A program made the position numbers and the translations under genes. This document shows, piece by piece, positions 1-64,000 of a stretch of 64,000 nt of DNA. Below the pieces are notes generated by a model. The model did no database searches. It saw only the letters and a list, made by a program, of their open reading frames with translations, and had not been told where the DNA came from. Each line of letters opens with the position of its first letter. Position 1 is the first letter of the stretch. The DNA is taken from positions 864,001 to 928,000 of the forward strand of contig OZ251459.1 in NCBI GenBank assembly GCA_965242525.1. The letters run 5' to 3'. Origin of the DNA: an uncultured Candidatus Binatia bacterium (GTDB lineage: Bacteria; Desulfobacterota; Binatia; UBA9968; JAJDTQ01).

Positions 1-137
1 TTCCCTGGGAGTCACGCCGGAAGGCCCTCGGAAGCTCTCTTGCGACTGTGTAGCAAAAGCCGGACGGCGAAACAACGCGCGCAACGACGCGCACGCAATG
101 ACGCGCGCGCGGAGGGGCGAAATCCGAACCGGCGATC

Positions 138-166
138 TTGCATCATCCCACCGGACGGTTTACTGT
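138..166 (+). promoter_or_regulatory. putative sigma70 promoter
   Basis: TTGCAT-17 nt-TACTGT about 60 nt upstream of the first CDS. Confidence 0.4.
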
Positions 167-226
167 AAAACCGAGACGGGCGGCGGAGCGGACCGAGGAC
201 GACCCGACCGAAAGGAGGGAAAGCCC

Positions 227-1045
227 ATGCCCATCATCACCATCATTCGTGGAGCCTTTGGCGCAGGCCTGGAGGTGGCCGAGCGGGTCGCCGGAGACCT
301 GGGTTGCCCGTGTGTCGACCGGGAGGTGCTGATGGAGGCGAGCAACCGTTACGGCATTCCCGAAGCCAAGTACGAGGAGGTGCTGGAATCCGGGCCGCAC
401 TGGTGGGAGCGCTGGCGCGAGAGCCTGCGCCTGTACCGCATCACGCTCCAGGCGGCCATGTGCGAGATGGCCCGGGAGGGCGAGCTCGTTTACCACGGCC
501 ACATGGGGCAGGAGCTCCTGCCGGGGGTGGGCCACGTGCTGAAGGTCCTGCTGACGGCGCCCCTGGAATACCAGGTGGAGCAGGTGCGGGAGCGGGAAGG
601 GCTCGACGAGGCAGGGGCCCGGCGTTTCGTCGAAGGCGTCAACAAGGCCCGTTCCCGGCGCATGGAGGCCATTTTCGGGGCGGACTGGCGCGACGCGTCG
701 CGCTACGACCTGGTGCTGAACGTGGGCCAGATGACCGTGGATACGGCGGCCCGGTTGATCGAGGACGCGGTGGGGAGGCCCGAGTACCAGAAGACCGCGG
801 AGTCGGAGCAGGCCTTCGCCGACCTGTCGCTGACCTCCCGGGTCCAGGCGGCGCTGATCGTGTCGCCCAAGACCCGCAACCTGAACGTGCGCGTCCGGGC
901 CGCCAACGGCGTGGTCCACGTTTCCGGCATCCTGACCCAGCCCGCGCTCCAGGAAGAGATCGTCGCGGTGGCGGAGCAGGTGCCCGGGACCGCCTCGGTG
1001 GAGACGGACTTCGAGTCGCCTCCGGTGGAGTACATGTTTCCGTAG
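227..1045 (+). CDS. cytidylate kinase-like family protein with C-terminal BON domain
   Basis: AGGAGG RBS before ATG 227. N-terminal IITIIRGAFGAG, VYHGH and RYDLVLN are typical of the Cytidylate_kin2 family. The C-terminal VRAANGVVHVSG...AEQVPGTASVE is BON-like. Confidence 0.8.
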   Translation: MPIITIIRGAFGAGLEVAERVAGDLGCPCVDREVLMEASNRYGIPEAKYEEVLESGPHWWERWRESLRLYRITLQAAMCEMAREGELVYHGHMGQELLPGVGHVLKVLLTAPLEYQVEQVREREGLDEAGARRFVEGVNKARSRRMEAIFGADWRDASRYDLVLNVGQMTVDTAARLIEDAVGRPEYQKTAESEQAFADLSLTSRVQAALIVSPKTRNLNVRVRAANGVVHVSGILTQPALQEEIVAVAEQVPGTASVETDFESPPVEYMFP

Positions 1046-1080
1046 CGCACGGTCCCGCCAGGGACCGCAGAGGAGGGGAA

Positions 1081-2052
1081 ATGGCACGGAAGGGAATCCT
1101 GGTGACCGGGGGCGCCGGTCTCGTGGGCGCATACGTGGTGGGGATGCTGCTCGAGCGCGGCGAGCGGCCGGTGGTCTTCGACGTGGCGGTCAACGAGCGG
1201 CTGCTGAACGCGGTGGGAGTCGATCCTGCGTCGGTGGAGACCGTGCGCGGCGACGTCCTGGACCTGCCGCAACTGGTCGGCGCGGTGCGCGACCACGACG
1301 TGGGCCAGATCATCCACCTGGCCGCGTTCCTGGGCGAGGAAGTGCAGCGGCGGCCCTATACCGGCGTGCGCTTGAACCTCATGGGCACGGTGAACGTGCT
1401 CGAGGCGGCGCGCCTGGAGGGCGTGCCGCGGGTCACCTTCCCGAGCTCCGGCACGGTTTACCTGGGGTCGCTGGGGGAGGGGCTGCGGAAGATCGACGAG
1501 ACCGTCCCGGTGAACCCGCCGTCGGTGTACGCCGCCACCAAGGGGGGCTCGGAGTTCCTGGGCAACGCCTACGCCCGGATGTACGGCTTCGAGTTCGTGT
1601 GCGTGCGATACGTGGGAGGGCTCTACGGCCCGTCGCCCACCACCATGAAGGCGACCCGGGAACAGGCCATCCAGCAGATGGTCCGGGCGGCCCTGAAGCG
1701 TGACGAGACCGCGGTCAACTGGCCCTATGGCCCCACCGAGATCCTCTACGGCAAGGACGCGGCCAAGGGCACGGTGCTGGCGGCGTTGAAACCCGAGCAC
1801 GAGGACCGGCTGTTCCACATCGGGTGCAGCGGCATGGTCAGCGGCGACGACATCCTGGACGAGCTGAAGCGCCAGTTCCCCGAGTCCCGGGTGACCCTGC
1901 GGAAGGGCGGCAAACCCATGCCCTATCCCGAGACCCGGCTCCTGACCGACCTGTCCCGGGCGTCGGAGCAACTGGGCTACGAGCCCGACTACCCGCTCGA
2001 CAAGGCGTTGGCGGACTACGCCGTGACCCTCGGGAAGCTCGAAGGGTCGTAG
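1081..2052 (+). CDS. NAD-dependent epimerase/dehydratase (extended SDR)
   Basis: ILVTGGAGLVG Rossmann motif, HLAA, catalytic YAATK; RBS GAGGAGG. Confidence 0.88.
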   Translation: MARKGILVTGGAGLVGAYVVGMLLERGERPVVFDVAVNERLLNAVGVDPASVETVRGDVLDLPQLVGAVRDHDVGQIIHLAAFLGEEVQRRPYTGVRLNLMGTVNVLEAARLEGVPRVTFPSSGTVYLGSLGEGLRKIDETVPVNPPSVYAATKGGSEFLGNAYARMYGFEFVCVRYVGGLYGPSPTTMKATREQAIQQMVRAALKRDETAVNWPYGPTEILYGKDAAKGTVLAALKPEHEDRLFHIGCSGMVSGDDILDELKRQFPESRVTLRKGGKPMPYPETRLLTDLSRASEQLGYEPDYPLDKALADYAVTLGKLEGS

Positions 2053-2113
2053 CCGCGGACGCCGCCGGCGTCTGCGCGGCGCAGACGCCCCCGGCCATGA
2101 ACCGTTCCCGTCC

Positions 2114-2713
2114 ATGATCGTTGCCGTCGTCCTGGCCGCGGGCGCTTCCACCCGCATGGGAAGGCCCAAAGCGCTCCTGCCGGTGGAGGGGATCCCCTTC
2201 ATCGAACGCATCGTGCGTTCGCTGGAGCGCACGCGCGTGGACCGGACCCTGGTGGTCCTCGGCCACGACTCGGACGCCATGCGGGAGGCGGTCGCCTACC
2301 TGGGGGTGGAAACCGCGGTCAACCCGGACTACGCCCGCGGACAGCTCTCCTCGCTGCAGACCGCCATCCGCGCCCTGGAAGGGGAGCCGGTGGAGGCGAT
2401 CCTGACGCACCTGGTGGACCACCCCTTCATCGAGAGCAGGCTGGTGGACCGGATGATCGAGCGCTTCCGGGCAGAGAAGAAACTCATCGTGGTGCCGCGC
2501 TTCGCCGGCCGGCGCGGCCATCCGGTGCTCTTCTCCGGCAAGCTCTTCCCCGAGTTCCTGGCGGCGGCGCCGGAGGCCGGCGCCAAGCCGGTGGTGCGGG
2601 GCCACCCGGACGAGACCCTGGAGCTGGAGACCGGCGAGGAAGGGGTCCTCATCGACATCGACACCCCCGAAGAGTACCGCAAGCACGTAAGGAGCGACGG
2701 ATGGCCCGGTTGA
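2114..2713 (+). CDS. mocA: molybdenum cofactor cytidylyltransferase-like nucleotidyltransferase
   Basis: VLAAGASTRMGRPKALL, DHP, GHPVLF and DIDTPEEY motifs. Confidence 0.8.
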   Translation: MIVAVVLAAGASTRMGRPKALLPVEGIPFIERIVRSLERTRVDRTLVVLGHDSDAMREAVAYLGVETAVNPDYARGQLSSLQTAIRALEGEPVEAILTHLVDHPFIESRLVDRMIERFRAEKKLIVVPRFAGRRGHPVLFSGKLFPEFLAAAPEAGAKPVVRGHPDETLELETGEEGVLIDIDTPEEYRKHVRSDGWPG

Positions 2714-3696
2714 ACCTCGATTTCGCGTGCGGCAGCTACGACCTGTTGCGGCCCCTGTGGGAGAAGGCGGTGGAGCCCGCGGGCATCGACCTGAACGTGA
2801 TGACCATGCCGTCGCCCGAGCGCCACGGGCGCATGCTGCGCCACGAGGAGTTCGACGCGTGCGAGCTCTCCCTGGTGGGTTACCTGGTGGCCCGCGACCA
2901 GGGCCGGGACTTCACCGCCATACCCGCGTTCCCGCACCGGCGTTTCCGCCACGGCTACATGGTGAAGCGCACCGGCTGCGGCATCGATCAGCCCTCGGAC
3001 CTGAACGGCAAGCGGGTGGGCCTCGACACCCTGCAGAACTCCGCGGGCCTGTGGATGCGCGGCATACTCCAGGACTACCACGGCCTCGACCTCGGCTCGG
3101 TGGAGTGGTGGTGCCAGGAGGCCGAGGACGCGCCCCTGGAGCCGGCCGCGTGGATGAAGGTGCGCCGGGTGCCCGAAGGCCGGAACATCGACGAGATGCT
3201 TTGCCGCGGGGAGCTCGAAGGGGCGCTCTACCCGGAGGTCCTCCCGTCCGTCCGGGCGGGTTCCGGGAAGGTGGCGCCGTTGTTCCCGGACCCCAGGCAG
3301 GCGGAAGTGGAGTATTACCGCAAGAGCGGCATCTTCCCCATCATGCACACGGTGGTGGTCAAGGACGAGATCCTCCGGCGCGACCCCTGGGCCGCGGTGA
3401 GCCTGCTGCAGGCCCTCCAGCGCTCCAAGGAGGTGTGCTACGAGCGCATGCGCGACCCTCGCAGCCTGGCCCTGGTGTGGGCCAGGGAGGAGACCGAGGA
3501 GCAGCGCCGGATCTTCGGACCGGACCCCTGGCCCTACAACCTGGAGGACAACCGGGCGGCCCTCGAAGCGGTGGTCCGCTACGAGTTCGAGCAGGGCATG
3601 ACAAGCGCAAGCCCGCCATCGAAGAGCTGTTCTTCCCGCCTTCCCTCCAGGAAATCGGCCGCTACGTCTGAGCCCTGCGGCCTGCCGGACCCCTGA
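2701..3696 (+). CDS. 4,5-dihydroxyphthalate decarboxylase-like / ABC substrate-binding-fold protein (apparent frameshift near the 3' end; likely true stop at 3671)
   Basis: CGSYD, EFDACELSL, IPAFPHRRFRH, IFPIMHTVVV and DPWPY motifs. A family-like C-terminus (KRKPAIEELF) lies in another frame after about 3601. Confidence 0.75.
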   Translation: MARLNLDFACGSYDLLRPLWEKAVEPAGIDLNVMTMPSPERHGRMLRHEEFDACELSLVGYLVARDQGRDFTAIPAFPHRRFRHGYMVKRTGCGIDQPSDLNGKRVGLDTLQNSAGLWMRGILQDYHGLDLGSVEWWCQEAEDAPLEPAAWMKVRRVPEGRNIDEMLCRGELEGALYPEVLPSVRAGSGKVAPLFPDPRQAEVEYYRKSGIFPIMHTVVVKDEILRRDPWAAVSLLQALQRSKEVCYERMRDPRSLALVWAREETEEQRRIFGPDPWPYNLEDNRAALEAVVRYEFEQGMTSASPPSKSCSSRLPSRKSAATSEPCGLPDP

Positions 3697-4002
3697 CGGG
3701 TTCGGCGGCTCGTTGACACCATCCACCGAGTCTGTGGATAACCTGTTCAAGGGGCGTCCGGGGGCCGGTCGCGAGCCTTGGGAGCCGCCCGTTCCAGCAA
3801 CCTGCACAAAGTGTAACCAGGGTTTTCCCCGTGTTTTCGTCCGGTTGCCGATATTCCCCGCGGAGCGGGCGGTTCCGCCCGCCCGGTCGGGGAATCCGGA
3901 CGGATCTCGTTGCCGGGCGCGGACGCGCCGGGGCCGGTTGACAGGGTCGCGGCGGATTGGATAAAGCTGGACCGGTTTCCAGCCAACGCCGGGAGGGTCT
4001 CC

Positions 4003-4788
4003 ATGAGTGACGCGCCGACGCCGGTCAAGAGGCGCCTGGTCCGAACCATGTCGGACACCATCGAGACGGACATCCGTCGGGTCCACGTCATCGCCAACGA
4101 GATCCTCCGGCGTTACCGCAAGCCCGAGTTGTCCTTCGAGGAACTGCGCAAGGTGGCGGACGGGCCGTTCGACTTCTTCCTCGCGCCCATCCTGTTCCCG
4201 GAAGACTGCCGGCTGGACCCGGACATCATCTACAACGAGGGCGTGCGGCGCGAGATCCGCGGCCACGCCCTGGAGATCGCCCGCCGCCGCGGGTTCGACG
4301 TGGACCCGCCGGACTTCATCCCCGGGGTGGAGGAATCCCTGCGGGAGGCCCGGGACGCGGGCCTGGGCAACGTGGTGCTCACCACCAGCGGTCGGCGCTA
4401 CAAGCACCGGGTCATGGAGGAGCAGGGCATCAGCGGGTACTTCGAGGAGATCATCGACCGGGACGAGACCTATTTCCGGAAGGAGCAGGGGATCTACCAC
4501 CTGTTCCGGAAGCTCGCCGTCCCCAGGCTGGAAGTGGTCCTCGTGTCGGGAACCGCCAGCTACCTGCGGGCGGGCAACAACCTGGAGTTCGCCACCGTGG
4601 CCGGCAACGAACTCTCGGTGTTCACCGTCGCCCTGGCCACCGAGTACTCCTACAACGACGAGGAGACGCTGCTGGCCGCAAAGCCCAAGATGCTCGTCCG
4701 GAGCCTGGGCGAGCTCGTCCCGGGTCTCCTATCCCGGGGACCACTTGGTCTTGGGGGTGTCGAGCCGCTCGCCGTCCACGCGGATTGA
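4003..4788 (+). CDS. HAD-superfamily hydrolase-like protein with degenerate catalytic motifs
   Basis: Phosphoglycolate-phosphatase-like layout (FIPGVEESL, VLTTS, GYFEEII, ETLLAAKP), but the motif I DxD is replaced by RTMSD. Confidence 0.65.
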   Translation: MSDAPTPVKRRLVRTMSDTIETDIRRVHVIANEILRRYRKPELSFEELRKVADGPFDFFLAPILFPEDCRLDPDIIYNEGVRREIRGHALEIARRRGFDVDPPDFIPGVEESLREARDAGLGNVVLTTSGRRYKHRVMEEQGISGYFEEIIDRDETYFRKEQGIYHLFRKLAVPRLEVVLVSGTASYLRAGNNLEFATVAGNELSVFTVALATEYSYNDEETLLAAKPKMLVRSLGELVPGLLSRGPLGLGGVEPLAVHAD

Positions 4789-5526
4789 ATCCACCCGCTC
4801 GTTGAAGAAGCACATCAGGTCCTTGACCCCGGGGCATTCGGGTATGGCGTACTCGTAGCTCCACGCCACGTCCTCGAACAGCGTCCCGCCCGCGTTGGCC
4901 GACCAGTAGCTGGCGATGCCCTTGTAGGGGCAGCGGGACCGGGTGTCGCTGGACTCCAGCAGGTCCATGCGCACGTCTTCCCGAGGCAGGTAGTAGCGGA
5001 GCAGGTGGCCGGTCTCGATGACGAGCCTGGGGCGCGTGGAATCGGCCACTACTTCGCCGCCGACGGTCACCTGGACGTGGCGCGAGCTGTGCAACACATC
5101 GACCCTCTTGTAGGGGTCCCGTGCGTGGACGAAGACCTCGTCCTCTTCCTCGTACCAAGCGTCCATCCGGTCCCAGTAGAAGGAGACGTACCCGGCGATG
5201 TCCCGGGACTCTGCCTTGGGGTCGAGGTAGCTCCAGGCCGCGGACTCGACGGTCTTGCCGCCCGCGGCCGCGTCCCAGTACGAAGCCTCGCCCTTGTAGG
5301 GGCATCGGGTGCGGCGGTCGTTGGGGGAGAGGAACTCCATTCGCACGTCGTCCCGCGGGAAGTAATAGACGGGCACGTGTCCCGCCTCCCGCACCAGCAT
5401 GGCGCGTCTCGTGTCCGCCAGGGTCTCGCCGCCGAACGCCACCCGCACGCGCCGGGGGCTCTCCTCGAAGTCGAGCCAGTGGTGGGTGATCTCGCCGTAG
5501 CTCCGGGGCTTGTGTACGGTCTCCAT
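4729..5526 (-). CDS. tandem DUF427 domain protein
   Basis: Two repeats of YYxPRxDVRM...CPYKGxASYW...AWSY; RBS AGGAGG. Confidence 0.9.
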   Translation of the reverse strand: METVHKPRSYGEITHHWLDFEESPRRVRVAFGGETLADTRRAMLVREAGHVPVYYFPRDDVRMEFLSPNDRRTRCPYKGEASYWDAAAGGKTVESAAWSYLDPKAESRDIAGYVSFYWDRMDAWYEEEDEVFVHARDPYKRVDVLHSSRHVQVTVGGEVVADSTRPRLVIETGHLLRYYLPREDVRMDLLESSDTRSRCPYKGIASYWSANAGGTLFEDVAWSYEYAIPECPGVKDLMCFFNERVDSIRVDGERLDTPKTKWSPG

Positions 5527-5575
5527 GGACGGTCCTCCTGTGCGTGTTGGGCGGACGGCAGCCGATAGGCTCCTG

Positions 5576-5640
5576 CCGGACGGCATTCTGTTCCCGCGAA
5601 CCCGTCCCCGTCAAGCCTCGACCCATCGGGCTCCACCTTC
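5576..5640. repeat. 65-bp direct repeat, copy 1 (contains a minus-strand promoter-like element)
   Basis: Matches 7029-7093 with 4 mismatches; minus strand reads TTGACG-18 nt-CAGAAT. Confidence 0.9.
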
Positions 5641-5676
5641 AGGGACTGCCGGTTCCCGGTCATGATCCCCGATTGT

Positions 5677-6960
5677 TCAGGGTTTCTGGTAACGGTAACG
5701 TCTCCAAGGTCTTCCCTGGAGATGCGGCGCTGACGGCTCGATGCGGTAGAGCGCTCCATTCCCATGGTCGGTGAGCAGATACAAGCGACCGTCCGGCCCC
5801 TGGCGCACGTCCCGGATGCGCCCCAGGCGGCCTTCCAGCATCGCCTCCTGCAGAACGACCGCCCTGCCGCGCAGCACGATGCGGCGCAGATGGCGGCCGC
5901 GGAGCGCTCCCACGAACAGGTTGCCGCGCCAGCGCGGAAACTCGGTCCCGGTGTAGAACGCCATCCCCGACGGCGCGATGGCGGGGGTCCAGTGCAACAG
6001 CGGAGGCTCCATTCCCGGAGCTTCGCTGCCGACCCCGATTTGCCCCCCTCCTCCCTTTCCCTCCTCCCCGTACTCGCGGCCGTGGGTCGCCACCGGCCAG
6101 CCGTAGTTGGCGCCGCCGCGCAGGATGTTGACCTCGTCGCCGCCGTACGGGCCGTGCTCGTGGATCCAGACGGCGCCGGTGGCGGGATGGATGGCCAAAC
6201 CCTGGGGGTTGCGATGGCCGAAGGTGAACACTTCGGGCGCGGCGCCGGGAATGGCGAGGGCGGCGGTGCGCGGCGACGGACTGCCGTCCGGCCGGATGCG
6301 CAGCACCGAGCCGGCGTGGTCGGACGGGTCCTGGGCGCGATGGCGCTCCCCGCGGTCTCCCACGGTCACCAGCAGGTCGCCGTCGGGAAGGAACGCCAGG
6401 CGCGACCCGAACTCCTGGGTTCCAGGCAGAAAACTGTTCATGGCGAAGATGCGGCGCACCGAGACCAGGCGGTCGCCGGCCAGCTCGGCGCGTGCGACCG
6501 CAGTGCGATACATCCTCCCTCCCAACCGACCAACCAACCATGCCAGTGGGGGCTTCTCCGTATAGGAGAAGTAAAGCAGTCGATCGTCGGCAAAGCCGGG
6601 ACTCAACGCCAAGTCCAGCAGACCACCGCGGCCCACCGCGGCGACGGGAGGCAGTCCGCGGATGGGGCGTTTACGGCCGTCCGCCCCCACGCGGAGCAGA
6701 CTCCCGTAGCGTTCGGTAACCAGCATGTCGCCGCCGGGCAGGAACGCCACCGCCCAGGGACGCTGCAGCCCGGTGGCCACCCGGACCACCCGGAACGAAT
6801 GTTCCAGCGAAGAAGCCTCCATCGAACCAAGTCGCTGCGTCCGTTCCGCCGCGCCTTGGCGTGGGAGCAGCAACAGGAACGAAACCGCAATGGCCGTCAC
6901 GGTCGCCGTGCGCCGCAAAAGACCGCGCCCGGCGCCGCGCCGGAACGTTCTTTCGATCAT
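5677..6960 (-). CDS. PQQ-dependent glucose/sorbosone dehydrogenase (YliI-like), secreted
   Basis: GLQRPWAVAFLP, GGLLD, GHRNPQG, EHGPYGGDEVN, GANYGWP and RIRDV motifs; N-terminal signal peptide. Confidence 0.9.
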   Translation of the reverse strand: MIERTFRRGAGRGLLRRTATVTAIAVSFLLLLPRQGAAERTQRLGSMEASSLEHSFRVVRVATGLQRPWAVAFLPGGDMLVTERYGSLLRVGADGRKRPIRGLPPVAAVGRGGLLDLALSPGFADDRLLYFSYTEKPPLAWLVGRLGGRMYRTAVARAELAGDRLVSVRRIFAMNSFLPGTQEFGSRLAFLPDGDLLVTVGDRGERHRAQDPSDHAGSVLRIRPDGSPSPRTAALAIPGAAPEVFTFGHRNPQGLAIHPATGAVWIHEHGPYGGDEVNILRGGANYGWPVATHGREYGEEGKGGGGQIGVGSEAPGMEPPLLHWTPAIAPSGMAFYTGTEFPRWRGNLFVGALRGRHLRRIVLRGRAVVLQEAMLEGRLGRIRDVRQGPDGRLYLLTDHGNGALYRIEPSAPHLQGRPWRRYRYQKP

Positions 6961-7028
6961 CGGTTCTCCTTCTCCGGGAACTGCCACCCCGCGTCGTAGT
7001 GGCAGGTGTAGCGGGGCGGGCGTTTCTC

Positions 7029-7093
7029 CCGGACGGGATTCTGTCCCCGCGAACCCGTCCCCGTCAAGCCTCGACCCATCGGGACCCACCTTC
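7029..7093. repeat. 65-bp direct repeat, copy 2
   Basis: Matches 5576-5640. Confidence 0.9.
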
Positions 7094-7238
7094 GGGAGCG
7101 CGGATTCCCGGTTCCCGTTCCGGGGGTTCCCGGTCGTGGTCCCCTATTTCAGGTCTTCCCGGTTTCCGGTCCGCGATTTCGCTTGGCGTTCCCGCCCCCC
7201 CCGTTGTAGAACTTCGGAAACCCCCGAAGGGAGACCCC

Positions 7239-7706
7239 ATGAAGCATGAGCCCGGAGACCAGGCGCCGGATTTCCGGTTGATGGACCAGGACGGAGAACC
7301 CCGCAAGCTGTCCTCGTACAGGGGCCAATGGGTGTTGTTGTTCTTCTATCCCAAGGACGCCACCCCCGGCTGAACGAAGGAGGCCCGCAGTTTGCGGGAC
7401 CACATGGACGCGTTCCGCGAAGCCGGGGCTGCGGTATTGGGAGTGAGCGTGGACCCGGTGAAGAGCCACGCCAAGTTCGCCGCCAAGCACGACCTTCCCT
7501 TTCCGCTGCTGGCGGACGAGGACAAGGAGGCGGTGCGGCTGTACGACGTGTGGGGCACGAAGAAGTTCATGGGGAGGGAGTACGAGGGGACCCACCGGAT
7601 GTCGTTCCTCATCGATCCGAAGGGGAAGATCGCCAGGATCTACGAGAAGGTGAAGCCCGAGCAGCACGCCCGGGAGGTGCTGGACGACCTGGCGGAGTTG
7701 GCGTAG
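7239..7706 (+). CDS. bcp: peroxiredoxin Q/BCP, selenocysteine-containing (UGA at 7371-7373)
   Basis: FFYPKDATPG-TGA-TKEARSLRD continues in frame to GVSVD...FPLLAD...RMSFLID. The TGA is exactly at the peroxidatic Cys of PxxxTPGC. Confidence 0.88.
7382..7401 (+). promoter_or_regulatory. putative bacterial SECIS element
   Basis: GG-CCCGCA-GTT-TGCGGG-A-CC hairpin; the apical loop starts with G, 16 nt after the UGA. Confidence 0.65.
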
Positions 7707-7839
7707 TGCCCGGTGGGGTCGATTGCTCGATGGATAATCGACGCCCGAAGCCCTGCCGATGCTCCGAGGCGGTTGACGGAATCGTCCGGTCCCCTGGGGC
7801 CATGACGGCGACGACCATGCCGAGGCCGCGGGCGGCGCA

Positions 7840-8313
7840 GTGACGAGCGAGGTGTTGCGGAAGCGGGACGAAGCGTTCATGGCCTTGGCCCTGGCCGAAG
7901 CCGAGGCCGCGGCCGGTGAGGGCGAGGTTCCGGTGGGGGCGGTGGTGGTGCGCCGGGACACGGTGGTGGGGCAGGGCCGCAACCGGCGCGAGGCCCTGGC
8001 CGATCCCACGAGCCACGCCGAGGTCCTGGCCATGAGGGAGGCGGCCCGGGCGTGCGCGTCCTGGCGTCTGGAAGACTGTACGCTCTACGTGACCCTGGAG
8101 CCGTGCGTCATGTGCGCCGGCGCCGTCGTGCAGGCCCGCGTCGAGCGGCTGGTGTTCGGCTGCCCTGACCCCAAGGGGGGAGCGGTGAGGTCCCTCTACC
8201 GGATCTGCGACGACCCCCGCCTGAACCATCGGGCGGCGGTGGTCGAAGGCGTCCTGGGGGAGCGTTGCAGCGCGGTACTGCGAGGCTTCTTCACCGCCCT
8301 CCGGGAGAAATGA
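7840..8313 (+). CDS. tadA: tRNA adenosine(34) deaminase
   Basis: EVPVGAV, HAE, TLEPCVMC and LNH motifs. Confidence 0.93.
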   Translation: MTSEVLRKRDEAFMALALAEAEAAAGEGEVPVGAVVVRRDTVVGQGRNRREALADPTSHAEVLAMREAARACASWRLEDCTLYVTLEPCVMCAGAVVQARVERLVFGCPDPKGGAVRSLYRICDDPRLNHRAAVVEGVLGERCSAVLRGFFTALREK

Positions 8314-8344
8314 GCCGCGGGACCGAATTCGACGGAGGTTCATC

Positions 8345-8719
8345 ATGTCCGAGTTGACGAAGTTCCGTTCGTGGAACTTCCACGCGGAAGACCAGGAAGC
8401 CACCGTGCGCTTCTACCGGGAGGTCCTCGGCGCCGCGTTCCGCAAGGCCCACACGGTGAGCGGGGTGGAAGTGGTGCGGCTCGAACTGGCCGGCGTGGTC
8501 CTGGGGGTCTTCGACGCCTCCCGGGACCGGGCACCCCGGGTGCCCCACCACACCTTCGAGGTGGACGCTCCCGAGGACCCGGAGGACTTCGTGAAGGAAC
8601 TGGAGGCCAAGGGCGCCATCGTCAGCGAGATACGCCGCCACGGCGGCGGCAAGGGCTACTCGGTTTACGTCATCGACCCCGCGGGCAACCGTCTGGAGCT
8701 GTCCACCGCCTCGGGGTAG
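8345..8719 (+). CDS. VOC/glyoxalase family protein
   Basis: FYREVLG, HHTFEV and DPAGNRLEL motifs. Confidence 0.85.
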   Translation: MSELTKFRSWNFHAEDQEATVRFYREVLGAAFRKAHTVSGVEVVRLELAGVVLGVFDASRDRAPRVPHHTFEVDAPEDPEDFVKELEAKGAIVSEIRRHGGGKGYSVYVIDPAGNRLELSTASG

Positions 8720-8737
8720 CGTCCCGCCGCCCTTCGG

Positions 8738-9595
8738 TCAACCGGCCCGGGCCGCCTGGATGGTGCGCGCCACATGGACCTGCGCGAGGTGGGAGCGGTA
8801 GGCTGGGGAGGCGTTGACGTCGTCGATGGGGTCGAGGCCGTCGGTGACCAGGGCCGCGGCGCGCTCGATGGAGTCCTGGTCGAGCTTCCGGCCGCGCAGG
8901 GCCGCCTCGACGTTGGCGGCGCGGAAGGCCACGTCGGCCACTCCGGTGACGCCGATGGCGATGTCCTCGCAGACGCCGTCCGCGGACTCCTTCAGGCACG
9001 CAGCCACGCCCACGATGGCGAAGCCCGCGGCTTGCCGGGACGCTTTCCGGTAGGCGGACTTGTAGCCGTCCCGGGCCGGCGCGCGGACCTCGGTCAGCAA
9101 CTCGTCGGGACCGAGGCTCGTGGTCAGCATGGTGACGAAGAACTCCCGCACGGGGATGCGCCGTTCGCCCTCGGGTCCCACCGCGGTGACCTCGGCGTCG
9201 AGGGCCAGCACCGCGGCCGGCAGGTCTTCCGCGGGGTCGGCGTGGGCCAGGCCGCCGCCGACGGTGCCGCGGTTCCTCACCTGGACGTCGCCCACCACCT
9301 CCGCGGCCTGGGCCAGCAGCGGACACCGGCGGCGGACCATCCCGTTCTCGGCCACGTCCGTGTAGGTGGCCAGCGCGCCGATGGCGACGCCGTCGCCGTC
9401 CTCGCGGACGTAGTCGAGCTCCGCAAGGCCGCCGATGTCGATGATGACCTCGGGCTTGGCGAGGCGGAGCTTCATGAGCGGGAGCAGGCTCTGCCCTCCG
9501 GCCAGGACCTTGGCGTCGTCCGGGTTGGCGGACAGGAGCGACAGGGCTTCCGCCAGCGAGGCGGGCGCGTGGTAGTCGAAGGCGCCGGGGATCAT
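8738..9595 (-). CDS. xanthine dehydrogenase/CoxM-like FAD-binding medium subunit
   Basis: MIPGAFDYHAP, LAGGQSLLPLMKLR and QVRNRGTVGG motifs. Confidence 0.92.
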   Translation of the reverse strand: MIPGAFDYHAPASLAEALSLLSANPDDAKVLAGGQSLLPLMKLRLAKPEVIIDIGGLAELDYVREDGDGVAIGALATYTDVAENGMVRRRCPLLAQAAEVVGDVQVRNRGTVGGGLAHADPAEDLPAAVLALDAEVTAVGPEGERRIPVREFFVTMLTTSLGPDELLTEVRAPARDGYKSAYRKASRQAAGFAIVGVAACLKESADGVCEDIAIGVTGVADVAFRAANVEAALRGRKLDQDSIERAAALVTDGLDPIDDVNASPAYRSHLAQVHVARTIQAARAG

Positions 9596-12012
9596 GCCTG
9601 GCCCTCCCGGATCAGCCGCCACACCGCTTCCGGCGTCAACGGCAGGTGGCGGATGCGCACGCCGAAGGGCTCCAGCGCGTTCTCCACCGCGCTGGCGATG
9701 GCCGCGGGGGAGGGGATGGCGGCGCCTTCCCCTGCGGCCTTCTGTCCCAGCGGGGTGAACGCCGAAGGCGAGGGCCGGTGCTCCACCTCGACCCTGGGGG
9801 TCTCCGCGGCCGAGCATTTGCCGTAGTCCGTCAGGGTCATGGTGAGGAGCTGGCCTTCGTCGTCATAGACGAACCCCTCGCCCAGAGCCACGGCGATGCC
9901 GTGGGCCGCGGACCCGTAGATCTGGCCGTCCACCACGTCGGGGTTGATGATGGTTCCGTTGTCGCCCACGATGAGGTAGCGCAGCACCGTCACCTTGCCG
10001 GTGCGCGGGTCCACCTCCACCACCGCCACGTGCGCCCCCGCGCCGAAGGTGAACTGGGCCCGGACCTTGCGGTCCGTGCCCGGCACCATGTGGGGTTGGG
10101 CGTGGGGGAAGGTGTAGTAGAAGGTGGCCTGGAGGCCGGCGTCGATGCCTTCGGGCAGGAGCGACTGGTTGTTGTAGGCGACCTTGCCGAGCTCGGCGAA
10201 CGTCAGCCGGCGGCGCGGGAACCCGGGCACGCGCACTACCCCGTCCGCGACCTCCAGATCCGACGGCGGGGTGTCCAGCACGTGGCCCGCCACCTCGAGG
10301 ACCTTCTCCCGGAGCCGGGTGGCCGCGCCGATGACCGCGCCGATGTCGTAGAGGTGGAAGTTGTTGCCGCTGTTGGCCGCGGCCACGCCCCAGGGCGCGG
10401 TGTCGCTGTCGAAGGGCGTGGTGGTGCTGATGACGTCGGGGCTCACGTCGAGGATGTCCGCGGCCACCTGCGCGGTGGTGGTCTCGTGGGCCTGCCCGCA
10501 GTTGGGCGAGCCCAGGTAGAGGGCGATGGAGCCGTTCTTCTCCAGCTTGATGGTGGCGCCGTTGATCCCCCCGGCTCCCGGGGTCTCCTTCATCTCCGGG
10601 AAGATGGCCATGTCCCGGGCCGCGTTCCGCCCTCCGGGCTCCACCCCGATGACCACGCCGACGCCCAGGTAACGGCCCCGCTCCCGTTCCCGGGCCTGCT
10701 CCTGCTTGAGGCCCTCGTAGTCCGCCTTCTCCAGGGCGCGTTTCAGCAGGCCGGGGTAGTCGCCGCTGTCGTAGATGTTGCCGTTGGGGGTGGTGTAGGG
10801 CATCTGCTCCGGCTGCACCAGGTTGCGGTAGCGCACCTCCGCGGGGTCCAAGTCGAGATCCTGCGCCACCCGGTCGATGATGCGCTCCCAGATGTAGCAC
10901 ATGCCGGGCTTGCCGATGCCCCGGTTGGGGATCACCGGACAGCGGTTGGTGACCACCGAGTAGCCGTCCATGCGGATGTTCTGCACCCGGTAAGTATTGC
11001 TGAGGTTGTTGAGCTTGTTGGTGAAGTGGATGGTCAGGGTGCTCACCGACCCGCCCACGTCGTCGATCTCCCCGAACCGGAGGCCCGTGACCGTGCCGTC
11101 GTCCTTCACCGCGGCCTCCACGTCGAACTCCTGTTCGCAGGCGTGGCCGGCCGCCATCATGTGCTCGTTCCGGTCCTCGATCCATTTCACCGGCCGGCCG
11201 GAGCGGATGGCCAGGAGCGCCACGATCACCACGTACTTGCGGATGAGGTGGATCTTCTGTCCGAACCCGCCGCCCACGTCCGGGATGATGACGCGGATGT
11301 CGTCCAGGCCCAGAGCGTCCCGCAGGGCGTCGTAGATGTTCTCGGGCACCTGGGTGTTGGTGCGGACCGTCAGCTTTTGGCTGAAGCGGTCGAAGGAGGC
11401 GATGCACGCGAGGGGCTCCAGGGGGGTCGAGCTGTAACGGTGGATCTTGAGGTTCTCGCGCACCACCCGGTCCGCTTCCCGGAACGCGGCGTCGGTATCG
11501 CCGTACTCCAGGGACCCCTGCCACGCCAAGTTGGACCCCAACTCCTCGTAGATGAGGGAGGGGCTTTCGCCTTCGATGGCTTGGCGGACGTCAGTGACCG
11601 CGGGCAGGGGATCGTAGTCCACCGCGATGAGCTCCAGGGCGTCCTCCGCCGCGGCCCGGTCCCTGGCCGCCACCGCGCCCACGGGCTCGCCCACGTACCG
11701 GACCTTGTCCACTGCCCCGGCGTATTCCGGCACCGGCTTCTTCAGTCCGGCCGCGTAGCGGCCGGGCCGGAACGGTCGGGTGTCCCGTTTCAGGTCCTCG
11801 GGGGTCAGCACCGCGAACACGTCCGGCCGTTGGAGCGCGGCCCCGGCGTCCACTCCCAGGATGCGGGCGTGGGCGTGGGGGCTGCGCAGGAAGACCGCTT
11901 GCAGCATGCCGGGCTCGGTGAAGTCGTCCGTGTAACGGCCCCGCCCGGTCACGTGCCGCGGCCCTTCCTTGCTCCGGGCCGCGCCGCCCACGTGTTTCTT
12001 CGAGTCAGCCAT
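9592..12012 (-). CDS. xanthine dehydrogenase/CoxL-like molybdopterin-binding large subunit
   Basis: RSPHAHARI, DVGGGFGQK, YDSGDY, GQAHET and KAAGEG motifs; active-site loop reads IPNRGIG. Confidence 0.92.
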   Translation of the reverse strand: MADSKKHVGGAARSKEGPRHVTGRGRYTDDFTEPGMLQAVFLRSPHAHARILGVDAGAALQRPDVFAVLTPEDLKRDTRPFRPGRYAAGLKKPVPEYAGAVDKVRYVGEPVGAVAARDRAAAEDALELIAVDYDPLPAVTDVRQAIEGESPSLIYEELGSNLAWQGSLEYGDTDAAFREADRVVRENLKIHRYSSTPLEPLACIASFDRFSQKLTVRTNTQVPENIYDALRDALGLDDIRVIIPDVGGGFGQKIHLIRKYVVIVALLAIRSGRPVKWIEDRNEHMMAAGHACEQEFDVEAAVKDDGTVTGLRFGEIDDVGGSVSTLTIHFTNKLNNLSNTYRVQNIRMDGYSVVTNRCPVIPNRGIGKPGMCYIWERIIDRVAQDLDLDPAEVRYRNLVQPEQMPYTTPNGNIYDSGDYPGLLKRALEKADYEGLKQEQARERERGRYLGVGVVIGVEPGGRNAARDMAIFPEMKETPGAGGINGATIKLEKNGSIALYLGSPNCGQAHETTTAQVAADILDVSPDVISTTTPFDSDTAPWGVAAANSGNNFHLYDIGAVIGAATRLREKVLEVAGHVLDTPPSDLEVADGVVRVPGFPRRRLTFAELGKVAYNNQSLLPEGIDAGLQATFYYTFPHAQPHMVPGTDRKVRAQFTFGAGAHVAVVEVDPRTGKVTVLRYLIVGDNGTIINPDVVDGQIYGSAAHGIAVALGEGFVYDDEGQLLTMTLTDYGKCSAAETPRVEVEHRPSPSAFTPLGQKAAGEGAAIPSPAAIASAVENALEPFGVRIRHLPLTPEAVWRLIREGQA

Positions 12013-12478
12013 CCTTCCGCCGCGCCGCAGCTTCCTTCACCGCGTCCACGATCTGCACGTAGCCGGTGCACATGCACAGGTTCCCGGCCAGCCCTTCGCG
12101 GATCTCTTCCTCCGACGGGTCCGGGTTCCGGGTGAGCAGGTAGTGCGCGGCCATGACCATTCCGGGAGTGCAGTAGCCGCACTGGAGTCCGTAGTTCCTG
12201 ACGAAGGACTCCTGGACCGGATGCAGCGCGTCGTCCCCGGCCAGGCCCTCGATGGTGGTGACCTCCCTGCCGTGGGCCTGCACCGCGAACATCAGGCAGG
12301 ACTTCACCAGCTTGCCGTCCAGCAGCACGGTGCACGCGCCGCATTCGCCGACGACGCAGCCGATGTGGGTCCCGGTAAGGCCTATGGTCTCCCGCAGGAA
12401 ATAGGACAGCAGTTGCCGGGGCTCCGCCTCCTCCTCGTACAACCTGCCGTTGACGGTCACTCGCACCGTTCGTTTCAT
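12005..12478 (-). CDS. (2Fe-2S)-binding CoxS-like small subunit
   Basis: GCVVGECGAC..C and QCGYCTPG..CMC motifs. Confidence 0.93.
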   Translation of the reverse strand: MKRTVRVTVNGRLYEEEAEPRQLLSYFLRETIGLTGTHIGCVVGECGACTVLLDGKLVKSCLMFAVQAHGREVTTIEGLAGDDALHPVQESFVRNYGLQCGYCTPGMVMAAHYLLTRNPDPSEEEIREGLAGNLCMCTGYVQIVDAVKEAAARRKDG

Positions 12479-12643
12479 GGCTTGTTCATGGTTGCGCTGT
12501 GTCCCGCGGGCTCGCCCGGCGGCGCTTGGCAGTCGCCGCTTGACGGAAGGCGCGGCTGACGGACCGGCCGCGCCTTTGCGGAAAATGCGGTTTATAGCGG
12601 GGAGGGCGCGGCCCTGTCAAACAAGGAAACTCTGAACAATTAT

Positions 12644-12687
12644 CCCCGTTCGTCCTGAGCGTAGCGAAGCGAAGTCGAAGGACGCGC
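12644..12687 (+). repeat. REP-like palindrome family A (CCGTTCGTCCTGAGCGTAGC..AGTCGAAGGACG)
   Basis: Near-identical copies at 26297, 55847 and, inverted, 57023. Confidence 0.85.
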
Positions 12688-12739
12688 TTTTCCACAGGGA
12701 GAGGGAATTCGAGCCGGAATCGATCAGCCGTTCCACAAA

Positions 12740-13342
12740 TCACGCGCGCGCCGCGCGTTTCTTCGGCCACCGCCACACAGCGACCCGATAGCCCAGCAGC
12801 GCCGTCAGCACGCCCGCGTAGAGGAGGGGCTCCGTCAGGTCCGCTTTCACCAGCCACAGGAAGTGCACCACCGCGGCGATGGCGCAGGGATAGACCAGGC
12901 GATGGAGTTGCTGCCAGCGGCGGCCGCCGAGCCGCCGGATCATGCCCGCGGTGGAGGTGGCGGCCAGCGGCGCCATCAGCACGAACCCCAGGAAACCCGC
13001 GGTGATGTACGGCCGCTTGACCACGTCCTTCACGATGGCCGCGGCGTCGAAGAACTGGTCCAGGGCCACGTAGGTGGAAAGGTGCAGGGCCGCGTAGAAG
13101 AAGGCGAACAGCCCGAGCATGCGCCGCAGCCGGATGAGGCTCCCGTAGCCGGTGAGCCTCCGCAGGGGCGTCACCGCCAACGTGAGCAACAGGAACCGCA
13201 GGGCCCACTCGCCGGTGGAATGGGTGATGGCCTCCACCGGGTTGGCTCCCAGCCCGCCGCGGAACAGGCCTGCGGCCAGACCCGCCGCGGGCGCCAGGGA
13301 CAGGACGAAGACGAGCAGCTTGATCCAGGTGAAGCGTTTCAT
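12740..13342 (-). CDS. msrQ: methionine sulfoxide reductase heme-binding membrane subunit
   Basis: TGEWAL, RRMLGL, KRPYIT and WQQLHRLVY motifs; downstream of msrP. Confidence 0.93.
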   Translation of the reverse strand: MKRFTWIKLLVFVLSLAPAAGLAAGLFRGGLGANPVEAITHSTGEWALRFLLLTLAVTPLRRLTGYGSLIRLRRMLGLFAFFYAALHLSTYVALDQFFDAAAIVKDVVKRPYITAGFLGFVLMAPLAATSTAGMIRRLGGRRWQQLHRLVYPCAIAAVVHFLWLVKADLTEPLLYAGVLTALLGYRVAVWRWPKKRAARA

Positions 13343-13460
13343 GCAGGGTTCGGACGCGGGCTATCGTTCCCCGCCCGGGCCGGGGGTCGGCGGTCGGGCC
13401 GAGTCCGGGTCGGACAACCGTGGGCCGCGGCGCGGTTTGCGCCCGGGCCGCGGGGTCCCC

Positions 13461-14429
13461 TCAGTACAGCTTGGTCAGGTCCATCCCCTTGTACAGGTGG
13501 GCCACCTGCTCCCCGTAGCCGTTGAACATCAGGGTCTTGCGCTTGAAGAAGTCGCCGATGCGCCGCTCCGTGGCTTGGCTCCACCGGGGATGATCCACGG
13601 TGGGGTTCACGTTGGCGTAGAAGCCGTACTCGTGGCCGGCCGTCAGGCTCCAGGTGGTGGGCGGCTGCTGCTCCACGAAGCGCAGCTTGACGATGGACTT
13701 GATGCTCTTGAAGCCGTACTTCCACGGAACCACGAGACGGATGGGGGCGCCGTTCTGGTTGGGGAGAACTTCGCCGTAGAGTCCCACCGCGAGGATGGCG
13801 AGGGGGTTCATGGCCTCGTCCATGCGCAGGCCTTCCACGTAGGGCCAGTCCAGGCCTCCGAAGAGTCCGCCGCGCTGCCCGGGCATCTGCTCCGGGTCGT
13901 GGAGGGTCACGAACTGGATGTACTTGGCGTTGGCGGTGGGCTCCACCTCCTTGACCAAGCGGCTCAACTCGAACCCGACCCAGGGGATCACCATGGACCA
14001 GGCCTCCACGCACCGAAGGCGATAGACGCGCTCCTCCAGGGGCATCTTCAGCAGCTCTTCGATGTCGAAGGTCCCGGGCTTGTTCACCTCGCCTTCCACC
14101 TCGACGGTCCAGGGCCTGGTCCGGAAGTCCTTGGAGTACCTGGCCGGGTCGCTCTTGTCCGTGCCGAACTCGTAGAAGTTGTTGTAGCTTTTCACGTCCT
14201 TGAGGGGGGTCCTGGGCTCGTCCGTGGAGAAGGGACTGTCGCCCGCGGCGGCGAGCTTCTCCGCGGCGCGCGCTTCGCCCGGGAGGCCGAGCAGGTCGGG
14301 GGCAAGCAGGCCCGCGCCCAGGACGGTGGCCGCCGCGGAAGCCTGCGCCATGAACTGGCGCCGGTTGAGATAGACCGCCTTGTCCGTGACCTCGCTGCTC
14401 CTGATGTCGTCGGGCTTCCTGATCAGCAT
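13461..14429 (-). CDS. msrP: protein-methionine-sulfoxide reductase catalytic subunit
   Basis: Tat motif [21 protein letters not shown] and [11 protein letters not shown]. Confidence 0.95.
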
Positions 14430-14637
14430 GAGCGCCCTCCTTGCGTCTCCGGGGGATGGTGGGCCGATTCCGGGCATCGGCCATGCAACGCCCGCGAAAA
14501 CAGTTTGGCTTCGGGGACCGCCTTTGTCAATCGCAATCGTTCGCGAACGTCATGCGGGCGGGCAATGGACCCATGCCGCGGATTCTTGTTAGGATGGGAG
14601 TGGCAGCGTACTTCGGCCAGGGACGGGAGGAACCGGG

Positions 14638-15606
14638 ATGCATGAGAAGATCGTCTATCTGAACGGCAGCTTCGTGCCCGAGAGCGAGGCCAAGGTCTCG
14701 GTCCTCGACCACGGGTTCACCGCGGGCGACGGCGTTTACGACGTGACCCGCACCTTCAGGCACAGGCCTTTCATGCTCAGGGAGCACAACGACCGGCTGT
14801 TCCGGTCGTTGATATACACGAGGATCGACTGCGGCCTCTCCCGGGACGAGATGGAGGCCGCGGTCCTGGAGGTGCTGGAGCGCAACCGGGACCTGCTGGG
14901 GCCGGACGACGACTATGCCCTGTGGCAGGTGGTGAGCCGGGGCCCGCGCTCGTCCACCGGCGCGCGCGCCGCGGGCCGGGCCACCGTGGTCGTCTTCTGC
15001 CTGGACGTGAACTTCGCCGACTTCTGCCACCACTACGTGGAAGGCGTGCCCATCGTGGTCCCGGCCACCCGGCGCATCCCACCCCAGTGCCTGGAGTCCA
15101 AGGCCAAGATCACCAACAAGATGAACCACATCGTCGCTACATTCGAAGCCCGGCAGGCGGACCCCGAAGCCATCCCCCTGATGCTGGACCTGGACGGCAA
15201 CATCGCCGAGAGCAACGCGCACAATTTCTTTGCGGTCATCGACGGCAAGATCTACACGCCGGGCTCCAGGAACGTGCTGGGAGGCATCACCCGGGGGGCC
15301 CTCGGGGAGTTGGCGGCGAAGTTGAAGGTGGAGGTGGTGGAGGCCGACCTGACGCCCTACGACTGCTACAACGCCGACGAAGCCTTCCTGACCAGCACCA
15401 GTCCCACCATCGTGCCCATCAAGACCATCAACGGCATGGCCCCGAGGCAGGGAGCGCCGGGCAACGTGACGGTCCGCTTGCTCAACGCTTGGGCGGACCT
15501 GGTGGGGGTGGACATCGTGGGGCAGGCCCTCGACCATCTCGAAGGGGAGAGGAAGGACGCGCTGACCGCCGCATGGAGAGACAGGCAGGCGGGGCTCGGC
15601 CTGTAG
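14638..15606 (+). CDS. aminotransferase class IV (BCAT/D-amino acid aminotransferase family)
   Basis: GDGVYD, AKITN (PLP lysine), LGGITR and ADEAFLTST motifs. Confidence 0.88.
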   Translation: MHEKIVYLNGSFVPESEAKVSVLDHGFTAGDGVYDVTRTFRHRPFMLREHNDRLFRSLIYTRIDCGLSRDEMEAAVLEVLERNRDLLGPDDDYALWQVVSRGPRSSTGARAAGRATVVVFCLDVNFADFCHHYVEGVPIVVPATRRIPPQCLESKAKITNKMNHIVATFEARQADPEAIPLMLDLDGNIAESNAHNFFAVIDGKIYTPGSRNVLGGITRGALGELAAKLKVEVVEADLTPYDCYNADEAFLTSTSPTIVPIKTINGMAPRQGAPGNVTVRLLNAWADLVGVDIVGQALDHLEGERKDALTAAWRDRQAGLGL

Positions 15607-15627
15607 CCTCGGGAAAACGCTGCGGCC

Positions 15628-16512
15628 ATGCGTGCGGCAAGCGGGCTGAAGCGCCACCTGTACGTCGCGTTCACCGGCTTGGCCATGGGCGCTGCGGACG
15701 TGGTGCCGGGGGTCTCCGGCGGCACCATGGCCTTCGTCATGGGCATCTACGAAGATCTCGTGGACGCCCTCAAGTCCTTCGACGGGCGCTTGGCGAGGCG
15801 GCTGGCCCGCCTGCGGGTCGCCGAAGCCCTGGCGCCGGTGCCGTGGCCCTTCCTCACGGTGCTGGGCGGCGGCATGGCCGCGGCGGTGCTGACCCTGGCC
15901 GAGCCCATCGGCTGGCTCCTGGACAACCGCCCGACGCCGCTCTTCGGCTTCTTCTTCGGCTTGGTCATGGCGAGCATCGTGACCGTGGGAGCGCAGGTGC
16001 GATGGTCCCCGGCGCCGGCCATCTGCCTCCTGCTGGGCTCGGTCGGCAGCTACCTGCTCGTGGGGCTGGTGCCGCTGGCCATGCCCCACGACTTCCCCAC
16101 GCTGTTCCTGAGCGGCGTCGCGGCCATCACCGCCATGATCCTGCCCGGGATCTCCGGTTCCTTCGTCCTGCTGGTGCTGGGCCAGTACGAGTTCGTCATC
16201 GACGCCGTCCGCCAACGGGACTTCCTCGCCCTGGTCCCCCTGGCCCTGGGCTGCGCCGCGGGCATCCTGGCCTTCGTGCGAGTGCTGAGCTGGCTGCTGC
16301 GAACGCGCCGCCAGACCACCGTAGCCCTGCTCATCGGCTTCATGGTCGGCTCGCTGCGCCGCATCTGGCCCTTCAAGTCCGACCCCGCCCACCCCCTGGG
16401 CCAAGTCAACGTCATCCCCGACCCCGACCCCGCCTTCTGGCTCGCCCTGTCCCTGTGCCTGCTGGGCTTCCTGCTGGTGTACGCCCTGAGCCGCTTGGAA
16501 CCGCGGGGCTAA
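15628..16512 (+). CDS. DUF368 family membrane protein (possible undecaprenyl-phosphate translocase)
   Basis: MGAADVVPGVSGGT and AMILPGISGS motifs. Confidence 0.9.
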   Translation: MRAASGLKRHLYVAFTGLAMGAADVVPGVSGGTMAFVMGIYEDLVDALKSFDGRLARRLARLRVAEALAPVPWPFLTVLGGGMAAAVLTLAEPIGWLLDNRPTPLFGFFFGLVMASIVTVGAQVRWSPAPAICLLLGSVGSYLLVGLVPLAMPHDFPTLFLSGVAAITAMILPGISGSFVLLVLGQYEFVIDAVRQRDFLALVPLALGCAAGILAFVRVLSWLLRTRRQTTVALLIGFMVGSLRRIWPFKSDPAHPLGQVNVIPDPDPAFWLALSLCLLGFLLVYALSRLEPRG

Positions 16513-16559
16513 CCCTGCGAGCCAAATCCGGCATTGTATGCAAAGGCGTCCGTCCCAGG

Positions 16560-16973
16560 CTATGGACCCCGGCCTGTGAACGGGTCAACTGTCGGCACGC
16601 CGAGTCGCTCGAAGTCACGGACATTGCGGGTGACCACCGTCAATCGGTGGACAGCGGCTACAGCGGCGATAAGGGCGTCTTGCATCAGCGTGTCCGACTG
16701 CCGGTGCATCAGTTTGGCCCATTCCCTGAAGGCCGCGGCGTCCACCGCCAATATGTTGTGGTTAGCGAGAACCTGGATGAGCCAAGCTTCCAGTTCCTCT
16801 GCCCTGGACTCGTCCTGCGCACGGGTGATCTCGATTCCCGCCTGGATTTCGCCGATGGTAACGGCAGACAGGTAGAGTTGTTGGGCCGGCACGTCCTGAA
16901 TCCAGTCCAGGACCCTTTGGTTCGGATTGCGGCGGCGCAACTCGGAGACGACGTTGGTGTCGAGCAGATACAA
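16560..16973 (-). CDS. vapC: VapC PIN-domain toxin
   Basis: YLLDTNVVSE, DALIAA and VTRNVRDF motifs. Confidence 0.92.
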   Translation of the reverse strand: MYLLDTNVVSELRRRNPNQRVLDWIQDVPAQQLYLSAVTIGEIQAGIEITRAQDESRAEELEAWLIQVLANHNILAVDAAAFREWAKLMHRQSDTLMQDALIAAVAAVHRLTVVTRNVRDFERLGVPTVDPFTGRGP

Positions 16974-16977
16974 GAGC

Positions 16978-17238
16978 CTACTCGAACCGCGGGGCCGGGC
17001 GTTGGCGAAGTCTGCGCCGCGGCGGCGTCAGGGCGTCGGTACGCGGCTCCGGAGCGAGCAGCAGTTCCTTGATGTCGGACTTGGCCGCTTCCTCCAATCG
17101 GCGCCACTCGCCGATGGGGACCAGCACCGCTGTCTCGATGCCCCGCTTGGTGACGATTTGCGGCCCTTCGACGAGGCTCGTCTCCAGCAGTTCGCTGAAC
17201 CGGGCCTTGGCATCCTGCACTTGCCAGACGTTGCCCAT
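16978..17238 (-). CDS. Phd/YefM family antitoxin
   Basis: WQVQDAKARFSELLE..GPQIVTKRG; immediately upstream of vapC. Confidence 0.9.
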   Translation of the reverse strand: MGNVWQVQDAKARFSELLETSLVEGPQIVTKRGIETAVLVPIGEWRRLEEAAKSDIKELLLAPEPRTDALTPPRRRLRQRPAPRFE

Positions 17239-17396
17239 GCATCCCCTCCGGTTTCGGCCACCTGATACGGATCCTGACTAGGCATAAGACTAGTTTACGC
17301 TGGACGAAAGGTCAAGCTTCCGACTTCGAGCCAGTGAAGCCGGCCGATCCGTGCCACACACTCCCTTCGAGAGAGGAGAGAGGCGGATGAGATTCC

Positions 17397-17428
17397 CCCT
17401 TCAGTGGCATCCTGCATTGGACAACTCT
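17397..17428. mobile_element. solo terminus of an IS-like element
   Basis: CCCTTCAGTGGCATCCTGCATTGGACAACTCT closely matches 57384-57415 and resembles the IS right end at 58990-59005. Confidence 0.55.
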
Positions 17429-17441
17429 GACGCCCACCCCG

Positions 17442-17467
17442 GTCATTCCCGCGAAAGCGGGAATCCA
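17442..17467 (+). repeat. REP-like palindrome family B (GTCATTCCCGCGAAAGCGGGAATCCA)
   Basis: Exact inverted copy at 57131-57156. Confidence 0.85.
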
Positions 17468-18147
17468 CTTGGTTGCAGTCCCAGGTACACCTGGGCGTAG
17501 CGTTCGCCGAAGCGGCGGAGCGAGGGAGCGTCGAAGTGGAGGCTGTCGCCCTTGTGGGCGAGGCCCCGGGAGTTTACCCACGCGCAAGCGGACAGGGTCT
17601 CCGAGGCTTTCCGCAGCTCGGCGTTCACGGTGCGGAAATGGCCGAATTCGGCCCGTTGCGAAAGGAATTCGCCCAGCTCCCCGGCGACCACCGGGAGCGC
17701 CGGGGCGTCCAGTTCGGCCCGCAGCGCCTGCACCATGCCGACGAACCGGCGGCAGTAGGTGGAGGCGTCGGCCTCAGTGCGCGAGTCCTGCTCTCCCTGG
17801 TGCCACAGCACGGCCTTGACGGTCCCGTCCCGGGCGGCTTCCCGGGCCAGAGCGACGGCCCGTTGGTAGAGGTCCGCGCCGGGAAGCCAGCGTTGCAGCG
17901 GGGTGGACCCCACGGCGCACGGCACGAGGCCCGCCTCGCCGCAGGCGCCCGCGGCGAGGACCCGCCGGGCGAAGCTCATGGCCAGCCCCACGCCCGCGCT
18001 GGGCCGGTCGTCGTGCAGCGGCTCCCGGGCGGCGCTCCATCGGTGGTCCCGGAACGCGCGGATGCGCTCGTCCCGGATGGCTTCCACGTCTTCCGGAAGC
18101 CCCCGTCCGGCCATGTTGGACTGGCCCATCAAGAGGAAGACGTCCAT
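17443..18147 (-). CDS. sialate O-acetylesterase / CE6-like SGNH esterase
   Basis: GQSNM, WHQGE and DSLH motifs. Confidence 0.88.
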   Translation of the reverse strand: MDVFLLMGQSNMAGRGLPEDVEAIRDERIRAFRDHRWSAAREPLHDDRPSAGVGLAMSFARRVLAAGACGEAGLVPCAVGSTPLQRWLPGADLYQRAVALAREAARDGTVKAVLWHQGEQDSRTEADASTYCRRFVGMVQALRAELDAPALPVVAGELGEFLSQRAEFGHFRTVNAELRKASETLSACAWVNSRGLAHKGDSLHFDAPSLRRFGERYAQVYLGLQPSGFPLSRE

Positions 18148-18199
18148 TTCGATACACCGGTCAGGGGCCCCTCGACGCAAGCCCCCTCGCCATCGACTC

Positions 18200-19195
18200 C
18201 TACGAATAGGGCAGCCGCGTGCCCGCGCCTGCCTCCAACGCCTTCCGGTGGAGCCATGCGGCCAGCGCCACGTCCTGGTTGACCAAGCCGACGGCGCGCA
18301 TGAATATCCGTTCCGTGCCGCTTTCCCTTCCGGGGACCTTGCCCGAGAGGATGTCCGGGAGCTCCGCATACACGTGGTCCCGGGTCAGGAAGCCTTCGCG
18401 GAGCATCCGGTCCATGTCCGACTTCTTGCTGCATTGCGCCCAACTGTCCACCACGAGCTTGCCCAGGCCCCGGTAGGCCGCGCTTTCGAGCTCCTGGTGC
18501 TTGCCGATGGAATAGACGAAGGCGCCCGCGGCGATCCATTCGGACTCGACGAAGGGCTCGGTGGCGGTGGTGGCGGACACCACCAGGTCCGCGCCCTCGA
18601 GGGCGCCGGGGGCCGTGTCCACGGGCACGACCCTGAGGCAGAGCTCTTCCCCGAGATCCCGGGCATAGGCTTCCCGGGTCTCCGGGCGGCGGGACAGCAC
18701 GCGCACCTCCTCCAGGTCGAAGGCCCGCGCCATGACGGGCAGCGTGGCCCGGGCAGTGTCGCCGGCGCCCAGCATGGCCATCACCGACGCCCCCGGACGC
18801 GCCAGAGCCTGGCAGGCCACGGTGGCCGCGGCCCCGGTCCTGACCGAGTGGCACCAGTCCTCGTCCATGATGGCGGTCACCTCGCCCCCCTCGCGGTCGC
18901 TGAGGACGAGTATGCGCCGGGGGCCCCGGGGCGGCCGTGAAGGGTCCCTGCTGCCCCCCGCGGCCTTGATGGCGCGAAAGCGGAACCCGGCCACGGGCGC
19001 GGCGTCCAGGGAGCAGCCGGTGACCCAGTACTGCCAGCCGGTCTCCGGCTTGACCGCCAGGTCTTCCGGCGTGGACCAGCCCACGCGCCCCTCGCTGTGG
19101 TCCCGCAGCGCAGCCCTCACGACGTCGATGGCCTCGCCGAGGTCCAGGAGGCGCTTGACGTCGTCGTTGGACAGGTAGAGGATTCCGTTGGCCAT
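18200..19195 (-). CDS. ornithine cyclodeaminase/mu-crystallin family protein
   Basis: RTGAA, LGAGDTAR, ADLVVSAT and AVGLVNQDVA motifs. Confidence 0.88.
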   Translation of the reverse strand: MANGILYLSNDDVKRLLDLGEAIDVVRAALRDHSEGRVGWSTPEDLAVKPETGWQYWVTGCSLDAAPVAGFRFRAIKAAGGSRDPSRPPRGPRRILVLSDREGGEVTAIMDEDWCHSVRTGAAATVACQALARPGASVMAMLGAGDTARATLPVMARAFDLEEVRVLSRRPETREAYARDLGEELCLRVVPVDTAPGALEGADLVVSATTATEPFVESEWIAAGAFVYSIGKHQELESAAYRGLGKLVVDSWAQCSKKSDMDRMLREGFLTRDHVYAELPDILSGKVPGRESGTERIFMRAVGLVNQDVALAAWLHRKALEAGAGTRLPYS

Positions 19196-19241
19196 GGGCG
19201 GCGACTCCTTGCGAGACCGGGCCGAGGGACCTGGCGGCCGC

Positions 19242-20375
19242 TTACCCGATCACGTCGAGCCGTTCCGCCCCGGCGGTCAGGAACTCGGGGCCGTTATCGG
19301 TGATGAGCACGTCCTCTTCCAGGTGGACCGAGGCCCCCGGTAGGCGCACCTTGGGCTCGATGGCCAGCACCATGCCCGGGGCCACGGTCCGGGTCTCTGC
19401 CTCGCTGATGGACGGCGGCTCGGCCCGGGCCAGTCCGATGCCGTGGCCGATGCGCTTGGGGCTGGCGACCGTGGGATAGCCGTTCCGCCGGAGCTCCGAG
19501 TTGGCCGCCCGGGGGATGTCGCTGATGGGGGCTCCCGGCTTCATGACCTCGGCGCACTGCCGGATCAGGCCATGGGCCAGCCCGTGTTCCCGGGTCTGGT
19601 CGGGGCTGGGCGCGCCGAACACCGCCATGCGGGTGATGTCGCCGTAGTACCCGGCATGGCACGCGCCGAAGTCCGCGATCATGCGGTCGCCCTTCTCGTA
19701 GCGCCGCTCGTCGTACTTCGTGGAGGCGTTCAGCATGAGGAAGCCGGGATGGCGCGGATGGGCGCCTTCCTCGATCATGGAGATGAACAGGCGCTCGGCC
19801 ACCTCCCGGCGGGTGACTCCGGCCTTCAGGTCCGGCAGCGTGCGGCGGTAGGCCCGCACGGAGATGTCGCACGCCCGCCGCAGGTTCTCCACTTCCCGCG
19901 GGCTCTTGAACAACCGCTGCTCGGTGAGCGCCGGCGAGCCGTCCTCGATCCTGGCCTTGGGCAGCGCCTCGGTGAGCCGCGTCAGGTAGTTGACCGGGAA
20001 CCCCAGCCGCTGGTCGTCGCCCAGCTCGAACCCGACCCTGGCGGAACCGAAACCCATGTCCGTCAGGAACTCGCTCAGCATCTCCTGCGGGAAGGGTACG
20101 TCCACGTAGCTCCGCACCTCGCCCAGCCAGGGCAGCGCCTCGGCCTTGGCCTTGTCGTTGCCGTACACCAGCGCGAACGGCTTGCCTTCCCTTGGAAGGA
20201 AGCAGGTCTCGGGCCGCATCACGTGGTCGAACTGGTAGCTGATGAGTCCGGTGAAGTACCAGAAGTTGTCCCGGGCCGAGACCACCATGAGGTCCAGGCC
20301 GTCCCGCTCCATGAGCCGCCGGGCCTGCGCGTGGCGCGACTCGTACTCGTCCTGTGGAAACGGCGCTTCGATCAT
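19242..20375 (-). CDS. M24 family (Xaa-Pro peptidase-like) hydrolase
   Basis: Creatinase-type N domain plus DFG..GDITR, GHGIG, IEP and LEED metal ligands. Confidence 0.88.
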   Translation of the reverse strand: MIEAPFPQDEYESRHAQARRLMERDGLDLMVVSARDNFWYFTGLISYQFDHVMRPETCFLPREGKPFALVYGNDKAKAEALPWLGEVRSYVDVPFPQEMLSEFLTDMGFGSARVGFELGDDQRLGFPVNYLTRLTEALPKARIEDGSPALTEQRLFKSPREVENLRRACDISVRAYRRTLPDLKAGVTRREVAERLFISMIEEGAHPRHPGFLMLNASTKYDERRYEKGDRMIADFGACHAGYYGDITRMAVFGAPSPDQTREHGLAHGLIRQCAEVMKPGAPISDIPRAANSELRRNGYPTVASPKRIGHGIGLARAEPPSISEAETRTVAPGMVLAIEPKVRLPGASVHLEEDVLITDNGPEFLTAGAERLDVIG

Positions 20376-20458
20376 GCGGCAACCTCCGGGTCGGGATCGA
20401 AAACCGGGATACTAGCAACCGAACGCGGGACCGGCAAACGTCCCGCGGCTGCGAGCGG

Positions 20459-21847
20459 TCAGAACTCCGCGGAACCGGGCGCGCGGGGAAAGGGGATCAC
20501 GTCCCGTATGTTTCCCATGCCGGTCAGGAACTGGACCAGGCGCTCGAAGCCCAGGCCGAAGCCCGCGTGGGGCGCCGAGCCGTAGCGCCGCAGTTCCAGG
20601 TACCACCAGTATTCCTGCGGGTCCAGCCCGCATTCCCGGATGCGCCCCTCCAGTTGCGCGAGCCGGTGCTCCCGCTGCGAGCCGCCGACGATCTCGCCGA
20701 TCCTGGGCGCCAGCACGTCCATGGCCGCCACGGTCCGCTCGTCGTCGTTGACGTACATGTAGAACGCCTTGATCTCCTTGGGGTAGTCGATGACGATCAC
20801 CGGCCGACGCACGTGCTCCTCCACCAGGTAGCGCTCGTGCTCGCTCTGCAGGTTGACCCCCCAGGACACCGGATGGTCGAACGAGCGCCCCGAGCGCCGG
20901 AGGATGTCCACCGCCTCTGTATAGGTCATGCGCTCGAAGGGCAGGTCGACGATGCCCGTCAGGGTCTCGATGACGGTGTCGTCGATGCGCCGGTCGAAGA
21001 AAGCCATGTCGTCGGGACAGCTCTCCAGCACGCTCTTGACCAGGTCCTTGAGGAAAGCCTCCGCCAGGTCCATGTTGCCCCGGATATCGCAGAACGCCAT
21101 CTCCGGCTCCACCATCCAGAACTCGGCCAGGTGCCGGCTGGTGTTGGAGTTCTCCGAGCGGAAGGTCGGCCCGAAGGTATAGACGTCGGTGAGGGCCAGG
21201 GCGGCGATCTCCGCCTCGAGCTGCCCGGAGACCGTAAGCCGCGCCTCCTTCCCGAAGAAGTCCCGGGAGTAGTCCACTTGGCCGGCCCCGGTCCGCGGCG
21301 CGCTGCCGGGGTCCAGGGTCGAGACCCGGAACATCTCGCCGGCCCCTTCGCAGTCGGACAGCGTGATGATGGGGGCGTGCAGGTGGATGAAGCCCCGGTC
21401 CTGGAAGAACCGGTGGATGTGGCGCGCCGCGGCGTTCCGCACCCGCATCACCGCGCCGAACGTGTTGGTGCGCATGCGCAGGTGCCCCAGGGTGCGCAGG
21501 AACTCGAAGCTGTGGCGCTTCTTCTGGAGCGGGTAGTCGTCGTCCGCGGCCCCCACCACCTCCACCGCCCGGGCCCGTATCTCGTGGCGCTGCCCCTTGC
21601 CCGGCGACTCCACCAACGCGCCGGTGACCCGCACGCACGAGCCGGTGGTGAGCTTGCCGACCTCGGTCTCGTAGTTGGGCAGGCCCGGGGCCGCCACCGC
21701 CTGGACGCCGGCCATGCACGACCCGTCGGAGACGTCGAGGAACGAGACGTTCTTGCTGTGGCGGACCGTGCGCAGCCACCCCTCCACGGTCACGTCCTCG
21801 GCCGCCTCGCCCCGGTCCAGCAGATCCTTGATCCGTACTTTTCCCAT
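20459..21847 (-). CDS. asnS: asparagine--tRNA ligase
   Basis: [26 protein letters not shown] and GFGLGFER motifs. Confidence 0.97.
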
Positions 21848-21956
21848 GAAGCCTGCTCGCGCGGCGTTCCGAAACCCGCGTCCCGCGGGACGCCCTGCCG
21901 GCCGGCCCGGACATGCGTCCGGGGTCCCGGCTTTCCCCGACGGCCTTCCCGAAGGG

Positions 21957-22745
21957 TCAGGCGCGCTCGCGCACCACCGGGTTGCGCAGCGTGCCGATGC
22001 CGCTGACCGTGACCTCCACCACGTCGCCGTCCTCCATGTTCTCCGTGGCGCCTTCCGTGCCCATCCAGAGGACGTCGCCGGGGACCAGGGTCAGGTAGCG
22101 GCTCATGGCGCTGACGTAGTGGGCCACTCCGAAGATGGCGTCCTTCACGTCGTACTCGCCCACCACCCGCTGGTTGAGGGTGATGGCGACGTGGAGCCGG
22201 TCGGGGTCCAGGTCCGTGACGATCCACGGGCCCATGGGCTTGAAGGTGTCGGTGTTCTTGGCGCGCCAGAGCGTCCGGTCGGACTTCTGCCAGGCGCGCT
22301 CGCTCACGTCGTTGCCGATGGTGTAGCCGAACACGTAGTCCAACGCCTCGCCCTCGGGCACGTTGCGGCACTTCCGACCGATCACCGCCACCAGCTCGCC
22401 CTCGTACTGGACCTGCCCGGAAGCGTCCGCGGGGATGACGATGGCGTCGCCGTGGCCCACCAGGGCGTTGACCGCGCGGTACCCCACGTCGGCCTTGCCG
22501 GGGAGCGCAGGCTCCTCGCCCCGAAGGCCGGCGGCATAGGTCGCGTGCTCCCGGTAGTTGACCCCCGCGGCGTAGAAGGTGGGCGGGACCACCGGAGGCA
22601 GCAGCTGGACGGCGTCGAGTCGGTGGGTCTCTCCGGTGACCCGGTAGTTCTCGAACGGGCTGCCTGCGACCACGGCGACCTCGTCCTCGTCGCCGATGAC
22701 GCCGAACCCGGTCCGGTGGTCCTTCCTGAACCTGCACCACTTCAT
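21957..22745 (-). CDS. fumarylacetoacetate hydrolase family protein
   Basis: [17 protein letters not shown] and [13 protein letters not shown] motifs. Confidence 0.9.
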
Positions 22746-24235
22746 TCGGGGGCCTCCTTCTCGAACCTCCGCGGCGGACCTTGCCCCGCCCGCCAGGGCT
22801 CCATGAAGTCCCGCACCCGGGTCGGCTCCAGCGCCTCCCGGGACGCGCACGTCCGCAGGATGCTCTCGCACGCGGCCTCCGGCAGCCGCGCCCGCAAGTG
22901 CCGCTCGAACTTGTCGCGCAGCAACGGCGTCCCCTCTTGCCGCCGCCGCCGGTGGCCGACGGGGTAGGGGACTTCCACCCGGGGCGTGGAAGAGCCGTCG
23001 CGGAAGAAGACCTGGACGGCGTTGGCGATGGCCCGCTTTTCGGGGTCGAGGTAGTCCGCGGTGAAGCGCGGGTTCTCCCGGACCTCCATCCTTTCCCGCA
23101 GGGCGTCCACCCGCGGGTCTGCGGCCGCCTCGTCCTCGTAGTCCCGGGCCGTGAGCCTGCCGTGGATGAGCGGTACGGCCACCATGTACTGGAGGCAGTG
23201 GTCCCGGTCCGCGGGGTTGTCCAGGGGTCCGGTCTTGTGGATGATGCGCGCGCCCGCCTCCTGGGTCTCGACCACGATGCGCCGGACGTCCCCGAGCCGG
23301 TCCTTCACCGCGTGGTGCAGTCGGAGCGCGGCCTCCACCGCGGTCTGGGCGTGGAACTCCGCGGGAAACGAGATCTTGAACAGCACGTTCTCCATGACGT
23401 AGCTGCCGTAGGGTTGCGGGAAGGAAAAGGGACGGCCCCGGAACAGCACGTCGTAGTAGCCCCAACCCCTGGCCGACAGGGCCGAGGGGTAGCCCATCTC
23501 CCCCCGGAGCGCCATCAACGCCAAGCGCACGGCGCGGCTGGCGGCGTCGCCCGCGGCCCAGCTCTTGCGGGAGCCGGTGTTGGGCGCGTGGCGGTAGGTC
23601 CTGAGGGCGCCGCCGTCGATCCAGGCGTTGGAAAGGGCGTTGACCACCTGCTCCCGGGAACCCCCCAGCATGGCCGCGGCCACCGCGGTGCTGGCCACCC
23701 GCACCAGCAGCACGTGGTCCAGCCCCACGCGGTTGAAGCCGTTCTCCAGCGCCATGACCCCCTGGATCTCGTGGGCCTGGATCATCCTCGTCAACACGTC
23801 CTCCAGGGTGACCGCCGGCCCTCCGGTCCGCTCGGAGCGCCGGTCCAGGTAGTCGGCCACCGCCAGGATGGCGCCCAGGTTGTCCGATGGGTGGCCCCAT
23901 TCGGCCGCCAGGAAGGTGTCGTTGAAGTCCAGCCAGCGGATCATGGCGCCGATGTCGAACGCAGCCTGGACCGGGTCCAGCTCGTAGGGGGTGCCGGGCA
24001 CGCGGGCGCCGCCGGCCAGGGTCGCCCCGGGCACCACCGGACCCAGCAGCCGGGTGCAGGCGGGGAAGTCCAGGGCCGCCAGGGCGCAGCCCAGGCTGTC
24101 CATCAGGCACAGGCGCGCGGTCTCCCGGGCCTCGTCCGGGAAGCGGGCGTCGGCCAGGACGTAGTCCGCCATGTCGGAGAGCACGGCGTCGGGTTCGGGG
24201 CGCCGGGCTTCGCGGACGGGAGGAAGGTCGGTCAT
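22742..24235 (-). CDS. prpD: 2-methylcitrate dehydratase
   Basis: WLDFNDTFLAAEWGHPSDN, RKSWAAGDA and FPAEFHAQTA motifs. Confidence 0.95.
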   Translation of the reverse strand: MTDLPPVREARRPEPDAVLSDMADYVLADARFPDEARETARLCLMDSLGCALAALDFPACTRLLGPVVPGATLAGGARVPGTPYELDPVQAAFDIGAMIRWLDFNDTFLAAEWGHPSDNLGAILAVADYLDRRSERTGGPAVTLEDVLTRMIQAHEIQGVMALENGFNRVGLDHVLLVRVASTAVAAAMLGGSREQVVNALSNAWIDGGALRTYRHAPNTGSRKSWAAGDAASRAVRLALMALRGEMGYPSALSARGWGYYDVLFRGRPFSFPQPYGSYVMENVLFKISFPAEFHAQTAVEAALRLHHAVKDRLGDVRRIVVETQEAGARIIHKTGPLDNPADRDHCLQYMVAVPLIHGRLTARDYEDEAAADPRVDALRERMEVRENPRFTADYLDPEKRAIANAVQVFFRDGSSTPRVEVPYPVGHRRRRQEGTPLLRDKFERHLRARLPEAACESILRTCASREALEPTRVRDFMEPWRAGQGPPRRFEKEAPE

Positions 24236-24264
24236 GGGCCGGGTTCTTTTCGATACGGCGGGCG

Positions 24265-25146
24265 CTACCCCCTGGAGAAGAGGGCGTCCAGCTTCCGCTC
24301 GTAGTCGTGGTAGCGGAGCGCCTCGTAGAGTTGCTCGCGGGTCTGCATCCGGTCCGTCAGGCCGCGCTGGGTGCCTTCTTCGCGGATCGCGCGATAGACG
24401 TCGACGGCGGCTTGGCTCATGGCGCGGAAGGCCGAAAGGGGGTAGAGCGCGAGCCCCACGCCGCAGCCCCGCAGCTCCTCCACGGAGAAGAGCGGCGTGC
24501 GCCCGAACTCTGTGAGGTTGGCCAGCACAGGCGCATCCGTTGCCTGGCAGAAGGCGCGGTACTCCTCCAGCGTTCGGAGCGCCTCCGGGAAGACCATGTC
24601 GGCCCCGGCCTCCACGTAGCGCCGCACCCGCTCCAGGGCCGCGTCCATCCCCTCGCCGGCCAACGCGTCGGTGCGGGCCATGACCACGAACCGGGGGTCC
24701 GTCCGGGCGTCCACCGCGGCCTTGATGCGGTCCACCATCTCGTCTCCGGAGACCATCTGCTTGTTGGGCCGATGGCCGCACCGCTTGGCCTGCGCCTGGT
24801 CCTCGATGTGCAGGGCCGCGGCCCCGGCCCGTATCATCTCCTTCACCGTGCGGGCGATGTGGAAGGCCGTGCCCCACCCGGTGTCCACGTCCACCAGCAG
24901 GGGCAGGGAAGTGGCCCCGGTGATGCGCCGCGCGTCTTCGAGCACGTCGTTGAGCGTGGTGATGCCCAGGTCCGGCTGCGCGAACGAGGCGTTGGCCACC
25001 CCCGCCCCGGACAGGTACAGCGCACGGAATCCCTGCCGCTCCGCCAGCAGGGCGCAGTAGGCGTTGACGGTCCCCACCACCTGGAGCGGGCGTTCGTCCT
25101 CCACCGCCTGACGGAACCGCGCCCCGGCCGAACTGTGCTGCTCCAT
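24265..25146 (-). CDS. prpB: methylisocitrate lyase
   Basis: [16 protein letters not shown] and [10 protein letters not shown] motifs. Confidence 0.95.
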
Positions 25147-25268
25147 GCCCGTACCCCCGTTGGTCCCCCTCGTTGGCTCCCGATCCGCAGCAACGACTAT
25201 CCGAACCGGCGTTTCGTGTCAACGTGGGCCTGCGCCGCCCGCCCATGGTCGAGGGGCCCCCGCACGCC

Positions 25269-25910
25269 TCAGAAATAGCCCAGGTCCAGGGGGTCCAGCC
25301 GTTTCAGGTGGCTCACGTCGCCCCAAGTCTCCAGGGTCCAGGCGCCGTCCCGGTATCGGAACAGGTTGACGCTGGCGTTCTTGAAGGCAAAGCGCCGGGG
25401 GGCGTCCAGAGGGATGGCGAGGGTGTGGCGGAACAGCGCGCTCAGGACGCCGCCGTGGGTGACCACCATGACGACCTCCCCGGGGTGCCGCCGGGCCAGT
25501 TCTTCCAGGCAGAGGATGTTCCGCGCGGTCTGGTCCCGGAAGCTCTCCCCCCCGGGCACGGCGTAGTCGGCGCCGTTGTTGCGGTGCTCGTCGTACTCCC
25601 GGGGGTAGCGTTCCCGGATCTCGTCGCCGCTGAGGCCCTGGAAGACCCCCAGGTGCCTTTCGCGCAGGCGCCGGTCCGGGATGATTTCGTGTCCGGTCCG
25701 CGCCGCGATGACCCGGGCGGTCTCGAACGCGCGGCCCAGGTCGCTGCTGTAGATGGCGGTGCAGCTTTCCGGGCCGAACCGTTCCGCCAGGGCTTCCGCC
25801 TGCCCTCGTCCCTTGGCGGTGAGGGTGCTGTCCAGGTGGCCCTGGCGCCGACCCTCGATGTTCCACTGGGTCTCCCCGTGCCGCACGACGATGACGAGGG
25901 TGGCCTCCAT
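25269..25910 (-). CDS. histidine phosphatase (phosphoglycerate mutase family)
   Basis: VRHGET, SSDLGRA, GGES and VTHGG motifs. Confidence 0.9.
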   Translation of the reverse strand: MEATLVIVVRHGETQWNIEGRRQGHLDSTLTAKGRGQAEALAERFGPESCTAIYSSDLGRAFETARVIAARTGHEIIPDRRLRERHLGVFQGLSGDEIRERYPREYDEHRNNGADYAVPGGESFRDQTARNILCLEELARRHPGEVVMVVTHGGVLSALFRHTLAIPLDAPRRFAFKNASVNLFRYRDGAWTLETWGDVSHLKRLDPLDLGYF

Positions 25911-26008
25911 CCCGTCCATCCTAGCCAATGGACCCCGAAAACGCCATACGGAACCCTTGGACAAGCGGGGGAGGCGAGGCGCGCGTCGAAGCCAACGACG
26001 CGGGAATA

Positions 26009-26086
26009 TGGCGTCCCCGACGGGATTTGAACCCGTGTTGCCGGCGTGAAAGGCCGATGTCCTGGGCCAGGCTAGACGACGGGGAC
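26009..26086 (-). tRNA. tRNA-Glu(TTC)
   Basis: Minus strand GTCCCCGTCGTCTAGCC...CTTTCAC...GGTTCAAATCC...GGGGACGCCA cloverleaf with encoded CCA. Confidence 0.95.
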
Positions 26087-26190
26087 CGATACGGACCAGC
26101 AATTCATGGTTAGCAGAAAACCGGGACGTTGGAAACCTGGGGCGCGCTCCAGCCCGCGGGACGGACGCCGGGCGTGGCTGCGGCGTTGGT

Positions 26191-26266
26191 TGGTGAGCCG
26201 TGCCGGGATCGAACCGGCGACCCTCTGCTTAAAAGGCAGATGCTCTACCTGCTGAGCTAACGGCTC
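26191..26266 (-). tRNA. tRNA-Lys(TTT)
   Basis: Minus strand GAGCCGTTAGCTCAG...CTTTTAA...GGTTCGATCC...CGGCTCACCA. Confidence 0.95.
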
Positions 26267-26296
26267 ATGGAAGGTCGGAACGGTTCGTCCTCGTCT

Positions 26297-26333
26297 CCGT
26301 TCGTCCCGAGCGTAGCGGAGTCGAAGGACGTGC
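26297..26333 (+). repeat. REP-like family A, shortened copy
   Basis: CCGTTCGTCCCGAGCGTAGCGGAGTCGAAGGACGTGC. Confidence 0.75.
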
Positions 26334-26588
26334 TCTTCCTGTTCCGGTCGTCTTGACGAATGCGCGCCTTGCGGTTCGACGAGCGCCGACGGTCCAGTGT
26401 AACAGACTGTCCGTTCCGGGCAAGCCGCGCGGGACTTCCGCGAGCGCGGGGTCCGGCGGGCGTCCGCGTTCCTCGCTACGGCCTGCCTGATTTGTTACAC
26501 ATGGAGGTTCCCGTGCCGGAAGCCGGGCGCGCCCGGTGGTTCCGGCTTCGAGGGCAGGGGAGCGAAAGACGGGAAGGGAGGGCCGGCC

Positions 26589-27677
26589 ATGCTGCTGATC
26601 GCCGATCCGGACGTGAAAGAGGTGCTCCGCGTGGAGGACATCATCGACCACATGGAGCGCGCCTTTGCGGAAGAGGCCAGGGGAATCGCGGTGAACAAGC
26701 CGCGCACCCGGTACAAGGTGCCGCCGGACAGGGATTCCGACGGCTACATGGCGAACATCATCCCCGGCGCGGTCCCGAGCTCGGGCGTGGCCGCGCTCCG
26801 GTACGACTCCATCGTGGTCAGGGAGCGCGTGGTGGAAGGGCTCAAGAGGATGGACTTCCCCTATCCCGCGCGGCGGAGTTGGGGTTTCGTGCTCCTGTTC
26901 GACCTGGAGAGCGCCGAGCCGCTGGCCATCATACACGACTTCAGCCTTTCGGCGATGCGGGTGGGGGCCACCACCGGGGTGGCCGTCCGGTCCCTGTCCC
27001 GGGAGGACAGCCGGGTGGTGGGGCTGTTCGGTTCGGGCAACGAAGCCGAGCAGAACCTTGCCGCCATCTGCGCCGTGCGCCCGGTGAGGGAGGTGCGCGT
27101 CTTCAGCGTCACCCGGGAGCACCGGGAAAGGTTCGCCCGGGAGATGACCGGCAAGCTCGACGTCCAGGTCCGCGCGGTGGACAACGCCAGGGCGGTGGTG
27201 GAAGGAGCGGACATCGTCATGTGCGCCACCAACGCGAGCCGTCCGGTCTTCGACGGGGACTGGCTCGCGCCCGGCCAGTTCGTGACCACCATCGTCAACA
27301 GCGACGGCGTGCACCGCCGCACCGAGGCCGACCCGACCACTTTCACGCGAGCCGACCTGATCGTCATCAACAACCGGGAGACCGCGCTCCACAACCAGCA
27401 GAGGGAGATGCTCGACCTGATCGACGAGGGAAGGATCGGCTGGGACCGGATCTGCGAGTTGGGGCAGGTCCTGATCGGCGGGAACCCGGGACGGAAGAGC
27501 GGCGAGGACATCATCTACTACAAGAGCAACACGGGCGTCGGGATACAGTTCGCGGCCGCGGGGGCCGTCATCTACGAGGCCTGCAAGAAGAAGGGGTTGG
27601 GCCGCGAGTTGCCGACCTCGTGGTTCGGCGCGGACGTGGGCGAATGGCTGGACAAGGGCTTCATGCCGTCTCCGTGA
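26589..27677 (+). CDS. ornithine cyclodeaminase/mu-crystallin family protein
   Basis: MRVGATTG, FGSGNEA, ADIVMCATN and GVGIQFAA motifs. Confidence 0.88.
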   Translation: MLLIADPDVKEVLRVEDIIDHMERAFAEEARGIAVNKPRTRYKVPPDRDSDGYMANIIPGAVPSSGVAALRYDSIVVRERVVEGLKRMDFPYPARRSWGFVLLFDLESAEPLAIIHDFSLSAMRVGATTGVAVRSLSREDSRVVGLFGSGNEAEQNLAAICAVRPVREVRVFSVTREHRERFAREMTGKLDVQVRAVDNARAVVEGADIVMCATNASRPVFDGDWLAPGQFVTTIVNSDGVHRRTEADPTTFTRADLIVINNRETALHNQQREMLDLIDEGRIGWDRICELGQVLIGGNPGRKSGEDIIYYKSNTGVGIQFAAAGAVIYEACKKKGLGRELPTSWFGADVGEWLDKGFMPSP

Positions 27678-27806
27678 GCCGGAGGCGGTCCGCGCACGAC
27701 GCGGTCCGGGGCGCGCCGTTGACAGGGAGCCGGGCTTGCTCTATCGGATGCCGTGGGAAGGGAACCGTCAGGAAAACGGGAAAACGACCATCGGGAGGAG
27801 AGAGGA

Positions 27807-28241
27807 ATGGAAGCACAGACCTTTACCGTGAAGACCCCCTGCATCACCGGCGGCCGGAGCCACATGCCGCTGGTGCGGACGGACGTTCTGATGAGCGGCC
27901 TCAACTACTACGCGCCGGGGCGGAAGAACAAGCTGCACACGCACCCCGGCGAAGACCATCTGTTCGTGGTGCTGGACGGCGAGGCGACCTTCTTCGACAG
28001 GCAGGAGAAGCGCACGGTCCTCGGGAAAGGGGACGGCATCCTCCTGCCCGAAGGCCACTACTACCAGTTCGAGAACACCGGCGACACGCCGCTGGCGCTG
28101 CTGCGCTTCGCCGCCTACAAGGCCGACCGGAAAGAGGTCCGCCGCGTCGAGGCCTCCGGCAACACCCGCACCGAGGACGAGATGGACTACGTGTGCGTGG
28201 ACGGCGACCCCATCGAAGGACAGGAGTGGAAGCTGGCCTGA
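27807..28241 (+). CDS. cupin domain protein
   Basis: HTHPGEDHLFVVLDG..LPEGHYYQFEN; RBS GAGG; TTGACA-17-TATCGG at 27719-27747. Confidence 0.85.
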   Translation: MEAQTFTVKTPCITGGRSHMPLVRTDVLMSGLNYYAPGRKNKLHTHPGEDHLFVVLDGEATFFDRQEKRTVLGKGDGILLPEGHYYQFENTGDTPLALLRFAAYKADRKEVRRVEASGNTRTEDEMDYVCVDGDPIEGQEWKLA

Positions 28242-28256
28242 CGCCGGCCCCGGCCG

Positions 28257-29369
28257 TCAGAACAGGTCGGGGAAGCAGTCGTTCGGGAGCTCCCGTCCGA
28301 CGCCCCGGCTCAGCGCGGCCTCATAGACCGTCCCGGCGACCGCGGCGAACTGGAGTCCGAAACCGACGCTGTTGTCGAAGCAGGTGACCTGGGCGGGGTC
28401 GGTCCGGCCCGGGTGGCGTCCCGACAGGAGGTCCGGCAGGTCGGGGACGTTGCGCCAGTCCACCTCCACCGCGTCGCCGGGCGGATAACCCTTCTCGATG
28501 TCCAGCTTGACCTCCTCCGGGAACGGTTCCTCCCGGGAGCGGGAGATGAAGGTGTCGGGTCCCAGGTTGTCCCTGGAGTTGACCGCGAGGACGTCGAAAC
28601 CGCGGAAGGCGCCGGGGGCTATCTCGCAGTGGCGCACCGAGCACACGTACATGCCGGGTTCCAGCCAGTCTCTTTCGATCACCGGCGCAAGGGAGTTGGT
28701 CGCCAGGACCACGATCTCGCTTCCGCGGACGGCTTCCTCGGGAGCGTCCACCGCGGCCGCGTCCAGACTTCCATCGGTTTCGAGTTCCTGGACGAAGCGT
28801 TGCCTGTGCAAGGGGTTGGGGCTGAAAACTCGAACGGACTCGATGTTCCGCGCGGTTCGCAGGGCGTCCAGGTGGGCGCGGGCCATGAAGCCCGTCCCGA
28901 GCAGGCCCACGGTGGCGGATCGGGCGCCGGCCAAGTGTCTGGCGGCGAGGGCGGCCGCGGCTCCCACGCGGAGGTTACGGATGTGCCCTTCGCTGACCAG
29001 CGCGAGCAGGTCGCCGTCTTCCACCCCGAACAGGAGGATCAGGCCCCGGGTGACGCTGTGGGCCCTCCGGGTCCCGGGGGTTCGCTCCCGGCGAAAAACG
29101 CCGTCGCGCTCGCGCCAGAAGACCTTGTCCGTAAGGAACCGGATGGCGGCGTATTTCCGGGTGGCCGCCGACATGGTCTTCAGCATGTGGCAGCCCGGCA
29201 ACACGGCGCCGTCCGCGTCCACGTGGGAATCGGGGGTGAGGAGGTCGATCCTGGGACTGGTGACGGCGGCGCCGGCGCCGAGGTCCCGGTAGGCCTCGTC
29301 GAGGGCCGAGATGCACCGCCCCATGTCGAGGAGCCGTTGCACGTCCCGGTTGTCGAGAGCGAGGACCAT
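28257..29369 (-). CDS. ornithine cyclodeaminase/mu-crystallin family protein
   Basis: RVGAAAALA, LGTGFMAR and GFGLQFAA motifs. Confidence 0.86.
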   Translation of the reverse strand: MVLALDNRDVQRLLDMGRCISALDEAYRDLGAGAAVTSPRIDLLTPDSHVDADGAVLPGCHMLKTMSAATRKYAAIRFLTDKVFWRERDGVFRRERTPGTRRAHSVTRGLILLFGVEDGDLLALVSEGHIRNLRVGAAAALAARHLAGARSATVGLLGTGFMARAHLDALRTARNIESVRVFSPNPLHRQRFVQELETDGSLDAAAVDAPEEAVRGSEIVVLATNSLAPVIERDWLEPGMYVCSVRHCEIAPGAFRGFDVLAVNSRDNLGPDTFISRSREEPFPEEVKLDIEKGYPPGDAVEVDWRNVPDLPDLLSGRHPGRTDPAQVTCFDNSVGFGLQFAAVAGTVYEAALSRGVGRELPNDCFPDLF

Positions 29370-29408
29370 GGTTGCTTCCCCGGCAGGCCGGGGAGAAGGA
29401 ACGCGCCG

Positions 29409-31526
29409 ATGATCCATGAACGGTCCGGGGTTGTCAAGGGCGGGGATCGTCCGACGCATGGCGCCGCCGGAGAACGCCTCCCCCTGTGGTTGCTGCTGCT
29501 CGCGCTGTCCACGTTGTTCCTGTGCAGCATGGACGAGGGATACTTGTACCACCGTCCCGGCAGCCCGAACTGGAACATGGTGAACAACCTGGCGATTGCC
29601 GAGAACCTGTCCTCCGACCACCGTTTCCGGTTGTTCTACCGGCTGCGCCCGGGACCGGGCGGGGCCCCCGCCTACGAGATGTACAGCCGCTTCCCCGTGG
29701 GCGGTTACGCACTCATCAAACTCGCCATCCTTCCTTTCGGAAACGACCTGTGGGCCAAGGTCCTGGCCGCCCGCATGCTCATGTTGCTGTTGTTCAGCGC
29801 TGCTGCGGTCCTGGCCTTCCACTCCCTCGCACGGATCACCTCCCACCGCTGGGCGGCGCTGGCCGCCACCCTCGCGGCCTTCTCCTCCTACTACATGCTG
29901 TTGTACGGCAACGCGGTTTCGGTGGAGTACGGCGTGGACCTGTTCGCGGTCCTGCTGGCCTTCCACGGCATGGTGGTGTTCGTGCAGGAGGGACGGTTCC
30001 CCCAGTTGCTGGCCAAGACCGGCGTTGCGCTGCTGCTGGGGTGGCGCGTGTATGCGTTCCTGCTGCCGTTCCTCCTCCTGGGCCTGGCGGGCGAGGCGGT
30101 CCGGGCGTGGAAGGACGGAACCGCGATGTGGCCGCGTTTGCGCTCGGTGGGGGCGGCGGTGCTGCGCAGCCGCTACGCGGCCCTTGGCTTGGCCGCACTG
30201 CTGTTCGGCATGGCCGTCCTGAGCTTCAACTTCGCCAACGAGTACACCGCGTTCCGAGGCGAGACCCCGGTGAGCGAACTGCCTTCGTTCCGGTCCATGC
30301 TCAGGCGCACCGGACTGGACCCGGAGGTGGAGGCCTCCTTCGACCCCGGGTGGTGGCTGCGCTTCCTGCGAGAGCAGTTCTATCGTGTCCGGGTGGCGTC
30401 GGTCCCCCTGGTGGTGAGCGACTGGGGGGCGGGTTTGCGGGGGTTGTTTCCGTCGGTCCCCTTTTCGGAGACCGGCCTTTCGTGGCCGGAGTTGTCGGTT
30501 TACGTCGTGTCGTTGCTGCTGGCGGCGGTGGCCTCTTTGGTGGTGGTTCGGCTTGCGGGGCCGCTGTTGGTCCGGCGCCACCGCCTGCTGCTGGCCACCC
30601 TTGCCCTGTCGGGGTTCTGCTGGGCGCTGCCCATGCGCCATAACGTGGCGCACCTCGGCCACGCACACGAGGCCCTGTACTACGTGGGCGTGCCGCTGGT
30701 GTTGTATTCGCTGCTGCTGCTGTACGTGCGCCGGCGCTGGGGGCGTGGGCCGGTGGTCGGCCTTGCGGTTGCGGCGCTGCTCGCCTTCGTGGCCTCTGCC
30801 TTCCAGATGGATCAACGACGGCGGCTTGATCCCCGTGGGGTGGATCTCCAGCGGACGGCCATGGCCGAACTCGGGGCCATCCGCGAGACCACCCGGGGAA
30901 AGGTGGTCCTGCTCCTCGGGTCCGTCGAGCCGGAATGGTTCAGGCAGATCACGCACCCGCAGCACGGATGGAGCTACTATCTTGCCGGAAGCGTCCTGAC
31001 GCGATCGCTTGACCTGGAAGCCGCCGCCCGCGCCGCGGACTTCATCGTCGGCCACGACCGCCTGGAGACCGACGCCCTGCTCACACCCGGGAACCAGCAG
31101 GTGTTCCTGTATGATTCGGCGGGCGCTGGCGATCTGGTGGATCTCTACCGGGCTACGCACCAACGGGCGGTGTCCGGGGAACCTGCGGCGCGCTCCTGGT
31201 TCGACGTCCATCTCGGTGACGACGCGCTGGTCCACGTCAGGGATCCCTGCGTCTGGGAGGACGTGGAACACGGGTTCTTCGTGGAGGTGGTCCCGAAAGA
31301 CCTGAAGGACCTGCCCAGATGGCGCCTGCGGTACGGCTCCGGCAATCCTGCCCTCCGGTTCGGCAGGCTCCCCGTGCTGTTCGAAGGGAAGTGCATCTCC
31401 GTCCTTTCACTCCCGGATTATCCCGTCTCGGGCATCAGGACGGGACGGACCCTGCGCCGATACCGCGAGAAGTCGTATTACCACTGGGAAGTAGAGATAC
31501 CGGTGAGCCGGACCGGCTACCGTTGA
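29409..31526 (+). CDS. polytopic membrane protein, probable GT-C-fold glycosyltransferase with C-terminal soluble domain
   Basis: About 10-12 hydrophobic segments, YSRFP loop, adjacent GT2 gene. Confidence 0.6.
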   Translation: MIHERSGVVKGGDRPTHGAAGERLPLWLLLLALSTLFLCSMDEGYLYHRPGSPNWNMVNNLAIAENLSSDHRFRLFYRLRPGPGGAPAYEMYSRFPVGGYALIKLAILPFGNDLWAKVLAARMLMLLLFSAAAVLAFHSLARITSHRWAALAATLAAFSSYYMLLYGNAVSVEYGVDLFAVLLAFHGMVVFVQEGRFPQLLAKTGVALLLGWRVYAFLLPFLLLGLAGEAVRAWKDGTAMWPRLRSVGAAVLRSRYAALGLAALLFGMAVLSFNFANEYTAFRGETPVSELPSFRSMLRRTGLDPEVEASFDPGWWLRFLREQFYRVRVASVPLVVSDWGAGLRGLFPSVPFSETGLSWPELSVYVVSLLLAAVASLVVVRLAGPLLVRRHRLLLATLALSGFCWALPMRHNVAHLGHAHEALYYVGVPLVLYSLLLLYVRRRWGRGPVVGLAVAALLAFVASAFQMDQRRRLDPRGVDLQRTAMAELGAIRETTRGKVVLLLGSVEPEWFRQITHPQHGWSYYLAGSVLTRSLDLEAAARAADFIVGHDRLETDALLTPGNQQVFLYDSAGAGDLVDLYRATHQRAVSGEPAARSWFDVHLGDDALVHVRDPCVWEDVEHGFFVEVVPKDLKDLPRWRLRYGSGNPALRFGRLPVLFEGKCISVLSLPDYPVSGIRTGRTLRRYREKSYYHWEVEIPVSRTGYR

Positions 31527-31569
31527 CAGTGGGCGCCCCTGACGGTAGGAACGCAGCGGCGTACTTCAC

Positions 31570-32592
31570 ATGGACACCCACTCTTCGACATCACCGCCTC
31601 GGACATGCGACCGAACCTGCGCCCTCGTGTCCGTGGTCGTTCCGTGCTTCAACGAGGAAGCGGTCGTTTCCGAGGCCCATCGCCATCTGACGTCCGTCCT
31701 TGCGCAGGTTCCCGATAGCGATTTCGAGATCATCTACGTGGACGATGGCAGCGAGGACGACACATTGCGCCTTTTGCGAGGGCTCCAGCGCGACGACCAC
31801 CGGGTACGGGTGCTGGCCCTGTCGCGCAATTTCGGCCAACACGCGGCCTTCACGGCCGGTTTGCAGCACGCCCGCGGCAACGCCATCGTATCCATCGACG
31901 CCGACCTCCAGGACCCCCCCGAAGTCATCCTGGAAATGGTCGAACGCTGGCGCAAGGGGGTGGACGTCGCTTACGGCGCGCGCCTCGGACGCAAGGGCGA
32001 TACCGCCTTCAAACGCTGGTCGTCCCGCGTCTTCCATTACCTCATGGCGCGCATCTCCGACATCGCCATTCCCGTCAACGCCTGCGACTTCCGGCTCATG
32101 GACCGCAGGGTAGTGGACGTCTTGCTTGCCATGCCGGAGCACGACCGCTTCATGCGGGGTATGGTGGCCTGGGTCGGCTTCCGCCAGGAGCCGGTTCCCT
32201 TCCGGAACCAGGCTCGTCTCGCGGGCAAGACCGGGTGGCCATTGAGGAAGATGCTGAGCCTGGCCGTGGACGGCATCGTGTCGTTTTCCTTCATGCCCCT
32301 GCGCCTGGCGACCTGGGTCGGCTTCGTCATCTCCGGGCTGGCCCTGTCGGGTATCGTCTATGCCGTATTCGTCCGGCTCAGCACCAACGCCTGGGTCAGC
32401 GGCGTGGCCTCGGTCTTCATCGCCGTCCTGTTCCTCGGCGGCGTGCAGCTCATGCTCATGGGCGTGCTCGGGGAGTACCTGGGGCGCATCTATGGCGAAG
32501 TGAAGCGCCGCCCGCTCTATCTGGTGAAGGAAAAGCTGGGGTTCCCGGCCGCGGGCGAGCCGGGATCCAGGGAGGTGCGCGATGGCGCTTGA
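31570..32592 (+). CDS. GT2 polyprenol-phosphate glycosyltransferase (GtrB/YkcC-like)
   Basis: VPCFNEE, VDDGS, SRNFG and DADLQDPP motifs; two C-terminal TM helices. Confidence 0.92.
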   Translation: MDTHSSTSPPRTCDRTCALVSVVVPCFNEEAVVSEAHRHLTSVLAQVPDSDFEIIYVDDGSEDDTLRLLRGLQRDDHRVRVLALSRNFGQHAAFTAGLQHARGNAIVSIDADLQDPPEVILEMVERWRKGVDVAYGARLGRKGDTAFKRWSSRVFHYLMARISDIAIPVNACDFRLMDRRVVDVLLAMPEHDRFMRGMVAWVGFRQEPVPFRNQARLAGKTGWPLRKMLSLAVDGIVSFSFMPLRLATWVGFVISGLALSGIVYAVFVRLSTNAWVSGVASVFIAVLFLGGVQLMLMGVLGEYLGRIYGEVKRRPLYLVKEKLGFPAAGEPGSREVRDGA

Positions 32593-33148
32593 CCTGGCCG
32601 CAGGAAGCGGCGCGTTCGACCGTTACATCGAGGAGATACGGTCGCTTTGGAGTGGCGGCCGCGATGCGGCGTTGCCCTTCCGGGTGAAGTCGGCCATGGA
32701 GAGGATGCTCGCGTCCACGAGTCCCGGCGACCCCTGGATGGCGCGCCTCATCCGCGACGCGAGCCCGTCCAGGGAGCTCTACCGGGATCCGGACTACGGC
32801 TTCATCCAGATGGGGCACGTGCATCCCCGGGGGCACGGCAACCCGCCCCATGACCACGGGCCCTGCTGGGTGGTGTACGGCGCCTACCGGGGACTGACCG
32901 AGATCACCCTCTACGAGCGGACCGACGACGGCGGGAGCGCCGACCGGGCGGGGTTGCGCGCCGCCGAGGTCCATCGACTCGGACCCGGCGTCGTGTATCC
33001 CTACCTGGCGGGCCAGATCCATTCCACCCATGCCACGGAGACGCCCGCGGTGGTGTTCCGGTTCCTGAGCGCGGACCTCGACCGGATCCGGCGGCGCCGC
33101 TACGACGCGGAGACCGGCGCGGTAACGCTCGTCGAACCCCGGGCGTGA
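32582..33148 (+). CDS. cysteine-dioxygenase-like cupin
   Basis: PPHDHGPCWVVYG..YERTDDG..IHS, giving an HxH...H triad. Confidence 0.72.
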   Translation: MALDLAAGSGAFDRYIEEIRSLWSGGRDAALPFRVKSAMERMLASTSPGDPWMARLIRDASPSRELYRDPDYGFIQMGHVHPRGHGNPPHDHGPCWVVYGAYRGLTEITLYERTDDGGSADRAGLRAAEVHRLGPGVVYPYLAGQIHSTHATETPAVVFRFLSADLDRIRRRRYDAETGAVTLVEPRA

Positions 33149-33203
33149 AGGCGCTCGCATCCGCAAGGCGCGCGCCCGACCCCCGCCAGGCAAGGACCGT
33201 CCG

Positions 33204-34538
33204 GTGGCGGAGATGTACCCCAGCGCTCCGGAGAGCCTGAAGATCGAGACCGCGCCGCGGGAAGCCCTCCGGCGGATGCAGGGAGAGCGCTTGGCGGCGC
33301 TGGTCCGGCGCTGCTGGGATCGCGTCCCGTTCTACCGCGACCGCTGGAAGGCGGCCGGGCTGGAGCCCGGGGACATCCGCACGGCCGACGACGTGCGCAA
33401 GCTTCCGGTGGTCCGCAAGGGCGACTTCGAGGACAGCCTGCGGCGCCATCCTCCCTTTGGCGACTACCAGGGCGACTTCGCCGCGGTGCGAGTCCAGGCC
33501 AGCTCGGGCACGTCGGGCAACCCCAAGCCCTTCTTCTTCACGCGGAACGACTGGGAGGTCATCGCCCGGCTGTGGGGCCGGCGCTTCCACGCGCAGGGGG
33601 TCGGGGAAGGGGACATCCTCCAGGTGCTGTTCGCCTACACCCTCTTCATCGTCGGGTTCACCGCCTCCGAGGGGGCCATGCGGCTCGGGGCGCTGGTGGT
33701 GCCCACGGGCAGCGGCAGCGTCACCCCCAGCGAGAGGCAGGTGAAGATCGCCCGGGACTGGGGCGCCACCGTGCTCGCCGGGACCCCCTCCTACGTGCTC
33801 CACTTGGCGGACGTGGCCGAGGGGCAGGGGTTCGACCCGAGGAAGGACTTCCGCCTGCGGCGCACCATCCACACCTCCGAGACCATGACCGAGGCCGCCC
33901 GGCGCGCCATCGAGAGCCGCTGGGGCGTGACCGCGTACGACAACTTCGGCAGCGTGGAGACCGGCGCCCCCTCGTTCGAGTGCGAGGAGCGGAACGGATA
34001 CCACGTGAACGAGGACGCCTACATCTTCGAGGTGCTGGACCCGGCCACCCATGAGCCCGCGCCGCGGGGGAGCGATGGCGTGCTGGTGGTGACCTGCCTC
34101 TTCAAGGAGGCGGCGCCGGTGGTCCGGTACAACATCGAGGACGTGTGCGCGTTCCTGGACGACCCCTGCCCGTGCGGGCGGACGTTCCGGCGCATCTCCG
34201 GGCTCAGGGGCCGCCTGAGCGACATGGTGAAGGTCAGCGGCATCCCGTTCTACCCGACCTCGGTGGAGACCGCGCTGGAGCGCCTGCCGCAACTCACCCG
34301 GGAGTACAGGGTCACGGTGGACCGGGCGGGACGGCAGGACCGGTTGACGGTGGAGGTGGAGATGCGGCCCGGCTGCGGCCCGGCCGCGGAGGTCCGGCAA
34401 CGGTTGGAAAGGGAACTGAAAGTTGCTACCAATCTGACCATGGACGCGGTGCTCCTGGCGCCGGGCGAGTTGGCCGGGTCCCTGGGCGTCGAGAACCGCA
34501 TCAAGGTGAAACGCATCCGGGACAGGCGGGAGTCCTGA
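33204..34538 (+). CDS. phenylacetate--CoA ligase (PaaK)-family AMP-dependent ligase
   Basis: SSGTSGNPK, GTPSY, FGSVETG, RYNIED, CPCGR and GRLSDMVKVSG motifs. Confidence 0.9.
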   Translation: MAEMYPSAPESLKIETAPREALRRMQGERLAALVRRCWDRVPFYRDRWKAAGLEPGDIRTADDVRKLPVVRKGDFEDSLRRHPPFGDYQGDFAAVRVQASSGTSGNPKPFFFTRNDWEVIARLWGRRFHAQGVGEGDILQVLFAYTLFIVGFTASEGAMRLGALVVPTGSGSVTPSERQVKIARDWGATVLAGTPSYVLHLADVAEGQGFDPRKDFRLRRTIHTSETMTEAARRAIESRWGVTAYDNFGSVETGAPSFECEERNGYHVNEDAYIFEVLDPATHEPAPRGSDGVLVVTCLFKEAAPVVRYNIEDVCAFLDDPCPCGRTFRRISGLRGRLSDMVKVSGIPFYPTSVETALERLPQLTREYRVTVDRAGRQDRLTVEVEMRPGCGPAAEVRQRLERELKVATNLTMDAVLLAPGELAGSLGVENRIKVKRIRDRRES

Positions 34539-34623
34539 GCGCCCGGCGGGGCTCGTGGCCGGAAACCGGCGCCGCCGCGTGCTCCAGGCCCGTCGGCGCT
34601 CCCCGAACCGCTCTTTCGACACC

Positions 34624-36057
34624 ATGACTTTCGACGACAACCGCAGCTTCATGGACGCGCTCCGACGGTCCGGCGACTTGGTGGAGGTGGAACGGGAGGT
34701 GAGCTGGGACCTGGAGCTCGGCGCCGTCAGCCGGTTGGCCTGCGAGAAGGACGGCCCCGCGGTGTGGTTCAAGCGCGTCTCGGACTACGTGGGCGAGGTC
34801 TCGGTGTTCGTCAACCCGGTGGCCACTTGGCGGCGCATCGCCATCGCCCTGGGGCTCGCCCCCACCGCCTCGGTGCGGGAGATCTACGAAGCCTACGAGA
34901 AGGGGGAGACCACCCCGGTGGAGCCGGTGGAGGTCCAACGGGCGCCGTGCAAGGAGGTGGTGCGCAAGGGCTCCGAGGCCAACCTGTTCGACCTGCCCAC
35001 GCCCATGCTCCACGAGGGCGACGGCGGCCGTTACCTGGGCACCTGGGACCTGGTGGTCTCCCGGGACGCGGACAGCGGGTGGGTCAACTGGGGCATGTAC
35101 CGGTTCATGGTCTATGACGCCCGCCACCTGACCGGCTTCCCGAGGCCCACGAGCCACCTGGGCAAGGTCTTCCAGGAGCACTACGTGGCCAAGGGAAAGC
35201 CCATGCCCCTGGCCATCGCCATCGGCGCGGACCCCCTGTCCCATTTCGCGGCCGCGGCCACCTACTTCCTGGGGGGCGACGAGGCGAGCCTCGCCGGCGG
35301 CCTGCGCGGCAGGCCGGTGGAGCTGGTCCGCTGCGAGACCAGCGACCTGCTCGTGCCGGCCCACTCCGAGATCGTCATCGAAGGAGAGTTGCTGCCCGAC
35401 CGGGTAGGGCTGGAAGGCCCCTACGGCGAGTACCCGGGGTACCGGACCGGGGAGATGGGGAACGGCGTGCTGTTCCGCGCCGCGGCCATCACCCACCGGC
35501 GGGACCCCGTGCTCACCGTGGACGCCACCGGCTACAAGGACGACAGCTCCACGGTCACGGCGCTTTCCGGCGCCTTGGCCATCAAGCGGCGGCTGGAGCG
35601 CCACGGAGTGCCGGTGCGGGACGTGTACGTCCCGCCCGAGGGCGCCGTGCACCTGGCGGTCATCGGGGTGGACTACGGCGGCAAGGAGGTGGCGGACAAG
35701 GTGCTCTCGGTGCTCACCTCGCGCCGGGCGCTGCTCTCGAAGCTCTTCCTGGTGGACACGGACACGGACGTGTTCGACATGGGCAAGGTCCTGCACGCCT
35801 TCTCCACCAAGTGCCACCCGGCCAACGGCATCCACGTGGTCCGTTACGAAGGGCGCGCCAATACCTTGACGCCCTGCTACAGCCAGGCGGAGCGGGCGGC
35901 GCAGAAGGGGGCCACGGTGCTGTACGACTGCACCTGGCCAGGCGAATGGTCGCGGGAGTGGGAGGTGCCGGTGAAGGCGACCCTGGATTCCATCTTCTCG
36001 AAGGAAGTGCGGGAGAAGGTGCTCGGGAACTGGAGCGACTATGGCTTCGAGCGGTGA
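34624..36057 (+). CDS. UbiD-family prFMN (de)carboxylase resembling the PpcA/AbcA clade
   Basis: HEGDGGRY, NWGMYR and EGPYGEY motifs. C-terminal STKCHP..GIH..YDCTWP..W..KVLGNWSDYGF resembles, from memory, the phenylphosphate carboxylase alpha subunit. Confidence 0.85.
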   Translation: MTFDDNRSFMDALRRSGDLVEVEREVSWDLELGAVSRLACEKDGPAVWFKRVSDYVGEVSVFVNPVATWRRIAIALGLAPTASVREIYEAYEKGETTPVEPVEVQRAPCKEVVRKGSEANLFDLPTPMLHEGDGGRYLGTWDLVVSRDADSGWVNWGMYRFMVYDARHLTGFPRPTSHLGKVFQEHYVAKGKPMPLAIAIGADPLSHFAAAATYFLGGDEASLAGGLRGRPVELVRCETSDLLVPAHSEIVIEGELLPDRVGLEGPYGEYPGYRTGEMGNGVLFRAAAITHRRDPVLTVDATGYKDDSSTVTALSGALAIKRRLERHGVPVRDVYVPPEGAVHLAVIGVDYGGKEVADKVLSVLTSRRALLSKLFLVDTDTDVFDMGKVLHAFSTKCHPANGIHVVRYEGRANTLTPCYSQAERAAQKGATVLYDCTWPGEWSREWEVPVKATLDSIFSKEVREKVLGNWSDYGFER

Positions 36058-36352
36058 GCCCCGGGCATGGGACACTTTCGTGCGCCGGCCCGGGGACCTC
36101 AGGACCGGGGTCGAGGCGCCGCTGGTGCTGAGGGACCTGGGGCCGGGCCGCGGCAAGTACGGACTGAGGCACGTGGTGGGCGTGGTCCACCCGGGCCGCG
36201 GCCCGGGCGACCGCCTCTCGGTCCGCACCGTGGTGGGGGTGGCCCTGCCCGAGGCCTATACGGTGGAGATCGTCCGGGAACTGCCCCAGGAGATCGCCGG
36301 CGCGCCCTACCGGGACTTCTACGGCGCGCTGCAGCGGGCCGCGGGACCGTAG
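36041..36352 (+). CDS. phenylphosphate carboxylase gamma-subunit-like (PpcD/AbcD-like) small protein
   Basis: WDTFV..P.DL..G.E..L.LR.L.PG..KY...V..DRLSVR...G pattern resembles, from memory, the ~10 kDa Ppc gamma subunit. GGAG RBS; overlaps the UbiD stop. Confidence 0.65.
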   Translation: MASSGEPRAWDTFVRRPGDLRTGVEAPLVLRDLGPGRGKYGLRHVVGVVHPGRGPGDRLSVRTVVGVALPEAYTVEIVRELPQEIAGAPYRDFYGALQRAAGP

Positions 36353-36368
36353 GCGGCCGGGAGGTTCC

Positions 36369-37070
36369 ATGGGCTTCGGCGAGGAGTTGATCGCGGTTCG
36401 GGACGCCAGGCACAGCCGGGACCACCCGTTCTTCGAGAAGTGGGCGCGGGGGGAGCTCACCCGGGAGCAGACGGCCATCTACTGCACCCAGCACTACCAC
36501 TACGTGAGCGACTACCTGGACTGGATGGCCTACGAGGCTTCCCAGGTGCCCCACCGGGACGCCAAGGCGTTCCTGTACGAGAACCTGGGCGACGAGGAGA
36601 ACCCCGACGACCGGCACCTGGACATGCTGAAGGACTACGTGGACGCCAGCGGCCTGCCCCGGGAGTGCGTGGACGACTACCCGGTGCTGCCGAGCACCGA
36701 GGGGCTCCAGAACTGGGGCTGGCGGGTGGTCTACCAGCGGCGTTGGCAGGCCGCGTTGGCGGCCATGTTCGTGGGGCTGGAGTCCCAGTTCCTGGGCATC
36801 TGCCAGAAGGTGGCGCCGGCCCTCCGGGAGCACTACGGCTACCCGGCCGGGGCCAGGGAGATCCGCTTCTTCGAGGAGCACATCGAGGCGGACGCGGTGC
36901 ACGGGTCCAGGGGACTCGCGCTGGTGGAGAAGTACTGCGACACCCCGGAGCTCCGGCAACAGGCCGTGGACTCGGTGCGCGAGGCCACGGTCCGGCGCTG
37001 GCGCTACATGAACGGCATCTACTGGTTCGCCCTCCACGGCCGGGACGACGACACCCCCGCGGACGCCTGA
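36369..37070 (+). CDS. CADD/PqqC/TenA-like heme-oxygenase-like diiron protein
   Basis: HPFF..W..GELT, ENLGDEE..H, LESQ and FFEEHIEADAVH ligand pattern. Confidence 0.85.
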   Translation: MGFGEELIAVRDARHSRDHPFFEKWARGELTREQTAIYCTQHYHYVSDYLDWMAYEASQVPHRDAKAFLYENLGDEENPDDRHLDMLKDYVDASGLPRECVDDYPVLPSTEGLQNWGWRVVYQRRWQAALAAMFVGLESQFLGICQKVAPALREHYGYPAGAREIRFFEEHIEADAVHGSRGLALVEKYCDTPELRQQAVDSVREATVRRWRYMNGIYWFALHGRDDDTPADA

Positions 37071-37100
37071 TCCCGCCTGGCGCCGCCCACGAGGTCCACA

Positions 37101-38180
37101 ATGGCCGACGATGACGTCCTGGTCCTGACCAACGAAGACATGGAGGGTCTCCTCCACATGGGGGAGATCGTCGAGGCGGTGGAGACGGCGTACCGGGAGC
37201 TGGGACGCAAGATCGCCGAGGGGATTCCCCGGCGGCGGCTGCACCTGCCGCTGGAGGGCCGGGAGCGCGCCTGGTACTGGCTGAACGTCATCCCGGGGGC
37301 GGTGCCGGCCTTCGACACCGCCGCGGTCCGGGTGGATTCCTCGCAGATCCGCTTCCGCAACCGGGACGGCGGGAGCCGCATGGAGTTCCCCGGGGACTTC
37401 GCCGGCTTCGTGCTGCTGTTCAGCATCCGGGACCGCGTCCTCAAGGGCATCGTCCACGACCATTACCTGTCGGCGTTGCGGGTGGGGGCCACCAGCGGGG
37501 CGGCGGCCAAGTACCTGGCCCGTGAGGACGCCTCGGTGCTGGGCGTCTTCGGCAGCGGAACCCAGGCCCACGGGCAGGTGGCCGCCCTGTGCGCGGTCCG
37601 CAAGATCCGGGAGGTCAAGGTCTTTTCCCTGCGCCCGGAGAACCGCCAGCGCTTCGCCGGGGAAGCGGCCCGGCGCTACGGCGTGAAGGCCAGGGCGGTG
37701 CGGCATCCGCGGGAGGTGGTGGAGGGATCGGACATCGTGGTCACCGCCACCAACTCCGGCGACCCGGTGTTCGACGGCGACTGGCTGGAGCCCGGCACCC
37801 ACCTCATCTCCATGATCGGCCCCGACCGATTCGACAAGCGCAGGGAGCTGGACGACACGGCCATCGAAAACTGCGACCTCATCGTGGTGAACTCGAAGGA
37901 GCAGGTGGAGATCGACGAGCAACCGGAACTCATCTCGCCGCTGCGCAAGGGCATCATCGGTTGGGAACACCTCCACGAGCTCGGCGACCTGGTCAACGGC
38001 GTCATTGCCGGACGCACCACCGGCTCGGAGATCACCCATCACAACAACAACTGCGGCATGGGGGTCCAGTTCGCCGCCATCGGCCACTTGGTGCTGGAGG
38101 AGGCCCGGAAGCGGAAGCTCGGGACCCGGCTGCCCGCGGACCTGTTCATGACCCGGCGCACCGACGTGTCGTCCCCCTGA
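37101..38180 (+). CDS. ornithine cyclodeaminase/mu-crystallin family protein
   Basis: LRVGATSG, FGSGTQA, SDIVVTATNS and GMGVQFAA motifs. Confidence 0.88.
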   Translation: MADDDVLVLTNEDMEGLLHMGEIVEAVETAYRELGRKIAEGIPRRRLHLPLEGRERAWYWLNVIPGAVPAFDTAAVRVDSSQIRFRNRDGGSRMEFPGDFAGFVLLFSIRDRVLKGIVHDHYLSALRVGATSGAAAKYLAREDASVLGVFGSGTQAHGQVAALCAVRKIREVKVFSLRPENRQRFAGEAARRYGVKARAVRHPREVVEGSDIVVTATNSGDPVFDGDWLEPGTHLISMIGPDRFDKRRELDDTAIENCDLIVVNSKEQVEIDEQPELISPLRKGIIGWEHLHELGDLVNGVIAGRTTGSEITHHNNNCGMGVQFAAIGHLVLEEARKRKLGTRLPADLFMTRRTDVSSP

Positions 38181-38198
38181 AAGGAGTCAGGAGTTCCC

Positions 38199-38825
38199 AT
38201 GGCCATCACCCTGAGCGTGGACCCGCAACACCTGAAGGGGAGGCACGTGGACCGGGCGGTGGAGGTGCTGCAGCGGGCGGGCGTCATCGTCTATCCCACG
38301 GACACCATCTACGGCCTGGGCTGCGACGCGACCAGCAAGGCCGCGGTGGAGCGCATCCGCCGCATCAAGGGCCGCGACGCGGACAAGCCCATGTCGTTCG
38401 TGTGCTCGGACCTGGTCCAGGTCAGCCGCTACGGCCACGTGTCGAACTTCGTGCACCGCATCCTGAAACGCTTCCTGCCGGGACCCTACACCTTCGTGCT
38501 GACGGCCACCCGGGAAACCCCCCGGGTGCTCCAGTCGAAGCAGAAGACCGTGGGCGTGCGGATACCGGACCACCCGGTGCCCCTCGCCCTGGTGGAGCGG
38601 CTCGGCAACCCGGTGGTGAGCACCAGCGCCAACGAGAGCAACGAGGAGGTGGTCACCAACCCCGCGGACCTGGAACGCATCTTCGGGCATCGGGTGGACC
38701 TGATCATGGAATGCGGGACCCTTCCGGTGCAGGCCTCCAGCGTGGTCTCGCTGGTGGACGACACCGTCGAGATCCTGCGCGAAGGGCAGGGGGACCTGAG
38801 CTACTTCAAGAGCCGGACGGCGTGA
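38199..38825 (+). CDS. L-threonylcarbamoyladenylate synthase family protein (YrdC/Sua5/YciO)
   Basis: YPTDTIYGLGC, KGR...KP, LPGPYT and STSAN motifs. Confidence 0.9.
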   Translation: MAITLSVDPQHLKGRHVDRAVEVLQRAGVIVYPTDTIYGLGCDATSKAAVERIRRIKGRDADKPMSFVCSDLVQVSRYGHVSNFVHRILKRFLPGPYTFVLTATRETPRVLQSKQKTVGVRIPDHPVPLALVERLGNPVVSTSANESNEEVVTNPADLERIFGHRVDLIMECGTLPVQASSVVSLVDDTVEILREGQGDLSYFKSRTA

Positions 38826-38888
38826 AGCGCCCCGCGCGTGCATGCCGCGGCGGTCGAGTGAGCGGGTAATCCGGGGTGAAAGACGGGC

Positions 38889-40193
38889 ATGACCTCTTCC
38901 CCTCAGGGTGGCCGGCGCCGCCGTGCGTTGCGCCTCATCGGCCGGAACCCGCTTCTGTTGGTGGCGGGCGTCGCGCTGGCGGCGTTGGCCGGAGAGGCAT
39001 ACTTGCGGCTGACCGTGCCGTTCATGATATCGCGGGTCCCCAATGAATTCGTTCCGAACGTAGGCTATGTCAGGACCCCGAACACGGAGATACGCTTTAC
39101 CAACCGGCTCGACTTCTGGAACGTCTCCCGCACCAACAGCTTGGGCTTCCTCGACCGGGAACCCCCGAGCCCCGAACGCGCCGCAGCAACCTGTCACGTC
39201 TCGATCATCGGCGACTCCTTCGTGGAGGCGTTGCAAATCCCCATCGACGACAAGTCCCATGTCCGGCTCGAAGGGCTCGCCGCCGACCGGTTGCCCCACC
39301 TGGACATCACGACTTCGGCCTTTGGGTTGAGTGGTATCGGCCAAGTCCAGCAACTGCCGTTCTACGACGAATATGCCCGGCGGCTCCATCCCAAACTGCT
39401 CGTGCTGGTCTTCGTTGCCAATGACCTCCCTGACAACACGCCGGTCATCGGGGGGTTGGGAAGATCGGGCCGGAAAAAGAAGCTCACGGTGAGAAGGCGC
39501 TCGGACGGGGCATTGGAGTTGGCATGGGTCCTTCCCCGGGAAGGGAGTCCCCGGACCCCGGCGTCGTGGGCTGCCCGCGCCATGGAGAAGGCGGTGGAGC
39601 GTTCGTGGCTTGCCCTCTGGTTGCGCGCCAAGAAGAATGCCCTGTTTCCTCGACCGGACCACCGGGATCGCCGGTTCGTCGAGAACGTGGAGGCTCTGAG
39701 ACGGCAGCCCGGCCATGCCGCGCTGCTCGAAGGATGGCGGCCCACCACTCGGCGCGACATGGTTCGAGTCTTCGCTCGAAGGGACCTGCCTCCCTTTTTC
39801 GAGGACGCCCTGGGATACACCCGTTTCGCGCTGGAACAGTTCCGGCAGCGTGCCGACCGCGACGGCGCCAAGCTGGTCATCCTGGCGTCACACACGTTGA
39901 AGACCCGCGGAGCCCCCATGTTCGAGCGATTGAGCGAAATTGCCGCCGCCCTGGGCATTCCCGTCATCGACCAGGCCGACTACATCCTGCGCCAGGGCGC
40001 CGAGCTCGCGGACGCCCAATGGCCCCACGACGGCCACTGGAACCCGGCCGGCCACCAATGGGCCGCAGAGGCCCTGCTCGAATATATCGAGCAACGTCCT
40101 GAAGTCTGCAACGGGCCCACCGGCGCCGGCGCCCTGCACGTACTGCCGCGGTGGTCGAGTGAGCGGATAATCCGGGGTGAAAGACGGATATGA
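38889..40193 (+). CDS. SGNH-hydrolase-like (AlgJ/AlgX-type) membrane-anchored protein, copy 1
   Basis: N-terminal TM, TNSLGF, GDSF, ND and DGHWN motifs. Confidence 0.75.
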   Translation: MTSSPQGGRRRRALRLIGRNPLLLVAGVALAALAGEAYLRLTVPFMISRVPNEFVPNVGYVRTPNTEIRFTNRLDFWNVSRTNSLGFLDREPPSPERAAATCHVSIIGDSFVEALQIPIDDKSHVRLEGLAADRLPHLDITTSAFGLSGIGQVQQLPFYDEYARRLHPKLLVLVFVANDLPDNTPVIGGLGRSGRKKKLTVRRRSDGALELAWVLPREGSPRTPASWAARAMEKAVERSWLALWLRAKKNALFPRPDHRDRRFVENVEALRRQPGHAALLEGWRPTTRRDMVRVFARRDLPPFFEDALGYTRFALEQFRQRADRDGAKLVILASHTLKTRGAPMFERLSEIAAALGIPVIDQADYILRQGAELADAQWPHDGHWNPAGHQWAAEALLEYIEQRPEVCNGPTGAGALHVLPRWSSERIIRGERRI

Positions 40194-41401
40194 TTGCTGC
40201 CCCCCACAGTAGTGCGGCCCGGCGGACCCCTCGTGTGCTGCGCCTGCTCGGCCGGAGCGCGTTTCTGCTGGTCGCGGGCGTCGCGCTGGCGGCGTTGGCC
40301 GGAGAAGCCTGGTTCCGCCTGACCGCGCCGTTCATGGTATCGACACTCCCCGATGAATTCGTCCCGAACGTAGGCTATCTCAGGCCCCCGGACACGGAGA
40401 TACGCTATACCAACCGGCTCGACTTCTGGAACGTCTCCCGCACCAACAGCCTGGGCTTCCTCGACCGGGAACCCCCGAGCCCCGAACGCGCCGCGGCAAC
40501 CTGCCACGTCTCCGTCATCGGCGACTCCTTCGTGGAGGCGCGAGAGGTCCCCATCGACCACAAGCTCCACGTTCGCCTCGAAGAACTCGCCGCCGACCGG
40601 TTGCCCCGCCTGGACGTCACGACTTCGGCCTTCGGGATAGGAAATACCGGCCAAGTCCGCCAACTGCCGTTCTACGACGAATATGCCCGGCGCCTCCGTC
40701 CCAAACTGCTCGTGCTGGTCTTCGTGAACAATGATTTCATCAACAACGCGCCGCTGATCGTGGGGACGAGAAGGTCGGGCCGGAAAAAAAACCTCACGGT
40801 GAGAAGGCGCTCGGACGGGACACTGGAGTTGGCATGGTTCCTTCCCCGGGAATGGAGTCCCTGGCCCCCGGCGTCGTGGGCTGCCCGCGCCATGGAGAAG
40901 GCGGTGGAGCTTTCGTGGCTTGCCCTCTGGTTGCGCGCCAAGAGGAATGCCCTGTCTCCTCCTGACGAGGAACAGTGGCTCATCAGGATGATGGAGTCCC
41001 TGGCGCGACAGCCCGACTCCTTGCGGTTCTGGTCCGCCCCCGTTTTCGAGGACGGCCTGCAATACACCGCCTTCGCGCTGGAGCAGTTCAAGGAGCGCGC
41101 CGACCGTGACGGCGCCAACCTGGTCATCCTGACGACGCATACGCTGAAGACCCGCGGAGCCCCCATGTTCGAGCGATTGAGCGAAATGGCCGCCGCCCTG
41201 GGCATTCCCGTCATCGACCAGGCCGACTACATCCTCCGCCGGGGCGCCAGGCTCACGGACGCCCAATGGCCCCACGACGGCCACTGGAACCCCGCCGGCC
41301 ACCAATGGGCCGCAGAGGCCCTGCTCGAATATATCGAGCAACGCCCGGAAGTCTGCGACAGGCCCACCGGCGCCGGCGCCCTGCTCGAACCGGCCACTTG
41401 A
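40190..41401 (+). CDS. SGNH-hydrolase-like protein, copy 2 (tandem paralog)
   Basis: Long identical stretches shared with 38889-40193; same motifs. Confidence 0.75.
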   Translation: MIAAPHSSAARRTPRVLRLLGRSAFLLVAGVALAALAGEAWFRLTAPFMVSTLPDEFVPNVGYLRPPDTEIRYTNRLDFWNVSRTNSLGFLDREPPSPERAAATCHVSVIGDSFVEAREVPIDHKLHVRLEELAADRLPRLDVTTSAFGIGNTGQVRQLPFYDEYARRLRPKLLVLVFVNNDFINNAPLIVGTRRSGRKKNLTVRRRSDGTLELAWFLPREWSPWPPASWAARAMEKAVELSWLALWLRAKRNALSPPDEEQWLIRMMESLARQPDSLRFWSAPVFEDGLQYTAFALEQFKERADRDGANLVILTTHTLKTRGAPMFERLSEMAAALGIPVIDQADYILRRGARLTDAQWPHDGHWNPAGHQWAAEALLEYIEQRPEVCDRPTGAGALLEPAT

Positions 41402-41490
41402 CGCCGAGCGGCACGAGCGGACGACCAAGCGGGGCCTTCGTCTCTGTATTGCCTATGTGACGGCCAAAGAACAGGTGAATCCTTCAGCCT

Positions 41491-41519
41491 TTGACCAGGC
41501 TTCGGCAAGAGGATATGGT
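41491..41519 (+). promoter_or_regulatory. putative sigma70 promoter of the methyltransferase
   Basis: TTGACC-17 nt-TATGGT. Confidence 0.45.
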
Positions 41520-41577
41520 GTCTGAAACTGCCGTAACCCCACTGACCCTACAGCAAATCGTGAAGAGATGACCCGCC

Positions 41578-43767
41578 ATGACCCTCCCTTTGCCACTCTA
41601 CGTCACCGAAGACAGCGCAACGTCGGTCCGAATCCGGAACAAGGGCGAGCGAGCCGCCATTGAAGAGGACGGGTTTCCGTTCGAGGAATTTTCGGACGTT
41701 GCCGAATTGGAGAGTTGGCGCAAGGAGATCAACCGCCCTCTCTACCACATGCACAAATGGTGGGCGCAACGCCTGGGATCGGTCTTCCGGGCCATTGTAA
41801 TCGGTACCCTGACGCCGGCCGGGACCGATGTGAAGGTCAGTTTCCATCGACCGGTGCGGTTTCCCGGTACGGTGGTCTTCGACCCTTTCATGGGTAGTGG
41901 CACGACGGTCGGCGAGGCTCTGAAACTGGGTTGTCGGGCCGTCGGACGCGACATCAACCCGGTAGCCCATTTCATCGTCAAGAACGCCTTGGCGCTCCAT
42001 CCCCGCACCCAGGCGATCCAGGAGTTCAAGGCCATCGAGCGCGACGTGGCGGCAAGGATACGACACTTCTACGAGGCGCGTTTGCCCGGGAGAGAGAAAG
42101 CGCAATGCCTGTACTACTTCTGGGTCAAGGTGCTGGACTGTCCGAACTGCAAAGAGGCAGTGGATCTGTTCCATTCCTACGTTTTTGCACGTCACGCCGA
42201 CCCGCGACGATACCCCATCGCGCAAGCCGTCTGTCCGTCCTGTGGCGCACTGAACCGGACGCGCCACGACGCGGAGGAGGTGACGTGCGGCGCCTGCCGC
42301 TACGTCCATGATCCCAACAGGGCGCCGGCCAACGGGGCGAAGGTTACGTGCCCGCACTGTCGGCATGTCTTTCCGGCGGCCAAGGTGGCCCGCGAAGCGG
42401 GACGGCCGCCTGAACATCGGCTGTACGCAAAGCTGGTTCTCACCGCTTCCGGCGAAAAGCGCTACCTGCCGGCCGATGACTTCGATTTGGCGCGATACCA
42501 GGAAGCCGTTGCCGCATTGAAGGGGAGGGAGAGCGCTCTTCCCGAAGGGGAATTGAAGCCCGGGTACAACACGAACCAAGCCATCAATTACGGTTATCGA
42601 CGCTGGCGTGAGATGTTCAACGAACGCCAGCTCCTGTGCCTGGACATATTGGCCGACCGGATTCGGTCGATAAACGGCAAGCCGTTGCGAGACCTGTTTG
42701 TCTGTCTGTTCTCGGGCGTGCTGGAATTCAACAACATGTTTGCGTCCTACAAGGGCGAGGGAACGGGCGCAGTCAGGCACATGTTCTCGCACCACGTCCT
42801 GAAACCCGAACGTACCCCCCTGGAGGCCAATCCCTGGGGCACACCCCGGAGCTCGGGCGCGTTCTCCACCTTGTTCGGGAGCCGGGTCCTGCGCGCCATC
42901 GACTATTGTGAAGATCCCTTCGAGATCGCTGTGGTCAGGAAGAACGGCAAGCCCTCCACGAGAAAGGTTTTCGGCCTGTCCGAGCCCATTGGATATCCGA
43001 TAACCGAGAGCTTCGACGCCTTTGACGCCGGAGGACGAGTCTATCTGTCGTGTGGCGATTCAGGCAACACGGATCTCTCGGAAGGCTCCGTCGATGCCGT
43101 GATCACAGACCCGCCTTTCTTCGACAACGTGCACTACTCCCAACTCGCGGACTTCTTCCACGTCTGGCAGCAGTACATCCTGGAGCCTCCGGAACGGCGT
43201 TCGACAACCACTCGGTCCGAGCGGGAAGTCCAACAGACCGAGGCCGGCGAGTTCACGACCCGACTGCGCGCAATCTGGAGGGAATGCCGCCGCGTCCTGA
43301 AGCCCGGCGGGCTCCTCGTGTTCACCTATCACCATTCCCGGCCCGAGGGCTGGAGCAGCGTCTTCGACGCGGTGACGGAAGCGGGCATGGCGATCGTGGC
43401 GGCCCATCCCATCAAGGCGGAAATGTCCGTCGCCATGCCGAAAAGCCAGGCCCGGGAACCCATCGACCTCGACATCATCTTGGTTTGCCGCAAGCGGGAG
43501 GACGTCCTGATTCGTTTGCAGGACCGTGAAGACGCTTGGGCGCAGGCGGTCAAGGTTGCCGACGGGCAGATCAGCCGGTTGCGTCGAGTTGGCCGCAAGT
43601 TGAGCCGTAACGACATCCGGGTCGTGGTCATGGCCCAGATCATTCGTTTCCTGTCCACCTGCGACGATCATCGAACAGCCCGCGCATTCCTGGAAGACCG
43701 GACCGCCAAGGTCGATGACATGATCGACTCTTTCGACGTCAGCGAGACGGGCGAACATGGACGATGA
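41578..43767 (+). CDS. DUF1156-type adenine DNA methyltransferase with zinc ribbons
   Basis: HKWWAQR, DPFMGSGTT (motif I), four CxxC pairs, TDPPFFDN (motif IV), RVLKPGG..FTYHH. Confidence 0.88.
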   Translation: MTLPLPLYVTEDSATSVRIRNKGERAAIEEDGFPFEEFSDVAELESWRKEINRPLYHMHKWWAQRLGSVFRAIVIGTLTPAGTDVKVSFHRPVRFPGTVVFDPFMGSGTTVGEALKLGCRAVGRDINPVAHFIVKNALALHPRTQAIQEFKAIERDVAARIRHFYEARLPGREKAQCLYYFWVKVLDCPNCKEAVDLFHSYVFARHADPRRYPIAQAVCPSCGALNRTRHDAEEVTCGACRYVHDPNRAPANGAKVTCPHCRHVFPAAKVAREAGRPPEHRLYAKLVLTASGEKRYLPADDFDLARYQEAVAALKGRESALPEGELKPGYNTNQAINYGYRRWREMFNERQLLCLDILADRIRSINGKPLRDLFVCLFSGVLEFNNMFASYKGEGTGAVRHMFSHHVLKPERTPLEANPWGTPRSSGAFSTLFGSRVLRAIDYCEDPFEIAVVRKNGKPSTRKVFGLSEPIGYPITESFDAFDAGGRVYLSCGDSGNTDLSEGSVDAVITDPPFFDNVHYSQLADFFHVWQQYILEPPERRSTTTRSEREVQQTEAGEFTTRLRAIWRECRRVLKPGGLLVFTYHHSRPEGWSSVFDAVTEAGMAIVAAHPIKAEMSVAMPKSQAREPIDLDIILVCRKREDVLIRLQDREDAWAQAVKVADGQISRLRRVGRKLSRNDIRVVVMAQIIRFLSTCDDHRTARAFLEDRTAKVDDMIDSFDVSETGEHGR

Positions 43768-44653
43768 AGCGCCCGCGCGCGATGGTCCTGTCGGAGCGTC
43801 GCGGAATGGGAAAGGGATCGCACTTGTGGAAAGATCGGTCGTCGCCCGCGTCGCGACGGTCTCGGTAACAATGAAAGACCCTGTATCCGGGAGTGCTCTC
43901 GTTCGGCACGGTGCGCTCGATGGCCCCGACTCGACGCAAGGACGGATACTCGGTCTCAAGGTCGTCCCGGGCGTGGATCAACGTTGAGCGGCGATCGAGG
44001 AAGGCCGCGCCAAGAGGGTTGGCGAAAACCATCATGGGTCGAACCCGGTTGGCGCCGTCTCCATAAGTGCCAAGGCCGATCTCCTTGGAGCGCCGCCCGA
44101 CAATCGAGAGATAACGGTCGAAATCCGCGTCCAGCAGATCCCCGTCGCATAAGGCAAGGGCGGTCAAACGATAGGTCCGCCGCGCGCCCGGTACAGGCTC
44201 TTGGCAGACGAACAGGTAGTAACCCTTGACGTCGAGGACGACATCGTCAAGGGCGTAAACGCGAACGGTGCCGCACGGTGGCGTGGTGTTGTAGTCCAGC
44301 CCCGAATCGCGGGCGATGTCGCCGGAGCGCTGGCGTTCGAGTTTCTTGACCTCCAGGCCGAGGATGCGGCTCGGGTCCGCACGCAGGTCGGCCCGGGACG
44401 CACGGTTGCACATGGCCGGTCGATAGACGGCCAGATCGGGGGTGATGAGGGGTCCGTTGGCCTTGGCAACCTTGACTCCGTGGCGGAGACCGGTTTCGAG
44501 GACCTTGAAGACATGCTCGTCAAAGGGGTCGTCCTGTGTATTGAGCTTGTCCCGCAAGGAGTAGCGGCTCGGGTTTGTCGCGGCGTCGAAGAAACGGTTG
44601 CGCAGGACGAGGAAGGTCTCCACGCTCAAATCGGTCGGGGACTTGGCAATCAC
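43739..44653 (-). CDS. putative type II restriction endonuclease (PD-(D/E)xK)
   Basis: ITPDLAV...LGLEVKK motif; translationally coupled to the C gene and convergent with the MTase. Confidence 0.6.
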   Translation of the reverse strand: MIAKSPTDLSVETFLVLRNRFFDAATNPSRYSLRDKLNTQDDPFDEHVFKVLETGLRHGVKVAKANGPLITPDLAVYRPAMCNRASRADLRADPSRILGLEVKKLERQRSGDIARDSGLDYNTTPPCGTVRVYALDDVVLDVKGYYLFVCQEPVPGARRTYRLTALALCDGDLLDADFDRYLSIVGRRSKEIGLGTYGDGANRVRPMMVFANPLGAAFLDRRSTLIHARDDLETEYPSLRRVGAIERTVPNESTPGYRVFHCYRDRRDAGDDRSFHKCDPFPIPRRSDRTIARGRFIVHVRPSR

Positions 44654-44889
44654 GGCGCGTCCGCTTCGTGGTCGAAGAGGTCCTTCGATGGAACGTCGAG
44701 CGCGCGAGCGATTTTCTCGACGTTGATGATGCTGATGTTGCGTTCGCCCCGTTCCACTCCGCCGACATAGGTACGATCAAGGCCGGACTTGAACGCAAGT
44801 TGCTCTTGGGAGAGGTTTCCGCGCTTTCGCAGGAGCCGCACCCTCTGTCCGAAAGCGACCCTGATGTCGTCAGCGACCTTTGCGTCCAT
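44650..44889 (-). CDS. XRE-family HTH controller (C) protein
   Basis: SQEQLAFKSGLDRTYVGGVERGERNISI is typical of RM C proteins; C-box lies upstream. Confidence 0.85.
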   Translation of the reverse strand: MDAKVADDIRVAFGQRVRLLRKRGNLSQEQLAFKSGLDRTYVGGVERGERNISIINVEKIARALDVPSKDLFDHEADAP

Positions 44890-44905
44890 GACGCCAACCG
44901 ATCAT

Positions 44906-44940
44906 ATGTGACGACGTTAAGTCCACGGTTTATGAGTATC
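44906..44940 (-). promoter_or_regulatory. C-box operator
   Basis: Minus strand ATACTCATAAAC-CGTG-GACTTAACGTC resembles C.AhdI/C.Esp1396I-type double operators centred on CGTG. Confidence 0.7.
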
Positions 44941-45033
44941 ATTCCGTCTGTTTTCCTGTACCGGCAGAGCCGGGGTCGGGACCCCGAACGGCCGGTTGGA
45001 CGAACCGCGCGGCAGCCGCCCGTGCAGCGGTCG

Positions 45034-45062
45034 TTGACAGACGCCACAGGCTCGTGTTTAAT
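45034..45062 (+). promoter_or_regulatory. putative sigma70 promoter
   Basis: TTGACA-17 nt-TTTAAT. Confidence 0.55.
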
Positions 45063-45109
45063 CCACGCGGTTCCGATCGAGGATACGGCAATCGGCAAGG
45101 AGGTGGCCT

Positions 45110-46093
45110 ATGAGTCGTCATGTTATCGGATGGGCGTTGGTCTGGATGGTCTGCTGGGCGTTCGCGCCGGCGCAGGCGGTCCTGGCGGAGGAGAAGTTCC
45201 CGAACCGGACCATCACGTGGTTGATCCCCTACGGCCCGGCAGGCGGGTTCGACCTGCACAGCCGCGCCATGATCATCGGCATGAAGAAAGCGCTGGGCGT
45301 CAACATCATCATCCGCAACCGCCCCGGAGCGGGCGGCAACATCGCCTGGAACCTCACCTGGGGCGCCAAGCCTGACGGCTACACCATCTCTACGGTCAAC
45401 ATTCCCGGGGCCATCATCTCCGAGTTGTTCAGTCCCACCAAGCCGGAGTACCGCCTGAAGGAGTTCTCCTGGATCGGGCAGATCTCCGCCGGCCCCTACG
45501 TCTTCGCGGTAGGCGCCAAGACGCCGTTCCAGAGCCTGGAAGACATGCAGAAGGCGACAGAGGTGCTGATTACCGGCACGGGAGTCGGCGGCACCGCGTG
45601 GGTCACCGAGGCCCTGACCGCATCGGTGCTGAAGTTCAACCACAAGTTCATCCTGGGCTACCGGAGCGCGCCGGAGTCGAACATGGCCATCGTCCGGGGC
45701 GAAGGCCACGCCCGGGCCCTGGGCCTGGACTCCCCGGGCCAGATGCGCTTCGTCCACGAAGGCGACATGCGGCCCCTGTGGGTCTATCTGGACAAACGCT
45801 CGCCGGACTTCCCGGACGTGCCCACCATCGGGGAGTTGGGCCATCCGAACCTGACGGTGCTTGCGGCGCACCGGGTGGTCACTGCTCCTCCGGGCATGCC
45901 CAAGGACCGGTTGGCTATCCTCCAGAAGGCCTTCGATGCGGCCACCAGGGACCCCGATGTGCTCTCCCGGTTCAACAAGATGAAGGCGAGGATCGACCCG
46001 GTGGTGGGCGAGGGCTGGGTCAATATGCTCAACGGCTTCTACGACCTGATCCGCGACAACGGGGACGTCTTCCGGAAGGCGTTGAAGAAGTAG
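45110..46093 (+). CDS. tripartite tricarboxylate transporter substrate-binding protein (TctC/Bug)
   Basis: Signal peptide, PYGPAGGFD, NRPGAGG, KPDGYTI and PDVPTIGELG motifs. Confidence 0.9.
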   Translation: MSRHVIGWALVWMVCWAFAPAQAVLAEEKFPNRTITWLIPYGPAGGFDLHSRAMIIGMKKALGVNIIIRNRPGAGGNIAWNLTWGAKPDGYTISTVNIPGAIISELFSPTKPEYRLKEFSWIGQISAGPYVFAVGAKTPFQSLEDMQKATEVLITGTGVGGTAWVTEALTASVLKFNHKFILGYRSAPESNMAIVRGEGHARALGLDSPGQMRFVHEGDMRPLWVYLDKRSPDFPDVPTIGELGHPNLTVLAAHRVVTAPPGMPKDRLAILQKAFDAATRDPDVLSRFNKMKARIDPVVGEGWVNMLNGFYDLIRDNGDVFRKALKK

Positions 46094-46130
46094 CGGGCGC
46101 GGCCCGGGGGTGAGGAAGGAGGAGGACGCC

Positions 46131-46481
46131 ATGCAGGCAGTCCGACTATACAGCGGCGACGACGGCGAATCCCATTTCGAGGAGATCGACCTCGAGTTTG
46201 AACCGGATCGCCAGATGGAGGTCACGGCCATGGAAGCCGCCAAGGGCGTGGCCGTGCGCCGGGCGCCGCCCGGCGTGCTGCTGGACTGGCACCCGGCCCC
46301 CCGGCGGCAGTACCTGTTCACGCTGTCGGGGGCCTGGGACATCGAATGCGGCGGCGGGGAGGTGCGGAGGTTCCGGGCCGGGGACATCATGCTGGCCGAC
46401 GACCTGACCGGGCGCGGGCACCGGAGCCGCGTCATCGGCGACGAGCCCCACGTCTTCGCGGTGGTGCCGTTGGCGGACTGA
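46131..46481 (+). CDS. cupin-fold hypothetical protein
   Basis: LYSGDDGESHF, WHPAPRRQ and DLTGRGH motifs; RBS GGAGG. Confidence 0.8.
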   Translation: MQAVRLYSGDDGESHFEEIDLEFEPDRQMEVTAMEAAKGVAVRRAPPGVLLDWHPAPRRQYLFTLSGAWDIECGGGEVRRFRAGDIMLADDLTGRGHRSRVIGDEPHVFAVVPLAD

Positions 46482-46615
46482 GGCCGCCCTTGCACTGGAC
46501 GAGTCCGTAGCTTGCGCAACCCGCACTCGTCTGTAACGCTGGAGGGAATGGTCGTGGCGCCGAAGTCCTCCACGACGGATGAGCGGAACGACGGTAGCAG
46601 GGAAGGAGGCTCCCC

Positions 46616-47602
46616 ATGCGGACGGACGACGATGTAGCAGGAACCGGCTTGCAGCCGCGGCCCTACTCCATGCGGCGCCCGCGGATGGCGCCCGCGCTGG
46701 GGCCGGCCACGACCCCGGACCTTCCCGGCTGTCGGCCGGTGCCTCTTCCGCGCAGCGACCTCGACGCCTACGAAGGGCGGTTCGAGTACTGGGACGGCGA
46801 CACCGAGACCGCCTGGGTGGTCAGCGAACCCACCGGCCTCGCCCACGAAGAGCCGTCCGAATCCCTGGTGGAGTTGTGCACCCTCATCGGGTTGGAGCGC
46901 GGCGCTTCCGCCAAGTTCTTCGGCTCGGTGGACCTGGAGTTGCGGGACGCGCGCGGAGAGCGGCGGAAGATACTGCAAGCCGACCAGTGCGTGTACCTGG
47001 ATCCGCAGCGGGCCCGGTTGCCGCAAGACGGAGGGTTGGTGGTGGGGGAGCATGACTATCCGGACGTGGTGCTGGAGGTCGATCACACGACGGACGTGCG
47101 GCGTTGGAAGCTGGGGATGTACGAGTCGTGGGGTTTCCCGGAGGTGTGGGTGGAGGTGCCGGATCTGTGGTCGGAGAGCCGGCCGCGAGGTTTGCGACCG
47201 GGGCTGACCATCCACGTGCTGGAGGAGGGAAAGTACCGGGAGACGGAGGAGAGCCGCGCGTTCGGCGGCTGGCGGGCGTCGGCGATCCATGAAGCGCTGA
47301 ACGAACGGAAGCTGACGGGTCGGACGCACCAGCGGCTGAAGCAGGTGGGTCGGAAGCTGGGGGAGCGAGACGGCACCACCCCGGACGATCATCCCGCGGC
47401 CCGCTCCCTGCGGGCGGAAGGTTTTGCTGAGGGCTGGGCGAAGGCGGTGCGTCGGCTGCTGCTGTCCCGCGGCATTGCGGTTTCGGACGGTTTTCCCGCG
47501 GACATGCCCGGATTCGCGGAGTCGCCGAAGGACCTCGTCATGGCGGCGGCGTTGGCCTGCGACAGCGACGAGGACTTCCGCGTGCGCCTCCGCCGCGGCT
47601 GA
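46616..47602 (+). CDS. Uma2 (DUF820) family putative endonuclease
   Basis: QADQCVYL, PDVVLEVD and YESWGFPEVW motifs; start codon uncertain. Confidence 0.82.
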   Translation: MRTDDDVAGTGLQPRPYSMRRPRMAPALGPATTPDLPGCRPVPLPRSDLDAYEGRFEYWDGDTETAWVVSEPTGLAHEEPSESLVELCTLIGLERGASAKFFGSVDLELRDARGERRKILQADQCVYLDPQRARLPQDGGLVVGEHDYPDVVLEVDHTTDVRRWKLGMYESWGFPEVWVEVPDLWSESRPRGLRPGLTIHVLEEGKYRETEESRAFGGWRASAIHEALNERKLTGRTHQRLKQVGRKLGERDGTTPDDHPAARSLRAEGFAEGWAKAVRRLLLSRGIAVSDGFPADMPGFAESPKDLVMAAALACDSDEDFRVRLRRG

Positions 47603-47688
47603 CGACTTCGGGCCGGAAGCGGGCGAGGGACGCTGCGCGCCAGACGGTCAAGGTCTTCGGGGTCGCTCCGTTCGAGGTTGCCGCAACT

Positions 47689-48471
47689 TCAGGAACCGGC
47701 CGCGGCCGAGACCCCGCCGTCCACCACCAGGGTCGCGCCGGTGACGTAGGACGACTCGTCTCCGGCCAGGAACAGGATGGCGCAGGCGATCTCCCGGGGC
47801 TCGGCCCAGCGCTTCATCAGGCTGTGCCCGGCACCGGTGCGGCGCAACTCCTCTTCGGTGACCCCCCGCGCCTCGGCCCGCCGGATGTGGAACGGCGTGA
47901 GTGTAGGGCCGGGGCAGACGGTGTTGACGCGGATTCCGTGGCCCACTTCCTCGATGGCCAGAGTGCGGCTCAGGCTCACCACCGCGGCCTTGGTCACGTC
48001 GTACTGTCCCATCCCCGCCCGCCCGGCGACCCCGAACACGGACGACACGTTGACGATGCTGCCGCCTCCCCGAGCGCGCAGCAGGGGGACCGCGGCCTTG
48101 CAGCAGTGCGCGGTGGCCATCAGGTTCACGGCGAGGATGGAACCCCAGCTCTCGGGGTCGGCGTCGGCCAGAGCGCCGTACACGCGGATGCCCGCGGCGT
48201 TGACCAGGACATCCAGGCCGCCGAAACGCGCGGCCGCGTCGGCCGCGGCACGGCTCGCTTCGTCCTCCCGGCTCAGGTCCGCGGCCGCGGCCAGCACGTC
48301 CGCGGCGGGGAACCGGCGGCGGACCTCTCCGGCTGCGGCCTCGGCCGCGGCGCGGTCGCGATCGACGATGGCCACGCGGGCGCCTTCCTCGGCGAAGAGC
48401 AGCGCGGTGGCCGCGCCGATGCCGCCTCCGCCGCCCGTGACCAGCGCGGCCTTGTCCCGGAGCCGCCCCAC
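47689..48471 (-). CDS. short-chain dehydrogenase/reductase
   Basis: TGGGGGIG, NAAG, YDVTK and VDGG motifs. Confidence 0.9.
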   Translation of the reverse strand: MGRLRDKAALVTGGGGGIGAATALLFAEEGARVAIVDRDRAAAEAAAGEVRRRFPAADVLAAAADLSREDEASRAAADAAARFGGLDVLVNAAGIRVYGALADADPESWGSILAVNLMATAHCCKAAVPLLRARGGGSIVNVSSVFGVAGRAGMGQYDVTKAAVVSLSRTLAIEEVGHGIRVNTVCPGPTLTPFHIRRAEARGVTEEELRRTGAGHSLMKRWAEPREIACAILFLAGDESSYVTGATLVVDGGVSAAAGS

Positions 48472-48480
48472 CGGCGTCGG

Positions 48481-48939
48481 CTACCGGGAGTGTCCCAGAG
48501 CGGCCCGAAGGGCCACGTCGGCCGCGGGGGACGAGAAGCCCTCGGCCCGGAGCGCGGCCGCGGCCACCTCCTCGTCTTCCTGGGGCGCTGCGCCGCTCAC
48601 TCCGATGCCGCCCACCACTCGGTCACCCATCCAGACGGGCAGGCCGCCTTGGCCGATGGCGATGCGGCCGCCGTGCACCACCTGGACGCCGGTGTAGAAC
48701 ACCGGCTTGGGGTTGGCCTTCTCTTCCAGCACCGCGGTGCTCTGGCGGAAGGCCGCGGCGGTGTAGGCCTTGGCCCGGGCGATGTCCGGGGCCACGAACT
48801 TGGTCCCGTCCATGCGCCCCGCCCACAGGAAGTTGCCGCTTGCGTCCACCACCGTGACCGCCACCAGGTAACCCTTTTCCTCCGCGGCGCGAACGCCCGC
48901 GTCCACCAGCGCCCGCGCCTGTTCCATTCCAAAGCTCAA
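48481..48939 (-). CDS. GlcG/HbpS family heme-binding protein
   Basis: VVDASG, AKAYTA, GGLP and GGIGVSG..ED motifs. Confidence 0.88.
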   Translation of the reverse strand: MSFGMEQARALVDAGVRAAEEKGYLVAVTVVDASGNFLWAGRMDGTKFVAPDIARAKAYTAAAFRQSTAVLEEKANPKPVFYTGVQVVHGGRIAIGQGGLPVWMGDRVVGGIGVSGAAPQEDEEVAAAALRAEGFSSPAADVALRAALGHSR

Positions 48940-49247
48940 AGTCGGTCTCCTCTCTCCGTTTCACCGGTCCCGGACCCGGGACCGTCCTCGAGTCCGCGGC
49001 CCGTCCTCATCCACCTTGCCAGCGGCGGGCGGGGAACGGGTATCTCCGCCCCCGCGGCGAAGAGCTCGCGCACCATCCGCCCGCGGTTCCGGTCCAGCTC
49101 GGCCAAGGCCTCTTCCAGCGAGAGTCCCTCGCCGAAACATCCGGGCAGTTCCGGGTGCGCCGCGCGCCGCCGCCAGCGGCCGTCCGCGCCCCGCACCGGG
49201 GCCACGCACAGCACGTAGGGGACGGCCAAGTGTTCTTCGAGCGTCAT
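48936..49247 (-). CDS. HicB-like (RNase H-fold) small protein
   Basis: MTLEEHLAVPY...HPELPGC.GEG.SLEEAL...IPVP; overlaps both neighbours by 4 nt. Confidence 0.7.
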   Translation of the reverse strand: MTLEEHLAVPYVLCVAPVRGADGRWRRRAAHPELPGCFGEGLSLEEALAELDRNRGRMVRELFAAGAEIPVPRPPLARWMRTGRGLEDGPGSGTGETERGDRL

Positions 49248-50545
49248 GCGATGCAGACGCGGTCCCGGACCGCCTCCACCCACGCCGTGTCCTGGGGCAA
49301 CCGGACCGAGGCGGCGCGGACGTGGTGGAGCTTCGGGTCCCGTCCGGGCGGGTCGCATTGCTCCGACCGCAGCGTCCTGGCCGAGTCGATGAGACAGCGG
49401 CGCACCCGCACGATGGCGGTGTCGCTGGTGCCCAGCCGTTCCCGGGTGCGGTCGTAGATGGGCCCCTGGCTCTCGGTCATGGCGCGGTCCTGCATGCCGA
49501 AGCCGGGTATGCCGCAGAACATGCGGTCGCGGTGCGCCTCCCAGTCCATGCCGTAGTCCCCGGCCGGTCCCTCCGCGGGCCGGATGTCTCCGTAAGGCCC
49601 GTTGGCGGGCGGCCCGTAGGCGGTGATGTGGGCGCTCATGCCCGCGTTCAACGCCGCCACTTCCTCCTCCTTCAACGGCCGCGTCGGGTGCCACGTGATG
49701 GTCCAGTTGACCAAGTGCTCGTCGTCCGCGGGAACCCAGGCGTGGGAATGCAGGATCGGGTCTTCGTCCTGGGGCGGCGGCATGGTGTAGAACGGCATGA
49801 TGAACTGGGTGATGCGCCAGTAGTAACGGTCGCCGCCGATGTTGCGCCGGGCCCCGATCATGACCCCGTAGTCCGTGTCCACCACCTCGAACCGGGGGCT
49901 GCGGTCCGACGTCTCCACCGCGCTCCCCACCCCGAACCCCGCCTTCTCGATGCTCTCCAGGGACGCCCGGTCCGCGCTGTCCAGGGGCGCGTGCAGGAAC
50001 GAGATATGGCTCGAATCGATGCCGCCTTCCATGGCCTGGAAGTAGTTGCTGTGCTGGTAGTACTTGGAGATGAACCGCTGGTTTTCGGGCAGCCCCAACC
50101 ACTCGAAGTCGGGCAGATCGGTGAGGTGGGCGGGGTCGCCCATGAACGCCCAGACCACCCCGCCGCGCTCGCGGCAGGGGTAGGCGCGGTGGCGCACGGT
50201 GTGCTTGAAGTCGGTTTCCGGGGCCTCGTTGGGCATCTCCAGGCACCGGCCGTCCAGTCCGTACTTCCAGCCGTGGTAGCAGCAGCGCAGGCCGTCGTCC
50301 TCCACCCGGCCGAAATAGAGGGACACGCGCCGATGCGAGCAGAACTCGTCCAGCAGGCCCGGTTCGCCCCGGACGGTCCGGAAGGCCACCATGCTCTCGC
50401 CCAGCAACCGCACCCGCTTGGTCCGGCCTCCCGCGGGGAGCTCGCCGGAAAGCACCACCGGCGCCCAGTACCGGCGCATCAGGTCGCCCATGAGTGTCCC
50501 GGGACCGACCCGGGTCAGGATGTCGTTGTCCTCTCTGCTCAACAT
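49244..50545 (-). CDS. Rieske non-heme iron oxygenase, phthalate 4,5-dioxygenase/LigX-like
   Basis: LTRVGPGT, CSHR..CCYHGW and EGGIDSSHISFLH motifs. Confidence 0.9.
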   Translation of the reverse strand: MLSREDNDILTRVGPGTLMGDLMRRYWAPVVLSGELPAGGRTKRVRLLGESMVAFRTVRGEPGLLDEFCSHRRVSLYFGRVEDDGLRCCYHGWKYGLDGRCLEMPNEAPETDFKHTVRHRAYPCRERGGVVWAFMGDPAHLTDLPDFEWLGLPENQRFISKYYQHSNYFQAMEGGIDSSHISFLHAPLDSADRASLESIEKAGFGVGSAVETSDRSPRFEVVDTDYGVMIGARRNIGGDRYYWRITQFIMPFYTMPPPQDEDPILHSHAWVPADDEHLVNWTITWHPTRPLKEEEVAALNAGMSAHITAYGPPANGPYGDIRPAEGPAGDYGMDWEAHRDRMFCGIPGFGMQDRAMTESQGPIYDRTRERLGTSDTAIVRVRRCLIDSARTLRSEQCDPPGRDPKLHHVRAASVRLPQDTAWVEAVRDRVCIA

Positions 50546-50729
50546 GCTGCGTCCTCGGCTGGCGTCCTCGCGCCCCGCGGCAAGGCGTCCCGTATGACTA
50601 CAATCGCGTTCGGGTTTGTGTCAAGTTTCAGGGGTCGTCCCGTGGTGCTCCGAGGCATCGGTCCGACGGTTCCAGGCCGGTAACGCTAAGCACATCCACA
50701 TGAGATCGCGCAAGAAGGAGAGGCTCGGT

Positions 50730-51242
50730 ATGGACGCCGGTTTCTGGTTCATGTTCGCGGCCACCGTCGTTTGCGGTGTCTTCGTGCTCCATCACCACGG
50801 CGCGCAGAGGGCGCTGGACGGTCTTTCGAGCGGCGGCCACCTGCTGATGGCGACCCTGCCGAAGATGGTGTTCGCCTTCGCCGTGGCCGGGTTGATCCAG
50901 GTCCTGGTCCCCGCGGACCTCATATCCCAGTGGATCGGCGAAGGCTCCGGCGTGCGCGGGCTCCTCATCGGCACCGCCGCGGGCACGTTCACTCCGGGCG
51001 GTCCCTTCATGCACTTTCCCATCGTCGCCTCGTTGCTCAACTCCGGGGCCGGCGCCGGCCCCATCATCGCCTACCTGACGGCGTGGTCCCTGCTGGGGCT
51101 CCACCGGTTCATCATCTGGGAGGTCCCGCTGCTGGGTTTCGAGATCTCGGTGGTGCGTTTCACGGTGAGTCTCGTGCTGCCGCCGTTGGTGGGCCTCGTG
51201 GGAGGCTACGTCTTCCATCACCTGCCGGGCAAGATCGCCTGA
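50730..51242 (+). CDS. small permease (ArsP/DUF318-like half)
   Basis: Hydrophobic; WIGEGSG.RG, TPGGPF and AYLTAWSL motifs. Confidence 0.7.
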   Translation: MDAGFWFMFAATVVCGVFVLHHHGAQRALDGLSSGGHLLMATLPKMVFAFAVAGLIQVLVPADLISQWIGEGSGVRGLLIGTAAGTFTPGGPFMHFPIVASLLNSGAGAGPIIAYLTAWSLLGLHRFIIWEVPLLGFEISVVRFTVSLVLPPLVGLVGGYVFHHLPGKIA

Positions 51243-51319
51243 GGCGCCGCGCTCCCGGCGTCCCCGCGTCCCGCGAGAGGGAAGGGCAGGGAAGGGGGTC
51301 GGCAGGCAGCGGCGGACCG

Positions 51320-52909
51320 TCAGCCCTTGACCAAGTCGATCTCCCAGGAGAGGTACTGTTCCATGTCCTCTCGGGTCTTCCCCAACGCGCCGCTCCACAC
51401 GCTGTGGCCGAAGTCGGCCTGGGCATACTCGGTGGAGACGCCGGTCCCCTCCAGGCCGTCCTCCAGCACAAGCCCCCTGCCTTCCCACGAGCCGGTCCCG
51501 CCTTCGAGCACCCGGACGCCGGTGTATCCCAGTTGCCGCAGGGTGTCCGCGGCGAGTGTAGAACGGACGCCGTCGTCGCACACCACCGCCAGCGGCGCGC
51601 TCCTTTCCGGCGCCATGCTCCGGACGTCCAGCTCCAGGTGGCCCCGGGGCAGCCAGCGGGCGCCCGGAACGTGGGCGAAGCCGTATTCGCCGACGCTGCG
51701 CACGTCCAGGGCCGGGGACCCGGACGCCAGGTGGGCCGCGAGCGCCGGGGCGTCCATGAAGGCCGCGTTCCTGCGCGCTTCCTCCAGCCCGAAGACGGAC
51801 GGCTCGGGGACCCCTTCCTCCACCGCGCCGCCGGCGTCGATCCATCCCCGGAGGCCGCGGTCGAGGACCGCCACGTCCCGGAAGCCCAGGCGCTGCAGCA
51901 GCGAGGCCGCCCACACCGGCCGGACGTCGTCGTCCGAGACCACGATGACCGGCGCAGAGCGGACCGCCAGGAAGTTCTCGTGGGCGAGGGCCATCTGCCC
52001 CAGGGGCAGGGAGACGGACCCCGGTATGCGGCCCGCGGCGTATTCCTCGGGCAGCCGCACGTCCAGCAGGTAGAACGCCCGGTGGGACTCGTACAGGGGG
52101 AGGAAGGCGTCCCGGGAGCAGCTACGGATGCGCTCGCTTGCCGCCAGCGCTTCGGTGGCGCGCCGGACCCGGGCGGAAGCGGCTTCCGACCGCGCCCCCG
52201 GGAGGTTCCTGCCCTCGCCCGACGCGATCTCGTGGCCGGCCAGGAACCAGCCCATGACGCCGTTCTCCAGCGCATACACGTTCTCGAAGCCGTTCTCGCG
52301 CAGCATCTGCGCCCCGAGTATGCCCCGGGTTCGGCCCGCGCAGCTCACCACCAGGGTCGTGTCCCCGGCCAGCGGCAGCCGGGGCGCGTCCAGCGGCAGG
52401 TTGCCTCCGGGGATGTGGTAGGTGTCGGGCACGTGGCCCCGCAGGTACTCCTCCCGGGAGCGCACGTCCACCACCACCACCTTCCCGTGGGCCTTGCGCC
52501 GTTGGGCCAGCTCCCGCGCGCTCATGTGCGCGACCGCGCCGGCGTGGGCCACGCGCTCGCCGTACTCCTTGCCGTGCACCCCCCAGCCCGAGCGCACCGG
52601 CAGCCCTTGCCTCCGCCATTCGTCGATGCCGCCGGCCAGGGTCCTCACGTCCGTGTAGCCCATGCGCTCCAGGGTCCGGGCGGCCAGCCCGCTGCGGCGT
52701 CCGTCGTCGCAGCAGACCACCACGGGGAGGCGCGGGTCGGGGACCATCACCGGCGCTCGGTATTCCAGCGCCCCCCGGTTCACCGGGCTGGCGCGATGGA
52801 TCTGCGCCGCGGCGAACTCGCCCCGCTCGCGCACGTCGAGGCAGGCGTGGGCTGTGTCCGAGGCCAACAGGGCCTGCGTGGCCTTGGTGTCCATGGAAGG
52901 GGTGCTCAA
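51320..52909 (-). CDS. four-domain rhodanese/sulfurtransferase
   Basis: Repeated DVR..E motifs, SCAGRTR active loop, LENGVMGW and QYLSWE; TTG start with RBS (alternative ATG at 52894). Confidence 0.87.
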   Translation of the reverse strand: MSTPSMDTKATQALLASDTAHACLDVRERGEFAAAQIHRASPVNRGALEYRAPVMVPDPRLPVVVCCDDGRRSGLAARTLERMGYTDVRTLAGGIDEWRRQGLPVRSGWGVHGKEYGERVAHAGAVAHMSARELAQRRKAHGKVVVVDVRSREEYLRGHVPDTYHIPGGNLPLDAPRLPLAGDTTLVVSCAGRTRGILGAQMLRENGFENVYALENGVMGWFLAGHEIASGEGRNLPGARSEAASARVRRATEALAASERIRSCSRDAFLPLYESHRAFYLLDVRLPEEYAAGRIPGSVSLPLGQMALAHENFLAVRSAPVIVVSDDDVRPVWAASLLQRLGFRDVAVLDRGLRGWIDAGGAVEEGVPEPSVFGLEEARRNAAFMDAPALAAHLASGSPALDVRSVGEYGFAHVPGARWLPRGHLELDVRSMAPERSAPLAVVCDDGVRSTLAADTLRQLGYTGVRVLEGGTGSWEGRGLVLEDGLEGTGVSTEYAQADFGHSVWSGALGKTREDMEQYLSWEIDLVKG

Positions 52910-53196
52910 GTCCGTCTCCCTGCTCGGAGGATTGGCTCGGCGCGAGGCGAACGGCGCGTCCCAACGACGCCTAGCCACCGGGCGAGACAGTCCACCGTGT
53001 AACAGATCGGCCCCGGCGATGCGAGGAGCGGCCCCCGCCGGATCCGTGGCGGGAGGGGTTGACGGGGCCGTGGAACGGGCGCGTGGAAGGGGCGGCGCCG
53101 CGGGACCGGGTGTTCCGCGGCGGTTTGCGCCCGCTCCCCGGTTCCCATAGATTGTCGGGGGGTACGATCTCCGCAACGCGCAGGGAAGGGAAGACG

Positions 53197-54351
53197 ATGA
53201 TCAAGGCATGGGATGCGGACGGACACGTGTCGGAGTCCGAGGTCACTTTTTCCGACCGGTACTGGGACGCCGGCCCGGGGGTCCAAAGGCCCGAGGTCAT
53301 CGACATGGGCCCGGACCGGGCCCTGCGCTGGTTGATCGACACCCGTGCGTTCCCGGTGCGCACCGGTCCCTACCAGCAGGCGGGCTTCCCGTTGAGCAAG
53401 GACGGGCGGGCGGCCCGGGTGACCCCCGGCATCCACGCCGCGGACCCGGTGGAGAGCGCGGAGCTCCGCACGGTGGCCGCGCGCCTCGACCAGTTGGACC
53501 GGGAGAACACGCAGGTGCAGGTGATCTACCCCACCATGTTCCTCTCCTATCCCATCACCTTCGACCGGGCCCTGTCCGTGGCCATGATGCGCGCCTACAA
53601 CAACTGGGTCGCGGACATGACCGCCCAGGCCCCGGACCGGCTGAAGTGGGTGACCATCATCGACCCCATCGATCCCGGGGCGTCCGCCATGGAGGTCCGA
53701 CGGACCCGCGACATGGGCTCGGTGGGGGTCATGATGCTGGGCATGACCGGCCGCCACCGGGTGGACGACGAAGCCCTGGATCCCGTGTGGCGGGCGGCCG
53801 CGGACGCGGGACTCCCGGTGGCGGTGCACACGGGGCACAGCTTCCGGGCCCTGGGCGAGGTCTGCGACACGCACCACGACAAGACCAGCATGGCCTTCTG
53901 GCTCACGGTGCAGTTCGCGTTCCAGCGAGTGGTCTCCAAGGGCGTCGCCGACCGTTACCCGGACCTGCGCATCGCCTTCCTCGAAGCCGGCTGTTCCTGG
54001 GTGCCCGCGGTGGTGGAGCGGGTGTCGGAGTACAGCGGCCTCGACGGGGCGCGGGCGGGAGCGGACTTCAACCGGGGCTACCTGGCCAGGCACAGGCCGG
54101 AGGAATACATCCGCCGGGGCCAGATCTACTTCGGGTTCGAGGTGGACGAGCGGCTGTTGCCCTTCGCCATCGAGGAGTTCGGCGACGAGTGCTGGCTCTA
54201 CGGGTCGGACATCCCCCACGCGGACCGGCTGGTGGACTCGGTGGGCGTCTTCCTGGACCGCGGCGACATGGGCGAGGAGACCAAGCGGAAGCTCCTGGTG
54301 GATAACGCGGCGCGCTTCTACGGCCTGGACCCGGACACCGGGATGCGGTGA
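53197..54351 (+). CDS. amidohydrolase_2 family protein
   Basis: DADGHV, AVHTG, FLEAGCSW, GSDIPH and NAARFY motifs. Confidence 0.88.
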   Translation: MIKAWDADGHVSESEVTFSDRYWDAGPGVQRPEVIDMGPDRALRWLIDTRAFPVRTGPYQQAGFPLSKDGRAARVTPGIHAADPVESAELRTVAARLDQLDRENTQVQVIYPTMFLSYPITFDRALSVAMMRAYNNWVADMTAQAPDRLKWVTIIDPIDPGASAMEVRRTRDMGSVGVMMLGMTGRHRVDDEALDPVWRAAADAGLPVAVHTGHSFRALGEVCDTHHDKTSMAFWLTVQFAFQRVVSKGVADRYPDLRIAFLEAGCSWVPAVVERVSEYSGLDGARAGADFNRGYLARHRPEEYIRRGQIYFGFEVDERLLPFAIEEFGDECWLYGSDIPHADRLVDSVGVFLDRGDMGEETKRKLLVDNAARFYGLDPDTGMR

Positions 54352-54466
54352 GCGCAGGGGAAGGGGGCGTCGGGCGCCCGCGGGGTGGTTGCCGGGCGTG
54401 CTCCGTCCATGACGTCCGCGTTCCTGGCCCCGGGGCGGAACGGGGCCATGCGGGACGTGCTTCGCC

Positions 54467-55642
54467 TCACGCGGGCGCTGGCCCGTCCCGCACCACCGCG
54501 CCGGCCGTGGTGGCCACGCACGCAGCCTTCTCCGGGTCCCGGATGACCCCCTTTGGGTCCTTTCCCGCCCTCACGTCGTCGATGGCGGTCTTCAGTATCC
54601 TTCGGAACAGCAGCACGCCTTCGTCCGAGCTCACGTGGTGCTCCAGGGCGTGGGCCACGATCTCCCCCTGGCCCTCCTGGGCCTCCTTGTCGTCGGGATA
54701 GCGCTGGCTGTACTCGTAGTCCCGGGGTCCCCGGCCCGCGGGGGCAAGGCTTTCGCGGCCGGTGGGGACCGAGGGGTCGGCGCCCTCGGGCAGCCAGCGG
54801 ATGGTGGCCCCCAACTGGTGCGTGTCGTCCACCGGCACGCAGAACGACACCGACCGGACCTTTTCGGTCACGGGCTCGTCCGTATAGGTCAGGTGGACGT
54901 TCAAGGGCATGATGTTCTCCCAGATCACGTCCGCCCAGCGTCCGTCGTCGAGCTTGCGGGTCATGACGAAGCGGATGCCCATGTGGGTCTCCTCGTACAC
55001 CAGCCGTTCCGGCAGCGTCGCGTGCGCCTGGGTGGGGAACTGGGGTCCGCTGTGGACCGTGTGCAGCCACACCGCATGGAGCGCGTCCATGAGGTTCTCC
55101 TCGCTCTGGAGCCAGTTGCAGTCCATGGCCCCACCCACCCGGGGGCCGAAGCGCGCCGCCAACCGGCCGCCTTCGGCCAGGAGCACGTCGTAGCGGGGCA
55201 GCAGCGGCATCTTCTCCAACGGCCCCATGTAGGCGAACACCAGCCCGCCGAACTCCTGGACGGGATACGCGGGATGCAGCAGGTGGTCCTTGACCGTGCT
55301 GTCCCGCGGCTCCAGCGGCATGTCGAGGATGCGCCCCTCCACGTCGTAGAGCCAGCCGTGGTAGCAGCAGCGCAGTCCGCCGCGCTCCACCCGCCCGTAC
55401 TCCAGGGACGTGCCCCGATGGCTGCAACGAAAGAACAGGAGCCCCGGGCGGCTTCCCCCGTCCCGGAAGGCCACCAGGTCCTCGCCGAGTATGCGGATGC
55501 GCCTGGGCAGGTCGGCGAGGTCGGCCGACTTGCACACCGGCTGCCAGTACCGCCGCATGAGCTCGCCGCACGGGGTGCCCGGCCCCACCCGGGTGAGCTC
55601 GGAGTCGATCTCCGGAATCTTCAGACCGTAGGCGCTCCTCAT
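54467..55642 (-). CDS. Rieske non-heme iron oxygenase (phthalate dioxygenase-like)
   Basis: CSHRG..CCYHGW and ENLMDALHAVWLH motifs. Confidence 0.9.
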   Translation of the reverse strand: MRSAYGLKIPEIDSELTRVGPGTPCGELMRRYWQPVCKSADLADLPRRIRILGEDLVAFRDGGSRPGLLFFRCSHRGTSLEYGRVERGGLRCCYHGWLYDVEGRILDMPLEPRDSTVKDHLLHPAYPVQEFGGLVFAYMGPLEKMPLLPRYDVLLAEGGRLAARFGPRVGGAMDCNWLQSEENLMDALHAVWLHTVHSGPQFPTQAHATLPERLVYEETHMGIRFVMTRKLDDGRWADVIWENIMPLNVHLTYTDEPVTEKVRSVSFCVPVDDTHQLGATIRWLPEGADPSVPTGRESLAPAGRGPRDYEYSQRYPDDKEAQEGQGEIVAHALEHHVSSDEGVLLFRRILKTAIDDVRAGKDPKGVIRDPEKAACVATTAGAVVRDGPAPA

Positions 55643-55846
55643 GAGGGTCCTCCTGGCGTCGCGAGCCTCGAACGGGGTTGGACATGTCGCGAACCTCGAA
55701 CGGGATAGAGGATCGGCCGCCGCCTTTCAACACCGCGGCGACCCCATTACCGATACTTTCCGTAAACTATCTTGTCGGTTTGTACCCCCTCCCTGATCCT
55801 CCCTCTCGGGAGGGGAGCGAATCGGATCACGTAGCGTAGGGAAGAA

Positions 55847-55890
55847 CCCCGTTCGTCCTGAGCGTAGCGAAGCGAAGTCGAAGGACGTGC
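55847..55890 (+). repeat. REP-like family A copy
   Basis: Nearly identical to 12644-12687. Confidence 0.85.
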
Positions 55891-55892
55891 TT

Positions 55893-56941
55893 TCAGTCTG
55901 TGGTTGCAAGGATGGCGGCGATGCGGCGGGCGGCATCGGTGAAGCGCCGGACTTCCTCCGGGCGCAGCGGGCGGTCGAGGATGTCGCGTTCGCGGTAGGA
56001 GAGCCATTTCTTGAGGACCTGGTAGCCTCCGAGCTTGTAGTTCCAGACCGCGGCGGGGACGTTGCGCCAGAAGGCGTGGTCGTTCAAGTAGATGTCGAAG
56101 GTGGTCTTGCCGAGGGCGGGGAGCGCGGTGCTCGGGGCGGTGCGTTCGTCCGGGGCGAAGGCGCGTTCGACGATCCGGCCTTGGCCGGGCATGACCGCGC
56201 CGCCCGCTCCGACGTGGCCCCAGCCCGCGGTGAGGGCGAAGGCGTTGTCGGTCATCATGTTGCGTCCGTCCGCGGTGGCGGGAACGGCGATGGCGGCGAA
56301 CTCCGGGCGCAACGGGCCCGTGGTGACGCCGGAGACCGGCGTATCAGGGTCGAGCAGGGCCGCGAGTCCACGGCCCCGGGCGGCCGATCGGGCGAGGGCG
56401 TCAGCCGCTTCGGTGGTCTCCCTGTCCGGGGATGCGAAACCTCCTTCGGATGCGGGCGGGACGCCCGCGTTCCCGGGAAAGTCGCATTCCCCGGCTGGCT
56501 CACGGCCCTCATAAGCGGGGGACCCCCCTGGGAGCGCGGGCGTCCCGCCCGCAGGGGTGGGGCGGCAAGGCAGATCGAGTGGAAGCCGAGGAGACTCCTG
56601 CGGTCCCGGGAGCGGGCCAGCCGGGGAGCGGGATGCGCGGCCATTTCCGCGGCCTTCACTTCCACTACACCGCGCTCCGGCGTCTGGCCCTCGCGCGGTT
56701 GGCCCTTCTGGACCTGCTTTGCCGCGTAGAGGCCGAAGTCGGGATGGCCTGCGCCTTGGTCGGCAAGCTCCTGGACACAGAACACCCTGGGTTTGAGGGC
56801 CGCGCCCGCGGCATTCAGCAGGTTCGCCAGCGGCCTGTAGCTGGACCGCTCCCCGGTGGCCCCGCCCGAGGCATGCGCCCGCCCCAGGTCGGCAAAATAG
56901 GTCTCCACCGCTGCGGTCAGCTTTTGGTCCGTTGCCGCCAT
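55893..56941 (-). pseudogene. internally deleted Type ISP/IIG restriction-modification gene remnant
   Basis: N-terminal GHPDFGL..GVVEVK and C-terminal WNYKLGGYQVLKKWLSYRE segments lie in different frames; the central MTase domain is absent and replaced by palindromic repeats. Confidence 0.75.
56451..56553. repeat. inverted pair of REP-like family C (TGCGGGCGGGACGCCCGCG(C/T)TCCC)
   Basis: 56451-56477 and 56527-56553 are inverted copies. Confidence 0.8.
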
Positions 56942-57022
56942 CTCCTACTTTGTTGCCGAGCGCGGCCTGACATGCAAGCACTGCACATGCCCGCGCCCTC
57001 TCCCGACCCTCTTCCGAGGGGA

Positions 57023-57066
57023 GCGCGTCCTTCGACTTCGCTACGCTACGCTCAGGACGAACGGGG
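57023..57066 (-). repeat. REP-like family A copy, inverted
   Basis: Reverse complement of 55847-55890. Confidence 0.85.
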
Positions 57067-57130
57067 TGGGATCCCATTGAACTCTCCCGCCCTTCACGGG
57101 AATCAACGGGGTGGTCACGTGTAAAATCTC

Positions 57131-57225
57131 TGGATTCCCGCTTTCGCGGGAATGACGGAGTAGGGCGTCTGCGGAATGGCGGGGTAGGGCGTCTGTGGGA
57201 ATGACGGGGGTAGGCAGCTATGGGA
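57131..57225 (-). repeat. REP family B copy followed by three degenerate ~24-25-bp tandem units
   Basis: TGGATTCCCGCTTTCGCGGGAATGAC, then units resembling GAATGACGGAGTAGGGCGTCTGCG. Confidence 0.7.
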
Positions 57226-57347
57226 AAGACGGGTGGGCGTCGGAAGCACGAACTCCGGGAAGAAGTTCGGTTCCCTTGATGGAGAAGGAGACGCTACACC
57301 CATGAAACCCTGCCCACACGAAAGCCGGAAGACCCCGGAATCACGCT

Positions 57348-57415
57348 CTCCCTTCAGTGGCATCGTGCATTGCACGATTCTCTCCCTTCAGCGGCATCCT
57401 GCATTGGACGATTCT
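57348..57415. mobile_element. terminus of a related IS (two 34-bp tandem units)
   Basis: CTCCCTTCAG(T/C)GGCATC(G/C)TGCATTG(C/G)ACGATTCT twice, ending in the same ATTCT-CGCGT as the IS right end. Confidence 0.6.
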
Positions 57416-57420
57416 CGCGT

Positions 57421-59005
57421 AGTATTGTCCAATAAGAAAGTGAGCACGGAGGAGGGAGGAAGGAGGGAGCGGGTCCTGAGTGCAAGTTTTAGGAGTAGGA
57501 TGTCAGGGAGTGGGGGGATTTTCAAGTAGAGGGAGGGATTGGTGATCCCGCAGCAGACTGGAAGAGGGGGGTTGGGTTCCCTGTGACGATGGGGGGGTTG
57601 GGGGACTCCCTCCTGGGAGAGCAGGGTTGTGGGGAGGTGGAAGGGGGGAGAGCATGGGAGGTGCTCAGGCAGCGGCGAGGATACGGCGGAAGAGACGGTC
57701 CCGGGCACGGTTGAGTTCCTTGGCGGCTTGGAGGGCGGAGCGTTGGCGGGCGGTGTGGAGGAGGGAGTCGAAGGAGACGCCGCGCTTGAGGAAGCGGGCA
57801 GCGTCAGTCAGGGAGAGGAGCTTGTCGAGGGGAGTGCGCACATCCTGGGGTTGGCAGGTTCGCCGCAGCTTGCCCCTGGGGTCCATGTGCTCGGTGGCGT
57901 AGAGGCAGGGACGGTGGAAGTTGAGGAAGGGAGAGATCTGTTTCCGGGTGAAGTCATCCACGGCCTCGGCGAAGCGGGCCGGGATGTGTTGATGGCCGAG
58001 GTACTTGCGCACCACATGGGCGTTCTTGCCTTCCACCAGGGCGTTGTCGTTGGAGCGCCGGGCGCGGGACTTGGTGAACTCGCCCACGTGCAGCTTGTTG
58101 AGCAGCGCCGCCACCCGGTGGTTGATGTACTCCGAGCCGGTCGGCATGGAAGCCTCGGATGACGAAGGGGAACAGCCGTAGCAGCGCTTCCAGGGTGGGG
58201 ACCAGGAAGCGCTCGGAGATGCCCGCCACCGCACCCACGTACTCGTACTGCGTCACCTGGTCCATCAGGTTGATGAGGTAAACCCCCTTGCGACCGTCCT
58301 GGTCGCCCTGGTGGACGGTATCCACCCGAATATACCCCGGTCGGCTGTTGGGTTCCGGGGCCTTGCGCACGGCGATGGCCGCACCGTTCCCTCGCGTCTT
58401 GCTCCACACCCTGCGCTTGGTCTGGTAGGTCCGGGACCGGCGCAGGTTGTAGAGATGGGAACGCGAAAGGCTGGCCAGTCGGACAAAGCGGGAGTCGCCG
58501 TGTACTCGATACTCTCGCCGCAAGATCTCGCAGGTGGCCAGCCCGGACATCTGCCCGAAGGCCTCGTCCACTTCCGCCAGGAGCCGGATGTCCTCAAAGC
58601 CGTAGCGCCGCTGGAACTGACGCCCGCTGTTCCGCCCCCGCCGATCCTCCACCACCCCGGTCCGGACCTGCTGCCGGATGAGCCGGGTGATCTGCGAAGC
58701 GGAGAACCCGCATACCTTGCCGATGTAGCGCCGAAGCAGCCCCCGATCTGCCCGCCCCAGACGATGGTAGCCGAAACTCACCAGGGTCCGCTGCACGAAA
58801 CCATAGGCCGACTCCCGGTCCCTGGGCTGGTACTCCACAGGCCCTGACCCCTCCACAAAGGCCCGAACCTCCCACATGGCCCGCAAACGCTCCGTCTGTA
58901 GTGACACGATCATCCCCCCAGTCTGCACCATACCGGGCCTGCTCGTGCTCACTTACCCTTGGATTCACCCATCCCCTCCATGCTCACTTACCATTGGACA
59001 ATTCT
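57421..59005 (-). mobile_element. insertion sequence (rve/DDE transposase; imperfect ~32-bp IRs; 5-bp TSD CGCGT)
   Basis: Left end AGTATTGTCCAATAAGAAAGTGAGCACGGAGG versus reverse complement of right end AGAATTGTCCAATGGTAAGTGAGCATGGAGG; CGCGT at 57416-57420 and 59006-59010. Confidence 0.85.
57665..58913 (-). pseudogene. DDE integrase/transposase, frameshifted near 58139
   Basis: RVDTVHQG, FHAD/GSEYIN and NDNALVE motifs split between two frames; the expected DNGSE lacks 2 nt. Confidence 0.8.
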
Positions 59006-59010
59006 CGCGT

Positions 59011-59039
59011 TTGACAGCCATCATGCGATGGACTAACAT
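59011..59039 (+). promoter_or_regulatory. sigma70 promoter with palindromic spacer
   Basis: TTGACA-17 nt-TAACAT; the spacer contains CCATC-ATGC-GATGG. Confidence 0.6.
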
Positions 59040-59133
59040 CGGCGCGCTTGCACGGAGTTGCGCGCTCCGGGGAAAGGGAAGCGTCGGCTTCGGCGGCGCG
59101 GCGAAGCCCGGGCAGGACAGGGAGGTCCCGCAT

Positions 59134-60000
59134 ATGGCGAAACAGGAGGACCTGACGCTCGGAGGGGCGGTGGCGGCCGCGCCCGAGGCGGAAACCCCTC
59201 GGGGACCCCGGAAGAGCAACTCCATCCTGACGGAGACTGGCTGGGACGTGGCCCTCCGCGTGGGCTCCATCGTCGCGCTCCTTTTCCTGTGGTGGCTCCT
59301 GAGCCTCTTCTTTCCCCCCACGCTGGTGCCGAAACCCTGGGATACGCTGGCGGAGGTGTTCCTCATCATCAGGACCGGGGAGTTCTTCAGCGACATGGGC
59401 AGCACCCTGTGGCGCGTCTTCGTGGGCTTCGGCTTCGCCATGCTGGTGAGCACCCCGCTGGGCATCGTCATGGGCAGCTTCCGGAACCTGGAGAGCTTCT
59501 TCGAGCCGCCGGTGATCCTGGGCCTCACCATGCCGGGGCTCATCTGGGCGCTGCTGATGATCATGTTCTTCGGCCTCACCGAGTTCAGCGCCTACACCGC
59601 GGTGGCGGTGACCATCTTCCCCATGCTCACCATCAGCATCTGGCAGGGGACCAAGTCCCTGGACAAGGACCTCATCGACATGAGCACCGCGTTCCACGCC
59701 AGCGTCATTTCGAAGCTGGTGGACGTGATCCTGCCCCAGCTCGTGTCGCACCTCCTGGCCGCCATACGGTACGGCCTGGGCCTTGCGTGGAAGGTCGTGG
59801 TGCTGGTGGAGATGTTCGGCTTCAGCAACGGCGTCGGCTACCGCGTCATGCACGGTTTCGACATCTTCTCCATGAAGGCGGTGCTCGCCTGGGCCATCAC
59901 CTTCCTGATCGTGATGATCTTCATCGAGTTCGGCGTCATCGGCGTGGCCGAGCGCAGCGTCACCCGCTGGCGTCCCCGCGTGGAGGCATGGAGGAGATAG
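59134..60000 (+). CDS. NitT/TauT-family ABC transporter permease
   Basis: TLWRV, EAA-like loop, AWKVVVLVEMFG..GVGY. Confidence 0.9.
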   Translation: MAKQEDLTLGGAVAAAPEAETPRGPRKSNSILTETGWDVALRVGSIVALLFLWWLLSLFFPPTLVPKPWDTLAEVFLIIRTGEFFSDMGSTLWRVFVGFGFAMLVSTPLGIVMGSFRNLESFFEPPVILGLTMPGLIWALLMIMFFGLTEFSAYTAVAVTIFPMLTISIWQGTKSLDKDLIDMSTAFHASVISKLVDVILPQLVSHLLAAIRYGLGLAWKVVVLVEMFGFSNGVGYRVMHGFDIFSMKAVLAWAITFLIVMIFIEFGVIGVAERSVTRWRPRVEAWRR

Positions 60001-60774
60001 GTGGCGTACGTACGCATCGACGAGGCGGTGAAGTACTTCTCGCGCGAGGACGGCTCGCCGCTGCTGGTGCTGGACAGCGTGTCCTTCGACACCAAGGAGT
60101 ACGGCATTACCGCGCTGCTGGGGCCGTCGGGCTGCGGCAAGTCCACGCTCCTGAACATCATTACGGGCCTGGAGCGGCTCGACCACGGGACCGTGGAGGT
60201 GGTCTCCGGGAGCGAGGACGCCGAGGGGGCGCACCCCCAGTTGGGTTACGTGTTCCAGGACCCCAGGCTGCTCAACTGGAAACGGGTGGAGGACAACCTG
60301 AAGTTCGCCCTCAAGGGCATGGAGGTGCCCGCGGACCGTTGGGACGAGCGGCTGGACAAGTACCTGTCGCTGGTGGGTCTGGAGGACTTCCGCAAGCAGT
60401 ACCCGCTGTACCTGTCCGGCGGAATGAGGCAGCGGGTGGGCCTCGCCCGGGGGCTGGTGATCGAGCCCCAGGTCCTGTTGATGGACGAGCCCTACAGCAA
60501 GCTCGACCAGCTCACCGCCCGGCAGTTGCGGGAGGACACCCTGGAGATCTGCTCCCGGCTGAAGCAGACGGCGTTGCTGGTCACCCACGACGTGGAGGAA
60601 TCGGCCTACATGGGGGACCGGATCGTGATCTTCTCCGCCCGCCCGGCCCGCATCGCCGCGGTCTATGAGAACCCCCTGGAGTCGTCGGAGCGCGACACCG
60701 ACGACATGCGCTTCATCGAGTTCAAGAAGCAGGTGCTGGAAACGATACTCAACCTGGTAAAGGAGGAGACATGA
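60001..60774 (+). CDS. NitT/TauT-family ABC transporter ATP-binding protein
   Basis: GPSGCGKS, LSGGMRQR, LMDEP and VTHD motifs. Confidence 0.93.
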   Translation: MAYVRIDEAVKYFSREDGSPLLVLDSVSFDTKEYGITALLGPSGCGKSTLLNIITGLERLDHGTVEVVSGSEDAEGAHPQLGYVFQDPRLLNWKRVEDNLKFALKGMEVPADRWDERLDKYLSLVGLEDFRKQYPLYLSGGMRQRVGLARGLVIEPQVLLMDEPYSKLDQLTARQLREDTLEICSRLKQTALLVTHDVEESAYMGDRIVIFSARPARIAAVYENPLESSERDTDDMRFIEFKKQVLETILNLVKEET

Positions 60775-61775
60775 GCATTCCGAGAGTCAAGCGGTTCCAT
60801 GCGCTCGCCCTGGGCGCCGCGCTGTTCCTGTTCGCTTCCGGGCCGTCCGGGCAAGCTCTGGGCGCGGACCTTCCCGTGGTCGAGTTCGGCCTCCCGTCCG
60901 GCGGCGTGTTCGGCCTGGGCGGCCAGTACATGATCGACAAGAAGCTCGACCGCAAGCACGGCTTCGTGGCGAACCCGCGCTGGGGCGGCGTGGCCAACGT
61001 CGAGCGCCTCATCGCCATCGGCGCCATCCCGGTGGGCCTGGCCACCGCGGAATCGGCCCTGCGGGCCAACCTCAAGGGCATCCCCCTCAAGCTGGTGCAG
61101 CCCTACATGAGGACGTCCCACAACTACTTCCTCGTGCGCAAGGACTCCCCCTACAAGGACCTGATGGAGCTCCGGGGCAAGCCCATCGCCCTCACCCGCG
61201 AGGTGACGTCGCTCTACAACCTGTTCGATTTCGTCATGAGGAAGCAGGGGGTCTCCATCGAGAAGGACTTCCAGCTCAAGAAGCTCGGGGCCGCAGGCAT
61301 CCGGGCGGTCATGGAGAAGGGCGAGGTGGAAGGCGCGTGGCTGTGGGAGGCCCACGTCACCAAGCTCCTGGCCACGGGGAAATACCGCTCCATCTCCAAG
61401 CTGGGAGACGTGATCAACGAGGTCCAGAACAAGGACATCCACCTGTTCGGCTGGGTCGGCGCCGCGGACGAATGGGCCAGGAAGAACCCCGAGCTGATCG
61501 GCAAGATCCGGGCTGCCTGGCAGGAGATGATCGCGGGGGTGCAGAACGACCCCGAGCATTTCCGGAAATACGCCAAGAAGATCTTCGGGCTCGAAGGCGA
61601 GAAGGAAGTCGAACTGGGCTACGAGCGCACGAGGGTCTTCCTGCTTCCGGGCGACTTCCAGTGGCCCAACCCGAAGAACCTCGCCAACCAGAAGCAGTAC
61701 CTGAAGGACGGCATCGGCCTGGGCATATTCCCCAAGGAAGCCGAACCCTTCATCGACGGCATGTTCGTGAAATAG
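60771..61775 (+). CDS. ABC transporter substrate-binding protein (NMT1/SsuA-like)
   Basis: Signal peptide, VRKDSPYKDL.ELRGK, AWLWEA; operonic position. Confidence 0.85.
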   Translation: MSIPRVKRFHALALGAALFLFASGPSGQALGADLPVVEFGLPSGGVFGLGGQYMIDKKLDRKHGFVANPRWGGVANVERLIAIGAIPVGLATAESALRANLKGIPLKLVQPYMRTSHNYFLVRKDSPYKDLMELRGKPIALTREVTSLYNLFDFVMRKQGVSIEKDFQLKKLGAAGIRAVMEKGEVEGAWLWEAHVTKLLATGKYRSISKLGDVINEVQNKDIHLFGWVGAADEWARKNPELIGKIRAAWQEMIAGVQNDPEHFRKYAKKIFGLEGEKEVELGYERTRVFLLPGDFQWPNPKNLANQKQYLKDGIGLGIFPKEAEPFIDGMFVK

Positions 61776-61844
61776 CCTGCCCGGGCGGGAAGCCGCGCCG
61801 GAACGACCCCGGGGGCGCCCGGGGTTCGAGTCGGCGCAGCGCAG

Positions 61845-61875
61845 GACCGGGGAAACGCGCCTTCCCCCGGTCTTT
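61845..61875 (+). terminator. possible terminator hairpin
   Basis: GACCGGGGAA...TTCCCCCGGTC followed by TTT, after the ABC operon; weak U-tract. Confidence 0.3.
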
Positions 61876-61902
61876 CCCCACCGTCTTCCGGGAGCGCCGA
61901 AC

Positions 61903-62895
61903 ATGACCACGGGTACGACACTGGGCCGCCACCTGGCCGCGGAGGAGCAGTGGCGGAAGGACGCCGCTGGGGAGCTGTCCGCGCTCATCGAGCCGGTGGC
62001 GCTGGCGGGAAAGCGGCTCGCGCACGCCATCGACCGGGCCGCCCTGGCCGGCTCGCTGGGCCTGGCCGGGGACGAGAACGCCACCGGCGACGCCCAGAAG
62101 AAGCTCGACGTCATCGGCAACGAGATCGTCATGGACGCGTTCGCGGGCTCGGCGCTGGTGGCGGGCGTCGCGTCCGAGGAGCTGGACGAGGCGGTGGCCA
62201 TGAGCGCGGCGGACGACGCCCGCTACCTGCTGTGCACCGACCCCCTGGACGGCTCGTCCAACACCGACGTGAACGCCCCCCTGGGCACCATCTTCGGCAT
62301 ACTGCGCCGCCGCGGTTCCGGAGCGCTGTCCGCGGACGAGTTCCTGCAGCCGGGGTCGGAGCTCGTGGCCGCGGGCTACGTGCTCTACGGCGCCAGCACG
62401 GTGCTGGTCTATACGGTGGGGAGCGGCGTCCACGGGTTCACGCTGGACCGGGAGGCGGGCGAGTTCCTGCTGTCCCACGAGGACATCCGCTGCCCGGAGC
62501 AGGGGACCGTGTACAGCGCCAACGTGGGCCGCCACAAGGACTGGGAGCCGGGGGTGCGGAAGTTCCTGGACCACGTGACGGACCGGGACCGGGCCAGCGG
62601 CCGGCCCCACTCGCTGCGGTACTCGGGGGCCCTGGTGGCGGACCTGCACCGCTGCCTCCTGGACGGCGGCGTCTATTTCTATCCCGCGGACCCCGGCAAC
62701 CCGAACGGCAAGCTGCGCCTGCTCTACGAGTGCGCCCCGCTGGCCTGCGTGGCCGAGCAGGCGGGCGGCGCGGCCAGCACCGGCAGGGGACGGCTGCTGG
62801 ACGTGGCGCCCGAGTCCATCCACCAGCGCACCCCCGTGGCCATCGGCAGCGCCGGGAACGTGGCCCTGTACGAACGGTTCCTGGCGGAAGGATGA
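61903..62895 (+). CDS. fbp: fructose-1,6-bisphosphatase class 1
   Basis: QKKLDV, SEE, DPLDGSSN, RYSGALVAD and KLRLLYE motifs. Confidence 0.95.
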   Translation: MTTGTTLGRHLAAEEQWRKDAAGELSALIEPVALAGKRLAHAIDRAALAGSLGLAGDENATGDAQKKLDVIGNEIVMDAFAGSALVAGVASEELDEAVAMSAADDARYLLCTDPLDGSSNTDVNAPLGTIFGILRRRGSGALSADEFLQPGSELVAAGYVLYGASTVLVYTVGSGVHGFTLDREAGEFLLSHEDIRCPEQGTVYSANVGRHKDWEPGVRKFLDHVTDRDRASGRPHSLRYSGALVADLHRCLLDGGVYFYPADPGNPNGKLRLLYECAPLACVAEQAGGAASTGRGRLLDVAPESIHQRTPVAIGSAGNVALYERFLAEG

Positions 62896-62917
62896 TCCGC
62901 CCCGAGGAGGAGAACGG

Positions 62918-63841
62918 ATGACCGAGAGAGTACGAGAGGTGCTGAGCTGGTACGGGAGCGACAACCCCGGCACCCTGACCAACCTTGCCCGGATGCTCAA
63001 CCACGGCCGCCTCGCCGGCACCGGCAAGTTCGTCATACTGCCCGTGGACCAGGGTTTCGAGCACGGCCCCGCCCGGAGCTTCGCCCCCAACCCCGCGGGG
63101 TACGACCCGCGCTACCACTTCGAGCTCGCCCTGGACGCGGGCTGCAACGCGTACGCGGCGCCCCTGGGCTTCCTGGAGGCCGGGGCCCGGGAGTTCGCCG
63201 GCGAGGTCCCGCTCATACTCAAGCTCAACAACCACGACCTGCTGAACGACGAGACCGACCCGTTGCAGGCGGTCACCTCCAGCGTGTCCGACGCCTTGCG
63301 CCTCGGGTGCGTGGCCGTGGGCTTCACCGTCTATCCGGGGTCGGAGCACCGCTTCGAGATGTACCAGCAGGTCCGCGCTGTCGCCGAAGAGGCCAAGCGG
63401 AACGGCCTGGCGGTGGTGGTCTGGTCCTATCCCCGGGGCTCCGGACTCACCAAGGCGGGGGAGACGGCCATCGACGTGTGCGCCTACGCAGCCCAGATCG
63501 CGGCCCAGCTCGGGGCCCACGTCATCAAGGTGAAGTTCCCGGGCAAGAACGTCGAGCAGGACCCGGCGCGCAAGGTCTATGAGAAGGAAGGCGTGCCCAT
63601 CGAAGAGCCCGCGGACCGGATACGCCACGTGGTGCAGTCGGCCTTCGACGGCCGGCGCATCGTCATCTTCTCGGGCGGCCCCGCCACCACCGACGAGGCG
63701 CTGCTCGCCGAGATCCGGGCCATCCACCAGGGGGGCGGGTTCGGCTCCATCATCGGCCGGAACTCGTTCCAGCGGAGCAAGCCCGACGCCCTGGCGCTGC
63801 TCGACAGGGTGATGCGGATCTACGCCGGGGAAGCGGCCTGA
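62918..63841 (+). CDS. fbaB: class I fructose-bisphosphate aldolase
   Basis: ILPVDQGFEHGP, WSYPRG, IKVK and SIIGRNSFQR motifs. Confidence 0.93.
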   Translation: MTERVREVLSWYGSDNPGTLTNLARMLNHGRLAGTGKFVILPVDQGFEHGPARSFAPNPAGYDPRYHFELALDAGCNAYAAPLGFLEAGAREFAGEVPLILKLNNHDLLNDETDPLQAVTSSVSDALRLGCVAVGFTVYPGSEHRFEMYQQVRAVAEEAKRNGLAVVVWSYPRGSGLTKAGETAIDVCAYAAQIAAQLGAHVIKVKFPGKNVEQDPARKVYEKEGVPIEEPADRIRHVVQSAFDGRRIVIFSGGPATTDEALLAEIRAIHQGGGFGSIIGRNSFQRSKPDALALLDRVMRIYAGEAA

Positions 63842-63909
63842 GCGGCGTCCGCGTTCGGGCTCGCGCGTTCGCTTGTGGTACGGACGAGCCTGTGCTAACC
63901 GTCCCGGTC

Positions 63910-64000
63910 ATGCCACTCCAGAGGAACATGGAAATCAGGCGGCGGCGCATGCGCCGGAAGCGGCTGGCCAAGCTACGCGTGAAGCTCCAGGGCGCCAGGA
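63910..64000 (+). CDS. small basic protein (DUF6800-like), runs off the window
   Basis: MPLQRNMEIRRRRMRRKRLAKLR; no stop codon within the window. Confidence 0.5.
   Translation, partial: MPLQRNMEIRRRRMRRKRLAKLRVKLQGAR

Follow-up and report, generated by a model that had tools for sequence, protein, structure and literature searches.

The window analyzed here, a 64,000-nucleotide stretch of contig OZ251459.1 (positions 864,001 to 928,000) from an uncultured Candidatus Binatia bacterium, harbors a three-gene cassette that combines an alpha/gamma UbiD with a CoA ligase. Judged by sequence comparison, this is a widespread, uncharacterized cassette of AbcA/AbcD/BzlA-like (Abc-like) architecture and not a phenylphosphate carboxylase (Ppc). 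The cassette was found in at least 235 genome stretches, and our literature searches found no paper describing this UbiD-gamma clade and none on Binatia together with UbiD. The module lies at positions 33204–36352 of the forward strand, where the initial annotation had placed the ligase, UbiD and 103-aa genes. These genes and their neighbors are as follows:

32582–33148, forward strand: 188-aa protein upstream of the ligase, no Pfam or NCBIfam match
33204–34538, forward strand: PaaK-type adenylate-forming acid-CoA ligase (phenylacetate-CoA-ligase-like), 444 aa (Pfam, NCBIfam)
34624–36057, forward strand: PpcA-type UbiD-family prFMN-dependent (de)carboxylase, large subunit, 477 aa (Pfam, NCBIfam, tree)
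36041–36352, forward strand: Ppc-gamma-like small subunit, 103 aa (TIGR02725, PF09662 relatives, hhalign)
36369–37070, forward strand: CADD/PqqC-like haem-oxygenase-like di-iron protein, 233 aa (Pfam Haem_oxygenas_2)
37101–38180, forward strand: ornithine cyclodeaminase (OCD)/mu-crystallin family protein, 359 aa (Pfam OCD_Mu_crystall)

The UbiD open reading frame spans 34555–36057 and opens at a GTG at 34555. Because homologues measure 476–477 aa, the ATG at 34624, which gives 477 aa, is taken as the likely start. The ATG of the small gene lies 17 nt before the UbiD stop, so that the two genes overlap by 17 nt, and a GGAG is located upstream of this start at 36032–36035, an arrangement that agrees with the translational coupling proposed earlier. 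The small ORF is more than a chance reading frame, since the GC3 of the ligase, UbiD and small ORFs is 0.92–0.95, the small protein has 54 database relatives (59–96% identity), and the gene pair is found together in 79 of the 80 related loci. A scan of 31000–39500 returned no promoters and no terminators.

The UbiD protein carries PF20695, PF01977 and PF20696 (the N-terminal, Rift-related and C-terminal domains), each above cut-off, and passes TIGR00148 with 263 bits (cut-off 244.85). The EGPxGE motif reported in the initial annotation is intact and reads EGPYGE at residues 264–269. Residues R160, E264 and E269 align with Fdc1 R173, E277 and E282, which we take to be catalytic, and N155, H178 and E220 align with Fdc1 N168, H191 and E233, presumably the residues binding Mn/K and the prFMN phosphate. 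All six are invariant among 13 family members. Among solved structures, Fdc1 scores 241 bits, and it shares with HudA/PA0254 and the PhdA-type 6da6 the fold family, the catalytic Arg/Glu/Glu and the metal-binding residues of the cassette enzyme. These proteins differ from it in scoring only about 230–240 bits and in being deposited in the PDB without a gamma-type partner, and the cassette UbiD is closer to PpcA.

The best NCBIfam model for the UbiD is phenyl_P_alpha (TIGR02723) with 377.3 bits, below the cut-off of 564.6, whereas genuine PpcA proteins reach 1034–1183 bits. The UbiD is 40% identical to genuine PpcA and similar to it over the full length; the likeness to Ppc alpha suggested earlier thus stands, although not as a feature of the C-terminus alone. 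We built a tree of 63 UbiDs, including 25 family members, four genuine PpcA and 24 same-genome paralogues, with AbcA and AbcD absent from the set. All 25 family members group in a single clade (SH-aLRT 98), which is sister to the four genuine PpcA (SH-aLRT 100) and contains none of the 24 same-genome paralogues. The phylogeny therefore places the UbiD as PpcA-type, apart from quinone-biosynthesis and other paralogues.

The small protein is, by sequence, a Ppc-gamma homologue of a diverged subfamily. It matches TIGR02725 at E 4.5e-4 (20 bits; cut-off 135.55), and while the window's own copy has no Pfam match at E 0.01, PF09662 is matched by 21 of 23 members of its family. An hhalign comparison with genuine PpcC gave 99.0% probability and E 8.1e-18, and the two proteins are 33% identical over 70 aa, in line with the resemblance to Ppc gamma noted from the sequence. 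The cassette subunit extends about 20 residues further at its C-terminus, and this extension, which PpcC lacks, carries an invariant P-Y-x-D motif. To our knowledge, Ppc gamma has so far been found only in carboxylases.

The large and small subunits probably form a complex, as indicated by structure prediction. The complex model of UbiD plus the small subunit scored 0.88, compared with 0.00 for the best of three controls; in the benchmark of this score, 116 of 157 solved complexes attain that mark, as do 2 of 215 mismatched pairs. Three runs share at least 99% of contacts, with a partner pLDDT of at least 88, and the predicted interface holds five of the seven invariant gamma residues (G36, K39, Y40, G66 and Y90). 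The small subunit alone is modeled at pLDDT 88.7; a Foldseek search with it against the PDB found nothing at E ≤ 0.001 (best E 0.35), and a sequence profile search of the PDB found no relative (best E 0.74). Because gamma has no counterpart among solved structures, either in sequence or in fold, the high complex score is unlikely to reflect the model's memory of a known complex. A natural UbiD-gamma fusion protein (P0132) also exists, and together with the complex model it supports the earlier proposal of a two-subunit UbiD.

The ligase carries the Pfam domains AMP-binding and AMP-binding_C_2, and its best NCBIfam models are those of PaaK (NF041878, 311 bits, cut-off 700; TIGR02155, 283 bits, cut-off 646), as is its best solved relative (260 bits). 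The PaaK-family assignment of the initial annotation is thus confirmed, and on its sequence the protein is PaaK-like rather than a PaaK equivalog. It is encoded by a single-copy gene in the genome and is 45–52% identical to the ligases adjoining UbiD-gamma pairs in Proteobacteria and Acidobacteriota, compared with 34–38% for the PaaK-like ligases of genuine phenol clusters.

To assess conservation of the cassette, we compared 80 related loci, which represent at least eight phyla. In 79 of them the small gene comes directly after UbiD, and a CoA ligase is encoded within 4 kb in 65, which bears out the ligase as third partner across phyla. This ligase is PaaK-type in 38 loci and of the classic AMP-binding type in 27, never both, which implies that two ligase subfamilies have been recruited to the same UbiD-gamma pair. 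For the classic ligases, the closest matches among solved structures are aryl-acid activators, namely salicylate-AMP ligase, DHB-AMP ligase and 4-chlorobenzoate CoA ligase. No ligase was found nearby in four loci (L012, L022, L079 and L081), each of which has 4 kb or more of flanking sequence on either side. On this evidence, functional coupling of the two-subunit UbiD to the ligase is highly probable.

Absences were checked in the window and in the whole genome, which is 98.96% complete. No match to Ppc delta (TIGR02726, a KdsC-like phosphatase) was found in the whole genome, and the best match to the phenylphosphate synthase model NF006152 reached 73.6 bits (cut-off 723), covering only the C-terminal mobile domain. 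No second UbiD corresponding to Ppc beta lies beside alpha in the window, and the PpcB clade of the tree contains no neighbor of this locus. UbiX is encoded by one copy (G000:C1:406759-407352), about 490 kb from the window. The initial annotation was hence correct that Ppc beta, Ppc delta, the synthase and ubiX are all absent from the window, and the first three are absent genome-wide too. As the kinase and phosphatase partners are missing from the genome, no phosphorylated intermediate is expected. A benzene or phenol substrate is likewise unsupported, because the genome contains no match to the class I benzoyl-CoA reductase B subunit and its BoxB-like matches are weak (177 bits; cut-off 499).

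Genuine Ppc clusters (Thauera/Aromatoleum), represented here by those of Zoogloeaceae genomes (L101–L104), resemble the cassette beyond the sister relationship of the large subunits. The small subunit is homologous to their 10-kDa gamma subunit, the small gene comes immediately after the alpha gene, just like ppcC after ppcA, and a PaaK-like ligase is also present. The cassette differs in that its genome lacks a PpcB partner, the delta phosphatase and the synthase, both of its subunits score below the equivalog cut-offs, and its small subunit bears the C-terminal extension. Furthermore, the ligase gene adjoins the pair, whereas it lies several genes away in the Ppc clusters.

By the papers' description, the AbcA/AbcD/BzlA set of Peptococcaceae enrichment cultures, a putative anaerobic benzene carboxylase with its ligase, shares with the cassette a PpcA-like UbiD, a small subunit, an adjacent ligase and the lack of a synthase. 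The combination of alpha-like, gamma-like and ligase genes recognized in the initial annotation is accordingly present, as matched to the gene order and architecture described in excerpts of PMC13101534 and PMC5852087. There are also differences: ubiX is not adjacent to the cassette, the cassette ligase is PaaK-type whereas BzlA is by name a benzoate-CoA ligase, the hosts belong to many phyla and are often not strict anaerobes, and the cassette genome has no detectable class I benzoyl-CoA reductase. Table 1 of PMC5852087 gives AbcD the gene name ppcC. The best 120 of 345 PpcC-profile matches included, by name, only PpcC orthologues and no AbcD. An Azoarcus record (P0359), itself a PF09662 protein, is named 'delta subunit', and such naming of PF09662 proteins may explain the letter D in AbcD.

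A further parallel is found in the carboxylase clusters of naphthalene and phenanthrene degraders. [quoted passage not shown] By the same partial description, those clusters carry several UbiD-like genes and their hosts are sulfate reducers, whereas the cassette has a single UbiD and one small subunit. The xanthine-carboxylate decarboxylase of Cupriavidus LA-1 was considered as a match and rejected, as it has neither ligase nor small subunit in the part of PMC12391406 that was available.

Our proposal for the cassette as a whole, a two-subunit UbiD and ligase that carboxylate a (hetero)aromatic compound, falls a little short of an even chance. The alpha UbiD and gamma would form a heteromeric (de)carboxylase dependent on prenylated FMN (prFMN), a cofactor that the single genomic UbiX would supply. 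The predicted position of the small subunit is on the flavin-binding domain, next to the loop with the catalytic Glu264. The ligase would act on the same carboxylic acid that UbiD makes or uses. We infer both the direction, carboxylation, and the (hetero)aromatic ring substrate; in this preferred direction, CO2 would be added directly to the (hetero)aromatic compound with no need for prior phosphorylation. The ligase could then use ATP to trap the product as a CoA thioester, pulling the unfavorable carboxylation equilibrium in the way that has been proposed for AbcA/AbcD/BzlA.

UbiD enzymes catalyze reversible reactions, with decarboxylation favored at ambient CO2. The cassette could thus follow the logic of HmfF/HmfD, in which an imported (hetero)aromatic dicarboxylate loses one carboxyl and the remaining one is activated with CoA so that degradation can proceed, a reading that we regard as rather unlikely. 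Besides the equilibrium of UbiD, the genomic setting is consistent with it. Carboxylate-type transporters (TctC in L055 and L065; TRAP in L051; MFS in L061 and L076) and IclR regulators (14 of 80 loci) flank the cassette in several phyla, so an imported acid fits at least as well as a neutral arene, although no transporter is conserved across all loci. The hosts include Binatia, Proteobacteria, Acidobacteriota, Actinomycetota and others; many are not strict anaerobes, and typical aerobes or facultative organisms are numerous among them, for example Burkholderiales, Rhodoferax and Acidimicrobiia. The genome is also rich in molybdenum hydroxylases, and furoate catabolism by the Hmf pathway of Cupriavidus basilensis uses enzymes of that type on heteroaryl-CoA esters. 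However, the nearest characterized relative, PpcA, is a carboxylase, and Ppc, probably together with AbcD, is so far the only system from which we know the gamma subunit. The relationship to HmfF-type enzymes is moreover distant, with PDB entries 6h6x and 6h6v, which we take to be HmfF, scoring about 150 bits versus 241 for Fdc1. As a point against the carboxylation reading, oxygenases are the usual route in aerobic and facultative hosts.

The order of the genes bears on a second alternative, in which the ligase acts first and UbiD then decarboxylates an aryl-dicarboxyl-CoA thioester, as phthaloyl-CoA and isophthaloyl-CoA decarboxylases do. The ligase gene comes first in the Binatia loci, and anaerobic isophthalate degradation relies on the same pairing of ligase and UbiD. 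In non-Binatia loci, however, the ligase follows the UbiD-gamma pair, the UbiD is far from phthaloyl-CoA decarboxylase (52 bits, compared with 241 for Fdc1), and the PDB lists the phthaloyl-CoA decarboxylase entries without a gamma subunit. We therefore consider this order of reactions improbable.

The genes following the module raise the question of a biosynthetic role. In the window and its close relatives, the CADD-like and OCD genes follow on the same strand with gaps of 16–30 nt, BagN/FevL is the second-best NCBIfam model for the UbiD (278 bits), and BagE/FevW is among the matches of the ligase (154 bits). In a bagremycin/ferroverdin-type pathway, UbiD would make a vinyl or decarboxylated aromatic unit, the PaaK-like enzyme would condense it, and the di-iron and OCD proteins would tailor an amino-acid-derived product. 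Yet the Bag/Fev scores fall far short of the family cut-offs (1000 and 800), genes for the di-iron and OCD proteins do not accompany the module outside Binatia and within Binatia are often separated from the module by insertions of 1–6 kb, and the non-Binatia context consists of regulators and transporters typical of catabolism, making such a pathway very improbable.

The di-iron protein scores 87 bits against TIGR04305 (cut-off 200), and its gene directly follows gamma in 8 of 80 loci, all of them close Binatia relatives and none from other phyla. In many Binatia loci, for example L038, L039, L041, L052 and L082, OCD-family genes adjoin the module on its upstream or downstream side; the OCD protein of the window is one of 16 paralogues in its genome and recurs near the module within Binatia only. 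On their distribution outside and within Binatia, the di-iron, OCD and Sua5/YciO genes were set aside as parts of the cassette.

Under the preferred carboxylation reading, the cassette could represent a minimal direct (hetero)arene carboxylase that works without phosphorylation, is widespread among bacteria from soil, groundwater and sponges, oxygen-respiring lineages included, places gamma in an active-site lid beside the catalytic Glu loop, and uses CoA ligation as its sole ATP input. In this full form the idea is tentative and on balance doubtful. If it were true, the Proteobacterial and Binatia versions could stand in as tractable models of the benzene carboxylase, an enzyme not reconstituted to date. 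Direct enzymatic carboxylation of unactivated rings, as proposed for benzene, naphthalene and phenanthrene, rests mostly on gene induction and slow-growing enrichment cultures, and the spread of the cassette, which includes easily handled lineages, offers many candidates for heterologous expression. The 10-kDa gamma subunit would gain a testable role, that of binding beside the catalytic loop. Labels such as 'phenylphosphate carboxylase alpha' and 'hypothetical protein' mask a distinct enzyme family.

Two further genes were considered and set aside. A molybdenum hydroxylase encoded at 8738–12478 on the reverse strand was rejected as a partner; it scores 395 bits against the 994.55 required for 4-hydroxybenzoyl-CoA reductase alpha and lies 21 kb off. 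An acyl-CoA dehydrogenase found near the cassette in six loci by clustering was rejected as a clue to the substrate, its matches being generic. The 188-aa protein encoded upstream of the ligase recurs in that upstream position in about 20 Binatia loci, among close relatives, with 74–81% identity.

The cassette at 33204-36352 (+) is a real, conserved and uncharacterised alpha/gamma UbiD plus CoA-ligase unit, and is a variant of the kind of enzyme represented by phenylphosphate carboxylase (Ppc) and by the Abc proteins proposed for anaerobic benzene carboxylation. It lies within a series of closely spaced genes between 31570 and 38825, all on the + strand (GC3 0.85-0.97; G+C content of the window approximately 69%):

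31570-32592, +, GT2 glycosyltransferase
32582-33148, +, 188-aa protein of no known family
33204-34538, +, PaaK-type ligase
34555-36057, +, ORF of the UbiD enzyme (likely start ATG 34624)
36041-36352, +, 103-aa protein
36369-37070, +, CADD/PqqC-like di-iron protein
37101-38180, +, OCD/mu-crystallin protein
38199-38825, +, Sua5/YciO/YrdC-domain protein

The UbiD start is likely ATG 34624 because homologues of this enzyme are 476-477 aa long. The UbiD and small genes, described in the initial annotation as translationally coupled, overlap, the ATG of the small gene being preceded by GGAG and situated 17 nt ahead of the UbiD stop. A scan of 31000-39500 yielded no promoter-like or terminator-like sites. 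Upstream of the glycosyltransferase gene is a 1037-aa ORF (28413-31526, +) with coding-like GC3 (0.81) and without a Pfam or NCBIfam match; a relative with 79% identity is found upstream in L011, a locus from another genome.

The large subunit had been described as PpcA-type, and the profile and tree data agree. Of the NCBIfam models, phenylphosphate carboxylase alpha scores highest (377 bits, cut-off 564.6), followed by BagN/FevL (278 bits), generic UbiD (263 bits) and VdcC (237 bits), and the protein is 40% identical to PpcA of genuine Zoogloeaceae phenol clusters over 478 residues. Among solved structures, Fdc1 (241 bits), HudA (232 bits) and 6da6 (229 bits) are nearly equidistant, and phthaloyl-CoA decarboxylase is remote (52 bits). 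The catalytic and metal-binding residues are present and are invariant across the family. A quick maximum-likelihood tree was built from 63 sequences, comprising 25 family members, four each of PpcA, PpcB and the third UbiD of phenol clusters, two secondary UbiDs from related loci, and 24 of the 25 other UbiD paralogues of the host genome (that at C1:1113064, on the window's own contig, was left out); in this tree, drawn without AbcA, Fdc1, HudA and PhdA, the family forms one clade (SH-aLRT 98) that is sister to PpcA (SH-aLRT 100). None of the 24 same-genome paralogues falls inside the family clade. Full-text literature searches found no description of this clade.

The 103-aa protein resembles the Ppc gamma subunit, as had been proposed. 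All 54 of its close relatives are unnamed or “hypothetical.” When a 23-member profile was run with HMMER in full against 1.84 billion representative proteins, only 188 clusters matched at E ≤ 0.001, and the family is therefore small. Pfam Phenyl_P_gamma is matched by 21 of the 23 family members; the window's own protein has no match to this Pfam model and matches TIGR02725 at E 4.5e-4. In a profile-profile comparison with four genuine PpcC sequences, the family aligned over 78 columns with 99.0% probability (E 8.1e-18). Relative to PpcC, it is extended at the C-terminus by approximately 20 residues, among which a Pro-Tyr-x-Asp motif is invariant. The AlphaFold model of the protein (pLDDT 88.7) has five strands and a C-terminal helix, and nothing similar by fold or sequence was found among solved structures. 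The nomenclature of such subunits is inconsistent: P0359, an 85-aa database protein (PF09662), is a 10-kDa subunit termed the “delta subunit” in one Azoarcus sp. CIB record and gamma in others, a clash that probably explains the name AbcD for the small Abc subunit. AbcA and AbcD are cited in PMC10570749 under GenBank accessions GU357992 and GU357991.

Structure prediction supports binding between UbiD and the small subunit, the pairing for which a complex model had been proposed. The predicted complex obtained a score of 0.88, and the highest-scoring of three controls 0.00. The mark applied is one that 116 of 157 solved complexes attained, as did 2 of 215 mismatched pairs, counts that hold only roughly because our own alignments were used. 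Runs agreed in at least 99% of contacts, with partner pLDDT of at least 88. The predicted interface involves UbiD residues 122-136, 163-168 and 256-285, including E264 of the catalytic loop, and gamma residues 36-43, 64-68 and 83-94, which take in its most conserved positions (G36-Y40, G66 and P89-D92). From this model, the small subunit may assist in shaping the active site or in closing it. A natural fusion also exists: the 580-aa database protein P0132, which stands for eight member sequences on one contig, consists of a family UbiD at the N-terminus and a gamma-like protein at the C-terminus.

With one genome scanned per species, 235 stretches encoding a relative of the UbiD were identified, of which the best 80 were kept. 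These 80 loci span Binatia, Myxococcota, Methylomirabilia, Actinomycetota, Alpha- and Betaproteobacteria, Acidobacteriota, Planctomycetota, Chloroflexota and Desulfobacterales. By these counts the cassette is widespread. The small gene lies 3′ of UbiD in 79 of the best 80, and the contig of the remaining locus stops 2 nt past the UbiD match. A CoA ligase is found within 4 kb in 65 loci, either PaaK-type (38) or classic AMP-binding (27; approximately 510-556 aa), never both. In 11 of the 15 ligase-less loci, less than 4 kb is available on one or both flanks; in the other four (L012, L022, L079 and L081), each flank extends for 4 kb or more and no ligase is present. PaaK-type ligases from different phyla share 45-52% identity with the window's ligase, and among solved structures the classic type is closest to aryl-acid activators. 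It is very probable that the UbiD (de)carboxylase is coupled to CoA ligation of the same acid; a reversible prFMN-dependent (de)carboxylation would be linked to ATP-dependent thioesterification.

Nearby transporters differ between loci (TctC, TRAP, MFS and ABC), and an IclR regulator is nearby in 14 of the 80. Together with the aerobic hosts, these neighbours favour a scheme in which a dicarboxylate is decarboxylated and the remaining acid then activated, which we consider possible but rather unlikely. Our tentative preference, held at a little under even confidence, is for carboxylation followed by CoA trapping, because carboxylases are the sole characterised relatives that possess this small subunit, and because PaaK-like ligases adjoining UbiD carboxylases are documented (PMC11497795). 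Less likely than either are decarboxylation of a CoA ester, which is improbable, and a biosynthetic role, which is slightly more so.

Di-iron, OCD and Sua5-like genes occur near the cassette in Binatia only, where 1-6 kb of other genes often intervenes, and they are regarded as neighbours rather than as components of it. The di-iron protein is CADD/PqqC-like and haem-oxygenase-like (TIGR04305, 87 bits; cut-off 200); its gene starts 16 nt past the gamma gene and is directly 3′ of gamma in eight close Binatia loci. OCD/mu-crystallin paralogues number three in the window (18200-19195, -; 26589-27677, +; 37101-38180, +) and 16 in the genome, and flank the cassette in varied arrangements in Binatia loci such as L038, L039, L041 and L052.

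Genuine Zoogloeaceae phenol clusters (L101-L104) encode PpsA, PpsB, PpcB, PpcD, PpcA, PpcC and a third UbiD, with a PaaK-like ligase further downstream, a few genes past PpcC (L101:11813-13114; L104:10944-12368); the presence of UbiX was checked, and confirmed, in L104 alone. The scores of all four Ppc subunits exceed their cut-offs, bar two gamma copies slightly below, and the ligases are 34-41% identical to cassette ligases. In the window, Ppc delta and phenylphosphate synthase had been reported absent, and neither was found in the whole host genome (98.96% complete), which encodes one gamma-like gene only and a single UbiX (C1:406759-407352), outside the window as first noted and approximately 490 kb away. 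On these grounds the cassette is not a phenylphosphate carboxylase, and that identity was rejected.

Neither phenol nor benzene is supported as the substrate. In the host genome, the class I benzoyl-CoA reductase B subunit was not found and BoxB-like matches were weak only. The genome encodes approximately 28-30 large subunits of xanthine-dehydrogenase-family molybdenum hydroxylases (31 match rows, some split), one of them in the window (9592-12012, -); another of these subunits, at C1:2726888-2729119, reaches 869 bits with the 4-hydroxybenzoyl-CoA reductase alpha model (cut-off 994.55). The 4.23-Mb genome also contains 26 UbiD-domain genes, an unusually large expansion with only one flavin prenyltransferase to serve it, and 8 of the 26 have a molybdenum hydroxylase gene within 12 kb. 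The molybdenum hydroxylases and their proximity to UbiD genes suggest that the host specialises in breaking down N-heterocycles or aromatic compounds.

In nine public runs, drawn from three studies, at least half of the words sampled from 33204-36352 are present; four of the nine carry the label sponge metagenome, and no run is recorded as RNA. Elsewhere in the window, G+C content falls to 0.62-0.64 between 40000 and 46000 (approximately 0.69 elsewhere), and this region, which includes a 729-aa DNA methylase-domain protein (41578-43767), may be an acquired island.
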